The translations under genes and the position numbers were made by a program. From the IMG/VR virus record IMGVR_UViG_3300027956_000006: a stretch of 64,000 nucleotides of DNA. One strand, 5' to 3'. Under the pieces are notes generated by a model. It searched no databases and was not told the DNA's origin. It saw nothing but the letters and a program-made list of their open reading frames with translations. Below are positions 1 to 64,000 of the stretch, piece after piece (position 1 is the first letter of the stretch; the number at the start of each line of letters is the position of its first letter). Source of the DNA: a virus.

Positions 1-2844
1 CAGGAAATTGATGAAAGACTGGTGAGATATAATAAAGAAAAACAATGCTTTTTTGCTAATACCTCGATCATATGGTATATGCATCATCCCGCAAAAGTTA
101 AAAAAATGCGTTTTTCAAAATCAACTACATATAATGAGGAGATTTTAAAACGCATTACTATTGCTATACAGGATAGAAAAGATCACCATGAAAGCGGGAG
201 AACAAATTACGATATAAGTTTTGAATACAGTTATAAAAAGGGTAATAAAGCATGGTATAGTGAGGAATTTAAAAATTGCGGGAATGGGCATTACTATCTC
301 GCATTAGACGCAACGCACGCATTATTTTATGAGGATGACTAGAGAGAAAGGATAAATATATGAAGAAATTATATTGTAAGGAATGTGATAAGGAGATATC
401 CATGTTGCTTAACCAATCAACCACATGGCATGAATATTTTTTTACATTAGATAATAAGGGCTATACAAATTATGAAGAAAATAAAACTTGGGATGGTGGG
501 GATAACTTATATGCATGTCCTAAATGTAATGCAGTATTGTTTTCGGATGAAGTAAGCGCAATCAAATTCTTGAAAGGAGAAATTTAACATGAAAATGAAA
601 TATATTATATTTGAAACATTAAATGGTTTAAGAGTCCCTATCATATTCCCGGACTTTATTGACCATAGTGATATAAGAAATCAATGTCCTATGTATAAAC
701 CACTATCTGCTGGGAGAATACACTACAACAACGATGAAACTACCTTAATATGTACGGGCGAAAGTACAACTTTAAGATTAAAAAGTTTACCTGAAGATGA
801 AGAATTTATTAACCGTTGTTTAGGTAAATATTAATTCTTATGTATAGAACATTTACACGTACTTGGTGGAAAAATAATTCTTCATGGCCAAATGGCTTAG
901 AACCTTATCCGGGAAGAAAACACTATTATAATACTTACGAAACTCAGGAAGAAGCGCGAAACGCGTGCCAGGAATATAACGCAACACACAAACCTGGTAG
1001 ACTAAGTAAAAAGATGGAATATGAATCGTTTTAAGACAAAACATGTTTCCTTAAGAACGATTCAAGGAATCGAAGAAGCGGAAGCATTACAAGCTACTGG
1101 GTGGAAAATTATAGCCTCAAGTATTGATGTTTTAATATTTGAGAAATTATGCGGGAGGGATGAAAATGAATACTATTAAAATTATAAACGAAATACCTTA
1201 TGAAAGGGTGCAAGATTTACTTTGTAGTGCTTTTGAGGGGGGAAGCAATTATTGGTATGAGATTATTTCATACAATTATCCTAAGGGTGAAACACGTCAA
1301 AGTTTGAATATACGCCACCAACATATACAATTACCATTTAAAGGTGGAAGTATAACTATTCGCTCAAGTGAAACTGATGATGAGCCAAATTACATATTGG
1401 ATTTAAACGCTATTGAAAAGGGATTACAACTTATGGCGACAAAATTCCCTGATCATTTTGCTGATTTTATTAAAGAACAGGATGACGCAACAACAGGAGA
1501 TGTTTTTCTACAATGTTGTTTATTCAAGGATGTGATATATGGATAAGGATAAAATAAAAATAAAATATTTACAACATAAAGCAAAGGGAAAACAAGCAAG
1601 TTTTTTTTATGATGGTGATGTCGCTATACTTACATATAAAGGGAGAGAAGTAACATTGGTTGCAGCTGGAGAGATTAGAATATACAACAAAAATCAGGAA
1701 CTTGTGTATGATTGTAAAGCACGCAACTCTGGTTTCCCTGAATTAAAACATAATGAACCAAAAAACGATAAAGATCTGGTAAGAATAGAAAATCTCGGTT
1801 ATACATGGGGTCTAAATAACTGGTTTGAAGTAATTTTTACATACGATGTTATTAATGGTGTAAAACAACAGGACTCTATTTTAGGCGACGTAGCGTTTAC
1901 ATATGATGAAGGATTGGAATTAGCTAAATATTATTTAACTGATGATGAGTTTTGGAAACAATTTAAAAAGGAAAAAAGATGATACGTATTAATTTACCCC
2001 TTTTGAATAAACAAATCCATGATTTACTTATATCTAATATTTCTGAAGATAGCAAAACTGGTCTGCATAACCTTTTAGGAGAAATAAAGGATAGTTTTGA
2101 TGCTTCTAAAATAATACAAATTGGTTTAGAGAGGAGAGATACTAAAAAAGGAATAAAAAATGTTTAAAGATGTTTTCGCAACAAAACCAGACGCAATAAA
2201 CGCAGAAGGCACTTCTTTTTGGTTAGATAAAGACTCTATGGAATATGTTCAACATATTAAACTAAAAAATGTCCAGGTATTATTTTTAAAAACTCAAGAT
2301 GGATATAAAACAAGAGTTATTGTACGTAATGGAGAATATTTATTTGAAAGCCAAAAATGGGAGGATATATTATGTCATTTAGACGCTATGAATTTTGCAA
2401 AAAAATAACAATAGGTGTTATAATAGTAATGCTATTACTTTTAAATATATCGCAAGGATTCGCACATATATATAAAATCCCTGATAAATTATGGCAGGCA
2501 ATAATCGCTGAGGATACAAGTGGTGATTTTATTACAACACTACATATCGCTTCTTGTGTAAGGAATAGGCTAGAAAGAGGTATGTCACATGGTTTGGTTG
2601 CAATGAAAAGAAAAAATTTAACAACATTTGTAAGAAAGGAATGCAACTATGTATTAAAAACAAAACATATTAGTTTAGAGTACCAAGCGAAAAGGGCATT
2701 ATATGAAGTTTTTACTTTAAATAAAGACTATTGTAATGGAGCAACATACTATGAACACACTGGTAAATATCCCATACCTCTATATACCTATAAAATGAGA
2801 GTTATAAAAATATTGTATAAAAACACAAAAAAAGAAATAACATT

Positions 2845-3276
2845 TTGGAGAGAAAAATAATGTTTAAGTTCCAAGTTGAAGAATTAGCCAAGACCTTATT
2901 TACACAGCATGGCTTAAATAACTATACACTAATATTTAAAAATCGTAATAGCGTATTAGGATCGTGCAATCGTAGTAAAAAAGTAATTACCCTGTCAAAT
3001 AATTTTGTTTTAATAAATAATCATGATGAGGTTAAAAAAGTGTTATTGCATGAAATAGCACACGCTTTAACTAAAGGAGGACATAATACATATTTTAGGG
3101 CTAAATGCTTAGAATTAGGTATTAGTCCCAAAAAAAATAATACAACAGCTCTTGTTGTGCACAGATATATTGGGATTTGCCAAAAATGTGGACAAAAAAT
3201 ACATAGAAATAGAATAATACGCGGATACCATTGTAAAAATTATAAAATAATTTGGGAAAAAAATCCCCATTTTTAA
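2845..3276 (+). CDS. SprT-like zinc metalloprotease (HExxH plus C-terminal Cys4 zinc ribbon)
   Basis: Translated ORF contains LLHEIAHAL (HExxH) followed by CQKCGQKIHRNRIIRGYHC zinc-ribbon; architecture typical of SprT family. Confidence 0.5.
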   Translation: MERKIMFKFQVEELAKTLFTQHGLNNYTLIFKNRNSVLGSCNRSKKVITLSNNFVLINNHDEVKKVLLHEIAHALTKGGHNTYFRAKCLELGISPKKNNTTALVVHRYIGICQKCGQKIHRNRIIRGYHCKNYKIIWEKNPHF

Positions 3277-5762
3277 AGGAGAGACAATGAAAAAACATAA
3301 AATAATTAAGATTACTGAAACAGAAGCTTGTACCCATTTAAAAAGGTATATTGATGAATGCGATGGTGATGAATTAGCGCGTTTATTAGGTGACATATTC
3401 GGTGGTGAATGTAATCAAAATAATATAGACATAACAATATACGATTTTATACCAAATCAATATTATAGTTTTGAATTCAACTATTTAAAAAAGGAGAAAA
3501 ATGTTTAAATTTCATTTTCATAAATATAAAATAGTAGCGGTTCAAAAAAGTTTGGATTTTTATGACAGACCTATAAGTATAGTGCTGTATAAATGTACTT
3601 ATCTGGATTGTTTAAAATTAAAAACTAAAGAAATAGATGGTCATTGGAAATTAGAAGAATTGCAAAGTTAGAACATAGAAAGGGGAATAATAATGAAATT
3701 ACGTTTCTTTGATTTGATCTTGGATCAAGCTGGTTTTAATCATATTAATTTATATGCTACTATCGAATATGATGAAAATAATACCGATGATTTTGATAAG
3801 AAATACCAAGATGTTTATGATGCTTTTAATAACGACAAATTCGATGATGGTATGGGATTACCTTATTTTCATACTTTATTACCAGAAGATGAACTCACAA
3901 ATTTACGTAACGCAATTAATAAAGAATTAGAGGAAAGATAGAAAGGAGATAACAATATGAGAGAAGATTATAAGTATAAAATCAGTATTTATGGTACAAT
4001 TAAAGAGATAAACTTCGCTAAGACCATATTGGAAAAATTAAATTTATCAGGTTCAGAATCTGATGATAGGTTAATAATCCAAAATTCGATAGATACATAT
4101 AAAATAAAGGCACATATTTTATATGATGGTAATAATGTTTATTCCTATAATAAAATTATAAGAGATTTTAAAAAAGCGTTAAAATCAAAACCTAGCGAGA
4201 TTTCAGAATATGGTTCTGGTGACTGGGACATGACTGATGCCTTATATAAATTCTTTTCGTTAGTATGTGGTAGTATCGCTCATTATAATAAATATGGGTG
4301 GATTGGCACATATCCAACAAAAGACGATTTAAAACGATTTTGTAAATGCAATGAATTTGGGCAGGATATAGTAAAACACCAACCTAATTGGGCAACTGAT
4401 AGAATTAAAATAACAAAAGCTATGTTAAACATAATTGGAGATTGAGAATAAAATGATAAAATTATTAACAAAGGAATTAACATTTTACGAACAAGAATTA
4501 AAATTTACTTTAAGGATTAATGACAAAACAGCAGTGGTATTTTATTATGTTAAAAATGACCCACAATTTAGCGAATATGATATGGAAATTGAAATTAAGG
4601 ATAAAGATAATTTCACTGATGTAGAATGTGAAATGATAGAAGAATTTATTACTGACCAAACTACGGAGGTAACAAATGGATAAAACAATAACATCGAATG
4701 AATTATTAAGTGCATTGGACATGTTTACCGGTACGGAACATTATTACAAACATACTTTAAGCGGATATGTTTATACTGATGGTATACATTTTTTAGCAAT
4801 TAAAGCAAACGCTTTTTGGCTTTTAGATAAAATTTTAATTACTTCCCGTTATAAAGCTAAATTACAAGAGTTTGGCGTATGGAAACTCACCGTTAATCAA
4901 GACAGAACAGCAAAACTTGTTTGTGAAGATGGTAATTATAACACCCTTTATACTGAAAATCTTGATTATACTGATTTCCCCTTAAAAGAAATAGAGGTGT
5001 GGTTTGAGAATGGTGTTTTAATTTTACCAAGTGAACATTGATACAAAATAAAACTTTTTAAAGGATAAAAAATAATGTTAAAAAGGATTAAAACATTATC
5101 AGAGTTAAAAAAGTTATCGAAAAGATATGGTGGAATATCAGTAACATTATATTTAAAAGATGGACTAAGAGCTTCTAAGGGAATAGAATATGTAAATGGT
5201 AAGTATGAAATTTGGAGTATGGTTGATGATTCTGTTACATCAAGTTTTGAAGATTCAAATATTGTAGAAGCAATTAAAAATAATACCTTGTTTTATGATG
5301 ATTAAAATATAAATTCAAAAGGAGATTGAATGTATGTAATAGAAGATAGACAAATACCTGGTAGATTATTCGCAGACGGAGTGACATTCAAAACTAAAGA
5401 GGAGATAGTAGACCAACTTGCTGATTATCATAGTATTGATTTTAGTGGATGTTTAGAAAACAATGATAAGCGTACAATATTCCAATATTTAAAATCATTT
5501 AAAACCGTTCAGAAGAAATTAGATTTTCTTCTTAATTATGGTCAATGGAGTATAAAAAAAATAACAAAAAGGGAGAGAGAAATATGAACAAACATGTTAA
5601 AACTATTTGGGCAGAAATAAAAAAGCTACCCAAGAACAAGCTTTATGTTTTATTACAGGATTATGATGATTATGTTATTGAAATAACAGACAGACAAGAT
5701 GGAAGCGTACCGGCATGTGTTGCTGAATTTTATGAAAATGATTATCCAGAATTAAAAGGAGC

Positions 5763-6278
5763 ATGATGAAAATAAAAGAAATAGGAAATAAAATTACAAT
5801 CACTGGGGAAGTGCAGTGTAACTCTTGTAAAGGGACTGGGTTATACCAAGGTATGGGCGAAAGAGACGGTGCTTTTGTAGTTTGTTGGGATTGTAATGGA
5901 ACTGGAAAAGAAAATGTAAGGATAGAATATATTAAATTTAAGGGTAGAGTGTTACGCTCTAAATGTAAAAGAGTATACTCTAATGGAATGGGATATTGTA
6001 TTACAGATAAAGATATTGTTTCTTCTCAAGGAATAAAGTTTCCTTTTTCTGAGTTTGGTTGTTCATATAAAGATTGGCAGAATGGCGTAAACCCAATTCC
6101 TTTAAAATTTTTAGGCTGTCCTTATCAAGAAACTAATCAAGCATTACAGTCTAAGGATGTTAATAATTTATATAAACTCCGTTGTAAAAATAATTTAGGT
6201 TTTAGTGATATTCGACATTGTAAACTATATTCTGATAAAGAAACTTGTTGGTCAATATTTGAAGGAAAGGGGAAATAA
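5763..6278 (+). CDS. Cys-rich protein with DnaJ-type CxxCxGxG zinc-finger repeats
   Basis: CNSCKGTG and CWDCNGTGKE motifs in translation. Confidence 0.4.
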   Translation: MMKIKEIGNKITITGEVQCNSCKGTGLYQGMGERDGAFVVCWDCNGTGKENVRIEYIKFKGRVLRSKCKRVYSNGMGYCITDKDIVSSQGIKFPFSEFGCSYKDWQNGVNPIPLKFLGCPYQETNQALQSKDVNNLYKLRCKNNLGFSDIRHCKLYSDKETCWSIFEGKGK

Positions 6279-7828
6279 TAAAATGAAACTATCTGTTAAA
6301 TATTACAATGAATATATTGCCATTATGCAAGGTAAGGAAGAAATTATTGGGTGGGAAATATGTGAATGGGAAGAAGACCCACAAATTGTATTCGCAATTT
6401 GTCATGCTATTCAATTAGTAATAAAAAACCCTAAAAAATTACTAAGATTAATAAAAAATAATAGTACAAAAAAATCATTAAAGGAAGGATTATATAATGC
6501 AATACCTTAATCAAAAAGCGGTAAAACAAGTTTTTAGAGGTAAAAAACAATTATCTAAAGATGCCTTAATTTCTATTGATAGAAAAGTAGGTTTATATCT
6601 TGAAAAGTTGGCAACTGTTCCAAGAGAAAAACGTTTAACTGAATTTATAATCAATTATTATAAAATAACAGCATAAGGAGGATATATTTAATGGGATATA
6701 CTCATTATTGGTATATTGTAAAAGAAATAGATTTATCTATTATGAAACAAATAGTAGATGATTTTAAAAAAGTCTTACCGATATTAAACAAGTATGTTGA
6801 TTTAGCTAATGGTAATGGCGAAGGAAATCCAGTAATTTCTTATAATGAAATATGTTTTAATGGTCGTCAAGAATGTAACCATTTAAAAGATGAATTAGGT
6901 ATCGCATGGCCAAGTGATGATGCGGGGGGTATAGCTACTCCTTATAAAGAAGATGTTAAAAAAGGTGATTGGTTTGCTGGTGTATTGTTACAAAAAAGAA
7001 CATGTGGTGGTAATTGTGCTCATGAATCCATGATGATAGAACGCATAAAATCGTTACGAGAATGGGATAGCCCTAAAGAAAATGGTTTATATTTTGATTT
7101 TTGTAAAACAGCGTTTAAACCTTATGATTTAGCCGTAATTACTTTATTAATAATAGCAAAACATTATTTAAAGGAAAAAATAAAAGTAAGTAGCGATGGA
7201 ACAGACGCGCAATGGTTTGACGGTAAAATGTTATGTCAACAGGAGCTAGAATATGGATTAGATTTTGAATTAAATATAACATAAAAGATAACCAAGAGAA
7301 AGGTGAACATGCATAGAAAGCATTATAAAATTATGTACATAATAAAAAAATAAACAAAATAGTTATCTTTCAGATAAAATATAAGGCGGAAAATAAGCGA
7401 TTTAAGGAGATTAAAATGGCTTTACAAACAAATAAAGTAAAAAAATGTTGCGTCCTAGTAAAAAGTTCTGTTGAAGAATACTTTTTGTTTCAACCATTTA
7501 AAGTGCCCACTACATTCTCTTTAACAGAAATATATGATTATATAAAGGAAAACTATGGTGAAAATTATAGCTCAAATTGGTTGCTTACTGATGAAGAAAG
7601 GGATATATTAAATACGTTAATATTACAAATTATACAAAGAAAGGAGATTTAATGTGCACAACAAATACGGAGATATTAAACATGTACTTAGGATGTTTAT
7701 GTAATACTTGTTTTAAGAAATGTTTTGATCTCCGAGATATGGTAATTAATTTTGAAGGTCTGTGTAATAAGTGTAAAGAAAATATATCAAATTTTGAAAA
7801 TATAACATTAACTTAAAGGAGATTTAAA

Positions 7829-8365
7829 ATGAAAAAAATAGTTGCAATGATATTAGGGTTTATAATGGTATTAATTCAATTTGTTTATGCTGATACCATA
7901 GTTTTAAACAACGGTAATGTTTTAGAATGTAATATTGAATTAATTGATACCACAGTAATTAAGGCGTATATTGTGATAGATGGAAAAGCTACAAATTGTG
8001 AAATAACTATACCTTTAAATGAAATAAAGTCATATGAGGATAATAAAGAATATGAAGATATTGCATATGCGCCATTAACAGTTGAGGAAAAAATAGTAGC
8101 AAGAAACAATTTTGAAAAACGCATGGAAGAAATAAAAACAGATGTTATGACAAAACAATCCTTAGAATATAATTATGCAATTGAAAAAATGAAATATGAA
8201 ACTTTATGGGCACAAAGCTTTTTAGTAGCTGAACACAATAAACCAATAAACCATACAAGTGTATTATTAAAAAATAATATTACTTCAACATCGTTTTCAG
8301 ATCTGGATAATACACAAGGTAAAAATATAAAAACAATTAATGATAGTATGGTGACATTACATTAA
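7829..8365 (+). CDS. secreted protein (N-terminal signal peptide), unknown function
   Basis: MKKIVAMILGFIMVLIQFVYA hydrophobic leader; RBS AAGGAG upstream. Confidence 0.4.
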   Translation: MKKIVAMILGFIMVLIQFVYADTIVLNNGNVLECNIELIDTTVIKAYIVIDGKATNCEITIPLNEIKSYEDNKEYEDIAYAPLTVEEKIVARNNFEKRMEEIKTDVMTKQSLEYNYAIEKMKYETLWAQSFLVAEHNKPINHTSVLLKNNITSTSFSDLDNTQGKNIKTINDSMVTLH

Positions 8366-10669
8366 GGAGTATTATGTATCAATCTAATTCAATATTATTC
8401 CAAATTAAACAATTTTATGTTATACCAACAACTGGTAAATTTAATACCCAAGAAATCAATCAATGGTTAAAAGACAATAACGATATGATATGGAGTGTAA
8501 AAGCTATTACACAAACGGAAGATACATTAACGATTTTATATGAAGCACACGAAAAATAACCCTCAGAAAGGATTAAATAATGGATAGAATTAGATTAATT
8601 ATTTATGGTAGAACAGATGGTGCAGAAGAAGGTGTCGTCTTTACTGATGATTATAAATGCCCCGCTACTGATTGGTGTGCACCTGGGTGGGTGGTTATTT
8701 ATGATAAAATAATTACTTCAGAATTACCTCATATTTTCCCTTTAAACTATTTTTTAAAAAAAGAGGATTAATTTTATAAAATGTTATATCAAAAATTTAA
8801 TGCTCCAAAAAAAATTGTTGAAGGACAATTACGTGTCTGGCATATACCTCAAGTGCCAATGCATTCTTTTTATGTATATGTTAATACAATACAAGAAGGT
8901 AAGCTAGTCCTTGACACTTTAGCGTATTACGATTTATTCCAATTAAAATATAATATTAAACCAGATTATAGTAACGCTGGTGGATTACAAGTATATGAAA
9001 AAGGTGAATGGTGTGATTGGGAAGATAAAGAAGGAAACGATATTGATAGTACCCCATTATTACAAGGGGTAGAGCAATGATAAAAGCTTTTTAACCTACA
9101 ATAAAATTAAGGAGTATTAAATGCAACCCGATATTATTTGTACACAAAATTGTGGAAGTAGAATAGATAACAGAAAAAGCGTATACTTTATCAGTGAACT
9201 TAGAAAAACAGGTCGTGGTTATCAAGTTTGTATCGCGAAAGAAGGAGAGCTTGGGTTTTATCTAACAGATTGGTATTGGAATTGTAGTAGAGCAGACGCA
9301 GAAATACTTTGTGAAGAAAAAAATAAAGCATTGGGTATCAACAAAAAAGAAGCAATGAAAATAATATTAATGAGTATGAGAAAAAAGGTTCCAACAAAAG
9401 AAAAGTTACTGTAACATATCTATTAATATATAAGGAGAAAAGTGGAAAAGAATGTATTTTGTGAAATTTTAATAAAAATTAAAGAAGCACGCATTAATAG
9501 CTTACAAAATCTTAATTCACAAGAGGCGCGGATATTACAGTTAGAAATTCCTATATTACAAGCAGAAATTACTGAACTGAAAAAAATTCAACATCAAATA
9601 ATATGAGAAAGGGTAAATATGCAAAGGATTGTTATGACAGGTTTATTAGTACGTAATAAAAAAGAATGGAAACAAGTAGAAGATGGGTTTCGTGATGCAG
9701 GGTTTAAAAAACCTAAATTAATTTTTAAGTTTAAAACTCTGCCTGGGAAAAACGGTTCTGGTGGGCGAAGTGATATTATTGCTGATGTAGATGATAAAGA
9801 TGTTAGTAAATTAGCTATCCATCATTTTCATTTAAGTGGTTTATTTTCTTGGTCAGAAGATTATTTAGCAAATAACAGAGAAATAATTCCTACAAAAGCA
9901 TTGGAATATATCCTAAATAAATAGTTTATAAAAATATAAATTGGAGGTAAAAATGAATAAACAAATGAATGAACAAATAAAAGAACATGAATCTTATGGG
10001 TTATTATCAATAGCTAGAGGACAATGTAGCGATGGCGTATCATTATTTGGTAGTAGTATTAAACACCGAAAATTAATTACATTAGAAATACATTCCGCAG
10101 AAATAAAACGTTCTTTAAATAACGATTACTATCATCCTAAAAAACTTTTAATAAGTATAGATATGTCTCCCACACAATTTGCAGAAGCAATAACTACGCT
10201 AAATGTAGGTACTGGTGCGCCAATAACGCTAAGGTTTGTTAATGGAAGACGTTTATCAAATTGTCCCTTTGAAAACAAAGTCGCACAATTTAACTCAGAG
10301 TTTTCTAATGATATGAAAGATTTAGGTAAAAAGGCTGATGCAACTATTGATATGATAAAAACATTATGTTCCTTACCAAGAGTAACAAAGGGACAATTAA
10401 ATGAATTATATTCTTTGATTGTAAAACTACGTCAAGATATTAAAGATGATATACCTTTTGTTAATAAACAGTTTACTGAACAAATGGAAAAAACTATTAA
10501 TGAAGCTAAGGGGGAAATTGAATCCTTTATTACTTCAGCAATACACCAAACAGGTTTGAAAACATTACAAACAAAAGCACCACAGCTAGAATTTGATAAA
10601 TTTATAGAAGTTGGTGAAAATAAATGATAAAAGTGCAGTCTAATATAAAAAACATAAAGGAAGAATAAT

Positions 10670-11029
10670 ATGGGTAGACGAAAGGGATCTAAAAACAAAC
10701 CTAAAAAAGATGAACAAAAACCTATTTTTATAAAAGAAACTATACTTGATTCAAGCCATAGTTCTCTTATTAAAAGAGGTAGAGGAAGACCAAGGAAAAT
10801 AGCAATAGTTCCTCAAGTTGAGAAATTAGAGTTTAAATCTATTAAAAGATCTCCAGCAACTCTTTTAGTGTCAAATACAAACTATCATGATGATAATGGA
10901 TGCAGCTATTTTAAAATTTGTAAAGGTGTAAATACAAAAGAAGAAAATAAAACATGCTTTAATCCTTTATATTTTATAGATAAATTGCAAAGAAAATGTA
11001 AAGAATTAAAAACCAATATGGAGGAATAA
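10670..11029 (+). CDS. AT-hook DNA-binding protein
   Basis: KRGRGRPRK AT-hook motif and basic N-terminus. Confidence 0.45.
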   Translation: MGRRKGSKNKPKKDEQKPIFIKETILDSSHSSLIKRGRGRPRKIAIVPQVEKLEFKSIKRSPATLLVSNTNYHDDNGCSYFKICKGVNTKEENKTCFNPLYFIDKLQRKCKELKTNMEE

Positions 11030-11630
11030 ATGGAACAATTAACTATTAAAGAAAAAAAATTTAAAGAGAAAGCTGAATCATTAGGTTATACTGTGCGTAC
11101 ATATTCAGGACGTGGTATGTTTGGTAGATCATGTCCCGCTGTAACCGTAGATAACCCAAATGATTTTATTGCAGAAATAGGAATGAAAGGGTTAAAAATT
11201 GATAATATGGGTAGAAGTTATATAGTTTATACGGGATAAATAAAATGAAGAATAAAAAACACGAACCAACAAGAGAAGAAATTCTAAACACTATTGGAGA
11301 TTGTTTTCAACAAATATATCAATGGTGTAATCCAGCTAATGTTGATTTTTGTGAAAATATGGTTAAGTATCAACATCAGGCAGATGCGTTAATAGAATTA
11401 CTTGAAGTACATGATACTGGATCATGTTTATCTCATACAGGTAGTCTTTGGAAAAGATTCGTAAAACGATATAATCAGTATAATGATATTACAAACAAAA
11501 GGTTTGGTTGTGACATTTCTTCATTTAAGGATTTAAATAAGTTTTTTACATTACAAAAGGTTGACTAAAGGGAGTAATTAATGTGTATAAATAAGATAAA
11601 AAATTTGAGTTGTAAATTAGAAAAATTAAA

Positions 11631-12521
11631 ATGCAAAAAATATTAACCAAGACAGGTTTAGTAGTATATGACAAAGATACTCCTAGTACGATACGGTTTA
11701 ACACGGAAGAAACTGATAAATTATTAAACCAAGCAATTCGTTATGATAAACTCGATTATCATTGTGAAGTTGTACATATGGAGATCTCAGACCAATGTAA
11801 TATGCAATGCAATTATTGTTATAACAAAAAGGAAAGAAACGAACTAACCACAAACGAATGGCGCACTATTATTAATAGTTTATCTGAATACGGTGTATTT
11901 CAGATTACATTAGGTGGCGGTGAGCCATTAATGCGTAATGATTGGTTTAAATTAGCACAACATGCCTTTAATAAAGGGTTAAATATTGGTATGACAACTA
12001 ATGGAATATTGTTACCAGTAATAGAGCATAAAGAAATCCATTTATTTAAACAAATCAATGTTTCGTATCATGGGGATTTAAACATCTTAGAAAATACCCT
12101 ATTTTATTTATCTATGCATAAAATAAAATCTGGGATTAATTTTATTATGCGTAAAGAGTATCTTTCAACTTTACCTACAGTGGCAAAAATAGCACAACAA
12201 TATAATAGTGAATTATTACTCTTAACTTATAAACCATTAATAAACGATAAAGAACAGATTATCGCACCAAAAGATGTTTATAACTATGCTACACAATATG
12301 AAAAAGAAGTGAATGTAGCTGTTGATGGGTTAACGTGTTATGGCACAACACAGGATTATTGTTTACAAAAAAGAACATTTTGCGATATAGATAGTATGGG
12401 AAATGTCTATCCATGTTCATTTATACGTAAAAGTATTGGTAATGTACTAATAGAATCATTTAAAACAATATGGAAATCTAGAGGGAAACAAGAACAATGC
12501 CCATTTTTACAAAACAATTAA
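11631..12521 (+). CDS. radical SAM enzyme
   Basis: CNMQCNYC (Cx3Cx2C) cluster near N-terminus followed by GGGEPL glycine-rich SAM motif. Confidence 0.7.
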   Translation: MQKILTKTGLVVYDKDTPSTIRFNTEETDKLLNQAIRYDKLDYHCEVVHMEISDQCNMQCNYCYNKKERNELTTNEWRTIINSLSEYGVFQITLGGGEPLMRNDWFKLAQHAFNKGLNIGMTTNGILLPVIEHKEIHLFKQINVSYHGDLNILENTLFYLSMHKIKSGINFIMRKEYLSTLPTVAKIAQQYNSELLLLTYKPLINDKEQIIAPKDVYNYATQYEKEVNVAVDGLTCYGTTQDYCLQKRTFCDIDSMGNVYPCSFIRKSIGNVLIESFKTIWKSRGKQEQCPFLQNN

Positions 12522-13522
12522 AAAGGAGAATAGAATGAGAATTGAATATGGGATAAATCCAAATTGTAGCGAAGCGGTATTTAGATTCTATACCTTAGAA
12601 CCTAAAAAAATACATACAATATTACAATCAATCGCTAATGAAATTTCCAATGAAACTGATTTTACACCACATAAGAAACAAAAAATACCTCTTTTAAAAA
12701 ACGCTGATGATTATGACACCAATTATCATAAGGCAACCAATCAAGAATACGATACTCATTATAAAATAATTAGTGTTTTAGCAGCAAAACGTAACAAACA
12801 AAACGCGACTAAAAAGGAGATTGCTGAAGCTGAAAAAGCACTAAAGATAGAGTATGAACGTTTTAGAAAATTACAATATCGTAATAGTGTATCATTAAAA
12901 GCATGCGCTGGTCTTGGTGATAATGACGCTATTATTACAGTTGAAAAAGAAAATGGATCTTTTCGTTTAAATATAGGTAACAATGATATACAAAATAATA
13001 AAACTAATTGGATAGAAAAAGTAAAAGCATTAGATATTAAGATTGAAGAAGCAGAAGTAGGTGAGAATAATTTAAAAGATTATGCACGTGATTGTACATG
13101 CGGTGTGGTATTTTTTGAATAATGCAAAAATTAATAATTGGTATTAAAATTGATGATAAGATAAACTATCTTAAAACAATAGAAATCCAAGAAAATATTG
13201 ACATAATAAATAGGTTAATTAAAGTTATAGATACTTTTATAAAATATAATCTAGAATAGGAGATAAAAAAATGGAAAAATTATCTAAAAAAGTCATTAAA
13301 GAGAAAATTGCCTTATTAGAAGAGGCTAGAGAGTTAATAGAAAAAGCGGTTGCTAATATTCGTGAAGCCGTACAAGATACTTCTGAAGATTCTAGAGCAG
13401 CTGCATATATTATACCAACATTGGAAATGTGTTGTTATGAAAGTACTAATTGGTTAGGTAAACAAGAATCGAATATCGAAGAATTAATAAACAGTTTAGA
13501 AGAAAGCGAGGATGAGGATTAA

Positions 13523-14359
13523 ATGAGCCATTTTTCTGTTTTAGTTATTGGTAGTAATATAGAAAAACAATTAAACCCATACGATGAAAATAAAAAAGTT
13601 AAAGCTTATAAACGTGATTGTTATTGTATAAATCTAATCGCAAAAGAAGAAGCTAGGGAAGAAACTGGGAAGTTATATAAAAATATTGATACATTAAGAG
13701 AAGAATTTAAAAAAGAACAAGACCAGAGTGACGCTAACTGGAAAAAATTTATATCACAATATGAGGATATATTAGATAGCTGTATAACAAATCACCCTCA
13801 ATATAATAAACCAGACCCTAATTGTAAAGAATGTCACGGGACTGGTAAAGAAAGTACAACTTATAACCCAAAAAGTAAGTGGGATTGGTACCAAATTGGT
13901 GGACGATGGGCGGGTATGTTGAAGTTAAAGAAAAATGCACGCTCTGGGTTAAAGGGGTCTAAATCGTTATTGGATGACCATAATCCTTATTTAACTGGCG
14001 TGGTTGATAGTGCTTTGAAAAAAGATATTGATTTTGAGGGAATGCAACATGATATAACATTAAAAAATGACTTAGAAATACAATGGGAAAATTATATGGA
14101 AAAGAAAGGATGGTATAGTAAAGAATACATTATTCAAAAATATGGTACAAAAGAAAATTATGTTATTTCTAATATGCGTTTTTATACATTTGCAGTAGTA
14201 AAAAAGGGCGAATGGTATGAAGTTGGTACAATGGGTTGGTTCGGTTGTTCAAGTGAAACCATAGATGAAGATAAATTATGGGAGGAAAAATATTTCGAAA
14301 CTTTTATTCAACCTTTAGCGAATAATGTACGTTTAACCATTATTGATTGTCATATTTAA
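13523..14359 (+). CDS. hypothetical protein with CxxCxGxG zinc finger
   Basis: CKECHGTGKE motif; otherwise unrecognised. Confidence 0.3.
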   Translation: MSHFSVLVIGSNIEKQLNPYDENKKVKAYKRDCYCINLIAKEEAREETGKLYKNIDTLREEFKKEQDQSDANWKKFISQYEDILDSCITNHPQYNKPDPNCKECHGTGKESTTYNPKSKWDWYQIGGRWAGMLKLKKNARSGLKGSKSLLDDHNPYLTGVVDSALKKDIDFEGMQHDITLKNDLEIQWENYMEKKGWYSKEYIIQKYGTKENYVISNMRFYTFAVVKKGEWYEVGTMGWFGCSSETIDEDKLWEEKYFETFIQPLANNVRLTIIDCHI

Positions 14360-14637
14360 AAAGGAGAAATAAAATGAACAATAAATTAATTTTAGCAATT
14401 ATATTATTTACTTTATTAATATGTGGATGTACTGATGAACCAAGAACGAAAAGGGTATTAGAGCAAAGTGGATATACTAATGTAAAAATTACAGGTTATA
14501 GATTTTTTGGATGTGGGGAAGATGATGATTGTGCGACAGGATTTATAGCGACAGCACCTAATGGGGACATAGTTTCAGGTGTTGTTTGTAGTGGATTTTA
14601 TAGTTTTAGCAAGGGTGCAACAATCAGATTAGATTAA
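14347..14637 (+). CDS. small lipoprotein
   Basis: Signal peptide ending in lipobox LLICGC. Confidence 0.45.
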   Translation: MSYLKRRNKMNNKLILAIILFTLLICGCTDEPRTKRVLEQSGYTNVKITGYRFFGCGEDDDCATGFIATAPNGDIVSGVVCSGFYSFSKGATIRLD

Positions 14638-14944
14638 TCATACGAAAAAATAACAAGGAGAAATAAATATGAAAAACAGTAAGGATAAATGTATTTGTGG
14701 TCATACAAGACTATCTCATAAAGATTTTAGTTGGAAACCAGGTTGTAAAGTAGGAAGAACAAGATATGGTTTTAGGAAACCCGCTTGTCTGTGTAATAGA
14801 TTCCGATTAAAAAAAAGGTATAATCATGAATGTTGTTGGTAATTGGGAATGTAGTATAAATAGAAGGTTTTATTCCGGACTTGGCTATTGTTTATGTGAT
14901 AACGATAACTGTCCAAAATTACGCAAAAAAAGGATAAAAAAATT

Positions 14945-15196
14945 ATGACAATATTAGAAAGGGTAAAAATATTAGTAGCAGAGCACTCGAAAATAAACAT
15001 TAAAAAAATTACTCCAAATTCTTCCTTAATAAAAAATTTAAAAATGGATGAGATGGATTGTTTTGAATTACTTCTGAGTATCGAAGTTAATTTTTCTCTT
15101 GACATTTCAGACGCAGACTGGGAAAAATTATATACGGTACAAAATATTGCTGATTATATCGAAAATAAAAATAAGGCACACGCTAAAGAAGGATAA
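14945..15196 (+). CDS. acyl-carrier-protein-like protein lacking the phosphopantetheine serine
   Basis: ACP-like helix pattern (LKMDEMDCFELLLSIE) but DSL serine replaced by DEM. Confidence 0.4.
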   Translation: MTILERVKILVAEHSKINIKKITPNSSLIKNLKMDEMDCFELLLSIEVNFSLDISDADWEKLYTVQNIADYIENKNKAHAKEG

Positions 15197-15204
15197 GTTT
15201 TATC

Positions 15205-15232
15205 TTGATAAAACTGTAATTTATGATATAAT
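15205..15232 (+). promoter_or_regulatory. sigma70-type promoter (TTGATA-16-TATAAT) followed by a ~190-nt structured leader
   Basis: cTTGATAaaactgtaatttatgaTATAATat. Confidence 0.45.
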
Positions 15233-15380
15233 ATAAACATAAATAATATGATACATACTGGTGTCTTATGCATGAGATCCAGTATATAGAAAGCTTGACT
15301 TTCTCTTGAAACGTCCTCTCTCTACGTACCAAGGGATGACAATGTCAAGCTATTAATAGGGGGTAACTTATTTTACTGTT

Positions 15381-15887
15381 TTGTTAAGTTACCTCCTATT
15401 TTCATTTAAGAAAGGTCAAATGGAACAACTTCTAAATACTAAAAAAATTTGTACAAAATGTGGAATAGAATATGGAATATATAACTTTTTTAAAAATAAA
15501 CATTCCAAAGGTGGTATTAATTCTATTTGTAAACAATGTCAGAAATTAGCAACAAAATTATGGTATAAACGATTTTCTTTTTCTATGCAAGTAGTATATA
15601 AGAAAAAAAGGTATGGTCAAGATTATTGGAAATATAATCGTGGCGATCGTACAGCACAAACACAACGTTATAATAAAAAACATCCAGAAATAAAACAAGC
15701 AGGGGAAAATTTACGTGTAGCAATAAGTAAGGGCTATATCACTAAACCATCAACATGTTCTCAATGTGGTAAAACTGGGCGTCTTAATGGTTATCATAAT
15801 CATTCATATCAAGACGCCCTTAAAGTAATCTGGTTATGTAACGCTTGTATGGTTAAAGAAAATAGAAAATATGACAACAATATTTAG
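15381..15887 (+). CDS. zinc-finger protein (multiple CxxC pairs); true start probably ATG at 15420
   Basis: CTKCG, CKQCQ, CSQCGKTG, CNAC pairs; RBS AAGAAAGG precedes ATG at 15420. Confidence 0.35.
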   Translation: MLSYLLFSFKKGQMEQLLNTKKICTKCGIEYGIYNFFKNKHSKGGINSICKQCQKLATKLWYKRFSFSMQVVYKKKRYGQDYWKYNRGDRTAQTQRYNKKHPEIKQAGENLRVAISKGYITKPSTCSQCGKTGRLNGYHNHSYQDALKVIWLCNACMVKENRKYDNNI

Positions 15888-16991
15888 TTTAGGCAATACT
15901 AAGTTACCCCCAAGTACTGCTATTTTTAGTCTACCAGTATTTTTAACATGTCCTAATACAACTAAAATGTGCCAAAGATACTGTTACGCAAAAATAGCGG
16001 AAGCAAGATTTCCTAACGTAAAAAAACACAGAAACGCGTCTTATCTCTTATCATTAAAAAAATCTTTTAGTAAAATAATTATATCACAAATTAAAAAATT
16101 AAAGAAAAAAGTAGTACGCATACATGAATCTGGTGATTTTTATAGTCAAAATTATTTTAATAAATGGGTCACTATTGCAAAAACATTACCAGATGTGCTT
16201 TTTTATACCTATACACGTGTAGATACTTTAAATCTCAAAAATAAACCAAGCAATTTAATCGTGCGTTTAAGTTTAGATAATGAATCAATACATCTATTGC
16301 AAAAAGCTAACTCATTTGATGGCTTTGCATATGTACTAGAACATGAACCATCTCGGGGGTTTTATCGTTGTCCTGGTTCATGTAAAAAATGTACTTATTG
16401 TTTACATAAAGGTAATGTAGAATTTCTAAAACATTAAAGGAGAAACATGCTGACATTAGAGAAACTAAAATTAATTAAACCTGGTAGCGTATTCGCTACT
16501 GGTACTTTCATTGACAATGAATTAGGGTTATACATGACTGGTAGTGGTAAAGAATTGCGTTGGATTGCAGTAAAAGGAAATGGATGGGATGATTGGTGTA
16601 TATATTGTCATTTTGCTACTCATAATATAGGATGGATTAAAGATCATGGTGATAAAGTATGTAGTGTAAGAAATATTAAAATGTGTATGCCTTGTACAGA
16701 CGAAACCTTTGCTTTATATAGATATTAACTATATTCTAGGAGAGAAATAATGGATATCACTGCGCTTTCGGAGACAGATATAGGCCGTTGGGTGAAATAT
16801 ACAAATTCTTGTAACAGAACTGAAATAGGGCGTATTAAATCATTTAATACTAAATATATTTTTGTTGTTTATAAATGCGATAACCAATGGGATCGTTTTC
16901 AAGATTTTACTGGGTGTTCAACGCTACCTTCCGATCTGGAATTTATTACTGAAGAAATAGCAAATCATCTTATTTATAAGGAGGAACAATA

Positions 16992-17702
16992 ATGTTTAAG
17001 GAAACAAAAGTACCACTTGTTGTCGGTTATAAGGGAGAAATAGGTAGTTTTATTTTACAAGGTTTATTAAAAAAGATGCCTAAGGCACTAAATATTTTAT
17101 GTTACGATATTAATGAAACAAGAATAGAACAAATAACGAGAATTAAAAAATCTAACATAATATTTTTATGCGTTCCAATAGAAAAAACAATAGATTGGTT
17201 TGATCAAAATATGTTTTTATTAGAAGGAAAGATTATTGTTGAACAATGTTCTTTAAAAAAATTCTTATATGAGTATCTTACTGGTAAGAAATGGTATTTT
17301 CAATTATATTCTATGCATTTATTATTCAGACCATCAATTACTCCTGATATTAAGGATAGAAATTGTCTTATCTATAATAATGATAACTATTACCCTAATA
17401 TTAGATATTTTTCTCAATATATTGCATCTATTATAGATACAAAAATAGATTTTTTTAACTCTATCCAAGATCATGATTGTTTAATGGCACAGCAACAAGC
17501 TTTAGTGCATAGAGTATTATTGACCTTAGGTGAACAAATTAACACTCATACATCAACTACATATATAGGTAAACAAGTTTTAGCTTTAACAGAAAGGATT
17601 AAAAGTGGTGACCCTACATTATATAAATTAATCCAAGAAAATGAATATGTACAAGCTGAAGTTGATACTTTTATTTCTAATATAAAAAAATTTAATATAT
17701 AA
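16992..17702 (+). CDS. Rossmann-fold NAD(P)-binding protein (prephenate/arogenate dehydrogenase-like?)
   Basis: VVGYKGEIGSF glycine-rich dinucleotide-binding motif near N-terminus. Confidence 0.3.
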   Translation: MFKETKVPLVVGYKGEIGSFILQGLLKKMPKALNILCYDINETRIEQITRIKKSNIIFLCVPIEKTIDWFDQNMFLLEGKIIVEQCSLKKFLYEYLTGKKWYFQLYSMHLLFRPSITPDIKDRNCLIYNNDNYYPNIRYFSQYIASIIDTKIDFFNSIQDHDCLMAQQQALVHRVLLTLGEQINTHTSTTYIGKQVLALTERIKSGDPTLYKLIQENEYVQAEVDTFISNIKKFNI

Positions 17703-17735
17703 AACGAAATACAACAATAAAAAGGAGAAATAAAG

Positions 17736-18248
17736 ATGGGAACTCGTGGTGCATGGGGATTCAGAAAAGATAATATTGATAAAATCGCTTATAACCATTA
17801 TGATAGCTATCCAAGTGGACTGGGTGAAACCATTAAACATTTTATTGTTAAGCATAGTATTGAGGAATTAGAAAAAACATTTTACCGAATTATCTTAATT
17901 GATGGTAACACACCACCCAATGAAGAACAAATTAAACAATGTTCAAAATTTTTAGATTTAGGTGTTAGCAACAAAACAAAACAAGATTGGTATTGTTTAT
18001 TACGTGAAGCACAGGGCAATCCCGAAGCTTATGTAAATGATTTAGTATATATGGTGGATAGTGCAGCATTTTTAAAAGATAGTTTATTTTGTGAATGGGC
18101 GTATATAATCAATCTCGATACAAAAAGATTAGAAATATATGAAGGGTGCCAAAAAAGAGCACAAAAAAATAGATACTATAATTGTAAGTTACAGTTTGAA
18201 GTTGATTTAGATAAAGTAAAGACTTTTAAAATAGGAGCTATAAAATGA
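17736..18248 (+). CDS. hypothetical protein immediately upstream of and overlapping rtcB
   Basis: Stop overlaps rtcB start (ATGA); likely co-transcribed with RtcB. Confidence 0.3.
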   Translation: MGTRGAWGFRKDNIDKIAYNHYDSYPSGLGETIKHFIVKHSIEELEKTFYRIILIDGNTPPNEEQIKQCSKFLDLGVSNKTKQDWYCLLREAQGNPEAYVNDLVYMVDSAAFLKDSLFCEWAYIINLDTKRLEIYEGCQKRAQKNRYYNCKLQFEVDLDKVKTFKIGAIK

Positions 18249-19477
18249 TTGAAGTTAAATATAATCCCTTGCATGATAAAATACCAGTAAAATTATGGAC
18301 ACAATATGATAAATTAGAATCTGGTGCTAAAGAGCAGATAGAACATCTCCAACAATTACCTTTCGCATTTCATCATATATCTGTTATGCCAGATGTACAT
18401 CAAGGTTATGGGATGTGTATTGGTGGGGTATTAGCTACTGAAAGAGTAGTTGTGCCAAATGCCGTTGGGGTTGATATTGGATGTGGGATGTGTGCAGTTA
18501 AGACTTCTCTTAAGGCGAATCAATTGGATAAAGAAACTCTTAAAAAGATAATGGATAAGATTAGAGAAGTGATACCATTAGGTATGAATCATCATAAAGA
18601 AAAACAAGATGAGAAGTTAATGCCTGAATCTAATATTCTTTCTGCAATGGGAGCAAATGAAAGTGTAGTTTTTTCTGAGTATAACTCTGCTTTAAAACAA
18701 TTAGGAACGTTAGGTTGCGGTAATCATTTCATTGAAATTCAAAAAGATACTAAAGACTCTGTTTGGATTATGATACATTCAGGAAGTAGAAATTTAGGGT
18801 ATAAAGTTGCTAAATATTACAATGATTTAGCTATTAAATTAAATAAACAATGGTTTAGTTCTGTTCCTAAAGAATGGGAATTAGCATTTCTTCCTATAGA
18901 TAGTCCCGAAGGTCAAAATTATTTAAGTGAAATGCAATATTGTGTTGACTTTGCTTTAGCCAATAGAAAATTAATAATGCAGAGAGTCATAGATATATTT
19001 GCTACGTTTTATGGAGACGGATTTCCTTTGAATTCAGACAACTTTGCTTTTAGAGTAGAACCTATAATTAACATCGCTCATAACTACGCTAGATTGGAAA
19101 ATCATTTCGGAAAAAATGTTATTGTTCATCGTAAAGGTGCTACTTCAGCAAGAAATGGGGAAATAGGTATTATTCCAGGAAGTCAAGGTACAAAATCATA
19201 TATTGTAAGCGGTTTAGGCAACTCTGAAAGTTTTATATCTTGTTCTCACGGAGCTGGAAGAACAATGAGTAGAACAAAGGCACAGACAGAATTAAATCTC
19301 GAAGAAGAAATTAAGTTAATGGACAATCAAGGTATTGTCCATGGAATACGAAACAGAGAAAACTTAGATGAAGCACCTGGGGCATATAAAAATATTACTG
19401 AAGTAATGCATAACCAAGCGGATTTAGTTGAGATATTAATTGAACTTACGCCATTATTGGTTGTTAAAGGAGATTAA
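18245..19477 (+). CDS. rtcB: RNA-splicing ligase RtcB (3'-phosphate/5'-hydroxyl RNA ligase)
   Basis: Strong family signatures: SVMPDVHQGYG, VGVDIGCGM, LGCGNHFIEIQ, WIMIHSGSRNLG, NIAHNY, IIPGSQGTKSYIV, SCSHGAGRTMSRTKA; 410 aa. Confidence 0.95.
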   Translation: MIEVKYNPLHDKIPVKLWTQYDKLESGAKEQIEHLQQLPFAFHHISVMPDVHQGYGMCIGGVLATERVVVPNAVGVDIGCGMCAVKTSLKANQLDKETLKKIMDKIREVIPLGMNHHKEKQDEKLMPESNILSAMGANESVVFSEYNSALKQLGTLGCGNHFIEIQKDTKDSVWIMIHSGSRNLGYKVAKYYNDLAIKLNKQWFSSVPKEWELAFLPIDSPEGQNYLSEMQYCVDFALANRKLIMQRVIDIFATFYGDGFPLNSDNFAFRVEPIINIAHNYARLENHFGKNVIVHRKGATSARNGEIGIIPGSQGTKSYIVSGLGNSESFISCSHGAGRTMSRTKAQTELNLEEEIKLMDNQGIVHGIRNRENLDEAPGAYKNITEVMHNQADLVEILIELTPLLVVKGD

Positions 19478-20317
19478 TAATGCGACTTTTTTACATTACA
19501 CCAAGATTAAAGGCAATTGGAAAATTATTTATTTTGCGCCAAATCATTAATGATGAATTTAATAACACTAATCCTTATAGTAGAACACCCGCTGATTGGA
19601 TAAATTATCAAAACATATGCCAAAAAATAGATAAAAAATTAGAGAAACTTGGTGTTCTCCTATGAAAAAAATAAAACCAGTAAAAATTGATGCTCAGAAA
19701 TTAGCGAAAATAATAGAAGAATTAGAAATATATGGTTATAGATCAAGTGTTGGTGCACGTAATTTAGCTGATATTATTATTACTCAATATAACAAGAAAG
19801 GCATAAATGATACCTATTGAAATAAAATGTAATTTTGATCCAAAAAAAGAAATGTTTATTTTAAAATTTGGGAAACAATACATAACAATTGATCCAATAC
19901 AATTTACTAGGATAGTTGAATATTTTGACACTATTTTAACAAGCTATATTACCGCCAAACATAAGGAGTAAAATGCAACAAAAATGTTTATGCAAACTTA
20001 AATTTAATGGGTGGTATTTTAATTTTAATAAAAATAAACCTAGTTTTGAACGTAACGATGCAATAGGGAAATATTTAATTAATCTTATTGTTAAACTAAA
20101 AAACATCACCAAAACAACGGATAGTGTTATAAATTTGTTATACAATATTGAAAAACACCCAGAATTACGAAATTGGTTTTTATCATTAGTCAAAAGCCAT
20201 ACAAACAAAACTTGTTATGGTTGGCAATACCATACAAAGGTGTTGAAAATTAACCCTTCTTGTAAATTACACAAACATAATATTAAGAAGTTTTCTCAAA
20301 AACGGTGAACAAGATAG

Positions 20318-20346
20318 TTGACATCCTTAATCGTTTGTAGTATAAT
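20318..20346 (+). promoter_or_regulatory. sigma70-type promoter (TTGACA-17-TATAAT)
   Basis: gTTGACAtccttaatcgtttgtagTATAATaac. Confidence 0.5.
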
Positions 20347-20658
20347 AACTATCATTATATATTAATACAACTATAAGGAGTGCATGAAAATTAAAAAATT
20401 AACAGCCAAGCAGAAAAATAATCTAGAGAAGGCGTGTATTAGAGATTTCTTTTATAAAGAATATAAGAATATATTACGTGCTGGTACAAAAGAACTTGCA
20501 TCACTAGGGATGGAGGCTTCTCTTGAAGCATGTGAAGGTTTGTTTGATGATGGCCGTTTAATTGTAAAAGTTTTTGATAAGGGAATTTATTCTATTATAT
20601 TAAAACATTCAGAAAATAGTTTTGAATTACTTTATGATAGCACGGAAGGATAACAATT

Positions 20659-22872
20659 ATGGGCAAAACACAAGAAGATTTAGAAAATAGCCGTAAAAAA
20701 CGTGAGTTTGTTATAGAACAATTCGGAGAAGTACCAACATCAATCTGGCCAGTTGATTATAGTTGGGGTAAAAGTACTCTCGAATTAGATGAGAGAAAAC
20801 AACAAAAAATCGCTGAAGAAAAACATAAAAAAATGAAGTACAACCTTCAGACATTCGAAACCCAAAATGGTGAAGTAGTCGAATTTAACCAAATACAAGA
20901 CGCTTTCTCAATGAGTTCGCAAAATGTTAGAGGTAAAGGAGCTGGTCTTTCAACATTTCCTCCAGACCTTTGTCGCAAAATCACCGTATTTTATAGCAAT
21001 GAGGGTGATACAATACTTGATCCTTGCTGTGGGCATGCAAGCAGATTGGAAACAGTACACAAACTGAATCGCCATTATATCGGCTATGATGTATGCCATG
21101 CGTTCTGTGTATTTAATGAGAAAGTCAAAGAAAAATTGCTTTCAGATCAACTCTTCCCTTCTCAATATACGATAACATTACGTGAACAAAGTTCGGAGAA
21201 AATGGTAGAAAAAGATGCTTCAATCGATTTAGTTTTCACGAGCCCACCCTACCATGACATCGAATTCTACGACGATAATCCAGCTCAACTTGGTTATAAG
21301 AAAACATACGAAGAATTTCTCGCTGGTATTACTCGTGTTTTATCAGAATGTTATCGTGTTTTAAAACCAAACAAATTCTGTGTTTTTAATGTGAACGATT
21401 TTAGAAAAGATAATAAATATTATATATATCATGCAGACATTGCGAGAATCATGGAGCAAGTAGGGTTTAAATTGTGGGACATTGTTATTATACCCTGGAA
21501 GAGTTGCATCGGTCAATGTTTAACATCCAATACAGAAATTTTAACAAATAAAGGGTATAAACAAATACAAGATATCAAAGTAAATGATTTAGTTATCTCC
21601 CATTTAGGTAAACAACGTAAAGTACAGCATATCTTTGCACGTCTAATCAAAGAAAAAGTTTATGAATTATCAATAGCTGGGACTAACGATAAAATCATAC
21701 TCACAAAAGAGCATCCGATTTTAAGTGTAAAAAAATCAGCAATCATGTGCGTGCGTAACAAACATCTCCCTTGTAATGGTCATTTCAACAAATCACCCTG
21801 TGTTGCGATAAAAGGAGTCTATAAAACAGATTGTAATAAAAATAATGATAAATTGATAAAAGACGCCACTAAATGGAATAATGTGTCTTCTTTACTGGTT
21901 GGAGATTATGTTGCAATACAAACAAATTTAGATGTTAAAGACATTGAATCTTTGGATATTTGTGATTTTTTAGAAAAGGAACGATTCTATATTTACAATA
22001 ACAAATATATCCTACCAAAATTATATAAACCTTCTTCTGTCAAGATTAATAGAAATATTGATTTGGATTATGATTTGATGAAGTTGTTTGGGTATTTCTT
22101 GTCTGAAGGACATATTTATGTCTATAAAAAGACTGGATATGCAGAAAGCATAACTTTTACATTTAATAAAAAAGAAAAAAATTACATAAAAGATGTTATT
22201 ACGATTATGCACAATAAATTCAATCTGAAAGGAAATATTTATGAACCTAAACAATATAAAACTGCGTCAATTACATTTTATTCTCGTACAGTGAGCGAAT
22301 TCTTTTTGCGATTATTTGGAAATGGTTTTAATAAAAAAGTAATTCCTGATGCATTTCTTTCTTTGCCTACACAGAAACAGTTGGGTTTATTGTGTGGTTT
22401 ATTCCGAGGAGATGGATGTTTGTTGTATAATCAGAAGAAAGAAATTTCTTCAATGAATTTAGGAATGTCTAATAAAAATATTATCAAAAATACACGTGAA
22501 ATATTACTGAGGTTAGGGTATGTGTTTGCATATGGTTATTATAAACCTAAAATCAGCAAAAATCTAACATATCGTATTAGTATTAGTGCAAAAAAAGCTC
22601 CAGCATTGATTGCCCATATCTTTAATAAAAAAATTATTGGCGGCGGATTATATACGTTATCTACCCCAAAAAGCAACACCTATAATTTTAGACGTATTGT
22701 TAATATACGCCAACTGCCATTTGAAGGAAATGTCTATAATCTTGAAGTTGCAATAGATAACTCCTATATTGCTGAAGGTATTATTTGCCATAATTGTTTT
22801 GCTGGTCAGGTTTGGGATCGTAAAATTACCGCTAAATCCCACGAATACTTAGTAGTTGGGAAAAAAATATAG
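20659..22872 (+). CDS. DNA (amino) methyltransferase interrupted by a large LAGLIDADG intein
   Basis: Extein carries ILDPCCGHASRL (motif I-like) and VFTSPPY (motif IV); insertion from Cys287 (CLTSNTEIL) to ...IICHN/C with LFGYFLSEGHI and LFRGDGC LAGLIDADG blocks. Confidence 0.8.
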   Translation: MGKTQEDLENSRKKREFVIEQFGEVPTSIWPVDYSWGKSTLELDERKQQKIAEEKHKKMKYNLQTFETQNGEVVEFNQIQDAFSMSSQNVRGKGAGLSTFPPDLCRKITVFYSNEGDTILDPCCGHASRLETVHKLNRHYIGYDVCHAFCVFNEKVKEKLLSDQLFPSQYTITLREQSSEKMVEKDASIDLVFTSPPYHDIEFYDDNPAQLGYKKTYEEFLAGITRVLSECYRVLKPNKFCVFNVNDFRKDNKYYIYHADIARIMEQVGFKLWDIVIIPWKSCIGQCLTSNTEILTNKGYKQIQDIKVNDLVISHLGKQRKVQHIFARLIKEKVYELSIAGTNDKIILTKEHPILSVKKSAIMCVRNKHLPCNGHFNKSPCVAIKGVYKTDCNKNNDKLIKDATKWNNVSSLLVGDYVAIQTNLDVKDIESLDICDFLEKERFYIYNNKYILPKLYKPSSVKINRNIDLDYDLMKLFGYFLSEGHIYVYKKTGYAESITFTFNKKEKNYIKDVITIMHNKFNLKGNIYEPKQYKTASITFYSRTVSEFFLRLFGNGFNKKVIPDAFLSLPTQKQLGLLCGLFRGDGCLLYNQKKEISSMNLGMSNKNIIKNTREILLRLGYVFAYGYYKPKISKNLTYRISISAKKAPALIAHIFNKKIIGGGLYTLSTPKSNTYNFRRIVNIRQLPFEGNVYNLEVAIDNSYIAEGIICHNCFAGQVWDRKITAKSHEYLVVGKKI
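21517..22794 (+). mobile_element. intein (LAGLIDADG homing-endonuclease type) within the methyltransferase gene
   Basis: Begins with Cys (CLTSNTEILT, block A), ends HN followed by Cys+1; two LAGLIDADG-like blocks. Confidence 0.7.
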
Positions 22873-22912
22873 AATATAAACAAATATAAAACAAAACAGG
22901 AGAAGTTTTATA

Positions 22913-24226
22913 ATGACAATTGAAACAACTAGTAAGATAAATAAAGAGAACCAAAAGACACTTCATTTTAGTATTGAAGGAGAGTGGTTCACGTGGATGC
23001 TGCGACACTTATGGGTTGAAGGCAATGAAGTAAAAGCAATACGCGTGTGGCAAGCAGCGTTTCCTCATGTATCTTCTGTAAAACATTTAAAGACAGTGTT
23101 TCTAGATGTTGTTACTGGTAAGACAAAGTTTAAAGGTATGAATAGTTTTGAGTTAGTAAAAGATGGTACTAAATACTGGTCTACTAGTGCTGGTGATGTA
23201 CCAAATAAACAATTTCCATTATTACAATCATGGGAAGATGTAATACTTTTAAAAAGAGCAAAACTTTATTTAGCTGAAATAGACTTAAGAAATTTTAGAA
23301 TAAATAGAAGATATGGGGAGACGCATGAAGATGTCAATTACCATTCTATAAAATGGCTAGATGCTGCTGATGAAAATAATGTAGAGAATGGATTAAGAAA
23401 GAAGGTAAATGAGTTCTATACTTCTTTAAGAAATATTTCCATTATGACGATGCAGGATTTATCGTTTGAGTTAATACCTGATGAGTCAGAGAAGTTAGAT
23501 ACAAAAGTCTTTTATGGTATTACTTCTGGATTTAGAAAAGAAGGGAATACAGGGATAGATGATGGTTTAAGAACATTCTATCAAATAATGAAAGTAATCA
23601 CACCATGGAAAGTTTATTTTGAAAAGAAATATGGTTGGGATATGGTTGGCGTGGATGAAAAGTATTTAAGAGATATTTGTGGATGTAGTGATAAGAAATT
23701 AGAATATTATGATAGGAAGAATTCAGGTAAAATTGAAGATGATATTAGCACACGATTACAGGAATATATACCTTCTTCTGATGAAATTAACAACAAGATA
23801 GGACAGATCATTCCTGGTCTTACATTAGATAGTTATATTTCAGGTATGTTAAAAGAAAGTAAACGAGAGGGTGTTGTTGCTGAAAATGTTTTAAAGACTG
23901 AATGGAACTCAGGTTATATTAATCCCAGTGGTGAGTTTTTTGGTTGTTCAGATATTAGTCATGTCAACTTTTCTGTTGAAATTTGTAAAATGTTAGCTGT
24001 TGAAGGAATAGATGAAAAAGATTTTGACGCGCAAATATATTTAGATAAAAAAGGCTGGGTTAAAGTATCTGTAAATCGTTTTTACTGGGATGAAAGTATA
24101 GAACTTACACAATTTCAGAAAGAAACGATTTATGATTATGTTCAAGCAAAGAAAATCGACAAGACAGCGTTTAATCGTATAGGTCATGATATGACATATA
24201 CAGAGGCATTTAAGGAGGTTATATGA
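22913..24226 (+). CDS. hypothetical protein (437 aa)
   Basis: Long ORF with RBS; no recognisable motif. Confidence 0.3.
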   Translation: MTIETTSKINKENQKTLHFSIEGEWFTWMLRHLWVEGNEVKAIRVWQAAFPHVSSVKHLKTVFLDVVTGKTKFKGMNSFELVKDGTKYWSTSAGDVPNKQFPLLQSWEDVILLKRAKLYLAEIDLRNFRINRRYGETHEDVNYHSIKWLDAADENNVENGLRKKVNEFYTSLRNISIMTMQDLSFELIPDESEKLDTKVFYGITSGFRKEGNTGIDDGLRTFYQIMKVITPWKVYFEKKYGWDMVGVDEKYLRDICGCSDKKLEYYDRKNSGKIEDDISTRLQEYIPSSDEINNKIGQIIPGLTLDSYISGMLKESKREGVVAENVLKTEWNSGYINPSGEFFGCSDISHVNFSVEICKMLAVEGIDEKDFDAQIYLDKKGWVKVSVNRFYWDESIELTQFQKETIYDYVQAKKIDKTAFNRIGHDMTYTEAFKEVI

Positions 24227-24446
24227 AAAATGAAGATGCAATACGCAAAAAAATAGAACAAATAACAACCGATTATAAACATGTTTTAGATTGTTATCCA
24301 GCAACTGTATTTATTAATGCCCCACGTTGTTTAAGTCAATTCAAAGCAACAACCGAACTTGAAATACTGTATTGGATATTAGGAGAAGAAAGACCACAGT
24401 TTAAATGTGATGATTTTACAAAAACTGACCACATTCAATAAACAAA

Positions 24447-24788
24447 ATGAAAATCTTTGTACTTGACGATATGCAAGAACGGCACGACGCTTATAGAAAA
24501 AAATTCCCTGATGCTGAAATAATATCATTATATGATGCAATAGAAGCAATCGCCCATCTTACCAAGCATTTATATGAGTACGATTTATTGTGTTTAGACC
24601 ATGATTTAGGTAATCGTATATATGTTGATATTAATGATGAAAATACTGGGAGTACCGTTGCGAAGTTCTTAGCTGATAAAGAAATAAAATGCCCTATTGT
24701 TATACACAGTCTTAATATTGATGGAGCAAAAAATATGCAGTCTTATTTACCAAAAGCGCACAGAATCCCTTTCTTTTTCAACTTGTAA
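24447..24788 (+). CDS. stand-alone receiver (REC/CheY-like) domain protein?
   Basis: MKIFVLDDMQ start and DLLCLDHDLG resemble receiver-domain acidic pocket and phospho-acceptor region; 113 aa. Confidence 0.3.
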   Translation: MKIFVLDDMQERHDAYRKKFPDAEIISLYDAIEAIAHLTKHLYEYDLLCLDHDLGNRIYVDINDENTGSTVAKFLADKEIKCPIVIHSLNIDGAKNMQSYLPKAHRIPFFFNL

Positions 24789-25098
24789 TAATGCAATTTA
24801 TTAATTATGTTTGATCCAAGAATTGATTTAAAACAAGACCATATGTTATGGGAATTAGTATTAGCTTGTGCAACGCAATATCAAGATAAACAAATCTTTG
24901 GTAATTTACATGGTTTTAGATGTGGTGGTGCACATTTAATCCTAAAAGATAATAACTTATTATTCCAGTTACCAAAAGACTGGCCTGAAGAAATGAAATT
25001 TGAGTTTAAAACACTATACATAATGCCTTATATAAAACAAATCAAAGAAGTGTTATCTTTTATTGCATACTATATAACTCAGAAAGGATTATCTCAAT

Positions 25099-25332
25099 AT
25101 GACAACATCGACTAAACCAAAAGATTGGCTAACGACTAAAGAATTACAAGAATATGTACTAACAAAGGAACGTCATTGGTCACGTACATATATACAATTT
25201 CTTGTAACAAATAAAAAACTTCCTTCCTTTAAGATTGGAAATGCTCGATTATTTACCACAAAAGAAATAGATGCTTATATTGCGACATTAACACGCAAAT
25301 CACCACCATTAATGGTTAAAAAATGTTCTTGA
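25099..25332 (+). CDS. excisionase/AlpA-like HTH DNA-binding protein
   Basis: LTTKELQEYVLTKERHWSRTYIQ...IGNARLFTTKEIDAYI helix-turn-helix of Xis/MerR type, directly upstream of the integrase. Confidence 0.6.
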   Translation: MTTSTKPKDWLTTKELQEYVLTKERHWSRTYIQFLVTNKKLPSFKIGNARLFTTKEIDAYIATLTRKSPPLMVKKCS

Positions 25333-25356
25333 CAATATAATATTTTATGATATAAT
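25329..25356 (+). promoter_or_regulatory. sigma70-type promoter (TTGACA-16-TATAAT) placing the integrase start codon at about +7 (leaderless-like)
   Basis: cTTGACAatataatattttatgaTATAATaatactttATGgac. Confidence 0.5.
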
Positions 25357-25364
25357 AATACTTT

Positions 25365-26294
25365 ATGGACAATCAAGAAGTTATTCAGCATTACCTAGAT
25401 TCTCTTATGACATTAAGTAAAGAGACTTTAAAAAATAAGACTTACTTTTTAAACCAATTTCATAATGATCTAAAGAAGCCGTTTGATACAATTACATCAA
25501 ATGATTTACGGAAATATATTATTAATAAAAAAGAATCTGGTAAATGGATAAAAGCAAGTACTGTTTTACAATATATAACATTATTAAAAACATTTTATAA
25601 ATTCCTTGTCAATGAGAATTATATAAAAGATGAAAATAATCCTACTAAAACATTAAAGGCTCCGCGTCAGCACTCTCAAGGGGAACTACGCACTATGTCC
25701 CTTGATGAAATACGAAAATTATTAAAAAGTGTTGAAAGCCCAGCAGTTGAGTTGCGTGATAAGCTTATCTTTTATTTAGCTATGACTTCTGGATTGCGTG
25801 CCTCTGAAATATGTTCAATTAAAAAAAGTAATATCGATTTAACAAAACGTTTGATTTATATCCCCAAAGAAGATGTTAAAGGGCAGTATAGAGAAAAACT
25901 AGTTCCTATTTCTAACAGAACAAAAGAAATCTTAGAACTGTATTTAATTAAATACCCCACATTCAGTGATTTTTTATTTGAAAACCGTTTTAATAAAAAG
26001 TTAGCACGTTTGGCTATATATAACGCTATGAAATTAGTAATTGATGCGGCGTTCCCCTACACAGTAGCTGAAACAAAAGAACAAGTTTCTCGTGTATGGA
26101 AAAAACCTTACGGATCACATATCGCTCGACATACTTTTGCTACCCGTTGGATTGAATCTGGTGGTGATTTACACGCGCTAAGAGCAATTATGGGCTGGAG
26201 ATCGTTTAACCAATTAGATCGTTATGTCAATGTTTCACCAGAATTTATTAAAAACTCTGCATTTAAGGTAGAGCGTAAACTACTAAAGGTGTAA
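25365..26294 (+). CDS. tyrosine recombinase / phage integrase
   Basis: C-terminal catalytic region GSHIARHTFATRWIESGGDLHALRAIMGWRSFNQLDRYVNV (HxxR...Y), with LRASEI box upstream. Confidence 0.85.
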   Translation: MDNQEVIQHYLDSLMTLSKETLKNKTYFLNQFHNDLKKPFDTITSNDLRKYIINKKESGKWIKASTVLQYITLLKTFYKFLVNENYIKDENNPTKTLKAPRQHSQGELRTMSLDEIRKLLKSVESPAVELRDKLIFYLAMTSGLRASEICSIKKSNIDLTKRLIYIPKEDVKGQYREKLVPISNRTKEILELYLIKYPTFSDFLFENRFNKKLARLAIYNAMKLVIDAAFPYTVAETKEQVSRVWKKPYGSHIARHTFATRWIESGGDLHALRAIMGWRSFNQLDRYVNVSPEFIKNSAFKVERKLLKV

Positions 26295-26448
26295 TAATGT
26301 TAGTCAGCGAATTTTTTCAAAAAATTGATTCTTTATTACATGAACATCGTGTTTCAGGAGAAGATAATTTTAGCCGTGTCGTTATTGAATGTTTAATTGA
26401 CAAAATAAATGAATTAGTCAAAGAATGGGAGACAAGTTATAAATAACT

Positions 26449-27435
26449 ATGCGACCACAAACATTAGATGAATTCCAAGGTGAAAGTAATCGTGATGTTA
26501 TTGAAAGATTGCGCATTGCGATTGCTTCAGCAAAACATAGAAATACAGTTCTACCTAATATTTTGTTCTATGGAGAACCTGGATTAGGTAAAACAACATT
26601 ATCTAATATTGTTGCTAACGAAATGAACTCTAAGTGTATTGTAAGAACGGGCGGCTCAATTTCATCACAAAAAGATATTTTCGCTATACTCTATGAAATA
26701 GATGCAATACAAGAAAACAATAAAAATGCTTTATTATTTTTTGATGAAATACACAAATTATCGGTAAAAGATATGCCTGAAGAAATGTTTTATTCTATTC
26801 TAGAGGACCATATTTTTTATTCTAATTTAGCAGGGAAAGAGTTAATGCTTGATAATAAAAACATTATGATTACCGACAATGTTTTAACCACGAAAGAATC
26901 ATTCTCTATAGTAGGAGCAACAACAAGCCCTGGTGCGTTAAAAAAACCTTTACGCGACAGATTTACTCTACAATGTTATTTAAAAGCTTATTCAGTTGAA
27001 GATTTAATAAAAATTATAGTATTTAATTCAACAAAAGAAAACATTGCCATTGAAGAAAACGCGATAAAAGAATTAGCGCAACGTGCACGCGGAGTACCAA
27101 GAATTGTTATTAATTTTCTAAAATCTTGCCGCGATAGATCAATTTTTAAAAATGAACAAGCTATTACCCTACCAACTGTATTAGAAGAAATGAAATTGCA
27201 GTGCATCGAAGAGGATGGCTTAACGCAGCTGGATTTAAAGGTCCTATCTACTTTGGCACAACAGAAAAAAGGAATGGGATTACGCACATTAGCAGGTACA
27301 TGCAGTCTTGATGTTACGACATTAGAAGAAATGGTATTACCTTTTTTGTCCGCTCGGTCTTATGTCATTACTACAAGTAAGCGTTTCATTACCGACTTAG
27401 GGCAACAAAGGTTAAATAAGTATTTATCAAAATAA
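26449..27435 (+). CDS. ruvB: Holliday junction branch-migration ATPase RuvB-like
   Basis: LFYGEPGLGKTTLSNIVANEM Walker A, LFFDEIH Walker B, GATTSPGALKKPLRDRF sensor region, ARGVPRIV; collinear with RuvB. Confidence 0.85.
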   Translation: MRPQTLDEFQGESNRDVIERLRIAIASAKHRNTVLPNILFYGEPGLGKTTLSNIVANEMNSKCIVRTGGSISSQKDIFAILYEIDAIQENNKNALLFFDEIHKLSVKDMPEEMFYSILEDHIFYSNLAGKELMLDNKNIMITDNVLTTKESFSIVGATTSPGALKKPLRDRFTLQCYLKAYSVEDLIKIIVFNSTKENIAIEENAIKELAQRARGVPRIVINFLKSCRDRSIFKNEQAITLPTVLEEMKLQCIEEDGLTQLDLKVLSTLAQQKKGMGLRTLAGTCSLDVTTLEEMVLPFLSARSYVITTSKRFITDLGQQRLNKYLSK

Positions 27436-27532
27436 GGATAAAATGAATAAAAAAGGATTTTTCGCCTTAACAATAGTATTAATTGTCTTTATAATTGGTA
27501 TTTTATTTTTAATATTTAAAAAATAAAATCAT

Positions 27533-29395
27533 ATGGCAACATTACGTATTATACAAGAACAACAACTGTTGTTATCTTGTTCATATCAAGAGCGTGATAT
27601 TGCAAAAAAAATATCGCATGCTACTTGGGACGCCCAGAGTAAAGTATGGACCTACCCTTATTCGGTAGAACGTCTTGAACTTTGTAAACAATATTTCCCT
27701 TCATTACAAATAGAACTCGTTAAAGAACAAACCAAGCAAGAATATACTGCTATTGAGCAAGAATTAATTGTTTTAAAAAATACAGTATCGTGTAATATTG
27801 ACTTTCCTATTATTAAAACAGAATTACGTAACCATCAAAAATTAGGTATACAATATTTATTATCTTTAAATTGTGCAATGCTTGCCGACCAAATGGGAGC
27901 AGGAAAGTCATTACAGGCTCTAACTGTTTCTTTAATACGTAAAGCACGAGGAGAAATACAAAAAACTTTAATTATTTGTCCTGCAACGGCAAAATATGCC
28001 GTTTGGGACAGAGAAATTAAAAAGTTTACCGATGAAAAATGTATTGTTGTTGATGGTATAAAGAAAAAAAGAGAAATAGCGTATCACACATTTTTAGAAT
28101 GTCTTGATTATCATTATTTAATTGTAAATTATGAGAGTTTAATATCGGATATAAATTACTTAAAATCTTTACCAAAACAATCCTTAATCATAGCAGATGA
28201 ATCAGTGTATATTAAAAATAGAACAGCACAACGTACAAAAGCGGTAAAAAAATTAAATAGTATATATAAAATAGCTATTACTGGTTACCCAATTGCTAAT
28301 AAAATAATTGATATACACGCACAGTTTGATTGGTTAATACCAGGGTTGTTGGGGTCGTTTTGGTCGTTTCAAGATACCTATATAGATTATCTAGAACTTA
28401 AAAAACATCATACACAAGAAACAAAAACAACTGGTAAAAATTGTAAATGTAAAATTTGTGGTAAATGGTCACCACTACAAAAGTATAACTTCGCTTATAC
28501 TTGTCATTGTTTACAACCAGAATGGGAACAACCTGGGTTTAAAAAAATATTAGGTTATAAAAATCTTGATGTTCTAAAGAAAAAATTAGAGCCGTATTAT
28601 ATACGCAGATTAAAAAAAGATGTATTAAAAGATCTTCCCGAAAAAATATATGAACAGCGAGATATTTCCCTTTCGGGTGAATTGCTTAAGGCCTATAATA
28701 CAATGAAAGAAGAAATGCGTTTAACCATTACGCAAATGAGCGAAGAAGAAGTAACTGCGAAAGCTAATGGTATTATGGTACAATTAATACGCTTATCCCA
28801 ATTAACTTGTGGTTTCATCGCAGATAAAAATTTAGATACACCTTATTTTTATAAAGAAAACCCGAAACTTCATATCCTAGACGATATTGTTGATGAAGTC
28901 CTAAGTGACGGGAATAAGATAGTAATTTGGACCAGGTTTAGACCATTTATGGCATATTTATATAAACATTATACTGAAGGATATAAGTATGATAACGAAT
29001 TTAAGCAATATAAGTGTGCTTATTTGTGGGGAAAAATGTCCCCAAAATTAAAAGATGATAATATTGAAATGTTTCAAACTGATCCTAATTGTAAAATCTT
29101 TATTGGTACAGTACAAGCTGGAGGCATGAGCGTCACGCTTCATGCTGCTACAGTAGAAGTTTTTACTGATTTAAGCTTTCTCTCTCCTTCTACAATAGAA
29201 CAAGCTGCCGACAGATTGCACCGATTGGGGCAAAAAAATACTGTTGTTATTATTGACACAATTGCGAGAAAAACAGTTGATGAACATTGGATAGAAATTC
29301 TCCATAATAAACAAAAAGTGTCTAATATGATATTTGATGATGATGGTATTGTAAGAATTAATGAAAAAAAAGATTTTCTAAAATTATTAGAGTAG
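27533..29395 (+). CDS. SNF2/RAD54-family DNA helicase with zinc-ribbon insertion
   Basis: LADQMGAGKSLQAL (motif I), IIADESVYIKN (DExx), C-terminal helicase domain QAGGMSVTLHAA...QAADRLHRLGQ; CKCKICG...CHC insert. Confidence 0.8.
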   Translation: MATLRIIQEQQLLLSCSYQERDIAKKISHATWDAQSKVWTYPYSVERLELCKQYFPSLQIELVKEQTKQEYTAIEQELIVLKNTVSCNIDFPIIKTELRNHQKLGIQYLLSLNCAMLADQMGAGKSLQALTVSLIRKARGEIQKTLIICPATAKYAVWDREIKKFTDEKCIVVDGIKKKREIAYHTFLECLDYHYLIVNYESLISDINYLKSLPKQSLIIADESVYIKNRTAQRTKAVKKLNSIYKIAITGYPIANKIIDIHAQFDWLIPGLLGSFWSFQDTYIDYLELKKHHTQETKTTGKNCKCKICGKWSPLQKYNFAYTCHCLQPEWEQPGFKKILGYKNLDVLKKKLEPYYIRRLKKDVLKDLPEKIYEQRDISLSGELLKAYNTMKEEMRLTITQMSEEEVTAKANGIMVQLIRLSQLTCGFIADKNLDTPYFYKENPKLHILDDIVDEVLSDGNKIVIWTRFRPFMAYLYKHYTEGYKYDNEFKQYKCAYLWGKMSPKLKDDNIEMFQTDPNCKIFIGTVQAGGMSVTLHAATVEVFTDLSFLSPSTIEQAADRLHRLGQKNTVVIIDTIARKTVDEHWIEILHNKQKVSNMIFDDDGIVRINEKKDFLKLLE

Positions 29396-29806
29396 ATTTT
29401 TATGAAAAAACTATAAAACAAATAGGTGATAATAATGAACGTTTGGGTGGTTAAGATAAGCAATTGTGAAAGTACTGATATTATTGCTATTTGTACTACA
29501 AAAGAAATTGCTGAAAGAGAATTATTTAAAGAACGAGACAGATTAATAGATGAATGGAAAAAAGCTAAAATATCCGAGGCAGAGTTTTATAGTAAATTTA
29601 TAGAGGAAAAAGCAAAAGAAGGTGTTTATTTTGGATTTAAGTTTAATGAAGAAAATAGCTACGATAAAATGATCTCGGCGTTATCTAATAACGATTATGA
29701 AAAATGGGATAATTATCCACACGAACAGCCTTTTTTGTATGAAACAACAATACTAGATATTTAGTAAAAAGAAGCTATTGCTTACTTTAGGAAGAACGAA
29801 CTAGAA

Positions 29807-30022
29807 ATGAATAAAAATAAAATTATTATTTTACTCTTATTTCTCTTTATTGGATGTGCTACTATACCAATAACACCCACGCCCATAACAAAACAAGACG
29901 GCTTATATATTGATCATAAATTAGTAAAAAAAGATGCAACAGTAGAAGATTTTTGCAAAGCGAAAGGTAGAAAGGGTTTATTTAGACACAATAAAGAAGT
30001 ATTAAGCGAGGAGATAAAATGA
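29807..30022 (+). CDS. small lipoprotein
   Basis: LLLFLFIGCAT lipobox. Confidence 0.4.
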   Translation: MNKNKIIILLLFLFIGCATIPITPTPITKQDGLYIDHKLVKKDATVEDFCKAKGRKGLFRHNKEVLSEEIK

Positions 30023-30558
30023 AACATAAAAAGAAAAAAGAAACAACAGAAGGTAAAGGGGATAATGTTTTAACTTCACAAGGTGAAATAGGGACACCAA
30101 CGATTGAAATTATTGATCTAACAAGAAGATTATTAGAATTAGAAGAACGTTATGAGAAAGAAAAACAATTAACATCTGAATTATATGAACAAAAAGAAAG
30201 ACTAGAAATTGAGCTGTATGACCATATGAAAAATGTTGGGATAGAGCAATTTCGGACAGCAGAATTTGGATTAATTTCATGTGCAAACCGATTATGGGGA
30301 AAAATAACTAATTTAGAAATAGCTGAAAAATGGTTGAAAGATAATGGATTGTTCCATGAAGTTTTAAAATTAAAACCAGTTGTAGCTCGTGTTAATGAAA
30401 TTATTAAAAAAAGATTAGAAGAAGGGCAATCTATTCCACCTGGTTTTGATTATACATTAACTAGAACAATTAATCATAGGAGTAAATAATCATAGGGGTA
30501 AATAATATATTTAAATCTAAATTTAAAATAGGGTAGACACCTATACAAAGGAGAAAAA

Positions 30559-31140
30559 ATGAAAAAAATAGTTGTATTAGTATTAGCTATGTTATGTATG
30601 GTAATAAGTATCGCCATCGCAATGCCTTCATACGAAGATAACTCTAACACAAATGAACAAGGCCAATTACAAGGGCAAATACAAGGACAGATGCAAAATC
30701 AGCTTCAAGGACAAGCTCAGGGCCAAGGACAAATTGCTGTAGGTGAAACAGCACAAGATGTATCAATATCTGGAGATGAAACAAAAGTAAAATCGTACGC
30801 TGTTTCTTACCCTGCTCTTTCTGGCGGTGAAGGAATATCTCAAGCAAATGCTTACTCTATATTTGGCGGATTAGGGTTATCACAAACCGAAAAATATAAA
30901 GTATATATTGTACAGATTCAAGCGATTGAAGCTAGTACAGTTTTAACTGCAGAGCAAAAAGTAGCATATATTAATACTTTAGCTACTAAAATGATGAAAA
31001 CAAATAAAACACAACGGTGGTTAGGGTTTGGTCCAGAAACATCTGGACGTAATTTATTTAATTTATTTGGTATCTTATCTTGGGATTCAGTGTGGGCTGA
31101 AAGTCAAAAACCTTTTCAGTCTAAAAAAGATATTAAGTAG
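30559..31140 (+). CDS. secreted protein with Gln-Gly-rich tandem repeats
   Basis: Signal peptide plus QGQLQGQIQGQMQNQLQGQAQGQGQ repeats. Confidence 0.4.
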   Translation: MKKIVVLVLAMLCMVISIAIAMPSYEDNSNTNEQGQLQGQIQGQMQNQLQGQAQGQGQIAVGETAQDVSISGDETKVKSYAVSYPALSGGEGISQANAYSIFGGLGLSQTEKYKVYIVQIQAIEASTVLTAEQKVAYINTLATKMMKTNKTQRWLGFGPETSGRNLFNLFGILSWDSVWAESQKPFQSKKDIK

Positions 31141-31200
31141 TTTTATATAGGCGTCTACCCTATTTTATATTAATTAAATATTGAAGGAAGGAGGTAAACA

Positions 31201-31437
31201 ATGGTTTTTATGTTATTACGAACTCTTTTTTTAATATTATTAATTATAATATCAATTTATATTATATATAATAAAATTATAAAAAGGTTATTAAAAAAAG
31301 AACCTCTTAATAATGCAATCGAAGATATTAAAACAACTTTAGACCTTGCTAAAAAAATACCAGATATAGATTCAAATGAATTAAAAAAAGCAAAACAAAA
31401 AATAAAAGATACAATTAAAAATGGAGATGAGCAATGA
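31201..31437 (+). CDS. small membrane protein (possible NfeD-like partner of the SPFH protein)
   Basis: Single TM helix LFLILLIIISIYIIY; stop overlaps start of SPFH gene. Confidence 0.3.
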   Translation: MVFMLLRTLFLILLIIISIYIIYNKIIKRLLKKEPLNNAIEDIKTTLDLAKKIPDIDSNELKKAKQKIKDTIKNGDEQ

Positions 31438-32573
31438 TAAAAAATGAAGAGTTTGGGATACCGATAAAAATCGCATTCATTTGTATTGTAGCAATTATTG
31501 GTGTTGTATTAGGGTTTCATACAATAAGTTGGAAAAAGGTAGAAGGTAATGAAGCTATGGTCGAACAGCATTTAACTCAAGGTGTCTTGGAAAACGTAAA
31601 ATTATCTGGAACACATTGGTATTGCGGTTGGATTTCTGATATGTATATTTATAATATCGGTACACAAAAAATTACTTTTGATACGTTAAAAACTAATAAA
31701 GATGCCGAATATGAGCGTATCGAAGTAAATTGTGGAGAAAATGGTGGGCAAAAAGCGTGGGTTGCTTTATCTGTTAATTACCGTATAGGGTGGGACACAG
31801 ATAAAAATAATGCCCCTATTTTTGCTCCAGTAAAGTTAATTACTTTACATAAAGAAGGCTTAAGAGAAACTTATGAAAGTATGATTTTAAAACGAACTAT
31901 TGTTGAAGTAGTTAATCATGTAGCCCGTCCAAGACATGCCCTTGAAATTTATTCTGGACAAGGTTTTGTCGATTTTGTAAAATCATTAGAAGAAGAATTA
32001 AAAAATTCTGATGTTTTTAAAGAACGAGGCATATTTATTGAAAATACAATAGTGTATAGTGTCCATCTTGACCCAGCATATGAAAGTGAAATCGCTGCTA
32101 AAATGTTGGCTATACAAGAAACGTTGAAACTTAAAGAACAAACAAAAGCAAAAGAAGAAGAAGCAAAAAGGATTTACGCAGAATCGCAAGCGAATGTAGA
32201 AAAAATAAAACAAGAAGCTGAAGCGGCAAAAATCAAGATGGTAAAACAAGCTGAAGCTGATAAAGAACGTGCTGTATTAGCCGCTGAAGCTGAAAAAGCA
32301 AAACGTTTACTCGAAGCTGAAGGTAATAGAGACGCTAATTTAGCTATGGCATCTGGTGTTTTAGCCGTGGGTAAAGCTGAAGCTGAGGTACAGATGTTAA
32401 AACGAGAAGCGCTTTATGGCGGGGAAGCTGGTAATCGTAGGGCACAAGTTGAAATTGCTGTTGCGCAAGCAGAAAAATTAAAAGGTTTATTTCATGGTGT
32501 GCAAATAGTTCCTGAAAAAACAATTTTAAATATTGGAAGATCAACATTAGCAATATCTGCTGATGATAAGTAA
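31434..32573 (+). CDS. SPFH/band-7 (flotillin/prohibitin-like) membrane protein with C-terminal coiled coil
   Basis: N-terminal TM helix, band-7 core, then AKEEEAKRIYAESQANVEKIKQEAEAAKIKMVKQAEADKERAVLAAEAEKAKRLLEAEG flotillin-like Ala/Glu coiled coil. Confidence 0.7.
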   Translation: MIKNEEFGIPIKIAFICIVAIIGVVLGFHTISWKKVEGNEAMVEQHLTQGVLENVKLSGTHWYCGWISDMYIYNIGTQKITFDTLKTNKDAEYERIEVNCGENGGQKAWVALSVNYRIGWDTDKNNAPIFAPVKLITLHKEGLRETYESMILKRTIVEVVNHVARPRHALEIYSGQGFVDFVKSLEEELKNSDVFKERGIFIENTIVYSVHLDPAYESEIAAKMLAIQETLKLKEQTKAKEEEAKRIYAESQANVEKIKQEAEAAKIKMVKQAEADKERAVLAAEAEKAKRLLEAEGNRDANLAMASGVLAVGKAEAEVQMLKREALYGGEAGNRRAQVEIAVAQAEKLKGLFHGVQIVPEKTILNIGRSTLAISADDK

Positions 32574-32997
32574 ATAAGGATTAAATAGTGCTTAAACTAG
32601 CGACATTTAAATGTAGATGGGCAATATCTGGATATATATCATTGCCTCGACAATCTAATTGTGAAAGAAGATTATATCCCGCTAGTCTATAAAATAAACT
32701 AAGATGCAGAACCGAGCAATTAGAAGATATCTTAACAAAAAAGTGATCCATAAACGTTTAAAACTATTAAAAACTCTTGAGAAACCTAGTCTTAAAGATT
32801 CTAATGGAGAAACATATTATGAAAGGATGAAAAAAGAACCAGGACGGTTAAGAGACAAACATCCCTATGATTGTGGAAAATCAAATTGTTTATGTTGTCA
32901 TTATGAAAAAGTTTTATCTAAAAAAAGCTTAAAAGAAAAAAGAGACGCTGCTTTTATAAAAACACAACTAGTAGATAATGAGTTTTTAAATAAGCCC

Positions 32998-33025
32998 TTG
33001 ACAAAATAAATAATTATGTTATAAT
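32998..33025 (+). promoter_or_regulatory. sigma70-type promoter (TTGACA-16-TATAAT)
   Basis: cTTGACAaaataaataattatgtTATAATat. Confidence 0.55.
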
Positions 33026-33273
33026 ATAATCATATTAAAATATGATTATTCTATAAAGGATATAAATGAAAACTACCAAAATCACACCAAAAATAATTCA
33101 AATACCTATCCAAATGCCTATCGAACAATATCAATCCTTATTAGATATCCAAATAACAACATTTAAAAAAACGCATAAACGGCCTAGTCTAGCCTTGTTA
33201 GTTAGAGAAGCGATAACTTGCTATATTAATAATTACAACAAGTTATAATTTAAACAACGTAAGGGAGGAACAA

Positions 33274-34068
33274 ATGACAGAAGCTAAAAAAGAAAAGAAA
33301 CAAGATGAAGCACTATCTGTATCACAGACAGGACAAGCTTTACCCCCAATATCTCTACCAAAAGATGAAAAAGCTTTAGCTGAACTTTTAAAACCAGCAC
33401 CTGGTACTGAAGAAGTTAGTTCTGAAGATGTTATTATGCCCCGTATTAGATTACTACAAGATCAATCAATTGAGGTAAAGGCTAAAGAACAAGAGTCTGG
33501 TTTATTAAAAAACAGCATTACGGGTGAAATTTTTACTACATTTGATTTTATTCCCTTGACAATGCATAAGTCGCGTACTATGTTTGATGTTGATAATCGT
33601 ATGGGCGCGCCTTTATGTCGTTCTAATGATACAAAAATTGGATCAGATGGTAGCAAGTGTGCAGAATGTAGTAATGCACAATGGAAAGAAGGTAAACCAC
33701 CGGTATGTAATATGATCTTTAATTATTTAGTTATACAACCTAAAGAAATAGGTATAATGTTTTTACCTAATATATTAAGTTTTATGAAAACATCGGCACA
33801 GTCTGCATTAAAAATCAACGTATCTGTTGAATGTACTTTACCACGTCAACCTTTCTGGAATAAAGTATGGCGCGTTACACCAAAATTAAAACCTTTTAAG
33901 AGAGGGCCTGCATATATCTTAGAGGTACAACAATTACGTGATACCACAGCTGATGAACGTATGTGGGCAGAATTAGTATATCGTAATACGATAGGTAAAA
34001 AGATTGATCTTACCGCAGATGATATGCCAACAGATGATTTGAATATAAATGATTTAGAAGGAGCGTAA
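33274..34068 (+). CDS. hypothetical protein (264 aa)
   Basis: Strong RBS GGAGG; no motif recognised. Confidence 0.3.
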   Translation: MTEAKKEKKQDEALSVSQTGQALPPISLPKDEKALAELLKPAPGTEEVSSEDVIMPRIRLLQDQSIEVKAKEQESGLLKNSITGEIFTTFDFIPLTMHKSRTMFDVDNRMGAPLCRSNDTKIGSDGSKCAECSNAQWKEGKPPVCNMIFNYLVIQPKEIGIMFLPNILSFMKTSAQSALKINVSVECTLPRQPFWNKVWRVTPKLKPFKRGPAYILEVQQLRDTTADERMWAELVYRNTIGKKIDLTADDMPTDDLNINDLEGA

Positions 34069-34521
34069 ATAATGGAGAAATTATTAACAAAAAATCCAGC
34101 ATATTATCGTATTAATTTAAACACGGGGAACTTAATATATTTAAGTCATCACTTTAATGTTGATGATAGTGAATATATTGAAATTACTATCAAAGATATT
34201 GTATTAAAGCTTGATGAAGTGATAGGGGGGGTTAATGCCTTACAATTAAAAATGCTATCAGTAGTAAAAGCTATTCCCAGTGTCTCTGAACAAGCTGAGT
34301 TTGAAACCTTAAAAACTCAAATTTCTGATTTAACAAAAGAAATTGCATCATTAAAAACATTACCAAACCAATTAAAATAATTTTAATAGAATTGTAGTTA
34401 TAGTGACTAGGTAAGGGTGTTCAAGGAGTGCAATGATCTAATAATTACTATAAATATATTAGACATTTCTCTGGAGCGGAGCAGAGTGGGGAATCCTGCC
34501 AGTTCTATTAAAAGATAAAAC

Positions 34522-34559
34522 TTGACTTTGTAGGTTTTTGTAGTATAATATAGTATAAT
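34522..34559 (+). promoter_or_regulatory. sigma70-type promoter with duplicated -10 (TTGACT-16-TATAAT, second TATAAT 10 bp downstream)
   Basis: cTTGACTttgtaggtttttgtagTATAATatagTATAATg. Confidence 0.5.
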
Positions 34560-35040
34560 GTGGTATTGTGTCAAATTAAGCATATAACTAAGCATATAAT
34601 ATATATATAATGGAATACAAAACAACAGATATAAACCTAGCTGCTTTTTTAAAAGCTAAATATAACTTTAAACTAAAAGCTTTAGAGCCTGATCCTATGG
34701 AAAAAGATCGGGCTCTTTTTGTTTTTTTAACAGATCAAGATAGTCTTATAGAACAGTTTATCTTTAATTATTATAATGGAGATGAACAATGTTCTATTAA
34801 TGAATTTGTCAGAGAAGTAGCGGATTTACGCAGTTGTCTTAGAAATTATAAAATGAATAGATAAAAATGGCTATATTATATAAAAATGTTATACAACAGA
34901 TTAAGCTTTTCAAATTAAAATGTCCTGACAGAACATTCCTTGAAACAGTAATACAAGTATGCAGCTTGTTTTCTGTTACTGATATACAAGAATACTCTCC
35001 GTTTGAAAAAAATCTATTTAAATAGATTAGGAAGGTTATT

Positions 35041-38000
35041 ATGGATTCTTATGAAAATCAATTTATTTATGTTGATGGTTATTATGAAAAATCTTCCGGT
35101 CATGCTACTCCCTGGAAAAGAATTAAAATCTCTGAAATACCTAATTTAAAGAAAAAAGCAGAAAATTTCAACGTTTTTGTTACAGCACAACAATTCTGTT
35201 CACCACAAAGAGTAGAAGAGGAGTTACTTTGGGGGCCTTTATACTTTGATTTAGATGCTTCCGAACAATATCCTATTGAAATAGCAAAAGAAGATGCGCG
35301 TAAACTGGTTGATTTTTTTGTGAAAGGCCATGGTATCAACCACGAGTATGTACGTAGTTATTATTCCATTATTGGTGACACACCTGTATTAATTAAGCAA
35401 AATAATGGTAAGGTCAGATTAATTAGCATACAACAAGTTGTTGAAGAATTTAAAAGAACAAAAAATCTAAAAGTTTATTCTTTAGATCCTACTACAAAAA
35501 AATCTAAATTTTGTAATATATATGATACATTATCACACAAAGAACATGTTATTAATGTTTATCACGAATGTTCAAATTTACCACTTATTATTACTAATGA
35601 TCATTCTGTATATGTTGTTAATGAGAATTTAGAATTAATAGTTAAAAAGGGTAACGAATTACAACGTAATGATTATTTAGTAACATTTAATTCATTAGAT
35701 TATGATTTTGGCAATAATAATGCAAAACGCCCTAATTATACTATATCTTATAAGAATAAATCAATAAAAATTAATAATGATATTGCTAAATTTATAGGAT
35801 TTTTTGTTAGTGAAGGTCATATCTCTACTGATCAACAGAAATATTGTCGATTTTGTGGTAATGTTGGATTGTCTCGTATTGGAATAGGATTTTCATTTCA
35901 TTGTAAAGAAAAAGAATATATCGAATTTATTATAAAAACAGCAAAACAATATTTTAATTTACAAGCACATTCCCATACCTCTAATAATTGTACACAGATA
36001 TTATTTCATTCGCGTGAATTAGCTATTTTAATGGAGCAACTATGTGGAAAAGGTGCAATTAATAAACATTTTCCTGATGAATTTTTAAGTTATAGAAAAA
36101 ATATTCAAATGGCGCTTTTAGAAGGATATTTAGATGGAGATGGACATTATGATAATTATAGAAATAGATATGGTACTACGATATCAAAAATATTAGCAGA
36201 ACAATTAGTTTGGTTAGGGAAATCATTGGGTTTTTCTTCGACAATCCGTGTTGGTAATTATGACATGACACACAATAGACATTCTCATCTTTCTTATCGT
36301 ATTAGTTTTAAAAAACAAAAATTTACAAAATTTGCACCAGCACCAAGAGATTTATTATTACCAGTTAAACCACTAGGCAATGTTTATAGACAATGTTGTC
36401 CAATATTTCAACAAAAAAATAAACGTGTATTTCGCACATTTTTTCTTCAAAAAAATAGATTAAATAAGCAACAAATATATAAAATTATTCGACTTTTAGA
36501 TCGTTATAAAACAAAAGAATTTGATATATTAAGTAAATCTATTATTACGTCCTATAAACAATTCTTTCAAAATAATCTTTCTGTATTACCAATTACAAAA
36601 ATAATTAAAACAAAAAAGAAAGAAATGGTATATGATTTATCGGTTGATCAAAATGAGAATTTTTTTGGTGGTTCATACCCAATTTTATTACACAATTCTG
36701 GGTCCAAAGGATTCCATGTCTTTGTGCATCCAAATGTCTTAAATGTGCATCCAGACGCAAAATTACATCATATTTTCAAGTCTATAGCACTGTATTTAGA
36801 GCAGCTTTTAGAACTTAAGACGCTAGATACAGCTTCTATTTATTCAAAACGTCGTATGATGCGGCTACCAGACTCTTTACATCAAAAATCTAAGCTTTTT
36901 AAGATAGAATTGCAACATAATGAATTAAATAAGACTATTGAAGAAATACGTGATCTTGCTAAACAGCCAAGAGGTAGCTTATGGCCTGAGGAAGAATTTG
37001 GTAATATCTTACCTGTAGATGATGCGGCCATATTTTATAAGCATTTTGTTGACCTCTATAAGCAGCAAGAAATGATTGAGAAACTTAAGCCTCAAGTTTT
37101 GATACGTAAAACAGGTGAAACTGCTACTTGTGTTAAAGATTTACTTGAAAAGCATATACGTAAAAATGGAACCCGTAATTTAGCTACTATGAATTTAGCT
37201 ACATATTTCAAGGATCAAGGGTTTAATGAAAAAGAGACAATTGATGTTTTACTTCCTTGGGCGTTACGCACACCAAAAGAATTCACTTCTACAAAAGATG
37301 CATCTAAATTGAAAGCATCTACAATTTCATGTATAAAGTCTGTTTTTGGAAGTGATTATCATTTTGTTTGCAGTGTTATGCGTTCTCTTGGAGAAATTGC
37401 ATGTGATTTTGAACATTGTGAAATTGCCAATGAAGAAGATCAAAAACCAGAGAAAGAGATTATATTACATTTATCTGAAGCCTCTAATGCATGTTATATA
37501 AGAAAGAAAATAAAATCCAAAGTGCTAGTGGCAGGTAAAGATACTTCTCCATATTTAGTACCAAGACGTATTAAAATGGTCTGTGTTCCAGATTTAAAGC
37601 AGGAAGATAGTAAATGTAAAGAATGTAAGATGGCAAAACACGGTGGTAATTTTGAATTTGAACTAAATGAACATGATGCTTTATTATTAGAGTGTATCCA
37701 ATGTTCTACAACACAACAAATTAATGTTTTAAGACGTTTAACTGAAACAACTAAATGCAATAAACCAAAGCTTTCGATCCTTGATACAGGCAATGTTGAG
37801 GAATTAGAGATTACTCCAGAAATAGATAAGCAGGTTAATATGGCTGCGGAAGGTAGTGAAGAATATGTTACGCGTAAAGCATATTATATTGGACATAACA
37901 TGCCTTTAAATCAAGAAGTTGAAATATCATGTTATACATATGCTGACCCTAAAACGCAACATGCGGTTCATTTATTTAGTGATTTTTCTTCTGCGGAAAC

Positions 38001-39444
38001 ATCTTTGAATAGTTTTAAAATGGATCCACATAAAGTAAAGGAATTGTCTATTTTCAAACCAAAAAACAATCAAACCATTGATCAGAAAATTCTAGAGATT
38101 CATAAAGATCTTGAGTTAAATGTACATCATATTTGGCAACGTGCACCATTGTTTATTGCTTTTGATCTTGTGTATCACTCAGTTTTAAACTTTTATTTTC
38201 AAGGAGATATTTTACGTAAAGGGTGGTCAGAGTTACTTGTAATTGGTGATTCTGGACAAGCAAAAACGGCTGCGGCACAAAAAATATCCCAGCATTATGG
38301 ATTTGGATATCGTATTTCTGGTGAGGGTGCGCGCAGAACAGGTTTGGCGTATACTTGGCATCAAACTGCTAATCGTTGGTCTGTTTCTTTCGGTGTGATA
38401 CCAAGAAATGATAAGCGTATTGTTTTTATAGATGAGGCCGGTGGTATTGATGATGAAGAATTATCTAAATTGACAGATATGCGTTCTGAAGGTATAGCTG
38501 ATGCAAGAGGTGGCCCGATACCAGCACGTACACATGCTCGTACACGTTTAATTTGGATGACTAATACAAAAACAGGGGCGCCGTTAAATGAATACCCTTA
38601 CCCAGTTACAGCTATACAACAAGTTTTTAGACGTACAGAAGATATAAGAAGGTTCGATTTAGCAATAGCCGTACGTTCTGGTGATGTATCTGATGCTATG
38701 ATACACCAATTAATTTCACAACGTGATAAAGTGGAGCACATATACACATCTTATTTATGCAGAAATCTGATTTTATGGGCATGGACGCGTAAAGTTGATC
38801 AAATTATTATTAAACCAGATGCGGAGCAAGCTATCCTTGAAACTGCAATGCATATGTCTCAGAAATATTCTTCTTTAATACCTCTTGTTGAGCCATCAGA
38901 TCAGCGTAATAAGATAGCACGTTTAAGTGTGGCGATAGCGGCAAGGCTTTTTTCGACTGACGAACAAGGCGAACATATTATTGTTTTATCTGAACATGTA
39001 CATTTTGTACGTGATTTTTTACAAGAACAGTATGATGGTCGTGCATTAGATTATTATAATTATAGTCAATTAAATAAAAGGGAGTTTATAGAGTCTGAAT
39101 TTGAAACGATTAAGAATGAATTTATGCACTTACCAGAGTATAAGTTATTAGCAAGTGCTTTAGTAAAAATGCCTTTTTTCAGAAAAACCATCTTGGAAGA
39201 ATTAGTAGGATATGATAAAGATGATATGCGGAGAACGATTAAGATTTTACATGTGCATAATCTTATGAAAGCTACTTCACATGGATTTAAACTAACTGCA
39301 GCAGGTATTAATTTTTTAAAACGTTTATTAACAACACAAGAACTAGTTAATGCTGGGACTGTGGTAACTATTGAAAATGTACCAATCATAAAAGATACCC
39401 AAGAATATATGAATACGGATGATATTTTTGCTGAAGGTAACTAA
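35041..39444 (+). CDS. bifunctional DNA primase (AEP/prim-pol type) - P-loop helicase, interrupted by an intein
   Basis: N-terminal LYFDLDA (acidic motif I) then intein; C-extein resumes SGSKGFHVFVH (AEP motif II); downstream LLVIGDSGQAKTAAAQ Walker A and VFIDEAGGIDDEE Walker B. Confidence 0.7.
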   Translation: MDSYENQFIYVDGYYEKSSGHATPWKRIKISEIPNLKKKAENFNVFVTAQQFCSPQRVEEELLWGPLYFDLDASEQYPIEIAKEDARKLVDFFVKGHGINHEYVRSYYSIIGDTPVLIKQNNGKVRLISIQQVVEEFKRTKNLKVYSLDPTTKKSKFCNIYDTLSHKEHVINVYHECSNLPLIITNDHSVYVVNENLELIVKKGNELQRNDYLVTFNSLDYDFGNNNAKRPNYTISYKNKSIKINNDIAKFIGFFVSEGHISTDQQKYCRFCGNVGLSRIGIGFSFHCKEKEYIEFIIKTAKQYFNLQAHSHTSNNCTQILFHSRELAILMEQLCGKGAINKHFPDEFLSYRKNIQMALLEGYLDGDGHYDNYRNRYGTTISKILAEQLVWLGKSLGFSSTIRVGNYDMTHNRHSHLSYRISFKKQKFTKFAPAPRDLLLPVKPLGNVYRQCCPIFQQKNKRVFRTFFLQKNRLNKQQIYKIIRLLDRYKTKEFDILSKSIITSYKQFFQNNLSVLPITKIIKTKKKEMVYDLSVDQNENFFGGSYPILLHNSGSKGFHVFVHPNVLNVHPDAKLHHIFKSIALYLEQLLELKTLDTASIYSKRRMMRLPDSLHQKSKLFKIELQHNELNKTIEEIRDLAKQPRGSLWPEEEFGNILPVDDAAIFYKHFVDLYKQQEMIEKLKPQVLIRKTGETATCVKDLLEKHIRKNGTRNLATMNLATYFKDQGFNEKETIDVLLPWALRTPKEFTSTKDASKLKASTISCIKSVFGSDYHFVCSVMRSLGEIACDFEHCEIANEEDQKPEKEIILHLSEASNACYIRKKIKSKVLVAGKDTSPYLVPRRIKMVCVPDLKQEDSKCKECKMAKHGGNFEFELNEHDALLLECIQCSTTQQINVLRRLTETTKCNKPKLSILDTGNVEELEITPEIDKQVNMAAEGSEEYVTRKAYYIGHNMPLNQEVEISCYTYADPKTQHAVHLFSDFSSAETSLNSFKMDPHKVKELSIFKPKNNQTIDQKILEIHKDLELNVHHIWQRAPLFIAFDLVYHSVLNFYFQGDILRKGWSELLVIGDSGQAKTAAAQKISQHYGFGYRISGEGARRTGLAYTWHQTANRWSVSFGVIPRNDKRIVFIDEAGGIDDEELSKLTDMRSEGIADARGGPIPARTHARTRLIWMTNTKTGAPLNEYPYPVTAIQQVFRRTEDIRRFDLAIAVRSGDVSDAMIHQLISQRDKVEHIYTSYLCRNLILWAWTRKVDQIIIKPDAEQAILETAMHMSQKYSSLIPLVEPSDQRNKIARLSVAIAARLFSTDEQGEHIIVLSEHVHFVRDFLQEQYDGRALDYYNYSQLNKREFIESEFETIKNEFMHLPEYKLLASALVKMPFFRKTILEELVGYDKDDMRRTIKILHVHNLMKATSHGFKLTAAGINFLKRLLTTQELVNAGTVVTIENVPIIKDTQEYMNTDDIFAEGN
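35365..36696 (+). mobile_element. intein (Ser1, LAGLIDADG type) inserted at the primase active-site motif
   Basis: Starts SIIGDTPVLI (block A), contains FIGFFVSEGHI and LLEGYLDGDGH LAGLIDADG blocks, ends ...ILLHN followed by Ser+1. Confidence 0.65.
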
Positions 39445-40079
39445 ATACTATGAGTGTAAATAAGAAACAATATATTTGTAATATAATTCATCATGATATT
39501 TTAACAGCTGTAGCAATGTTAAATTCTATGGGCAGACAAAAGCATGCTTTTAAACAGCTGATGATATTGTTAGATTATCTTATTTTAAAAAAGAAAATTA
39601 CTTTAGACATGGTTAAAACTGATCTTAGTATGTCACGAAACACATTTTATCATTATTTCAAAGTATTGAAAAAATTAAGAGTTTGTGTTAAAACATTTAA
39701 TTATACACATAATCAAAGGGTATTTACTTTTAGAAGGTCAGCCTATTTAGAGTTATTTTTATTTTTTGTTTTTAGTGATTGTCGTTGTCCTAAAGTATAC
39801 AATAAGATTGCTGGAAGAAAGATTATGTTAAAAGTGAATGAAAAATTGAATAGTTATAGTAATTTAAAAAAAGAGATAAAGACCTTTAGTAAATCATCGC
39901 AAGAGACAGTAAATGTTGCTATTAATCAACAACCTTTAGGGGACACTTTAACCACAGAACAATCTAATATTGATAAAATATAAATAAATCAAGAAATAAA
40001 TAAATATTCCCATGCATCCACTCGGAAATGTACTTAAGATATTATATAACAACATATTACAACATAATTTAGACATCAT

Positions 40080-40377
40080 CTGTGCATAAACCTGTGTATA
40101 AGTTGGTTAATATATTAATACATAACAAGTTAATCACACAGACTCTTCAATATACTAACCATAGTATATTGTACGGCCACAATATAATCTTCATGGCTAC
40201 TTTTTTTCGTGGGAAATTTATAAATTATCTCTTATGATAAAAAAAATTGTAGAAAAAAAATCCGTGGTAAAGGTAGCGTGGAATACTAATCTTGTTCAGA
40301 ACTATTTTGAAGATATATTTAGATTAACCTATTATGTATTAATGTATTAACCAACTTATACACAGGTTTATGCACAG
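40080..40377. repeat. 46-bp near-perfect inverted repeat pair (40080-40125 and 40332-40377; 1 mismatch) flanking a 206-bp non-coding core
   Basis: CTGTGCATAAACCTGTGTATAAGTTGGTTAATATATTAATACATAA vs reverse complement of TTATGTATTAATGTATTAACCAACTTATACACAGGTTTATGCACAG. Confidence 0.8.
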
Positions 40378-40382
40378 GGTTT

Positions 40383-40616
40383 TTGAGCAAATTATGCCAA
40401 ATGTTTACAATTATAAACATTTTCATGAAAAAAATATGCGAGAATTGCGGTTCGAAACTTGAATCTAGAGATCAGAATTTCTGTACAATATGCGGAATTC
40501 AGCAGGATTTGACTAAACAATTATGTATTATATGTAAAAGACAGATTGATCAAAATTGGCAGTTCTGTGCTAATTGTGGCGTAAATTTGAAGCAAATTAA
40601 TGTGGTTGAGAGATAA
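40383..40616 (+). CDS. double zinc-ribbon protein
   Basis: CENCG...CTICG...CIICK...CANCG. Confidence 0.4.
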   Translation: MSKLCQMFTIINIFMKKICENCGSKLESRDQNFCTICGIQQDLTKQLCIICKRQIDQNWQFCANCGVNLKQINVVER

Positions 40617-40631
40617 TATTTAGGGAATAAA

Positions 40632-40868
40632 ATGAGCAGGAATTATCATATTGTTCCATACGGCGATAAATGGGCAGTAAGAAAAGAAGGGAATACGAAA
40701 GTTTCAGTGGTTTATGACACTAAAAAAGCTGCAGTGAGCAATGCTCGGCATAGTGCATCTTCTACTAGTTCTGAGGTAGTCATTCACCGCAAAGATGGTA
40801 AAATAAGGGGCAAAGATTCTGATGATGCAGATTTCTACTTTTTTCGTAGATATAGAAATTATTTTTAA
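40632..40868 (+). CDS. DUF2188-like small protein
   Basis: HIVPYGDKWAVRKEGNTK...VVIHRKDGKIRGKDS pattern typical of DUF2188/YjzC family. Confidence 0.45.
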   Translation: MSRNYHIVPYGDKWAVRKEGNTKVSVVYDTKKAAVSNARHSASSTSSEVVIHRKDGKIRGKDSDDADFYFFRRYRNYF

Positions 40869-40921
40869 GTTATAGGGTTAAGATATTACGTGTTAAAAAA
40901 TAACGAAAATAGGAGGTTGAT

Positions 40922-41158
40922 ATGCGATATATGTTTTTTACATCTGAACATTGTTCACCATGTAAAGTATTAAAACCAAAGATATATAAACATCCCGAAA
41001 TAGCTGTGATTGATGTAGAAAAACAAAATGAAAAAGCTGTACAATATGGTATTATGAGTATCCCTACATTAATTGCATTAAATAATGATGATACTGTAGA
41101 ATATCAAGTATCAGGAGCACAAATCAATAAATGGTTAATAGAGAATTTTAAAGAGTAG
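40922..41158 (+). CDS. thioredoxin/glutaredoxin-like protein
   Basis: CSPC CxxC redox motif in N-terminal loop, IPTLIAL (cis-Pro region). Confidence 0.5.
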   Translation: MRYMFFTSEHCSPCKVLKPKIYKHPEIAVIDVEKQNEKAVQYGIMSIPTLIALNNDDTVEYQVSGAQINKWLIENFKE

Positions 41159-41341
41159 AAAAAATGCTTAAATTTAATTTGCATGATCAAGTTAAATTAC
41201 CTAATGCGATACACAAAGAATTAACTGGTATGATAACATCTATTTGGATAACAGAAAAAGCAATCAAGTATGAGGTGCGTTATTTTTGGGAAGGTAAACC
41301 ACAAGAAGGAGTTTATTTTTATGAATGGGAGATAAAGAAAA

Positions 41342-41638
41342 ATGAAAATTAATCAATACTGTGAAGTATGCCATAAAATAGCTGTTAGTAAGGGGTTTTG
41401 GGATGGGGAAAGAAATCAAGGTGAATTAATTGCTTTGATGCACTCAGAATTGTCGGAAGCTTTAGAGGCGTTGCGTTCAAATGATGAAACTAAAAATAAT
41501 ATTGCTGAGGAATTAGCGGATACTTGTATACGTATTTTTGATTATTGTGGTGCGTTTGGACTTGATCTTGAAAATGCTATTAATAATAAAATAGAAACCA
41601 ATAAACAACGCACTAGATTACATGGGAAAAAATTTTAA
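41342..41638 (+). CDS. MazG-like nucleoside triphosphate pyrophosphohydrolase
   Basis: HSELSEALEAL and EELADTCIRIFDY (EExxE...D metal-binding helices). Confidence 0.65.
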   Translation: MKINQYCEVCHKIAVSKGFWDGERNQGELIALMHSELSEALEALRSNDETKNNIAEELADTCIRIFDYCGAFGLDLENAINNKIETNKQRTRLHGKKF

Positions 41639-42525
41639 TGGATATTATAACAAAAGAACGTAGGAGTAAATTTATTATTGCTGCAAAAAATAATATAAAA
41701 GATATTATCTGCCCTTCGAGATTTAATATTTTATGTTGGGGACATCAATGTTTATTTAATCCTTGTTGTAGTTATTGTTATTTACATTATACTGCGCGCT
41801 TTATTGATGCACCCATTGTTTATAAATCAAATAAAATATTAGATGAGGTGCAACAATGGTTAAAAAATACTTCTTTACCTCATATACTCAATACAGGTGA
41901 GTTAGCTGATAGTTTTATGTTGCAAAATAATCAGATTCTTGCTAACCTAATGGATATGTTTGAGGCACAAACTAAACATAAATTATTATTTGTAACAAAA
42001 AATAATATCATACCAGCAGAAATAGAAAATAACATTTACACAAAAAAATATGTACAAACAATTTTTTCTTTTTCAGTGAACAGCGCTGAATTTTCTTCAA
42101 AATATGAAAAAGGAGTGCCCAATCCGTTTGAAAGATTAGCGACCGCGTATCGTATTAAAAAACAAGGTCAACGTGTACGTATCCGTATTGACCCAATTGT
42201 TGAAATAAAAGATTATAAAACAGAGTATAAAAATCTAATTGATGTTCTTAATAGTTTTTTACAACCAGAAAGGGTTACTTTGGGGTCATTATGGTTATTC
42301 CAAACCTTACCTCAAGTGGATTGTGATGAAGATGTTGCAAAATATGTGATTGATAATAATGATAGAGACAAAAAATTACGTATACCTTTTGAGAAGCGTA
42401 TTGAAATATATCAATGGTTTATTAAAAATTTACAAATTAGTGAAATTGGATTATGCAAAGAAACGATACAATGCCATCGTGCTTTAAAATTTAGGAAAGA
42501 TATGAAATGTAATTGTAATATATAG
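41638..42525 (+). CDS. radical SAM protein, spore-photoproduct-lyase-like (SplB family?)
   Basis: Cys cluster CWGHQCLFNPCCSYCYL resembling the SplB-type CxxxCxxC-YCY motif. Confidence 0.4.
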   Translation: MDIITKERRSKFIIAAKNNIKDIICPSRFNILCWGHQCLFNPCCSYCYLHYTARFIDAPIVYKSNKILDEVQQWLKNTSLPHILNTGELADSFMLQNNQILANLMDMFEAQTKHKLLFVTKNNIIPAEIENNIYTKKYVQTIFSFSVNSAEFSSKYEKGVPNPFERLATAYRIKKQGQRVRIRIDPIVEIKDYKTEYKNLIDVLNSFLQPERVTLGSLWLFQTLPQVDCDEDVAKYVIDNNDRDKKLRIPFEKRIEIYQWFIKNLQISEIGLCKETIQCHRALKFRKDMKCNCNI

Positions 42526-42976
42526 GTGAAAATATGATTTTTAAATCTTATATGAACTTAAGCAAATCTTATACAAGTTTTATGAAAAATAAGCCTGTTG
42601 TTTTAAATAAAAAAAAGATAGGAAAGATCATTAGCGCTTTTGTTGAGGATGGTGGGATTATTCTTACTATTAAGGTATCTTCTAAATATGATAAAATTAT
42701 TAATCCTTTAATTCTAGGGGGTAAAAAAAATGCCGCAAGTATTGAATGGACCGAAAGAGTTGAATAATTTACTCGAAACAGTATATAGTAGTTGTATGAA
42801 AGATAAAAAGAATGCTACTATATGTTCAAAAGTAGCATGGGCAGCAGCTAAAAATGCTGGATGGTATAAAAATAAACAAGATAAATGGACTAAAAAAAGT
42901 GATGCAGAAATAAAAAGAGATGAATTAATTAAAAAAGGTGGTATTAAAACAAAAATTAAAGATATTGAGGTGAAGC

Positions 42977-43219
42977 ATGTTGATTGAAGATAAAATAAAG
43001 GCAATACTTAAAGAACAGTTAGATGTTGATGTTACAGATATTTCCTCCACCATAGCAGAAGATTTACACGCAGATAGTTTAGATAAGATAGAATTAATCA
43101 TGAGTATTGAAGATGCATTTGATATTTCTATTAGCGATGTTGATGCGGAAAAAATTATTACAGTAAATGATTTAATTAGTTATGTTAAAACTAAAATTCA
43201 TGAAAGGGGTGAGAAATGA
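42977..43219 (+). CDS. acpP: acyl carrier protein
   Basis: LHADSLDKIELIMSIEDAF with conserved DSL phosphopantetheine-attachment serine; 80 aa acidic protein. Confidence 0.6.
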   Translation: MLIEDKIKAILKEQLDVDVTDISSTIAEDLHADSLDKIELIMSIEDAFDISISDVDAEKIITVNDLISYVKTKIHERGEK

Positions 43220-43415
43220 AAATAAAAAAAGGCTTATCAATTTCTACAATTGATTTTTGGTATGATTTAACTGATGGTGGTTATTTAGATCCCAAAGAAA
43301 TATGTACCGATAAAAAAGATGCAGAAAAAGTTTTAGAAGCTATTAAAGTTATACAAGATTTTCAAAGATCGTGTGAAGAGCAAATTGAAGATTTTTTACA
43401 ATAAAAAGGAGAAAA

Positions 43416-43760
43416 ATGAAAATACAACCTATGGGGGACCGTATTTTAATTAAAGTAATTAAGATTGAGGAACATAAAGGTATTATTATGCCACAAAACG
43501 TTATCATTTCAGGTAATGCAGCTATTGGTGAAATAGTAGGATTAGGGCAAGGATACCTTTCTGATAAAAAAGATGAAATAACACAAAAAAGTTTATGGGA
43601 CCCGTTAGAATCAAAAGTAAATGAAAGAATTATATTCAATAGCAGAGCTGGATTAGCGTTAAGTAAGAATTATCGTTTAATACACGAGAATGAGATTATC
43701 GCTAAGATTAATGATCAGGGCATTGATATAGGTGATGAATTATTATCTGGGGATGAATAA
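43416..43760 (+). CDS. groES: co-chaperonin GroES (Cpn10)-like
   Basis: MKIQPMGDRILIKVIKIEE...GIIMPQNVIISGNAAIGEIVGLGQGY matches GroES N-terminus and mobile-loop pattern. Confidence 0.6.
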   Translation: MKIQPMGDRILIKVIKIEEHKGIIMPQNVIISGNAAIGEIVGLGQGYLSDKKDEITQKSLWDPLESKVNERIIFNSRAGLALSKNYRLIHENEIIAKINDQGIDIGDELLSGDE

Positions 43761-44130
43761 AGATAATAATATACAACGGAGAAGTGACAACTATGAAAAT
43801 GTATTGTTTAAAATGTAATAAGAAATTTAATTCAGCACATAGGTGTTTTAATAGACTGTGCCCTAGATGTAAACAAGATAATAAACATATTTTTGTAGGC
43901 AATAGTGCATGTCTTCCTAATAATAGATCGAGTAAACGTTCTTCAGTATCATCATAATCTATATGGTATAAAATGAAATTAACCGAACAAGATAAACAAG
44001 ATGCATGCGAATATATCATGGATGAGGCTTGTAAAGCCTGTTATGGTCTTGATTATAAAGAGAAAGGCATACATTTTCGTTTAGACCAAACACCATTTAC
44101 AGTAAGGGAGTCGATCGATTTATTTATTGA

Positions 44131-45195
44131 ATGGTTAAAAATACGAGCACAAGAACAAAAAGGGGAGGTAAAAAAATGAGTATGAGAATTATTAAAATTA
44201 TTTTAAATAAAAAATTTGAATCATGGAAAGAAAGTATTAAAAATGATAAGGTGCGTTCTTTAGTTGAAAAAAATACGATTATTACAGGCGGGTGCATTGC
44301 GTCATTACTTCTAAAAGAAGAGATTAAAGATTTTGATTTTTATTTTAAAGATTATGAAACATGTTTGGCAGTTGCTAATTATTATACTAATGAGTTCATA
44401 TCTACACATACACATTTAAAAATTATACCAAGTGTTGACACCAATGCAAAAGACTTGGAGGGAAACCCCAGAGTACGTATTCGTATACAATCTGCTGGAG
44501 TAGTTGGCGAAAATACCAATGATAAGCAATATCAATATTTTGAGGGGAGAATGACACAGAGCGAACTGGATTCTTCATTAATGCCAGCAGGGGAAGAATA
44601 TATTGACGAAGCGATGCCCCCATCAATGCGAGAACAAGTTCAACAAACCATGTCCGATGGTGATGAGGTTGACGCTGGACAAATTGGCAGTTTACATGGG
44701 GCAAGTTCTGAAAAAGGTAAATTTAGACCAGTATTTTTAACAGATAATGCAATTACATTAAGTGATAAAATACAGCTTATTATTAGATTTTATGGGCAGG
44801 CTGAAGATATACATAAAAATTATGATTTTGTACATTGTACAAACTATTGGGATTCAGAAACAAAAAAATTAGTTTTAAAACCTGAAGCATTAGAATCTTT
44901 ACTATTAAAACGTTTATATTATATTGGCTCTAAATATCCTTTATGTTCTTTTATTAGAACAAGAAAATTTATTCAACGTGGTTGGTATATTGATGCTGGG
45001 CAAATGGTAAAAATTTGTTTTCAAATTAGTAAATTAAATTTAGAAGATTTATATGTATTAGAGGATCAACTTACGGGTGTAGACCAAGCATATTTTACAC
45101 AAATGATAACATATATGCGCGCAGAACAAGTTAAGGACTCTAATTGGGTTGTAGATTTACCATATTTAGTAAGTATTATAGATAAAATATTTTAA
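44131..45195 (+). CDS. nucleotidyltransferase-fold (Pol-beta superfamily) protein of unknown specificity
   Basis: ITGGCIASLLLKEEIKDFDFYF fits the hG[GS]-x(9-13)-DhD NTase motif. Confidence 0.4.
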   Translation: MVKNTSTRTKRGGKKMSMRIIKIILNKKFESWKESIKNDKVRSLVEKNTIITGGCIASLLLKEEIKDFDFYFKDYETCLAVANYYTNEFISTHTHLKIIPSVDTNAKDLEGNPRVRIRIQSAGVVGENTNDKQYQYFEGRMTQSELDSSLMPAGEEYIDEAMPPSMREQVQQTMSDGDEVDAGQIGSLHGASSEKGKFRPVFLTDNAITLSDKIQLIIRFYGQAEDIHKNYDFVHCTNYWDSETKKLVLKPEALESLLLKRLYYIGSKYPLCSFIRTRKFIQRGWYIDAGQMVKICFQISKLNLEDLYVLEDQLTGVDQAYFTQMITYMRAEQVKDSNWVVDLPYLVSIIDKIF

Positions 45196-45211
45196 TCATA
45201 TTGGATAAGTT

Positions 45212-45682
45212 ATGAAGAAATTTATTTTTGCTATTGACCCTGGAAATGAAAAAAGTGCGTTTTTAATTTGGGATCATAAACAGCAAAATATAAAAAATAA
45301 AGATATTATTAATAACCAAGAGTTGTTAGAGTTGTTAGAGTTGTTACCAGAAAAAGAAGAATATTATTTAATAATTGAAATGGTGGCGTGTTATGGCATG
45401 CCTGTGGGAAAAGAAATATTTGATACTGTTTTATGGATAGGACAATTTAAACAATCTTGGGGCAAACAACAAGTTGTTCTTGTTTATAGGAAAGATATTA
45501 AAATACATCATTGTAATTCAATGAAGGCGAAGGATAGCAATATACGACAAGCACTTATTGATCGTTTTGGTGACCCTGGTGTTAAAAAAATGCCAGGATT
45601 ATTGTATGGTGTTTCAAAGGACATTTGGAGTGCTTTAGCGATTGCTGTTTATTATAGTGATTTAATTAATAAAATTGAGTGA
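45212..45682 (+). CDS. RuvC-like Holliday junction resolvase
   Basis: FAIDPGNEKSAF (catalytic Asp), IIEMVACYG (Glu), DIWSALAIAVYY (Asp-x-x-Asp-like C-terminal helix); 156 aa. Confidence 0.55.
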   Translation: MKKFIFAIDPGNEKSAFLIWDHKQQNIKNKDIINNQELLELLELLPEKEEYYLIIEMVACYGMPVGKEIFDTVLWIGQFKQSWGKQQVVLVYRKDIKIHHCNSMKAKDSNIRQALIDRFGDPGVKKMPGLLYGVSKDIWSALAIAVYYSDLINKIE

Positions 45683-45722
45683 AAATATGAGATGAGTTGT
45701 GAAATTTTATTTAAAAATTTAA

Positions 45723-46418
45723 ATGAAGAATATTATTTTTTTAGAAGATTGTATTAATACATTATATAATAAAGAAATTAAATATGATTATATATTTTGT
45801 GTCCCACCAGATTTTGACGAACTAAAATTACATCCCATTAAAGACGCGTTAAAATACACTGCTTTTTTAAAGAAAATATTTATGGGGTTTAGTCCTAGAT
45901 GCAATATTGTTACTATCGCGATTACAGATCGTAAATATCAATCAGCTATTATCACAAAACATGAGTTAATTATTAAATTAATGCAAGAGTTAGGATATAC
46001 ATATATATCACAAAAGATATGGTGTAAATCTATAAAAATAAATTTATATCGTTTAAATTATAGTTTTATTATGAGTTTTGCGAAGAAACCTTATAAACAA
46101 CAACATGATAAAGAATATGAAATTGATGTTTGGAATCATCCTATATACTCATATTTAGGGTACAACTATGCTATTGCGTTAGAAGTTGTGAAACATTGTG
46201 TAATTAATTTTACTCAAGAATCAGCCATTGTTTATGATCCTTTTATGGGATCAGCAACAACTGCAATTGCGTGTCTGGAAACTAATCGTTTTTATTTAGG
46301 TAGTGAAATTAATCAAGATTTTTATAATATTGGGCAAGATCGAATTAACTTATATAATAACCATAAAGAAAACATGAAACAACAATTAATGTTCCCTTTT
46401 TATAAAATATTAAAATAA
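45723..46418 (+). CDS. DNA N6-adenine/N4-cytosine methyltransferase (beta-class)
   Basis: CVPPDF (motif IV-like) near N-terminus and DPFMGSATTAIAC (motif I) near C-terminus. Confidence 0.6.
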   Translation: MKNIIFLEDCINTLYNKEIKYDYIFCVPPDFDELKLHPIKDALKYTAFLKKIFMGFSPRCNIVTIAITDRKYQSAIITKHELIIKLMQELGYTYISQKIWCKSIKINLYRLNYSFIMSFAKKPYKQQHDKEYEIDVWNHPIYSYLGYNYAIALEVVKHCVINFTQESAIVYDPFMGSATTAIACLETNRFYLGSEINQDFYNIGQDRINLYNNHKENMKQQLMFPFYKILK

Positions 46419-47349
46419 GAGAATAAAATGACAAATAAAGAAATTTATAAATGTTATATTTGTGATTGTGAAATCGAAAAAGAAATGATGGTTACTGCTA
46501 ATGATCAGATTGTTCTAGGGGTTTATGCTATTGTAGTGCGTAATATGCAATTAGCAATATGTTCAGTATGTTTCGCACAATGGAATAAAATTTTAGAACT
46601 TTTAGTATCTCGTTTTAAAGAACAAAAACATATTGATGAAGAAATATGTAAAAAAATCTTAGAGTATAAAGATGAATAAAGTAACATCATTTGAAATTAA
46701 AACATCATTAATATCATATTTTAGGTTTCAAAGGCAATGGTTATGTGCTGAAGAAGTACAATTTGCTGGTGGATTAGCAGATATTTTAAGCGATACTGGT
46801 GAAGATATTATAGAAGTAGAGGTAAAACTTACTAAAAATGATCTATACCGGGGCGAGAAAAAAAAGGAAAAACATATTACTGGTATTAAAAGCAATCGTT
46901 TTTATATTTGTGCCCCTTCATATTTAATTAATGATGTATTAAAATGGGTTGAAGAAACAAATAAAAATTATGGTGTGATAGAGTATCAATCATATTTGAA
47001 TCTTGTTATTAGACGTTCGGCAAAACCATTTAATCGACCATATGATTTAACAATTAGAAAAAAAATTGAGATGAGGTTAAGTTCCATGCTTTACACATAT
47101 ATGAATAAAATATGTCACGATTTACAATTAAACAGAGATGGATGTAAAAATCAATTAGAGTATAAAGATGCCCCCTAAAAAAACACCATTACAATTATTT
47201 GATAAAAGATATGCTATTTTAAAAAAACAATTTGAGACTGGGAAGTTGCGCGCTGAATTTATTTTAAAAAAACGGCAAGAACGATGTGAGCATAAGTTTT
47301 CTTTTATAATGGGCACTGGTAATAATGATAGTTATTATAGATGTAATCA

Positions 47350-47829
47350 ATGTGGAATAGAGAAATAAATATGAAGAATAAACCTGAGTATATTAATAAT
47401 AAATTAAACTCGATATTATTTAAACAGTACCATGAGCAATATCAAAGAGTTTTTAATCAAGCTGAATGTGATATTGAACCTGAGTTTTTAGGTTTTATAA
47501 CGACATATTATTATTTATCCTACTTAATACCAAAACATTTTACTATTATTGATTTTGGTTGTGCGTATGCACCACAAGCGTATTACTTTATTAACCATAA
47601 AAAATATATTGGTGTAGATTGTAGTGTAATAACGAGATTTATTTTTCCTAATACCGAGCATAGAATAAATACTATAGATATGGAATTAAAAAATTGGAAA
47701 AATAAAAACACAGAACAAATTTTTGCTATTTGTAGTTATGTTCCTACAGACACGTTCATGTTGCGTAAAATATTTTCTAATCTTTTTGTATATTATCCTT
47801 CCACTAATTCATCTAATAAAATTCCGTAG
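47350..47829 (+). CDS. possible SAM-dependent methyltransferase
   Basis: IIDFGCAYAPQ resembles class I MTase motif I; weak. Confidence 0.25.
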   Translation: MWNREINMKNKPEYINNKLNSILFKQYHEQYQRVFNQAECDIEPEFLGFITTYYYLSYLIPKHFTIIDFGCAYAPQAYYFINHKKYIGVDCSVITRFIFPNTEHRINTIDMELKNWKNKNTEQIFAICSYVPTDTFMLRKIFSNLFVYYPSTNSSNKIP

Positions 47830-47840
47830 AAAAAAATATC

Positions 47841-47868
47841 TTGACAATTTTATAAATTATGTTATAAT
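47841..47868 (+). promoter_or_regulatory. sigma70-type promoter (TTGACA-16-TATAAT)
   Basis: cTTGACAattttataaattatgtTATAATatg. Confidence 0.55.
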
Positions 47869-48003
47869 ATGTTTTAATAGTAGACAAGAGTTTTGTCTGA
47901 TTACGTCAAAAGAACGTAAATAGTACCCTTTCACTCCCGTAAGAAAAAAAACTCTTCAGATGTTCTCTTGTTTACTGCTTAATAAAAATATTAGGAGATA
48001 AAA

Positions 48004-49050
48004 ATGGAAAAAATAATGATTAAAGATTTATTAAAGGGATATAATATTAATCATGCCGGAATTCAAAATGTTGGCATTATGACTGTTGTTCCTTTAGTCT
48101 CTAATCAAGAATATACCCCTATTACTTCTTTTATTAATATTCGTCTTGATCAAGATTTAGAATATAACAAATTACAATTTAAAAATGATTCTGATGATAT
48201 TGGTATTTTATTGCAAGGATATACTATTATATCAGATCAAAAGGCCCAAGATCGTACGGTACCTTACCCTAGATTAATTAAAGGTAGAAGTAAAGTAATT
48301 GTACCGGCTAACTGTGTCGAACCACATCAGGGTGGTTCTTTGCAGACATCAAAAATAAACCCAGAAAATTTTAAAATATTACCACCTTCATTACGTGCAC
48401 TTGCTATGCAAAAATCAAGCTTTAGTTCGGGTGAAACTGGTGCATTATGGGAATCATTATCTACATGGTCGAAAGATCTTGATTTACGTAATAATGGATT
48501 GGTTTCTTTTTATGAAAAATTTGTGCAACAATTAGATGAGTTTGTTGCTTCTTTTGAACCAGTAGAAAAGCAATTGGGAGCAATTACAATTTTAAATGAT
48601 GAAGTTATCGCTATTGACATTGCACCAAAATATGCTTCATGGTTACAAATTTTTAGACCATTAATTAGAGATAGCTATGGTGCCGAAGCTTGCCGTTTAA
48701 TTCAAAACAAACAAATTAAAAGTTTAATTGATATTATAGATACTACTAATATAAATAGTGCAGAATCATTAGAGAAAAATTTTACTAGTAATACAGCAAT
48801 ATTTTTTGACCGTATTAAAAATATTATAAAACAGAACATAGAGTTAGAAAGTACTTATAGTATGTTGCAAGAATTAAATGATTTAAATTTAGTTCAATTT
48901 GAATCAAAACAATTTTTAGGTTGTGGTGTATATCATGGCGATCATATAGTGTATTTATCTTTAGTAAGTAAAGAAATTATGAAAAAAAAGGAAAAAATTG
49001 CTGATTTAAACACTGTGCATAATTACGCTAATAATGCGTTTCGTATTTAA
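48004..49050 (+). CDS. hypothetical protein (348 aa) upstream of dnaN
   Basis: Strong RBS AGGAGA; no motif recognised. Confidence 0.3.
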   Translation: MEKIMIKDLLKGYNINHAGIQNVGIMTVVPLVSNQEYTPITSFINIRLDQDLEYNKLQFKNDSDDIGILLQGYTIISDQKAQDRTVPYPRLIKGRSKVIVPANCVEPHQGGSLQTSKINPENFKILPPSLRALAMQKSSFSSGETGALWESLSTWSKDLDLRNNGLVSFYEKFVQQLDEFVASFEPVEKQLGAITILNDEVIAIDIAPKYASWLQIFRPLIRDSYGAEACRLIQNKQIKSLIDIIDTTNINSAESLEKNFTSNTAIFFDRIKNIIKQNIELESTYSMLQELNDLNLVQFESKQFLGCGVYHGDHIVYLSLVSKEIMKKKEKIADLNTVHNYANNAFRI

Positions 49051-49064
49051 AACTAGAGGATTCA

Positions 49065-49820
49065 ATGCAAAATTTAACAAAATATTTTCAAAAAGCAAAA
49101 TTAAATTTGACTGTTACCGATAAACCAATTGCTATGAACAAGTTTATTAGAACTGAGAATAGCGATAAAATATTTCAAATGACTATTGACTCAGGTAAGA
49201 GCGAACGTTTTAGGATATTTCCTGGTGTTGGGACAGATGTGCGCGTTTTAGATTATGATAACCATAAGCGCCAGGTTTTATTGTTTGTTAAAGAACCTAA
49301 GCGTACATTTAGTACAACCCAGTATGATATAAAACAAGGTAAAAACATTACTACTGTACATGAAACACCAGACTATATCAGAAGATATTTGATGGGAATG
49401 GATGAGACACACTTATTTATTGCTGAACTACCTAATAGACAAGGTAAAGTTAATGATATTGTAGATGCACATCGTATCTTGCAACCCTATGAAGTAAAAG
49501 ATAAGAAAAAAAGATTAAAAACTAAGATTAAAAGACAAGGTGAATGGTTTTTTATTAAAGCTACCCCTAAAGAATTAGAAATGATATCTGCAGCAATGAG
49601 TGCACCACTATATAAAGCAAGAACAAGTTTTACTTTACCTACTTTAGGTAAACCTCATATTGCTGAAGAAGCAATAATAGTATCAGAAATGATTTTTATT
49701 AAGGGAAAAATAAAACATGCTGACCATAAAACGCAACATTTTTTTGATTGGCATAGAGTATATAGAAATACTGAAATAGAAAACAGAGATAGAAGTGCTA
49801 TTCAAGGGTGGGTAGATTAA
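49065..49820 (+). CDS. hypothetical protein (251 aa), stop overlaps dnaN start
   Basis: RBS GAGGA; basic patches KDKKKRLKTKIKRQGEWFF. Confidence 0.3.
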   Translation: MQNLTKYFQKAKLNLTVTDKPIAMNKFIRTENSDKIFQMTIDSGKSERFRIFPGVGTDVRVLDYDNHKRQVLLFVKEPKRTFSTTQYDIKQGKNITTVHETPDYIRRYLMGMDETHLFIAELPNRQGKVNDIVDAHRILQPYEVKDKKKRLKTKIKRQGEWFFIKATPKELEMISAAMSAPLYKARTSFTLPTLGKPHIAEEAIIVSEMIFIKGKIKHADHKTQHFFDWHRVYRNTEIENRDRSAIQGWVD

Positions 49821-50911
49821 TGAAATTTAAAACTAAAAAAAGTGAGTTAGTGAAAGCATTACAAATAGTTGAAAATGCTGTTGCGATAAAAGCAACAATG
49901 CCGGTATTAATGCAAGTATTGCTTAATCTAAATGGGAACACACTACAATTAAGTACGACTAATTTGAACCTTAGTATTACAACAAATATTGTAGTTGCGG
50001 TACAAGAAGAAGGGGCATTAACATTACCATTTAAAAGATTTAAAGATGTTGTCAGTGCGTTATCTAATGAAGAGATAGAAATAACAACCGATCAACATAA
50101 TTCAATTATTATTAATAATAATAATTGTAAATTAAAAATTAAATCATTATCTGCAGATGATTTTCCTAAATTACCTGATATTAAAACAGAAAATACATTT
50201 AAAATTAAGTATTCTTTATTATCAGAAATGGTAATGCGTACAGCTTTTGCTGCGTCTTTAGACGAGGCTAGAGCTATATTTACGGGCATTTTACTTGAAG
50301 TAGAGCAAGATAATATTATTTTAGCAGCGACTGATAGTAAAAGAATTGCGGTTAGTAAGAATAAATTATCTACTTCTATTAATACACATTTAAAAGCTAT
50401 TGTTCCAGCAAAAACTTTTAAAGAAATCGTTACCATGTTACAAGGTGAAGGTGATTTATTAATTACTATGGAAGAAAGGATGATTGGAGTTATTTTTGGC
50501 CCTACTAAAATTACTTCCCGTGTAATTAATGGTGAATATCCAGACTACTCTAAAGTTATTCCCTCTTCTAATGAAAATAAACTAACAGTATCACGAAAAA
50601 ACTTATTAGAAGCACTAAAAAGATCGGCATTGTTTATGACAGAAGAGTATCAAAGCACTAAATTTGACTTTACACAAAATAAATTAACTATTTCAAAAAT
50701 AACTCCTGATGTAGGGGAGTTTCAGGAAGAAATAAATATTACTTATGCTGGTGGAGACATTGTTATTGGCTTTTATCCTAATTATTTAATAGATGCATTA
50801 AGTAATTTAACCGAGGAAGTTATTGAATGTGAACTTACCGCGGCAGATCGACCTGCAGTTATAAAAGTAGCTGATTATACGTATATTGTATTACCGATGA
50901 GATTACATTAA
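49808..50911 (+). CDS. dnaN: DNA polymerase III beta subunit (sliding clamp)
   Basis: 367 aa, collinear with DnaN: MKFKTKKSEL...LLEVEQDNIILAATDSKRIA...INGEYPDYSKVIP...IGFYPNYLIDAL...VLPMRLH. Confidence 0.9.
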   Translation: MGRLMKFKTKKSELVKALQIVENAVAIKATMPVLMQVLLNLNGNTLQLSTTNLNLSITTNIVVAVQEEGALTLPFKRFKDVVSALSNEEIEITTDQHNSIIINNNNCKLKIKSLSADDFPKLPDIKTENTFKIKYSLLSEMVMRTAFAASLDEARAIFTGILLEVEQDNIILAATDSKRIAVSKNKLSTSINTHLKAIVPAKTFKEIVTMLQGEGDLLITMEERMIGVIFGPTKITSRVINGEYPDYSKVIPSSNENKLTVSRKNLLEALKRSALFMTEEYQSTKFDFTQNKLTISKITPDVGEFQEEINITYAGGDIVIGFYPNYLIDALSNLTEEVIECELTAADRPAVIKVADYTYIVLPMRLH

Positions 50912-50915
50912 TTAT

Positions 50916-52442
50916 ATGGAGATGATAATGAAAAAAAATATTTCTACAAAACGAAAACCTCGTACAATTTTATCGAAAAAGGTCCCTTCATCTACTTCCA
51001 TAGAATATAAAACTGAATCTCTTATTGCATTAATTAATTGTTGTAGTACAAATATTAGTAAACAAACTTTTTATAATAAAGAAGATACACAGCGTTTAAC
51101 ATTATTAAATATTCATAGTGCCGCATTTGAAACGAGTAGGATGTTTTATGCTTTAATGTTGCTCCCTGATTTTGTAACTGATGTAAATAAAAAGATTATA
51201 GTAGCTAATTTGCTAGAAGGAATCAATGTTTCTGTTGGACAAAAACATTGGGAAGATGCATTAATTTTGCAAAGTTTTTCCAATATGCAACCTAACCGTA
51301 TTTTCGATATTTTGAATTATATAGTAGACCTTAAATTAAATAATGCACGCACGAGAAATTTGATATATAAATTTTTAGATAATAATAGAAATACGTTATC
51401 TTTATGGGCTTTAAAATATAAAAAATCTTTTAAAAGAGTTATACGTCATGCACATATTAATCCGCGCTTACATGATGCCATTAATTTTTTAATGAAACAT
51501 AAGTATACATCTGATGATATTTTATTACATAATTATAAATTAGCCCAGAAAGGTGACGTAGAAGCGATTTATAAATTACCTTTAACGGTAGCACGCGGTT
51601 TTGCCGCTAAATATGAAATAGAAGAAGCTGCTTTTTTAAAGAAATTTAATGAATGTGGCAAAATAACACAAAAAGAACAACGTCAACAAGCAAGAGAATT
51701 ACACGAAAAAGGGGTATCAGTAAAAGTTGACCTTAAAAAACTTGATTTGTTTGATCTTTTTGTATATCTAGGGATGTTAAATGAAAATAATGCTTTACCT
51801 ATTACTGTAAAAGATGATATTAATAATGCGGCAAGAATTGCTGCTAAAAATGTACCTTATAGGTTTGATGATGCAGCTGTGGTATTAGATACATCTCTTT
51901 CTATGTCTGGTGCAAAAGAAACAAAAAATCATCCTCTCTATCGTTGTTTAGCTATTGCAGCAGTGATTAAAGAATTAAGTGATACCTTTACCGAATATCG
52001 TATGCACAATGTTAATTCTTTAATACCTAAATTAAGTTCGCAAAGTAATTATAGCACTCCTTTATTAAAAGCTTTAAAGAAACATCACCATTACATTTTT
52101 ATTCTTGGTGATGGATATGAAAATGCTCCTTATGAAGGTGCTTCTAATTTAATTCTAACATTATATAAACAATTTATTGATAAAGATAACAAAGCTATTA
52201 TTACACACTTTAATCCTGTTTTTGCTGCTGAATCAAAAGATGTGCGTAATCTTTTTATTAATAAAAAATATAATGCTATAGGTATACGCAATGACAAAAG
52301 TTTATCTTCAGCATTATTTTTGTCTATGAGTAAACAAAATCCATTACAGGCGCTTACCGCTTATTTCACAGTATTATTACGTTTGCAAAATAAAATAGCA
52401 CAAGCATTACAACCAAAAGAAGCACAGCTTAAATTGGAGTAA
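50916..52442 (+). CDS. rsr: Ro60-like protein (TROVE domain + von Willebrand factor A domain), Rsr ortholog candidate
   Basis: Central WALKYKKSFKRVIRHAHINP resembles TROVE [21 protein letters not shown]; C-terminal vWA MIDAS AAVVLDTSLSMSG as in Ro60 (LAVDVSASM); 508 aa like bacterial Rsr. Confidence 0.55.
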   Translation: MEMIMKKNISTKRKPRTILSKKVPSSTSIEYKTESLIALINCCSTNISKQTFYNKEDTQRLTLLNIHSAAFETSRMFYALMLLPDFVTDVNKKIIVANLLEGINVSVGQKHWEDALILQSFSNMQPNRIFDILNYIVDLKLNNARTRNLIYKFLDNNRNTLSLWALKYKKSFKRVIRHAHINPRLHDAINFLMKHKYTSDDILLHNYKLAQKGDVEAIYKLPLTVARGFAAKYEIEEAAFLKKFNECGKITQKEQRQQARELHEKGVSVKVDLKKLDLFDLFVYLGMLNENNALPITVKDDINNAARIAAKNVPYRFDDAAVVLDTSLSMSGAKETKNHPLYRCLAIAAVIKELSDTFTEYRMHNVNSLIPKLSSQSNYSTPLLKALKKHHHYIFILGDGYENAPYEGASNLILTLYKQFIDKDNKAIITHFNPVFAAESKDVRNLFINKKYNAIGIRNDKSLSSALFLSMSKQNPLQALTAYFTVLLRLQNKIAQALQPKEAQLKLE

Positions 52443-52444
52443 GT

Positions 52445-52948
52445 ATGTTAGTACAATCTTCTCATTTTAAGATTTATCTTGCAGGTTATATTAATAATAA
52501 TAAATTAAAAGAATGTGCAGAATGGCGTGATAAGATTAGAACACATTATGAGAATTGGAAGGGGAAAGAACGATACCCCATAGATTGGCTAGATCCATTA
52601 AATGGTGAATTTGGATATATTACTAAAGAAGGATTACAATGTGCCTTACCTGGTAAGGCGTTAGTAGACCGTGATTATAATAGTGTAAAAATAGCAGATC
52701 TTATCATCGCAAATATGGATACTTTTGGTGCACAGAGACCTTTAACAGGGACGATATTCGAATTAGCTTGGGCATGGTTAATGCATAAACCAGTTATTGT
52801 TATTACTAATGACGATAATTATAAATTTCACCCCTTTATAACTGATACTGCATCCATCGTTGTTCCTTCTGTGAAAGAGTTGTTAGAAAATAAGTATATT
52901 AATTACTTCTTTAAAGGAAAAGTAAGTGCGGAAAGTCAACATCTATAA
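52445..52948 (+). CDS. nucleoside 2-deoxyribosyltransferase-like protein
   Basis: KIYLAGY near N-terminus and GTIFELAWAW resemble NDT-family signatures; weak. Confidence 0.35.
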   Translation: MLVQSSHFKIYLAGYINNNKLKECAEWRDKIRTHYENWKGKERYPIDWLDPLNGEFGYITKEGLQCALPGKALVDRDYNSVKIADLIIANMDTFGAQRPLTGTIFELAWAWLMHKPVIVITNDDNYKFHPFITDTASIVVPSVKELLENKYINYFFKGKVSAESQHL

Positions 52949-54752
52949 TGTGCTGTTATTTTATTATTTATTAGAATAAAGGAGAATACATGAAAACATC
53001 GTTTGCAGAATTTGAGAAGTTACTTGATAAGATGATTATTGAAGAGCGTGCAGTTAAAGAAACAAAAGGTAAGGACTATACCGTTGGTGATGATCGTCTT
53101 AATAATTTTAGATCAATTGCTGATGAAATGACAGCTGCAGGGTTTCCAATAACAATGAAGCAAGTATTTTGGGTATACTTTAAAAAACACATTGATGCTA
53201 TTAGAAAATATTGTGCGACAAATCAATCTGTTAGTGAGCCAATTGAAGGGCGTATTTTAGATGCGAGAGTTTATTTAAGTCTATTACGTGCGATGGTTGA
53301 AGAGGATAAACAGCATGGCGTCTGAAACATTAACAATACCAGAAGATTATTTTAAGGAAGTTATTTTAGTTATTAGAAATGGTTTAAAACATACTAAAGG
53401 AATTAGTAATGTTAGTAGAAATCAGTTAAAACTTTGGTGTAATGAAGAAGAAGATTATTTAAAAAAATTAATTGAACCATAAAAATGGAGGATGAAGATG
53501 GTGTTAATTGAAGCTTTAAAAGAACAGAAATATATTTTACGCAAAATGGAAGATTTAAGAAAAAAAATTACACTCCATTGTGCTGATTTAGATTGTATGC
53601 AGCCAACATATGGAACTGCTGAAAATCAGCGTAAAGAAATTGCTGGATGGATACAGGCACATAATGATTTAGCGTTTCAATTAACTAAATTAAAAAAATC
53701 CATATTAAGAACTAATCTTGAAACTAGAGTTACAATTAAAATTGGTGAACAAAATATCGAGCATTCTATCTCTGAATGGGTTATTAGGAAAAGAGAAGTT
53801 ATTGATTTCCAATTATTAGCGTATAATGCATTAAATGATCGGGGGTTATCGCAACAAAGTTTAAGGACAATAGGAGGTGCTGACGAAGCAAATAAAATGC
53901 GTATAGCTCGTGTTCGTTTTTATTTTGATGCTAGTAATAGAGATGAACAAATCGAACTTTTAAAAAAAGAAAAAGAAGATATTGATAAGACTTTAGAAAT
54001 TGTTAATGCAACAACTATGTTAATGGAGTAAATATTGTTCTTTGAAATTTGGCTCATGTTAAGAGATAAAAACTGGAAATAATTGAACGTCACTGATACG
54101 ATATTCAGAATTATCGCGAGATAATATATCATTTGATTAGTCACCGACTAATTGGATAATGTTTAATATCATATAGCTAGGGGATAATATCTCCAGACCT
54201 AAGACTCAGGATAGTAAGATTTAAGATTAACTCTATCAAGGTTGACGAGTCAAGTTAATAAGATTAATGCCAATCGGTTATCGCTTTTTTACTGAGACGG
54301 TGAAAAAGATGTTGCCCTTTGTGAGTTGGCAAATGTCTTTACAAAGTTAGTTTATCAGTTAACGTCCAGGTTCTTGTAAAGCTTCCTTAATAGGGAGTCA
54401 AATTTTAAATTAAAAAACTAATATGGGTGAAAAGTGTTTACACTCACAAAAAAAAGATTTATAAATTATATTACAACATTAAAATTAATAGAATCTGATT
54501 TACACAAAGTGCATATTGCTTTTAAAAAATTAGATCCAGATTTTGGTGGGTTTTATTTAAGTAGATTTAGTACTCTTATTATTAAAGTATTGCAAGATGC
54601 TATGCAAGATAAATACGATTACATAAATTATTTTATCTATGAATTAGATTATGGTAAAAAATGGAAAAAAGGAATGATAACCAGAAAAAATGGTGAGGAT
54701 GTTAAATTAAAAACCCCAGAAGATCTATATAATTATCTTATAGAAACTAAAA

Positions 54753-55109
54753 ATGAAAAATAAAATTTTTTTAGCAGTTGATTTTGATGGTACCATAGCA
54801 GATAAAGTCAATGATGAACTTGTTTTAAAAGCTGGTGCTAAAGAAGCGATGCAAAAGTTTAAAGATGCGGGCTGTTATATTTTAATTGATAGTAATAGAG
54901 CAAATTCATATCGTAAAAAAGAAGGTACGGTAGAAAAAAGTCTTATAGAAATGAAAACATTTTTAGATATTCACCAAATTCAATATGATGCAATTGCAGG
55001 GTTAACATTTAAGATTGATGGAAAACCTATCGCTGATTTTTATATAGGGCATAATAACATAACATTGACAACTTGGGAAGAAGTTGCAATAAAAATATTA
55101 GGAGTATAA
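54753..55109 (+). CDS. HAD-superfamily phosphatase (small, 118 aa)
   Basis: FLAVDFDGTIADK (DxDGT motif I), YILIDSNRA (motif II-like). Confidence 0.5.
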   Translation: MKNKIFLAVDFDGTIADKVNDELVLKAGAKEAMQKFKDAGCYILIDSNRANSYRKKEGTVEKSLIEMKTFLDIHQIQYDAIAGLTFKIDGKPIADFYIGHNNITLTTWEEVAIKILGV

Positions 55110-55579
55110 TATTAATGGAACAAAATAAAGTAATAGATATATCCTCTGATGTTGCGCACCCTGTAGAAACATCTAAAATAATGGCATCACCGTTTATTGG
55201 GAATAAAAAAATACGCACACCGAGTAAGTATCTAACAATAAAAGATGCTACATATTTTAAAAGTCGCCTTAATAGCCAATCAAAACGTATAGAAAAATTA
55301 CAAATTAAATTATCACAAATCCAAACTAATCACCGTTATTATGTTAATAAACGATTACCTGATGTTTTGAAACGTGAAAAATTGAAACAACAATTTAGCG
55401 CTGTTTTAAGAAAGGCTGAACATATTCTTCACGCTTTTGGAAAACAAAATTTTACTATTGCTAGTAATAGTAAGGATGAAACTAAACGTCAAGCACGCCA
55501 TATAGGATTATTTACAGCTGTTGAAATGCAGCGATTGCGTCGAATGTTACAAAATGATTTTAGAGTAGTAAGAAAAAAC

Positions 55580-55607
55580 TTGACAAAATCATAATTTGTG
55601 TTATAAT
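55580..55607 (+). promoter_or_regulatory. sigma70-type promoter (TTGACA-16-TATAAT) preceding the ncRNA/tRNA island
   Basis: cTTGACAaaatcataatttgtgtTATAATata. Confidence 0.6.
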
Positions 55608-55917
55608 ATAAATATAGTAGAGATTTGATCTTTGATTTAAGAGGACTTAAGTTAAGAGTTCAGAATGTTTATATTAATTATAATGGAAACAGGTTAAATA
55701 ATTACTCCTTGTTCAAGGGGTGTTATTTATTAAACTCTTACTACTTCTCCTCTTTCTTATCGTATAAATTAATAACGGACTATGATAAAGAATACAGAAT
55801 GGTAAAAAGTCTGACTTTGAAATCAGAAAATGTACGTTCGAATCGTACCTTCCCCACCAATAAAAAAATATTGGGGAAGAAAAAAACAATTCTTTTCGCT
55901 TTTCCGTTATTTTAATT

Positions 55918-55989
55918 CGCAGGGTAGTGTAGGGGGAACACACTTGTCTCATACGCAAGAGAACAGTGGTTCAAATCCACTTCCTGCAA
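55918..55989 (+). tRNA. tRNA-Met (anticodon CAU); C1xA72 mismatch suggests initiator-like or Ile2/lysidine type
   Basis: Hand-folded cloverleaf: D stem GTGT/ACAC, anticodon stem CTTGT/GCAAG loop CTCATAC, T arm AGTGG-TTCAAAT-CCACT. Confidence 0.65.
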
Positions 55990-56049
55990 CAAATTTAATA
56001 GTATAAACAAACATGACTATAAAAGTTAGATTCGAACATAAGATGTATA

Positions 56050-56207
56050 AAAACCAAAGCCGTAAGCTTTGGCCCGCAGCCATTTTATGTTCGGGTAGCT
56101 TTAGGCCAGCGTTTGTTTCTACAGATAATATAACCGATTCACAGTAGAACGTAGCTGACAGATCTAGGACCTAAAGCTACCGACTACTAAAAAGAGTCGG
56201 TTTTTTT
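56050..56207 (+). ncRNA. structured ncRNA of unknown class ending in an intrinsic terminator (candidate Y-like / sRNA)
   Basis: Hairpins CCAAAGC-CGTAA-GCTTTGG and CCCG...CGGG; 14-bp helix GGTAGCTTTAGGCC / GGACCTAAAGCTACC with a bulged A enclosing 59 nt; ends with CCGACT-ACTAAAAAG-AGTCGG + T8. Confidence 0.45.
56179..56207 (+). terminator. Rho-independent terminator
   Basis: CCGACT(ACTAAAAAG)AGTCGG followed by TTTTTTT. Confidence 0.7.
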
Positions 56208-56213
56208 ATTTAT

Positions 56214-56286
56214 GCCGCTGTGGTCTACGGGTTAGGACGCGAGAATTTCACTCTCGCAAAGCGAGTTCGATCTCTCGCCAGCGGTG
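56214..56286 (+). tRNA. tRNA-Glu (UUC)
   Basis: Acceptor GCCGCTG/CAGCGGT, D stem GTCT/GGAC, anticodon stem GCGAGA/TCTCGC loop ATTTCAC, T arm GCGAG-TTCGATC(T)-CTCGC. Confidence 0.65.
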
Positions 56287-56294
56287 CTAGAATT

Positions 56295-56370
56295 GCCTCG
56301 TTAGCATAGTTTGGCTCAATGCGTTGGCTTGTCACGCCAAAGATCGGGGATTCAAATTCCCCACGGGGCG
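56295..56370 (+). tRNA. tRNA-Asp (GUC)
   Basis: Acceptor GCCTCGT/ACGGGGC, D stem GCAT/ATGC, anticodon stem TTGGC/GCCAA loop TTGTCAC, T arm GGGGA-TTCAAAT-TCCCC. Confidence 0.85.
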
Positions 56371-56379
56371 CTAAGAATT

Positions 56380-56636
56380 TAGTTAATGAACTAGCTACGG
56401 GTAAGCCTTAATGACTTATCTGAGGAAAGTCCAGGCTCTACATAGCAGCGTATCAAAGCTAACAACTTTGAGCAATCATAAAATTGACGATAAGAGGACA
56501 GAGACGAGAAAAATGAGACGACCAATCTCTACGCAGAGCAAGATCAAACAGAACCTGACCTGCTCGGTCGATAGGTTCGGGTAACGATCGCATAGACGGA
56601 TGGCTAGATAAACAAAACCTGGCTTATCATTAACTA
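56380..56636 (+). ncRNA. rnpB: RNase P RNA (compact, ~255 nt)
   Basis: P4 strands GAGGAAAGTCCAGGCTC (hallmark GGAAAGUCCGGGCUC) and ACAAAACCTGGCTTATC (ACAGAACCCGGCUUAUC) with compensatory CGG>CAG / CCG>CTG changes; P1 GTTAATGA / TCATTAAC closes the molecule; CATAGCAGCG after P4 matches CAUAGGGCA. Confidence 0.65.
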
Positions 56637-56646
56637 AATACTTTTT

Positions 56647-56732
56647 GGAGGGTATGTGCATGGTTAGATTGGCACGCCAGTTTGCTAAACTGGAAATCGA
56701 AAGAAACGCAGGAGCGTCACCTGCACCCTCCG
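56647..56732 (+). tRNA. tRNA-Ser (GCU), class II with long variable arm; atypical T loop
   Basis: Acceptor GGAGGGT/ACCCTCC perfect, D stem GTGC/GCAC, anticodon stem CCAGT/ACTGG loop TTGCTAA, 14-nt variable arm, T arm GCAGG-AGCGTCA-CCTGC. Confidence 0.55.
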
Positions 56733-56750
56733 CAAAAAAATTAAGAAAAA

Positions 56751-57434
56751 ATGAAAAAATATGTTTTATATAAAACAATCAATAAAATAAATAAGAAATT
56801 TTATATTGGTGCCCATATAACAGAGAATATTAATGATAATTACATAGGATCGGGATTATATTTATGTCAAGATATTAAAAAATACGGTAAAAATAATTTC
56901 AAAAAGATAGTTTTGAATTGTTTTAATTCGAAAGATGAATTATTATGTGCTGAAAAAAAATTATTGGACGCTAGGTACATAAAAAAGAATAAGCATCGAT
57001 TATATAATAGAAATGGTGGCGGGGCAGGATCGTGGATATATAATAATTATTTTTCTCCAAATAGAAAAGAACGATATAAAAGAATTTATATAAAATTCAA
57101 AAAATTGTTGCGCAATAGAGAATGGAGAAAGGAATTTTGTACAAAACTATCAATAGGACAGAAACAAGCTAGAGCTAAAGGCTTGTGTAAAGGATTTTTG
57201 AATAAAAAGCATACTAATAAATTTAAAAGGTTTATCGGTAAAATAAATGCAATTCAAAATAAAGGCAGAAATAATCCTCAATATAACAAAAAATGGATAT
57301 CGAATCTAAGATTTAAGAAATCTGTTCTTATTAAAAAAAACCTGATACAAGATTATTTAGCTCAAGGTTGGATAATTGGTAGAAGATTTAATGCTGGGTG
57401 TTTTGGGAAATTGGAAGAGTTGACGGAAGTATAG
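56751..57434 (+). CDS. GIY-YIG homing endonuclease
   Basis: N-terminal YVLYKTINKINKKFYIGA (GIY...YIG) ; basic C-terminal DNA-binding region; located between tRNA/ncRNA genes. Confidence 0.7.
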   Translation: MKKYVLYKTINKINKKFYIGAHITENINDNYIGSGLYLCQDIKKYGKNNFKKIVLNCFNSKDELLCAEKKLLDARYIKKNKHRLYNRNGGGAGSWIYNNYFSPNRKERYKRIYIKFKKLLRNREWRKEFCTKLSIGQKQARAKGLCKGFLNKKHTNKFKRFIGKINAIQNKGRNNPQYNKKWISNLRFKKSVLIKKNLIQDYLAQGWIIGRRFNAGCFGKLEELTEV

Positions 57435-57599
57435 AGATCCGACTTGTCTTGAAAACAGGTAACCGTTAATTACGGCATGTAGGGGCAGAACCTACCTCTT
57501 CCGCAAGATAGGAGCTTAAGCTAACAGCAAACTGTCGGTCTCCAAAACCGAATTTACTGGGGCGGAACCAGTAGCTCCTGCAATTGGTGAAAAAAGTTA

Positions 57600-57628
57600 C
57601 TGACAAATTAATTAATTATGCTATAATA
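57600..57628 (+). promoter_or_regulatory. sigma70-type promoter (CTGACA-17-TATAAT) driving downstream tRNA cluster
   Basis: aCTGACAaattaattaattatgcTATAATatat. Confidence 0.55.
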
Positions 57629-57637
57629 TATATAATT

Positions 57638-57711
57638 GGCACTATGGCTGAGTGGTCGAAAGCGATTGTCTGCAAAACAATTTATCAAGAGTTCAAATCT
57701 CTTTAGTGCCT
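57638..57711 (+). tRNA. tRNA-Cys (GCA)
   Basis: Acceptor GGCACTA/TAGTGCC, anticodon stem ATTGT/ACAAT loop CTGCAAA, T arm AAGAG-TTCAAAT-CTCTT. Confidence 0.75.
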
Positions 57712-57715
57712 CAAC

Positions 57716-57794
57716 GAGTCCGATGTCGACTGGTCAGACACTTGCCTTTTAAGCAAGCGCATTTTGCAAGCGAGTTCGATTCTCGCCGGGCTCA
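57716..57794 (+). tRNA. tRNA-like with UUU anticodon (Lys?) and anomalous 12-nt variable region
   Basis: Acceptor GAGTCCG/CGGGCTC, D stem TGTC/GACA, anticodon stem CTTGC/GCAAG loop CTTTTAA, T arm GCGAG-TTCGATT-CTCGC; 79 nt. Confidence 0.45.
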
Positions 57795-57801
57795 CTAGTT
57801 C

Positions 57802-57873
57802 GGGCGTATAGCAAAATGATAATGCAGTTGGCTCTTAACCAGCATATTGGAGGTTTGAGTCCTCCTACGCCCA
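57802..57873 (+). tRNA. tRNA-Lys (CUU)
   Basis: Acceptor GGGCGTA/TACGCCC, anticodon stem GTTGG/CCAGC loop CTCTTAA, T arm GGAGG-TTTGAGT-CCTCC. Confidence 0.7.
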
Positions 57874-57992
57874 CATTATTGCTCCGGAAGACAAGGTGCG
57901 AATCCTTATATATAACAGCTTGCGGTGAAGGCGCCAACCAACCCAAAAGCGACATTATATTAGTGTAATTTTAGCACACCGGGGTTTTAAAT

Positions 57993-58063
57993 TACAGTGT
58001 CCTCTAACGATAGGAGAATGGGCTTTGAACCCGTCAATGAAGGTTTGATTCCTTCCGCTGTAG
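57993..58063 (+). tRNA. tRNA-Gln (UUG)
   Basis: Acceptor TACAGTG/CGCTGTA, anticodon stem ATGGG/CCCGT loop CTTTGAA, T arm GAAGG-TTTGATT-CCTTC; weak 3-bp D stem. Confidence 0.5.
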
Positions 58064-58491
58064 CTAAAATGGAGATGATATGACTGTTGAAGAAAAGAAA
58101 TTAATTGATGATATGACACAATACGAATTATGTCATAGATGGAGATTTGCTAAAATTGGAGATCCTTTATTCCAAGGAGATACTGGTGAATATTATAGTA
58201 AAATTTTAAAAGAAAAAGGTGGTTTTACACCAGAAATTTCAAAACAATTAGGGTGGTTTTAAATGAAAGTCAAAAATTATTTAGGATGGTTGCAAGATAT
58301 GGAGCATTATCGTGAGGGGTATACTTGGCATTATTATATAAATAAAGAAAAAAGTATTTGTGGAAAAAGCAAACATCCTACACAACAATGGAATGCTGCA
58401 TATATGAGAGGTAGAACCTGTAAAAAATGCTTAAACTATTGTAAAAAAAATAAATTAGAAGTTATATAATATCTTATAGAGTATATTAAAT

Positions 58492-58562
58492 TGCGAAGTC
58501 GACTAATGGTAGGCCGCAACGCTCTGAACGTTGAAATCAAGTTTCGATTACTTGCTTCGCAG
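58492..58562 (+). tRNA. tRNA-Gln (CUG)
   Basis: Acceptor TGCGAAG/CTTCGCA, anticodon stem CAACG/CGTTG loop CTCTGAA, T arm CAAGT-TTCGATT-ACTTG; imperfect D stem. Confidence 0.5.
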
Positions 58563-58576
58563 CTAGAAAGGTAATA

Positions 58577-59905
58577 ATGAAAAATAAAATATTTGAGTTG
58601 TTTAAAGATTTTGAGATATTTCTTGTTGGCGGTTCAGTAAGAGATAAACTCTTGAATATAGAAACTAACGATTTAGATTTCGCTACTAGCGCAACCCCAG
58701 ATCAATCTAAAGCAATACTCGAAGCTGCTGGGTATCATCCGCATACTGTTGGATGGGCATTTGGCACAGTTGGTATTGTAAATGATCAATATGAGGTACA
58801 TATTACGACATATCGTAAGGCTGAAGATTATCAGCGCGATAATCGAAACCCGACAGTTGAATGGGGAAAAACTATTCAAGAAGATCTTATAAGACGTGAT
58901 TTTACCATTAATGCACTAGCACAAAATAGCACCGGCGAGATCATAGATTTATTTAATGGAGTACAACATCTTAAAGATAAGTTACTTGTTACACCGATCG
59001 ATGCGAATATAGCGTTTAATGATGATCCTTTAAGGATGTTACGAGCTGTAAGATTTAAGGCAAGACTTGGTTTTGAATATAGCACAAATGTACAAGAAGC
59101 TTTATATAGACAAGCACATCGTTTATTAATTCTTCCAAAAGAAAGGATCCAAGAAGAATTAAATAAGATTTTAATGACAGATAATGCGGCAGATGCATTA
59201 CATGATTTATATCAATTTAGATTACTAGATTATATAATTCCTGAATTAAAGATGTTAAGTAAGATCGAGCAAGACAGTATTTACCATTCAAAAAATGCAT
59301 TATTACATACCATAGAGGTATTGCGTAATACTTCAAAAGATATAATCTTAAGATATGCCGCAATCTTTCACGACTTGGGTAAAATGGTAACCCGGTCTGT
59401 AGAAAATGGTAATGTCCATTTTTATCATCACGAGAATATTTCGGCGCTTATGACATATCCAATTCTACAAAGATTAGGTTTACCAAAACGCTGGTGTAAA
59501 GATATTACATATCTAGTGAGAAATCATATGCGTGCTAATACCTATGAAAAAGACTGGTCAGATAGTGCAGTAAGACGTTTTATACGTGATACTGGTGAAT
59601 ATTGCGATAGACTTTTAGTACTTAGTAGAGCTGATATCACTAGTCATAACCCAATTACTGTGCAGAAGCATCTCGATTCTTTAAATGATTTTGAAAGACG
59701 TATTAATGAATTAAGAAATTTTAAAGAATTAAAATGCCCAATAAGTGGTTTAGTTATTATGGAATTCTTTGATTTACCAGCCTGCAAGAAAGTTGGTGAA
59801 ATAAAAGAGTTGATTCTGAATGCTATCATTAATGGTGAATTAAAAATTGAAGACAGTGAAGAAGTAATATTAGAATATGCGAAACGCAAGATGGAGATAA
59901 AATAA
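58577..59905 (+). CDS. cca: tRNA nucleotidyltransferase (CCA-adding enzyme), class II with HD domain
   Basis: FLVGGSVRDKLLN...NDLDFAT head-domain motif, RDFTINAL, ERI..EL, and HD motif AAIFHDLGK. Confidence 0.85.
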   Translation: MKNKIFELFKDFEIFLVGGSVRDKLLNIETNDLDFATSATPDQSKAILEAAGYHPHTVGWAFGTVGIVNDQYEVHITTYRKAEDYQRDNRNPTVEWGKTIQEDLIRRDFTINALAQNSTGEIIDLFNGVQHLKDKLLVTPIDANIAFNDDPLRMLRAVRFKARLGFEYSTNVQEALYRQAHRLLILPKERIQEELNKILMTDNAADALHDLYQFRLLDYIIPELKMLSKIEQDSIYHSKNALLHTIEVLRNTSKDIILRYAAIFHDLGKMVTRSVENGNVHFYHHENISALMTYPILQRLGLPKRWCKDITYLVRNHMRANTYEKDWSDSAVRRFIRDTGEYCDRLLVLSRADITSHNPITVQKHLDSLNDFERRINELRNFKELKCPISGLVIMEFFDLPACKKVGEIKELILNAIINGELKIEDSEEVILEYAKRKMEIK

Positions 59906-60222
59906 TGTTAGAAATTAATAAAAAATTAGGAAGAGAATAGAGCATACATATGCAATATTTATTAACAGAAGAAGAATATTTAAAATTGGAAAGAAACCCA
60001 GATAAAGATAAGACTGAATCTCTTTTAAATGATTTACGTACTAAAGTTTTAACATTAGCTAATTTTAAATGTCTGCATCAAATTACAGACGTAGATTATG
60101 AAAAAGGATTAAATGTTGATGAGGGTTATTGTGATAATTGTCCATTAAGTTTTTGTAAAAATGAAAACCTTAAAATGAAACATTATCTATGTGGTTGTGA
60201 TACTTTATATTCTAAATAAACA

Positions 60223-60298
60223 CAGTGCGTGGGCCAACTTGGATTAGGTCGCCTGGCCTGGAACCAGGAGGTTGAAGGTTCAAATCCTTCCGTGCTGA
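60223..60298 (+). tRNA. tRNA-Pro (UGG)
   Basis: Acceptor CAGTGCG/CGTGCTG (two GU), D stem GGCC/GGTC, anticodon stem CCTGG/CCAGG loop CCTGGAA, T arm GAAGG-TTCAAAT-CCTTC. Confidence 0.65.
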
Positions 60299-60303
60299 CT
60301 TTC

Positions 60304-60347
60304 GGAGTAGTTAAGTACATTAAAAGAGTTCGCGACTCTCTACTCCA
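60304..60347 (+). ncRNA. tRNA-like minihelix / truncated tRNA (acceptor stem + T arm only)
   Basis: GGAGTAG...CTACTCC 7-bp acceptor-like stem enclosing AGAG-TTCGCGA-CTCT T-arm-like hairpin; no anticodon arm; 44 nt, immediately upstream of HNH gene. Confidence 0.4.
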
Positions 60348-60366
60348 CTAAAATATTTGAAAGGAG

Positions 60367-60882
60367 TTGATTAAGTTGAGAGTTTTAGTTTTAAATAGTT
60401 CGTATGAATTTCTTGGTTTTTGTGATTGGCAATCTGCCATTTGTGCTAAAGTATCCGGTAAGGTTTATGTTGAGGAAGAATATGAGCAGGAAGTAAGATC
60501 ACCTTCAACAACTATGCGTATTCCTGCCGTTATTAGATTACGTCATTATGTAAAAGTTACATATGAAAAAGTGATGTATGTTTCATATACTAAACGTAAT
60601 GTGCATCTAAGAGATAACTATACTTGTCAATATTGTCATACAAAACATGATGCTAGAAAATTAGGTATTGATCATGTATTACCTGAATCACGAGGGGGTT
60701 TAACAACTTGGGAAAATACCGTATCTTGTTGTCATGGATGTAATTTAGTGAAAGATAATAGAACACCTGAAGAAGCAAAAATGAAACTTATGCGTATTCC
60801 AACTAAACCTAGAGGGTTCAGAGAAATCATTAGGATTAAAATTGGTGAGTTACATGATCTTTGGGAAAAGTATTTATTTTAG
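60367..60882 (+). CDS. HNH homing endonuclease
   Basis: CQYCHTKHDARKLGIDHVLPESRGGLTTWENTVSCCHGCNLVKDN (HNH with Zn-binding Cys pairs); sits between tRNA genes. Confidence 0.75.
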   Translation: MIKLRVLVLNSSYEFLGFCDWQSAICAKVSGKVYVEEEYEQEVRSPSTTMRIPAVIRLRHYVKVTYEKVMYVSYTKRNVHLRDNYTCQYCHTKHDARKLGIDHVLPESRGGLTTWENTVSCCHGCNLVKDNRTPEEAKMKLMRIPTKPRGFREIIRIKIGELHDLWEKYLF

Positions 60883-60887
60883 AAATT

Positions 60888-60961
60888 GGTGGGTATCGTC
60901 TAGCGGTTAAGGATACAAGGTCGTGACCCTTGTGACACGAGTTCGAGTCTCGTTACTCACC
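60888..60961 (+). tRNA. tRNA-His (GUG) with G-1:C73
   Basis: Extra 5' G pairing with discriminator C, acceptor GTGGGTA/TACTCAC, anticodon stem CAAGG/CCTTG loop TCGTGAC, T arm ACGAG-TTCGAGT-CTCGT. Confidence 0.8.
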
Positions 60962-60970
60962 CTAAGATAT

Positions 60971-61053
60971 GCGTAGGTATCCAAATGATGAAGGGCGCAG
61001 TCTGTAAAACTGTTACATTCGAAACGTTGCAAGTTTGAATCTTGCCCTACGCA
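60971..61053 (+). tRNA. tRNA-Tyr (GUA), class II
   Basis: Acceptor GCGTAGG/CCTACGC perfect, anticodon stem GCAGT/ACTGT loop CTGTAAA, long variable arm, T arm GCAAG-TTTGAAT-CTTGC. Confidence 0.75.
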
Positions 61054-61066
61054 CTAATTTGAAAGG

Positions 61067-61543
61067 TTGAATATGAAAATTGGTATTATTGGTCATGGTG
61101 CAGATAAATTCACAGAAGTTAGTAGATTAAATGCAGCAGAATTAATTGCAGCTATTTTAAAAGATTATTGTGTACAATGTATTGAGAAAAGAGATTATGA
61201 TACAGGATTTGTTTCAGGACATTCACCTGTAGGTGGGGTTGATATATGGGGAGAAAAAATAGCAAAACTATTAGGTATTCCGTTAGAACTTAAGATACCT
61301 AAACAAAAATGTTGGGACGCAGAATACGGATTTAAACAACGTAATTTAGATATTGCAAGTTCTTCAGATATACTACATATAATTTTAGTAGATAAATACC
61401 CGAAAGATTATAAAGGTAGAAAGTTTAGTAAATGTTACCATTGTAATAGTTCTGATCATGTAAAGTCTGGAGCATGTTGGACAGCAAAAGAAGCTCGAAA
61501 ATTGAATAAAGAAGTTATATATCACATAATTAGAAATGAATAA
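61067..61543 (+). CDS. hypothetical protein with C-terminal CCHC zinc knuckle (possibly SLOG/LOG-like fold)
   Basis: KIGIIGHGADKF ... CYHCNSSDHVKSGAC. Confidence 0.3.
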   Translation: MNMKIGIIGHGADKFTEVSRLNAAELIAAILKDYCVQCIEKRDYDTGFVSGHSPVGGVDIWGEKIAKLLGIPLELKIPKQKCWDAEYGFKQRNLDIASSSDILHIILVDKYPKDYKGRKFSKCYHCNSSDHVKSGACWTAKEARKLNKEVIYHIIRNE

Positions 61544-61706
61544 ATTAATTAAAACCGAGTCTGGATGTGCTTATTGTCAGCAAAAAGGGTTTATTCATAT
61601 CCATACTGATATGCAAACATATGCTTTAAATGGTTTTGTAGATAATGAAGAAGCGATAAAAATGTTTAATATAGTATGTGAAAAAATAAAATATTTTAGA
61701 TATGAT

Positions 61707-61777
61707 GGGCAGGTCGTCTAATGGGAGGATTTCTGTTTTGCAAACAGAGGATAGGGATTCGAGTTCCCTCCAGTCCA
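61707..61777 (+). tRNA. tRNA-Ala (UGC)
   Basis: Acceptor GGGCAGG/CCAGTCC (one AxA mismatch), D stem GTCT/GGAT, anticodon stem TCTGT/ACAGA loop TTTGCAA, T arm AGGGA-TTCGAGT-TCCCT; 5' end overlaps stop of ORF 61536-61721. Confidence 0.6.
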
Positions 61778-61863
61778 CAAAAATTCGGCTCGTAGCGGAG
61801 ACGCAAGCATCAGATTAAGTCTGAAGTAGGTAGAGGTGGCGTACTACCGAGCTGACCAAAATG

Positions 61864-61934
61864 AGATATAGGTGTTGATGATTGCACACTACATTGCCAA
61901 TGTAGAAGAACGGGTTTAAATCCCGTATATCTCT
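61864..61934 (+). tRNA. tRNA-Gly (GCC)
   Basis: Acceptor GAGATAT/ATATCTC, D stem GTGT/ACAC, anticodon stem CTACA/TGTAG loop TTGCCAA, T arm ACGGG-TTTAAAT-CCCGT. Confidence 0.85.
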
Positions 61935-61951
61935 CTGTTCTTTTTAATATT

Positions 61952-62023
61952 GCCCGTCTAGTGATAACGTTAGCACAACGGTCCTGTAAACCGTGAGTCG
62001 CAGTTGAATTCTGCGGATGGGCT
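61952..62023 (+). tRNA. tRNA-Thr (UGU)
   Basis: Acceptor GCCCGTC/GATGGGC, anticodon stem ACGGT/ACCGT loop CCTGTAA, T arm CGCAG-TTGAATT-CTGCG. Confidence 0.7.
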
Positions 62024-62145
62024 CTAAATTTATATGATATCTGCAACGATACTAGTTAATGCAGAGCTGAAAACCAACTAAATGCTCAGGGAAACTCTCT
62101 AAGATAATTTAGAAGGATGCACCAAAGAGTTAGTTTATCATATTT

Positions 62146-62216
62146 GCCAGCATAGTTCAATGTTAGAATAAGGCTTTCGTAAAGCTTAGATTTGGGTTAA
62201 ATTCCCAGTGTTGGCT
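62146..62216 (+). tRNA. tRNA-Thr (CGU)
   Basis: Acceptor GCCAGCA/TGTTGGC, D stem GTTC/GAAT, anticodon stem AGGCT/AGCTT loop TTCGTAA, T arm TTGGG-TTAAATT-CCCAG. Confidence 0.65.
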
Positions 62217-62227
62217 TTAAAATTAAT

Positions 62228-62300
62228 GCCATTGTAGCTCAAGAGGAAGAGCGCTAACTTGGTAAGTTAGAGGTTGTCAGATCGTTACTGACCTTTGGCT
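62228..62300 (+). tRNA. tRNA-Thr (GGU)-like with two UxU mismatches in acceptor stem
   Basis: D arm GCTC-AAGAGGAA-GAGC, anticodon stem CTAAC/GTTAG loop TTGGTAA, T arm GTCAG-ATCGTTA-CTGAC; acceptor GCCATTG/CTTTGGC imperfect. Confidence 0.5.
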
Positions 62301-62321
62301 AAGTTATCAGGGCTGTGTAAT

Positions 62322-62393
62322 GCGTCTGAAGTGTTGGAGAGTGCACTACAGTTTTCCAAACTGTGAGAATGGGTTTAACTCCCATCAGACGCT
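62322..62393 (+). tRNA. tRNA-Gly (UCC)
   Basis: Acceptor GCGTCTG/CAGACGC, anticodon stem ACAGT/ACTGT loop TTTCCAA, T arm ATGGG-TTTAACT-CCCAT. Confidence 0.8.
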
Positions 62394-62410
62394 CTAATAA
62401 AAGGAGAATG

Positions 62411-62611
62411 AAAATGCAGAAGAAACCAAATTGTTACAAATGTGAATTTCGAGGTTCAATACCAGGTGATGCACATTCACAATGTCATAACATAAATGCA
62501 CATGTAGAAGGAGACGCTTATGGTAGACGATCTGGGTGGTTTTTCTGGCCAGTAAATTTTGATCCAGTATGGTTAGAATCGTGTGACGGATTTAAGGCAA
62601 TTAAAAAATAA
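62411..62611 (+). CDS. small Cys/His-rich protein (ORF track start 62363 lies inside tRNA-Gly; real start probably ATG 62411 after AAGGAG)
   Basis: RBS aaaggag 7 nt upstream of ATG; CYKCEF...HSQCHN...C motifs. Confidence 0.4.
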   Translation, partial: KMQKKPNCYKCEFRGSIPGDAHSQCHNINAHVEGDAYGRRSGWFFWPVNFDPVWLESCDGFKAIKK

Positions 62612-62620
62612 TGATATAAT

Positions 62621-62692
62621 GCCGGGTTAGCTGAGATAGATTAGCGCTGCGCTGAAGACGCGGAGAGGTCAGATCGATACTGACATCCGGCA
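62621..62692 (+). tRNA. tRNA-Phe (GAA)
   Basis: Acceptor GCCGGGT/ATCCGGC, D stem GCTG/TAGC, anticodon stem CTGCG/CGCGG loop CTGAAGA, T arm GTCAG-ATCGATA-CTGAC. Confidence 0.8.
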
Positions 62693-62702
62693 CAAAAAAA
62701 TA

Positions 62703-62730
62703 TTGACATTTGATAAGAATGTGATATAAT
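62703..62730 (+). promoter_or_regulatory. sigma70-type promoter (TTGACA-16-TATAAT)
   Basis: aTTGACAtttgataagaatgtgaTATAATata. Confidence 0.55.
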
Positions 62731-62751
62731 ATAAATGTTACAAAAAATGAT

Positions 62752-62826
62752 AGCTAGGTACCATAATGTTAATGGAACGAGCTGTTAACTCGTGATATGA
62801 AAGTTAGACTCTTTCCCTAGCTGCCA
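62752..62826 (+). tRNA. tRNA-Asn (GUU) with encoded CCA
   Basis: Acceptor AGCTAGG/CCTAGCT, D stem CCAT/ATGG, anticodon stem ACGAG/CTCGT loop CTGTTAA, T arm GAAAG-TTAGACT-CTTTC, then G-CCA. Confidence 0.85.
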
Positions 62827-62850
62827 ATATAGTTTGTTCTTTTAAAATTT

Positions 62851-63242
62851 GGGGACGATCAGGTTTCGATTTAAATAAATAAGCATGGATCGCACATCGC
62901 AGACGCAATGTTGGCTGCGTTAACAAACATTGCAAATCTAAACGCAGACGAAAATACCCGTTTGTTAGCTGAAGCAAATGCTATTGTAGCACATGTATTT
63001 GCCGATGCACCAGTCGTAGCTACAATATAGTTACGCACCTACTTATTTTGTGTAAGTAATAAGTAAGGTACGATATTACACTAGTTTTAATATTGTCTTG
63101 ATATTAAAATGAAACTAAAAGACTATGTGTGTATGAACATGTCTGTTTGTATGTACACAATGAAGATAAAACAATAGACTATATGTGTAGCATATTTATG
63201 TTTAATTATTTAAAGACCGCGGTTCAATTCCGCGCGTCTCCA
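62851..63242 (+). ncRNA. ssrA: tmRNA (SsrA) with unusually long tag reading frame
   Basis: 5' GGGGACGATCAGGTTTCGA (cf. GGGGCUGAUUCUGGAUUCGA), 3' T arm CGCGG-TTCAATT-CCGCG + CGTCTCC-A pairing with 5' GGGGACG; internal frame GCA GAC GAA AAT ACC ... ATA TAG (ADENTRLLAEANAIVAHVFADAPVVATI*) resembling ANDENYALAA start. Confidence 0.65.
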
Positions 63243-63250
63243 CAATATAT

Positions 63251-63325
63251 GTCTGGGTCGCCTAATTGGTAATGGCAACTGGTCTACACCCAGTAATAAT
63301 GAGTGTTCAAGTCACTCCCTAGACA
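63251..63325 (+). tRNA. tRNA-Val (UAC)
   Basis: Acceptor GTCTGGG/CCTAGAC, anticodon stem ACTGG/CCAGT loop TCTACAC, T arm GAGTG-TTCAAGT-CACTC. Confidence 0.7.
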
Positions 63326-63331
63326 CTAATT

Positions 63332-63421
63332 GGACGGTTAGTTTAAATGACAAAACCCACGGCTTATACCCGTGAAGCTCCCGATTAGAGCGCATTGTAG
63401 GTTTGAATCCTACACCGTCTA
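63332..63421 (+). tRNA. class II (long variable arm, 90 nt) tRNA with anticodon UAU
   Basis: Acceptor GGACGGT/ACCGTCT, D stem GTTT/AAAC, anticodon stem CACGG/CCGTG loop CTTATAC, variable arm GCTC-CCGATTA-GAGC, T arm GTAGG-TTTGAAT-CCTAC. Confidence 0.55.
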
Positions 63422-63431
63422 CTAAATATAT

Positions 63432-63553
63432 GGGTATGGTCTGTTATAAAGCAAAGCACAGACTTGAGCAAAGATAAACGGGATAAGCTCCGTAGAGGTA
63501 TGCTGACAGAATAGAGGTTGCTCTCTAAATGAGTGAAATTCTCATCATACCCG
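63432..63553 (+). ncRNA. 122-nt tRNA-like element (7-bp acceptor-like closing stem, D-like and T-like arms, ~50-nt insertion where anticodon arm should be)
   Basis: GGGTATG...CATACCC closing stem; GTCTGT/ACAGAC hairpin; ATGAG-TGAAATT-CTCAT hairpin; GAGCAA...TTGCTC long-range pairing. Confidence 0.35.
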
Positions 63554-63563
63554 CTAATTCATT

Positions 63564-63637
63564 CTCCGTGTGGCTGAGAGGTTAAGAGCGCAGAGCTGAT
63601 AACTCTGAGGACGTGTGTTCAATTCACACCGCGGAGA
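63564..63637 (+). tRNA. tRNA-Ile (GAU)
   Basis: Acceptor CTCCGTG/CGCGGAG, anticodon stem CAGAG/CTCTG loop CTGATAA, T arm GTGTG-TTCAATT-CACAC. Confidence 0.7.
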
Positions 63638-63643
63638 CTATTT

Positions 63644-63718
63644 GCCCCTGTCGCCTAATTGAAAATGGCATTTCGCTACGAACGAAAAATAATGCGCGTT
63701 TGAATCGCGCTGGGGGCA
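63644..63718 (+). tRNA. tRNA-Arg (ACG)
   Basis: Acceptor GCCCCTG/TGGGGGC, anticodon stem TTTCG/CGAAA loop CTACGAA, T arm GCGCG-TTTGAAT-CGCGC. Confidence 0.75.
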
Positions 63719-63727
63719 CTAAATACT

Positions 63728-64000
63728 ATGAGTAGAAGTTATAAAAAATTCCCTATAATAAAAGATCATTCTAAAGGAATGAAAACAATTGCAAATCGTA
63801 GAGTACGTAAGCAACCTTTAGAAGCGTTGTCAAATGGCATGTTTTATAAGAAAATGTTTCAACAATATAATATTTGTGATTTTAAAATAAAAGAAACATT
63901 TAATGAATATTTACAAGCAATAAAAAAGCGTGAAGATATAGCCGAATTTACTGATGAAGAAATTATAAAGTATAGAAATGAATGGGAAAAAATGTATAAA
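63728..64000 (+). CDS. hypothetical protein, 3'-truncated by window end
   Basis: ATG at 63728 opens a frame (MSRSYKKFPIIKDHSKGMKTIANRRVRKQ...) running to the window edge. Confidence 0.35.
   Translation, partial: MSRSYKKFPIIKDHSKGMKTIANRRVRKQPLEALSNGMFYKKMFQQYNICDFKIKETFNEYLQAIKKREDIAEFTDEEIIKYRNEWEKMYK

Follow-up and report, generated by a model that had tools for sequence, protein, structure and literature searches.

A putative phage-encoded RNase P RNA of reduced bacterial type A within a tRNA array

The 64,000-nucleotide stretch of viral DNA analyzed here (the window; IMG/VR virus record IMGVR_UViG_3300027956_000006) carries, between two tRNA genes, an RNA that by Rfam's own criterion is a member of bacterial class A RNase P RNA, as judged from its sequence and predicted fold. 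This RNA is probably a functional, phage-encoded catalytic subunit of RNase P, namely a naturally minimized type-A RNA that would be released from a tRNA transcript and act together with the RnpA protein of the host.

Identity and anatomy of the RNA

Scanning the whole window against Rfam 15 returned a match to RF00010 that runs end to end (model positions 1-367) at 56379-56641 on the plus strand, with 112.2 bits and an E value of 1.7e-33. The gathering score of this model is 100 bits, and the match thus exceeds the curated threshold, in agreement with an earlier note on this DNA that had proposed a reduced RNase P RNA from the letters alone. Among the models of clan CL00002, class A fits best, and no sequence is left to form the helices P5.1, P10.1, and P15.1 of class B (RF00011), with P16 and P17 being present. 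Both P4 strands named in the earlier note were located where it had placed them, in GGAAAGTCCAGGCTC at 56424-56438 (P4 5′ strand region) and ACAAAACCTGGCTTATC at 56612-56628 (P4 3′ strand region), and both could be fitted into a complete, consistent type-A secondary structure that is backed by covariation among six homologues. The two-strand P4 pattern has one match in the window and none in 100 shuffles. Likewise, the suggestion that a change from CGG to CAG is offset by one from CCG to CTG holds, as the E. coli pair G72-C355 is A-U here, a compensatory change. P1 had been given as 8 bp; it is instead 11 bp as aligned by Rfam and reaches 13 bp on direct inspection. Because P1 is longer than claimed, the RNA measures 259 nt with the 11-bp P1 and 263 nt with the 13-bp P1, a minor correction to the proposed ~255 nt.

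The RNA has a GC content of 41-42%, compared with ~29% for the window, and its MFE fold recovers P1, P3, P5/P7, P8, and the P15-P17 arm (z = -2.5 vs shuffles). The identical RNA sequence is found on contigs of several JGI and Logan samples. A 100-codon minus-strand ORF overlapping both the RNA and tRNA-Ser had been dismissed as spurious, and the gene caller of the source indeed left it uncalled on an identical contig (Table 1). Helix coordinates were obtained by parsing the RF00010 alignment into window positions.

Table 1 The predicted RNase P RNA, its structural elements, and neighboring features in window positions.
Feature	Position	Strand	Basis or remark
Promoter-like TTGACA-16(TG)-TATAAT, sigma-70-type	55580..55607	+	12/12 consensus match, upstream of array
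RNA gene array: 23 tRNAs, tmRNA, RNase P RNA	55918..63719	+	Rfam, ARAGORN
tRNA-Asp(gtc)	56295..56371	+	Discriminator base 6 nt before P1
RNase P RNA gene, reduced bacterial type A (predicted)	56377..56639	+	RF00010 match; helix coordinates from Rfam alignment
P1 5′ strand	56377..56389	+	Pairs with 56627-56639; 13 perfect pairs; 11/13 covary in family
P2 5′ strand	56390..56396	+	Pairs with 56602-56608; Rfam alignment; 5/7 pairs covary
P3 hairpin	56398..56422	+	Rfam alignment, family covariation, MFE fold, RNAalifold
P4 5′ strand AAG(U)CCAGG, catalytic-core pseudoknot	56427..56435	+	Pairs with 56618-56625; covariation, RNAalifold
P5 5′ strand; J5/7; P7 5′ strand	56436-56439; 56440-56447; 56448-56452	+	3′ partners 56530-56538
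Candidate P6 pseudoknot	56443-56447 with L17 56561-56565	+	5′ strand is the last five bases of J5/7
P8 and P9 hairpins, specificity domain	56453..56488	+	Covarying pairs: 5/6 in P8, 5/7 in P9
P10/P11 around J11/12 (ACAGAGACGAG), 6-nt linker, J12/13 (GAGACGA)	56489..56529	+	P12, P13, P14 missing here
P15-P16-P17 arm	56542..56589	+	P15 4/4 and P16 4/5 pairs covary
Junction GCAUAGACGGAU, site of absent P18	56590..56601	+	Conserved UAGA..AUG kept
P4 3′ strand CCUGGCUU	56618..56625	+	Conserved ACAAAA just before; ACAGAA in E. coli
Spurious 100-codon ORF, antisense to RNase P RNA and tRNA-Ser	56476..56778	-	Uncalled on identical contig L067
tRNA-Ser(gct)	56647..56733	+	Begins 7 nt past P1
Homing endonuclease gene, variable Asp/Cys interval	56751..57434	+	phrog_314, E 1.8e-28
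CCA-adding enzyme (tRNA nucleotidyltransferase)	58577..59905	+	Encoded inside array
tmRNA	62851-63245		Within array

The RNA contains P1-P11 and P15-P17 together with the P4 pseudoknot and a candidate P6, and it lacks P12, P13, P14, and P18, which comes near the earlier guess that P12, P13/14, and P18 might be missing. The P12-P14 region is represented by 11 nt in place of 79 model positions, with the linker at 56509-56514 alone separating J11/12 from J12/13, and the 24 model positions of P18 are reduced to 0 nt. The elements of the catalytic core are all intact: A65, A66, and the bulged U69 lie in GAGGAAAGUCC, J5/15 has its GCAA, ACARAA precedes the P4 3′ strand, and L15 has its GGU. The GGU motif, which binds the 3′-CCA of the tRNA, is found as GGGUA at 56579-56583 in the P15/16 loop. 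In addition, the T-loop-recognition strands J11/12 and J12/13 are kept; their sequences ACAGAGACGAG and (A/G)UGARACGA are conserved in six of the seven family members and lost in L086. Across the homologues, P5, P7, and the P7-P11 cruciform of the specificity domain are 100% paired; the candidate P6, with 83% paired and one compensatory pair, is less well supported than the other helices. Covarying pairs occur in the catalytic-domain helices P1, P2, P3, P5, and P15 as well as in the type-A P16/P17 arm. Judging from the alignment, the catalytic domain is retained along with a minimal cruciform and the T-loop-recognition part of the specificity domain.

P12 is nearly universal in RNase P RNAs, and in type A the helices P12-P14 and P18 make the tertiary contacts L13-P12, L14-P8, and L18-P8. 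As these helices are lost, none of the three contacts can form in the window RNA. The absence of P13, P14, and P18 does not bar membership in class A, since accepted members without them exist (PMC8172020).

Genomic setting and distribution

The genomic setting is phage-like, as far as gene content and relatives can tell. All long ORFs in the window lie on one strand. They encode an intein-containing primase/MCM-type helicase (phrog_18685, E 9e-167) with ~30% identity to its counterparts in cultured Bacillus and Microbacterium phages, an intein-containing DNA methyltransferase, an SNF2 helicase, DnaN, a clamp loader, an integrase, RtcB, HNH and GIY-YIG-type homing endonucleases, and a mycobacteriophage Gp88-family protein, and many others belong to no recognizable family (ORFans). 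At the DNA level, the homing endonuclease gene in the Asp/Cys interval weakly resembles seg-like and GIY-YIG endonuclease genes. The 64-kb window was found to hold no genes for rRNA, ribosomal proteins, or virion components (capsid, terminase, tail), and, given the lack of virion genes there, phage identity is deduced from gene content and relatives.

Of the 23 tRNAs in the array, 22 were found by ARAGORN and one, at 62621-62692, by Rfam only. An encoded CCA is missing from 22 of them, most having C-U-A or C-A-A next, and such CCA-less tRNA genes require a CCA-adding enzyme. The flanking tRNAs lie too close, at 6 and 7 nt, for the RNase P RNA to have a promoter of its own. The promoter-like site upstream of the array is a consensus match only, and such sites in total are not above chance. 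Just upstream of tRNA-Glu, a long hairpin that is conserved and has a tract of seven U behind it could be a terminator, and the extent of the transcription unit is therefore uncertain.

Six further family members were recovered through homologues of the CCA-adding enzyme and a pattern scan of metagenomes, namely L022, L006, L072, L073, L078, and L086, which score 146.6, 131.9, 116.5, 111.4, 100.3, and 79.5 bits against RF00010, respectively. The tRNA order is conserved in the relatives found by the CCA-adding enzyme, running Met-Glu-Asp-(RNase P RNA)-Ser-Cys-Lys-Lys-Gln-Gln-(CCA enzyme)-Pro-His-Tyr and onward. The RNA directly follows tRNA-Asp or tRNA-Ser(gct) in L006, L072, L073, and L086, and in these four and L078 it precedes a tRNA-Ser by 3-18 nt. 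The exception is L022, where it lies between tRNA-Leu and tRNA-Pro, and in every homologue a tRNA is found within 3-18 nt downstream. No protein gene consistently adjoins the RNA in the relatives, its neighbors being tRNAs and mobile endonucleases only.

Genomes that carry the RNA have CCA-adding enzymes with 100, 75, 70, and 59% identity to that of the window, and the RNA is absent from L079 (67%), L085 (62%), and L046 (61%), for which the site and up to 10 kb per side were fetched. L046 is a syntenic relative catalogued as a viral contig in IMG/VR, and in both L079 and L046, endonuclease-like ORFs occupy the same interval in place of the RNA. The lack of the RNA at the same site in close relatives indicates that it is dispensable. 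To our knowledge, a cell is unable to lose its only rnpB, and the patchy presence hence fits an accessory phage gene. Altogether, the RNA shows the traits that mark auxiliary translation and tRNA-maturation genes of phages, being found in a phage-like genome, variably present, and embedded among such genes.

The same observations bear on whether the window might come from a small-genome bacterium, for example of the CPR (Patescibacteria), in which case the RNA would be the reduced rnpB of the cell itself. While CPR RNase P RNAs without P12, P13, P14, and P18 exist (PMC8172020) and capsid, terminase, and tail genes are missing from the window, such an origin is highly improbable in view of the strong PHROG matches, the inteins, the several homing endonucleases, the missing rRNA and ribosomal-protein genes, the single coding strand, and the array of 23 tRNAs and a tmRNA. 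Patchy distribution, with a syntenic relative classed as viral and others devoid of the RNA at the site, and gene content both argue against a cellular origin.

Covariation and proposed function

To assess selection on the fold, six sequences were aligned by hand according to structure, and the alignment was scored for pairing under the type-A model, P4 and P6 being encoded as pseudoknots. Over 84 pairs, 97.0% of the 465 pair cells are standard pairs and 54 of the pairs show double-sided changes, whereas 28-38% of cells are paired in a control in which the 3′ partners were slid by 1-3 columns, and the observed pairing values were matched in 0 of 500 shuffles. As a hand alignment is fitted to the structure, MAFFT and RNAalifold were also run on the raw sequences; this independently recovered P1, P3, P4, P5, P7, P9, and P17, with 29 of 50 pairs compensatory. 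By these comparisons, the fold is under purifying selection. It could be argued that the phage acquired a host rnpB by chance and that the RNA is what remains of it as a decaying pseudogene, which would account for the large deletions relative to type A and the patchy distribution. Yet, pairing has been maintained through the 54 compensatory pairs among genomes whose CCA-adding enzymes are only 59-75% identical, all core motifs are kept, and the deletions are clean removals of whole helices. Such decay is scarcely credible, and the covariation seen in the alignments essentially excludes it.

The P4 helix is nearly invariant in cells. Among the homologues, all 8 P4 pairs are kept in all six and 5 of the 8 covary. 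The helix reads AAG(U)CCAGG/CCUGGCUU in the window, AAC(U)CCGGU/ACCGGGUU in L073, ACC(U)UCGGA/UCCGAGGU in L078, AAG(U)ACGGU/ACCGUCUU in L072, and AAG(U)CCACU/AGUGGCUU in L086. A65, A66, and the bulged U are unchanged across these variants, and as the changes are strictly compensatory, the geometry is preserved. The specificity domain also varies, forming a series in which L078 has a P12 of ~58 nt and L072 a mini hairpin of three pairs, P12 is wholly absent from the window RNA, L073, L006, and L022, and a simple hairpin replaces the entire J11/12-J12/13 module in L086. The altered, normally invariant P4 bases of some relatives and the loss of this module in L086 could reflect a relaxed or altered function.

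In another reading, the RNA is a decoy during take-over of the host, mimicking RNase P RNA mainly to capture host RnpA, thereby starving the host RNase P or redirecting the protein, rather than being primarily a catalyst for the phage tRNAs. The drift of the P4 sequence in L078, L073, L072, and L086, the erosion of the S-domain across the clade, the loss of stabilizing peripheral helices, and the retention of the regions contacting RnpA (P3, the J18/2-like UAGA..AUG, and the P4 3′ strand) are all compatible with this role. However, a sponge would have no need for the GGU of L15, J11/12, J12/13, the GCAA of J5/15, U69, A65, and A66, all of which are conserved, nor does it explain that P4 geometry is preserved by strictly compensatory changes, and the site in a tRNA operon near the CCA-adding enzyme fits a role in maturation. 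A decoy is thus considered unlikely.

Homology, the fold and the selection on it, the place in the array, and conservation among related phages are shown by the comparisons above; for the preferred reading of a catalytic RNase P subunit, we infer catalytic activity, a protein partner, a processing route, and a benefit to the phage as follows. The RNA would be transcribed within the polycistronic tRNA transcript of the phage, its 5′ side would be freed by a 3′ cut behind tRNA-Asp, and its 3′ end would arise when RNase P processes the 5′ end of tRNA-Ser. Together with the host RnpA protein, the RNA would then form a holoenzyme trimming the 5′ leaders of roughly 30 phage tRNAs and of the phage tmRNA. 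The outcome would be that tRNA maturation is secured or boosted during infection, alongside the CCA-adding enzyme and RtcB ligase of the phage. Conservation of the GGU motif suggests that the substrates carry CCA when cleaved. In general, bacterial RnpA proteins work with heterologous type-A RNAs, and the tRNA precursors of phage T4 depend on host RNase P. A six-frame search for the RnpA "RNR" motif, covering the window and 628 kb of fetched loci, found nothing, and the RnpA family had no match among 40 window ORFs scanned against Pfam. As no RnpA gene was seen in the 64 kb of the genome covered here, the partner is assumed to come from the host. The synthetic Min 1 and Micro P RNAs, which have a minimal helix set similar to that of the window RNA, are active in vitro; they are laboratory constructs that need high ionic strength, and such engineered equivalents are unstable. 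With its peripheral helices lost and its engineered equivalents salt-dependent and unstable, the window RNA is not guaranteed to be active in vivo.

Alternatively, an active ribozyme might work with a phage-encoded or other non-RnpA cofactor, or with none, in which case a phage protein could compensate for the missing helices. As is generally known from archaeal and eukaryal RNase P, loss of the P12-P14/P18 contacts usually needs compensation by protein, and most ORFs in the window, having no recognizable family, leave space for such a factor. Nonetheless, this arrangement is decidedly unlikely, as the type-A regions contacted by RnpA are conserved and the relatives have no protein gene that stays beside the RNA.

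Known systems and a wider set of RNAs

The window RNA agrees with type-A RNAs (RF00010), such as E. coli M1 RNA and that of Thermotoga maritima, in having helices P1-P11 and P15-P17 in the same succession, in its P4 and P6 pseudoknots, in CR-I to CR-V, and in the GGU motif. In contrast, type-A RNAs are ~350-400 nt long, include P12, P13, P14, and P18, have a GNRA loop in L9, and are encoded by free-standing chromosomal genes, whereas the window RNA, at 259-263 nt, lacks these four helices as well as a GNRA loop in L9 and is encoded by a phage gene within a tRNA array. The closest natural analogues are the reduced RNase P RNAs of CPR bacteria, as those of SRX3307784_bin_224 and ERX2165959_bin_53 miss the same four helices (Lui et al. 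2021, PMC8172020). These are, however, the sole rnpB of the cell, and two-thirds of the CPR RNAs are without GGU, while the window RNA keeps GGU and is accessory, being absent from sister phages. Loss of P12 has been termed "highly unusual" and is otherwise known only from Mycoplasma fermentans and Thermoproteaceae (PMC8172020). The RNase P RNA of M. fermentans, 276 nt long (Siegel et al. 1996, as cited in PMC8172020), is likewise small, without P12, and near the phylogenetic minimum core, but it is of type B, cellular, and longer than the window RNA. With the type T RNA of Thermoproteaceae (Lai et al. 2010, as cited in PMC8172020), the trend of an eroding specificity domain and a kept catalytic domain is shared, as seen here along L078, the window RNA, L086, and other tRNA-array RNAs; yet type T is archaeal, works with archaeal proteins, and has almost no S-domain, whereas the window RNA keeps P7-P11 and J11/12-J12/13. 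Finally, theta (HDV-like) ribozymes also adjoin phage tRNAs, with 5′ maturation treated as a host function (PMC10879173). Both they and the window RNA are phage-encoded RNA catalysts, predicted in the latter case, beside phage tRNA genes, and both are proposed to lessen the dependence of tRNA maturation on host RNases. Theta ribozymes are small self-cleaving cis elements with a proposed role in removal of the 3′ trailer, while the window RNA is a homologue of a trans-acting endonuclease for the 5′ leader.

Using a pattern for the spacing between the P4 strands, 45 loci with compact RNase P-like RNAs were found, 1 in IMG/VR, 33 in metagenomes, and 11 in GTDB genomes, the latter being single MAGs or isolates scattered over phyla whose own rnpB should be full size. 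The RNAs measure 224-281 nt in the 41 loci with delimitable ends, and about half of the 45 loci sit in dense tRNA arrays. All of the fifteen loci scored fall under the RF00010 threshold (52-91 bits), their specificity domains being unalignable to the model, and related RNAs below this cutoff are invisible to standard annotation. For example, in the cultured Microbacterium phage A3Wally, such an RNA of ~215 nt (72 bits, E 7.5e-22) fills an unannotated gap between the genes for tRNA-Pro(ccg) and tRNA-Pro(cct). Judged by these sequences, the window RNA marks the canonical extreme of phage mini-RNase P RNAs that appear to form a broad set missed by annotation. It is about an even call whether phages widely encode RNase P ribozymes of their own, as an unannotated, minimized spectrum of ~215-315 nt in the tRNA arrays of large phages. 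Equally balanced is the view that this spectrum would run from the near-canonical form of the window to forms below the Rfam threshold with an unrecognizable specificity domain, including that of A3Wally.

Several candidates from other searches were set aside. Nineteen IMG/VR loci that match the P4 5′ strand of the window, GAGGAAAGTCCAGGC, have neither a P4 3′ strand nor an nhmmer profile match and are therefore chance matches, and L001, the sole IMG/VR match of the two-strand pattern, belongs to a different RNA family. BLAST of the window RNA and its L022 homologue against 50,697 deposited phage genomes gave no real match. With E. coli rnpB as query, the deposited phage genomes returned only records resembling bacterial contamination; "Microcystis phage MaAM05" was rejected as a phage example, the matched region carrying fabI, engB, mtgA, and glyS.

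Full-text searches, covering few subscription journals so that an earlier report is possible, turned up no RNase P RNA described from a phage or other virus, and the term RNase P RNA is absent from a survey of huge phages (PMC7162821), an overview of jumbo phages (PMC7824862), and a 2026 review of jumbo phages (PMC13282480). A reduced type-A RNase P RNA is in itself known; what differs here is that it is encoded by a phage and set in a tRNA operon.

RNase P RNA belongs to the small group of universal ribozymes and has been treated as a hallmark of cells. If phages do widely encode such ribozymes, the RNAs described here would be the first viral RNase P RNAs and a natural experiment in the minimum RNA needed for RNase P function, in which P12 is lost first and the T-loop-recognition module next, and this progression, together with the compensated P4 changes, supplies natural minimal variants for probing the needs of the catalytic core. 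The question is directly testable with A3Wally on Microbacterium foliorum, a culturable phage-host pair. With host RnpA used or hijacked, such RNAs would give phages control of tRNA maturation, and the phage may itself supply part of the tRNA-maturation machinery. A virus-borne copy would thus extend the translation toolkit of phages, which includes tRNAs, tmRNA, synthetases, CCA-adding enzyme, and ligases, to the maturation of tRNA 5′ ends.

Compact RNase P-like RNAs beyond the window

Scans of metagenome, IMG/VR and GTDB sequences with a pattern comprising both strands of the P4 helix at set spacing detected compact RNase P-like RNAs at 45 loci (L001-L045), and the 41 RNAs that were delimited span 224-281 nt. 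About half of the 45 loci are housed in dense tRNA arrays, with 29 tRNAs within 7.5 kb in L001 and 14 within 2.3 kb in L026. All 15 compact RNAs that were scored against the Rfam model of class A bacterial RNase P (RF00010) fell below its gathering score, at 52-91 bits, and the specificity domain was non-alignable in every one of them. The GTDB loci are scattered among single MAGs, together with one Pseudomonas isolate contig. Three compact RNAs are found on very large contigs, namely L011 (885 kb), L018 (697 kb) and L027 (791 kb), where nearly all flanking ORFs lack a Pfam family and the sole matches are a pilin N-methylation motif, an R2K ATP-grasp domain and an Exo_endo_phos domain. These contigs could be non-cellular, coming from giant phages or from giant elements of another type.

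The cultured Microbacterium phage A3Wally (genome of 195 kb) also has an RNase P-like RNA, which is missing from its annotation. This RNA measures roughly 215-220 nt and takes up precisely the space separating tRNA-Pro(ccg) from tRNA-Pro(cct); against RF00010 its score is 72 bits (E 7.5e-22), below the gathering score of 100. The observation extends to a second Microbacterium phage, H39, at 92049-92106. In the record deposited as 'Microcystis phage MaAM05', a match to RNase P RNA of full size is surrounded by fabI, engB, mtgA and glyS, and the region looks like a bacterial chromosome, suggesting contamination or misassembly of the deposited record.

Coordinates of the features described; L046, L072, L073 and L079 are loci of related phages, with the RNase P RNA in L072 and L073 and absent at the site in L046 and L079
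Feature	Record	Positions
Intein-bearing genes	window	20659-22872; 35041-39444
Promoter to tRNA-Met	window	55608-55917
Terminator-like hairpin	window	55703-55722
T-arm-like inverted repeat	window	55832-55848
tRNA genes	window	55918-63719
tRNA-Met/tRNA-Glu element	window	55990-56213
tRNA-Met/tRNA-Glu element	L046	7941-8186
tRNA-Met/tRNA-Glu element	L072	2730-3034
tRNA-Met/tRNA-Glu element	L073	8096-8334
tRNA-Met/tRNA-Glu element	L079	7144-7393
tRNA-Asp/tRNA-Cys interval	window	56640-57637
tRNA-Asp/tRNA-Cys interval	L046	8343-8733
tRNA-Asp/tRNA-Cys interval	L079	7548-8301
CCA-adding enzyme gene (within tRNA array)	window	58577-59905
tmRNA	window	62851-63245
Amber-suppressor tRNA	L072	12946-13020
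RNase P-like RNA, A3Wally	MZ150783.1 (L084:2850-3070)	about 93852-94072
Corresponding site, second Microbacterium phage (H39)		92049-92106
Full-size RNase P RNA region	MW495066.1 (L066)	111323-119518

Variable interval and inteins

A hot spot of variation separates tRNA-Asp from tRNA-Cys: in the window it holds a homing endonuclease gene besides the RNase P RNA and tRNA-Ser, in L046 only a GIY-YIG-like ORF, and in L079 an endonuclease-like ORF with tRNA-Ser and tRNA-Trp. Gain or loss of the ribozyme may be helped by homing endonucleases. Inteins with LAGLIDADG endonuclease domains also occur in two window genes, encoding a DNA methyltransferase and a primase/MCM-like helicase.

tRNA 3' ends, tmRNA and a suppressor tRNA

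An encoded CCA is absent from 22 of the 23 tRNA genes in the window, and in most of them C-U-A or C-A-A directly follows the discriminator base, a motif that may be a 3'-processing signal. The tmRNA (137.5 bits) has an unusually long tag peptide predicted by ARAGORN, ADENTRLLAEANAIVAHVFADAPVVATI, whose end is not of the usual ALAA type; a similar tag is found in the tmRNA of L046. The related phage L072, which carries the RNase P RNA, encodes an amber-suppressor tRNA (anticodon CUA), and this gene hints at TAG recoding.

Elements at the start of the tRNA array

A consensus promoter match is separated from tRNA-Met by 310 nt containing a terminator-like hairpin and a T-arm-like inverted repeat; no tRNA was called at the repeat, possibly a tRNA-like element of degenerate or unconventional form. 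Between tRNA-Met and tRNA-Glu, a conserved element is shared by five related phages. It includes a possible small ORF starting at a conserved ATG, and a long irregular hairpin with compensatory changes in seven of its 21 pairs, followed by seven U and ending a few nucleotides 5' of tRNA-Glu. The element could act as a terminator, attenuator or processing element, and is relevant to the choice of promoter for the window RNase P RNA.

Follow-up and report, generated by a model that had tools for sequence, protein, structure and literature searches.

An uncultured large phage encodes a one-piece tmRNA with a 28-residue tag frame that ends in Ala-Thr-Ile

The DNA analyzed here, a stretch of 64,000 nt from IMG/VR virus record IMGVR_UViG_3300027956_000006 (hereafter the window), carries a full-length, one-piece tmRNA gene of standard form. 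The gene lies within a tRNA array of a large, AT-rich phage that has not been cultured, and comparison with related lineages indicates that both the tmRNA and its tag peptide are under selection. Taken as a whole, the interpretation that this is a functional phage one-piece tmRNA, which follows the pathway proposed below and appends a degradation or recognition tag, is considered likely. The parts that can be read directly, i.e., the identity of the gene, the frame, the structure, selection, the polarity of the C-terminus and the genomic context, are held with high confidence, and the degron mechanism by itself is put forward tentatively, at somewhat under an even chance.

A preliminary description of this stretch had proposed a tmRNA, and this is borne out by ARAGORN and by a full-length match to Rfam RF00023. 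ARAGORN places the tmRNA at 62851-63243 (+), with the tag ADENTRLLAEANAIVAHVFADAPVVATI followed by a stop and with the coding part at gene positions 94..180. The Rfam match extends over 62851-63245 and the whole of the model (1-374 of 374); its score is 137.5 bits (gathering score 47) and its E value 1e-53. The 5′ end GGGGACGATCAGGTTTCGA and the 3′ end quoted in that description are both found in the sequence, the latter comprising the T-arm, the acceptor strand and the discriminator A (Table 1). The tRNA-like domain, which has no anticodon arm, consists of a 7-bp acceptor stem and the T-arm, and both covary over six lineages. A check of the G3:U70 pair in the acceptor had also been suggested; the G:U is present in the window and invariant in all six lineages. 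CCA is not encoded at the tmRNA 3′ end, where the sequence is ...CGTCTCC-A-CAA. Of the RNA-level features of the tmRNA family, an RF00023 match, a tRNA-like domain, G3:U70, pseudoknot PK1 and a tag frame are present.

Table 1. Coordinates of the tmRNA gene, its parts and associated features in the window.
Feature	Position	Strand	Remarks
Minimal bacterial type-A RNase P RNA, 263 nt	56379-56641	+	Rfam RF00010, 112.2 bits (gathering score 100)
Phage CCA-adding enzyme (tRNA nucleotidyltransferase)	58577-59905	+	Pfam PolyA_pol, PolyA_pol_RNAbd, HD; PHROG 2244
Sigma-70 consensus promoter	62703-62730	+	TTGACA, 16-nt spacer, TG, TATAAT; 12 of 12 consensus matches, extended -10 TG
tRNA-Asn(GUU)	62752-62826	+	24 nt before the tmRNA; upstream neighbor in all relatives too
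tmRNA, one-piece	62851-63242	+	G1 to discriminator A; ARAGORN and Rfam
Acceptor stem, 5′ strand GGGGACG	62851-62857	+	Pairs with CGTCTCC 63235-63241; has G3
Pseudoknot PK1	62898-62932	+	Two stems; 7 of 12 pairs compensatory
Tag frame	62944-63030	+	Resume codon GCA 62944; 28 sense codons, ADENTRLLAEANAIVAHVFADAPVVATI; stop TAG 63028-63030
Helix-5 hairpin	63015-63035	+	100% paired, 3 of 6 pairs compensatory; tag stop in loop
T-arm CGCGG-TTCAATT-CCGCG, acceptor strand CGTCTCC and discriminator A	63218-63242	+	Sequence, Rfam, covariation
tRNA-Val(UAC)	63251-63326	+	Begins 8 nt past the tmRNA discriminator

Important is the reading frame within this RNA. The resume codon, the frame, the length of 28 codons and the ...VVATI end given in the preliminary description are all correct, as seen from the ARAGORN call and from conservation of the frame. 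The short canonical tag that it had named as the alternative does not exist; the other frames are full of stops. The predicted tag is an acidic peptide of 28 aa with a net charge of -3, the pattern ADEN-x-RLL...IV...FA...VVATI and the end ATI.

Relatives were gathered with a DNA pattern of the tag start and with homologues of the neighboring CCA-adding enzyme. Five further lineages have a homologous tmRNA in the same place, after tRNA-Asn, and the comparison comprises six lineages in total, a small set, four of which came via the linked CCA-adding enzyme gene (Table 2). The tmRNAs of L020 and L024 have unusual T-loops and are missed by ARAGORN, but Rfam finds them, with 125 and 106.6 bits. Near two additional relatives of the CCA-adding enzyme, those of L023 and L025, a stretch of 10 kb is free of any tmRNA, and the contigs of L021 and L022 end short of the expected tmRNA site. 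A match to the 5′ 19-mer in L001 was rejected as a chance match, as it lies in G+C-rich coding DNA without a tmRNA.

Table 2. Tags encoded by the tmRNAs of the six lineages, each followed by a stop codon.
Lineage	Source	Tag	Stop
Window phage (L017 and L018 are the same phage, with an identical tmRNA)		ADENTRLLAEANAIVAHVFADAPVVATI	TAG
L020	Logan contig, 20.6 kb	ADEDNRLLAEANKIVDQIFADAPVFASI	TAA
L026	Logan contig	ADENTRLLAEANAIVEPIFADAEAFAVI	TAA
L003	IMG/VR contig, 215 kb	ADENSRLLNSANEIVSPMFAESVLATI	
L002	IMG/VR contig, 135.5 kb	ADENQRLLASAEDIVAPIFAGDPVFA	
L024	Logan contig	ADENQRLLASANSIVAPIFANAPVFA	

Degenerate ADENxRLL patterns were used to scan metagenome and viral collections and returned only two contigs, both already known. 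A degenerate pattern of the tag start together with upstream sequence, run against one genome for each of 185,579 bacterial and archaeal species, gave 12 matches, none of which is a tmRNA. At the stringency of this pattern, the tag type is restricted to the phage clade of the window.

The frame called by ARAGORN is the only one that stays open, over 26-28 codons, in six of six lineages; stops break up the other two frames in most of them. In a codon alignment of the six, the third codon position carries most of the differences in nearly every pairwise comparison, and at ten tag positions the residue is kept despite codon variation (R6, L7, L8, A11, I14, V15, F19, A20, A26 and I28). The open frame in all six lineages, together with this synonymous type of change, thus points to a translated frame under purifying selection, and the pattern of residues indicates that selection on the peptide acts mostly on a core of R6 L7 L8, A11, I14 V15, F19 A20 and A26. 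An amphipathic helix over tag residues 5-20 was also considered and was rejected, as the hydrophobic moment is not convincingly greater than that of shuffles (p 0.016-0.15) and a Pro is found at position 17 in four of the six lineages.

The RNA structure displays a comparable conservation. Compensatory changes are found at 18 of 30 tested base pairs over the six lineages, both PK1 stems included. Stem 1 of PK1, formed by CGCAG (62898-62902) with CTGCG (62915-62919), is 100% paired, with compensatory changes at three of five pairs, and stem 2, formed by CAATGTT (62906-62912) with AACATTG (62926-62932), is 82% paired, with four of seven pairs compensatory. Helix 1, the acceptor stem, is 100% paired (three of seven pairs compensatory), and the T-stem has compensatory changes at all five of its pairs. 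Overall, 94.3% of cells are paired, a share that falls to 38-52% in controls with the partners displaced by 1-3 columns, and the observed covariation was reached by none of 500 shuffles. RNAalifold, with the six sequences, predicts 103 pairs, 54 of which show compensatory double changes. In the PK2-PK4 region the cmscan alignment has a low posterior probability, and RNAalifold displays covarying hairpins there, at alignment columns 241-269 and 289-324. The single conserved open frame, the ten positions with synonymous-type change and the 18 compensatory pairs together are thus signs of selection on both the RNA and the peptide.

These data bear on the possibility that the phage tmRNA merely frees ribosomes, or that it competes for SmpB and thereby damps trans-translation by the host, with a tag that has no function. 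Mycobacteriophage DS6A has little beyond a tRNA-like domain, a type of molecule that inhibits tmRNA (PMC4131195); in addition, the tag terminus varies within the clade described here. However the full mRNA-like domain, PK1 and the frame are kept in these phages, and the ten tag positions at which the residue is conserved through synonymous change argue for selection on the peptide. A role in rescue only, or as a decoy, is thus regarded as very unlikely.

The 3′ end of the tag frame overlaps a helix. The 5′ strand of the helix-5 hairpin, CGTAGC (63015-63020), runs from the third base of codon 24 through codon 25 to the second base of the Ala26 codon. The loop, TACAATATA, takes in the third base of the Ala26 codon, the codons for Thr and Ile and the stop codon up to its second base, and the 3′ strand, GTTACG, is on the downstream side of the tag stop. 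The codon for Val25 is GTA in the window vs TTY/TTA in the other lineages, with a compensating C on the 3′ strand of the helix. In the E. coli tmRNA, a tandem UAA UAA sits in the helix-5 loop. Thus, relative to standard tmRNAs such as that of E. coli, two extra codons are read in this loop in the phage clade of the window, and the A-[T/S/V]-I end results from them.

The two forms of the tag end were ordered on a neighbor-joining tree of the linked CCA-adding enzyme, in which six cellular-type sequences served as outgroups. L003, with a tag ending in ...LATI, branches first among the six lineages with 99% support, and the window and L020, both of which have the long form, group at 100%; this tree does not resolve where L002, L024 and L026 belong. 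The short forms, in L002 and L024, end in ...PVFA before the stop, have the tag start ADENQRLLAS in common and show an identical stretch past the stop, and in both a relic ATT TAG follows the stop in frame. The early branching of L003, the long form in the window and L020 and the relic in the short forms together indicate that A-[T/S/V]-I is the ancestral end in the clade, and that a nonsense mutation at codon 27 gave rise to ...PVFA. Thus the ...ATI of the window is no accident of a single genome. At the same time, as two lineages end in ...PVFA, the exact terminus of the tag is dispensable.

It should be noted that the loop sequence ATW TAR is kept in both short-form lineages, where it is untranslated. 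Conservation of the terminal Ile codon may thus reflect, partly or wholly, a constraint at the RNA level. Recruitment of RNase R in E. coli depends, at the RNA level, on the 3′ end of the tag frame (PMC8012679).

None of these tags has a ClpXP-type C-terminus, i.e., hydrophobic-Ala-Ala-COOH of the LAA or VAA kind. The window has V-V-A-T-I, and the relatives have FASI, FAVI, LATI or PVFA. In line with the preliminary description, which considered another fate of the products or escape from host proteolysis, the A-x-I end may be thought of as selected such that host ClpXP misses the products rescued during infection, which would be spared or sent elsewhere. The tag end is without the Ala-Ala that dominates ClpXP degrons, and in an E. 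coli screen degrons represent ~1% of C-terminal pentapeptides, with Ala strongly enriched at the last two positions and Leu and Val depleted at the last (PMC10862746). The A-x-I end is retained from the ancestral form in four lineages with an Ile codon that varies between ATA and ATT, and the tag type is found in none of the 185,579 cellular species representatives. However the two lineages with ...PVFA evidently persist, and such viable relatives weaken the hypothesis. The next-to-last residue differs between lineages (T, S or V), the loop with those codons is conserved when untranslated too, and the last residue of the tag is still hydrophobic, as it is in ordinary tags (PMC4131195). The degron rules, moreover, are those of E. 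coli and may not be those of the host. A tag that protects or re-routes rescued products is considered unlikely.

The tag would be longer if the TAG were read through, by recoding or by a suppressor tRNA, in which case the peptide would continue to ...ATI-x-LRTYLFCVSNK before the next stop. TAG is recoded in some large phages, which counts in favor of such a reading, and ARAGORN calls a tRNA(CUA) in L020. However this "tRNA-Pyl(CUA)" is a register artefact of ARAGORN; this tRNA shares 93% identity and the anticodon loop with the tRNA-Arg(UCU) of the window phage. The array of the window phage has no CUA tRNA, and TAG terminates 11 of 60 ORFs in the window, those for the SNF2 helicase and the methylase among them. 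TAG is an ordinary stop in this phage. In addition, L020 and L026 have TAA at the same codon, and the frame downstream of the stop is unconserved. The use of TAG as an ORF end, the TAA in the two relatives and the artefactual nature of the tRNA make read-through extremely unlikely, and the 28-residue tag is the preferred form.

All ORFs of the window are on the + strand, and the G+C content is ~30%. Pfam and PHROG matches point to replication and RNA repair of the phage type and include an intein-bearing primase-helicase, an intein-bearing DNA methylase, an SNF2 helicase, RtcB, the sliding clamp DnaN and the CCA-adding enzyme; the cluster representative P0001 is listed at 100% identity to the last of these. 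A distant-mode blastn search of the tmRNA against 50,697 GenBank phage records gave no matches, and the 24-kb flank likewise gave no DNA matches to GenBank phage records. The nearest cultured phages show only 32-37% protein identity, too little to assign a host. Thus the carrier of the tmRNA, an uncultured, AT-rich large phage, is uncharacterized.

The tRNA array in which the tmRNA is found, a context absent from the preliminary description, has 23 tRNAs, 22 detected by ARAGORN and one by Rfam only. The sigma-70 consensus promoter is situated 21 nt upstream of tRNA-Asn, and no terminator-like site was found on the + strand between this promoter and the tmRNA; judged from the sequence, the promoter probably drives a unit of tRNA-Asn, tmRNA, tRNA-Val, tRNA-Ile and onward. 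With tRNA-Val so close downstream, the tmRNA would be cut from a multi-tRNA precursor. An encoded CCA is present in tRNA-Asn only and is absent from the tmRNA and all other tRNAs of the array.

This arrangement bears on whether the tmRNA is a phage gene at all, or a host tmRNA captured at a prophage junction or in a chimeric contig. Genes for tmRNA often serve as integration sites (PMC11915505), and the window does encode a protein of the phage integrase family. However the tmRNA is flanked by phage tRNAs on the same strand, 24 nt after one and 8 nt before the other, and phage genes continue on either side. The same position is seen in six phage lineages, with contigs of up to 215 kb. The G+C content of the tmRNA gene, 0.36, is close to that of the remainder of the tRNA array (0.32-0.38), and the tag type is in no cellular genome searched. 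A non-phage origin can be given hardly any weight, and the tmRNA is treated here as a gene of the phage.

Upstream in the array there is also a minimal RNase P RNA. L020 and L021 have it as well as the window, and of its 47 predicted pairs 27 are compensatory. A search of this RNA against GenBank phages gave no matches, and no comparable phage RNase P RNA gene is reported in the literature searched. A conserved minimal RNase P RNA is less expected in a phage than a tmRNA, and may be the more novel feature of the two. It is a candidate for the activity that generates the 5′ ends of the tmRNA and the tRNAs, a role in maturation that would fit its place in the array.

A pathway can be proposed for the tmRNA, in which the processing route, the use of the SmpB and AlaRS of the host and the fate of the tagged proteins are steps that we infer. 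The tmRNA would be co-transcribed with the neighboring tRNAs from the sigma-70 consensus promoter. RNase P would trim its 5′ end, possibly with use of the phage RNase P RNA, and the phage CCA-adding enzyme may finish the 3′ end. The mature RNA in this processing model would be ~390 nt in length, starting at 62851 and ending in ...CGTCTCCACCA. The AlaRS of the host would then alanylate the tmRNA via G3:U70, and the tmRNA together with SmpB, probably that of the host, would act on stalled ribosomes. Host SmpB is proposed because no SmpB gene was found in the window: in a Pfam scan of 54 ORFs, the strong matches include no SmpB, Lon, Clp or RnpA proteins, with seven weak families (E 5.5e-5 to 1e-3) left out. 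A phage SmpB gene may, however, lie beyond the 64 kb.

The ribosome would resume at the GCA codon at 62944 and append the acidic tag of 28 residues. Purifying selection on the peptide, mostly in the core, suggests that the tag is most likely a degradation or recognition signal. Determinants of this signal may be spread along the peptide and act together with its hydrophobic C-terminus, an arrangement for which the long tags of Mollicutes, dependent on Lon, are a precedent, and dependence on a ClpX-type LAA-COOH signal is unlikely. A broader proposal would be that the RNase P RNA, the CCA-adding enzyme, RtcB, ~30 tRNAs and the tmRNA form a phage module that takes over ribosome rescue, with a long clade-specific tag that ClpXP does not read and with products that are re-routed or spared; this is thought to be distinctly unlikely.

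The ssrA tag of Mollicutes ends in ...YAFA, and the ...VFA of the short-form phage relatives resembles this ...AFA. The long ssrA tags of Mycoplasma and Mesoplasma are degraded by Lon and not by ClpXP, and their C-terminal residues are still important (PMC8403727, PMC10695633). At ~26-27 aa they are similar in length to the 28 aa of the window. However they are cellular and not phage-borne, and the window tag has an additional T-I after the ...A.

The E. coli ssrA system, with its tag AANDENYALAA recognized by ClpXP, ClpAP and SspB, has in common with the window the tRNA-like domain, G3:U70, PK1, the GCA resume codon and a tag that ends in helix 5. The tag starts are also similar, A-N-D-E-N in E. 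coli vs A-D-E-N in the window. The E. coli tag differs in having 10 encoded residues vs 28, and the window tag is without LAA-COOH.

That phages can encode tmRNAs has been clear since mycobacteriophages were sequenced (PMC1475703, PMC4131195). Known tags range from 8 to 35 aa and are recognized by ClpXP, ClpAP and Lon (PMC8012679). Most often they have 10 aa (PMC11915505), and as a general rule their last residue is hydrophobic (PMC4131195). In mycobacteriophage Bxz1, ARAGORN finds a tmRNA at record positions 100059-100493, inside a tRNA array, with an acidic tag of 25 aa, ATDTDATVTDAEIEAFFAEEAAALV, that ends in ...AALV. Phages of the Bxz1 type (cluster C1) thus resemble the window in having a one-piece tmRNA in a large lytic-type phage with a big tRNA array, and a long acidic tag, of 25 aa or more, whose end is hydrophobic but not Ala-Ala, i.e., ATI after 28 aa in the window and ALV after 25 aa in Bxz1. 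However, host range and G+C content differ, the tags are unrelated, the last residue is Val in Bxz1 and Ile in the window, and the blastn search of the GenBank phage records revealed no homology of a Bxz1-type tmRNA to that of the window beyond the core common to all tmRNAs. Within the stretches of Bxz1 examined, no RNase P RNA is annotated.

Huge phages carry tmRNA, many tRNAs and other translation genes (PMC7162821). The tag of Bacillus phage G, AKLNITNNELQVA, has 13 aa and is without an ALAA end (PMC12484599). The phage of the window likewise pairs a tmRNA with tRNAs and translation genes, and its tag is also without ALAA. The tag of phage G is, however, less than half as long as that of the window, and some huge phages encode SmpB, which was not found in the window. 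The nearest huge-phage relative of the CCA-adding enzyme has only ~32% identity. Given the Bxz1 tag and the range of 8-35 aa, neither the length of the window tag nor its non-AA ending is unusual among phage tmRNAs. Since other phage tmRNAs are known to have tags that are long and non-standard, the tmRNA described here is a further example and no new type.

By itself, the tmRNA of the window adds one example to a known class, with a pattern like that of Bxz1. If it is active, the phage RNase P RNA would be a compact natural ribozyme, and some phages would then bring their own processing of tRNA 5′ ends. The clade as a whole offers a clean, small comparative system, with six lineages, a tag clearly selected at the level of the peptide, and a natural pair of tag ends, ...FA-x-I and ...FA.

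The tRNA array of the phage includes a minimal bacterial RNase P RNA of type A, located with tRNA-Asp on one side and tRNA-Ser on the other, and similar RNAs are found in two relatives, the Logan contig L020 and L021, a locus reached through relatives of the phage CCA-adding enzyme. The three RNAs are 251-272 nt in size. The core motifs GAGGAAAGUCC and ACAAAACCUGGCUUA are conserved and intact, as is helix P4. Deletions have removed nearly all of a 79-nt stretch of the specificity domain and of a 24-nt element. Compensatory pairs, assessed over three lineages, make up 27 of the 47 predicted. No RNase P RNA was detected in L002, L024, L025, L026 or L016, no RnpA protein was present among the strong Pfam matches of the window ORFs, and a blastn search of GenBank phages with the RNA gave no match. 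A literature search found no paper on a phage RNase P RNA.

Features of the window and of related loci
Feature	Locus	Position	Strand	Remarks
Type-A RNase P RNA	window	56379-56641	+	Rfam 112.2 bits (gathering score 100)
Type-A RNase P RNA	L020	3389-3660		Rfam 116.5 bits (gathering score 100)
Type-A RNase P RNA	L021	8607-8857		Rfam 111.4 bits (gathering score 100)
tRNA-Ile(UAU)	window	63332-63422	+	91 nt
tRNA-Ile(UAU)	L020	11583-11673		same long form
tRNA	window	62621-62692	+	Rfam only, 44.2 bits; missed by ARAGORN
tmRNA T-arm with non-standard loop	L020	11310-11340		CCGAG-CGCGAAT-CTCGG, usual TTC absent
tmRNA T-arm with non-standard loop	L024	15740-15772		GGCGT-TATCGTA-AACGCC
RtcB ligase	window	18245-19477	+
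N6/N4 DNA methyltransferase with intein	window	20659-22872	+	737 aa; LAGLIDADG homing-endonuclease domain
Primase/MCM-type helicase with intein	window	35041-39444	+	1467 aa; LAGLIDADG homing-endonuclease domain
CCA-adding enzyme	window	58577-59905	+	HD domain

The second gene downstream of the window tmRNA is a tRNA-Ile(UAU) with a long extra arm, resembling a class II tRNA. The long form is kept in L020, and the version in the IMG/VR contig L003 is of normal length (76 nt). ATA accounts for 38% of the Ile codons in the window ORFs and is also the last sense codon of the tmRNA tag.

The tmRNA genes of L020 and L024, both Logan contigs, were overlooked by ARAGORN and score 125 and 106.6 bits, respectively, with Rfam; their T-loops are non-standard. 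The additional window tRNA has the anticodon loop CTGAAGA, which by eye reads GAA (Phe), and relatives have tRNA-Phe(GAA) at the matching array position. The L020 gene at 12946-13020, labeled tRNA-Pyl (cta) by ARAGORN, is a tRNA-Arg(UCU) called with the register off by one base; it displays 93% identity to the tRNA-Arg(UCU) of the window phage, and the loop CTTCTAA is common to both. A similar ARAGORN call is found in mycobacteriophage Bxz1 (locus L040, 7437-7509), annotated there as a "tRNA-like product".

Besides the two intein-bearing window genes, a similar protein with an intein, of 1455 aa, is encoded in the related locus L025. The cyclic-phosphate-processing receiver domain cREC_REC is present among the window ORFs that were scanned as one batch. 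Together with the RtcB ligase and the CCA-adding enzyme, its presence suggests that this RNA repair and maturation gene set serves as a defence against host nucleases that cleave tRNA.
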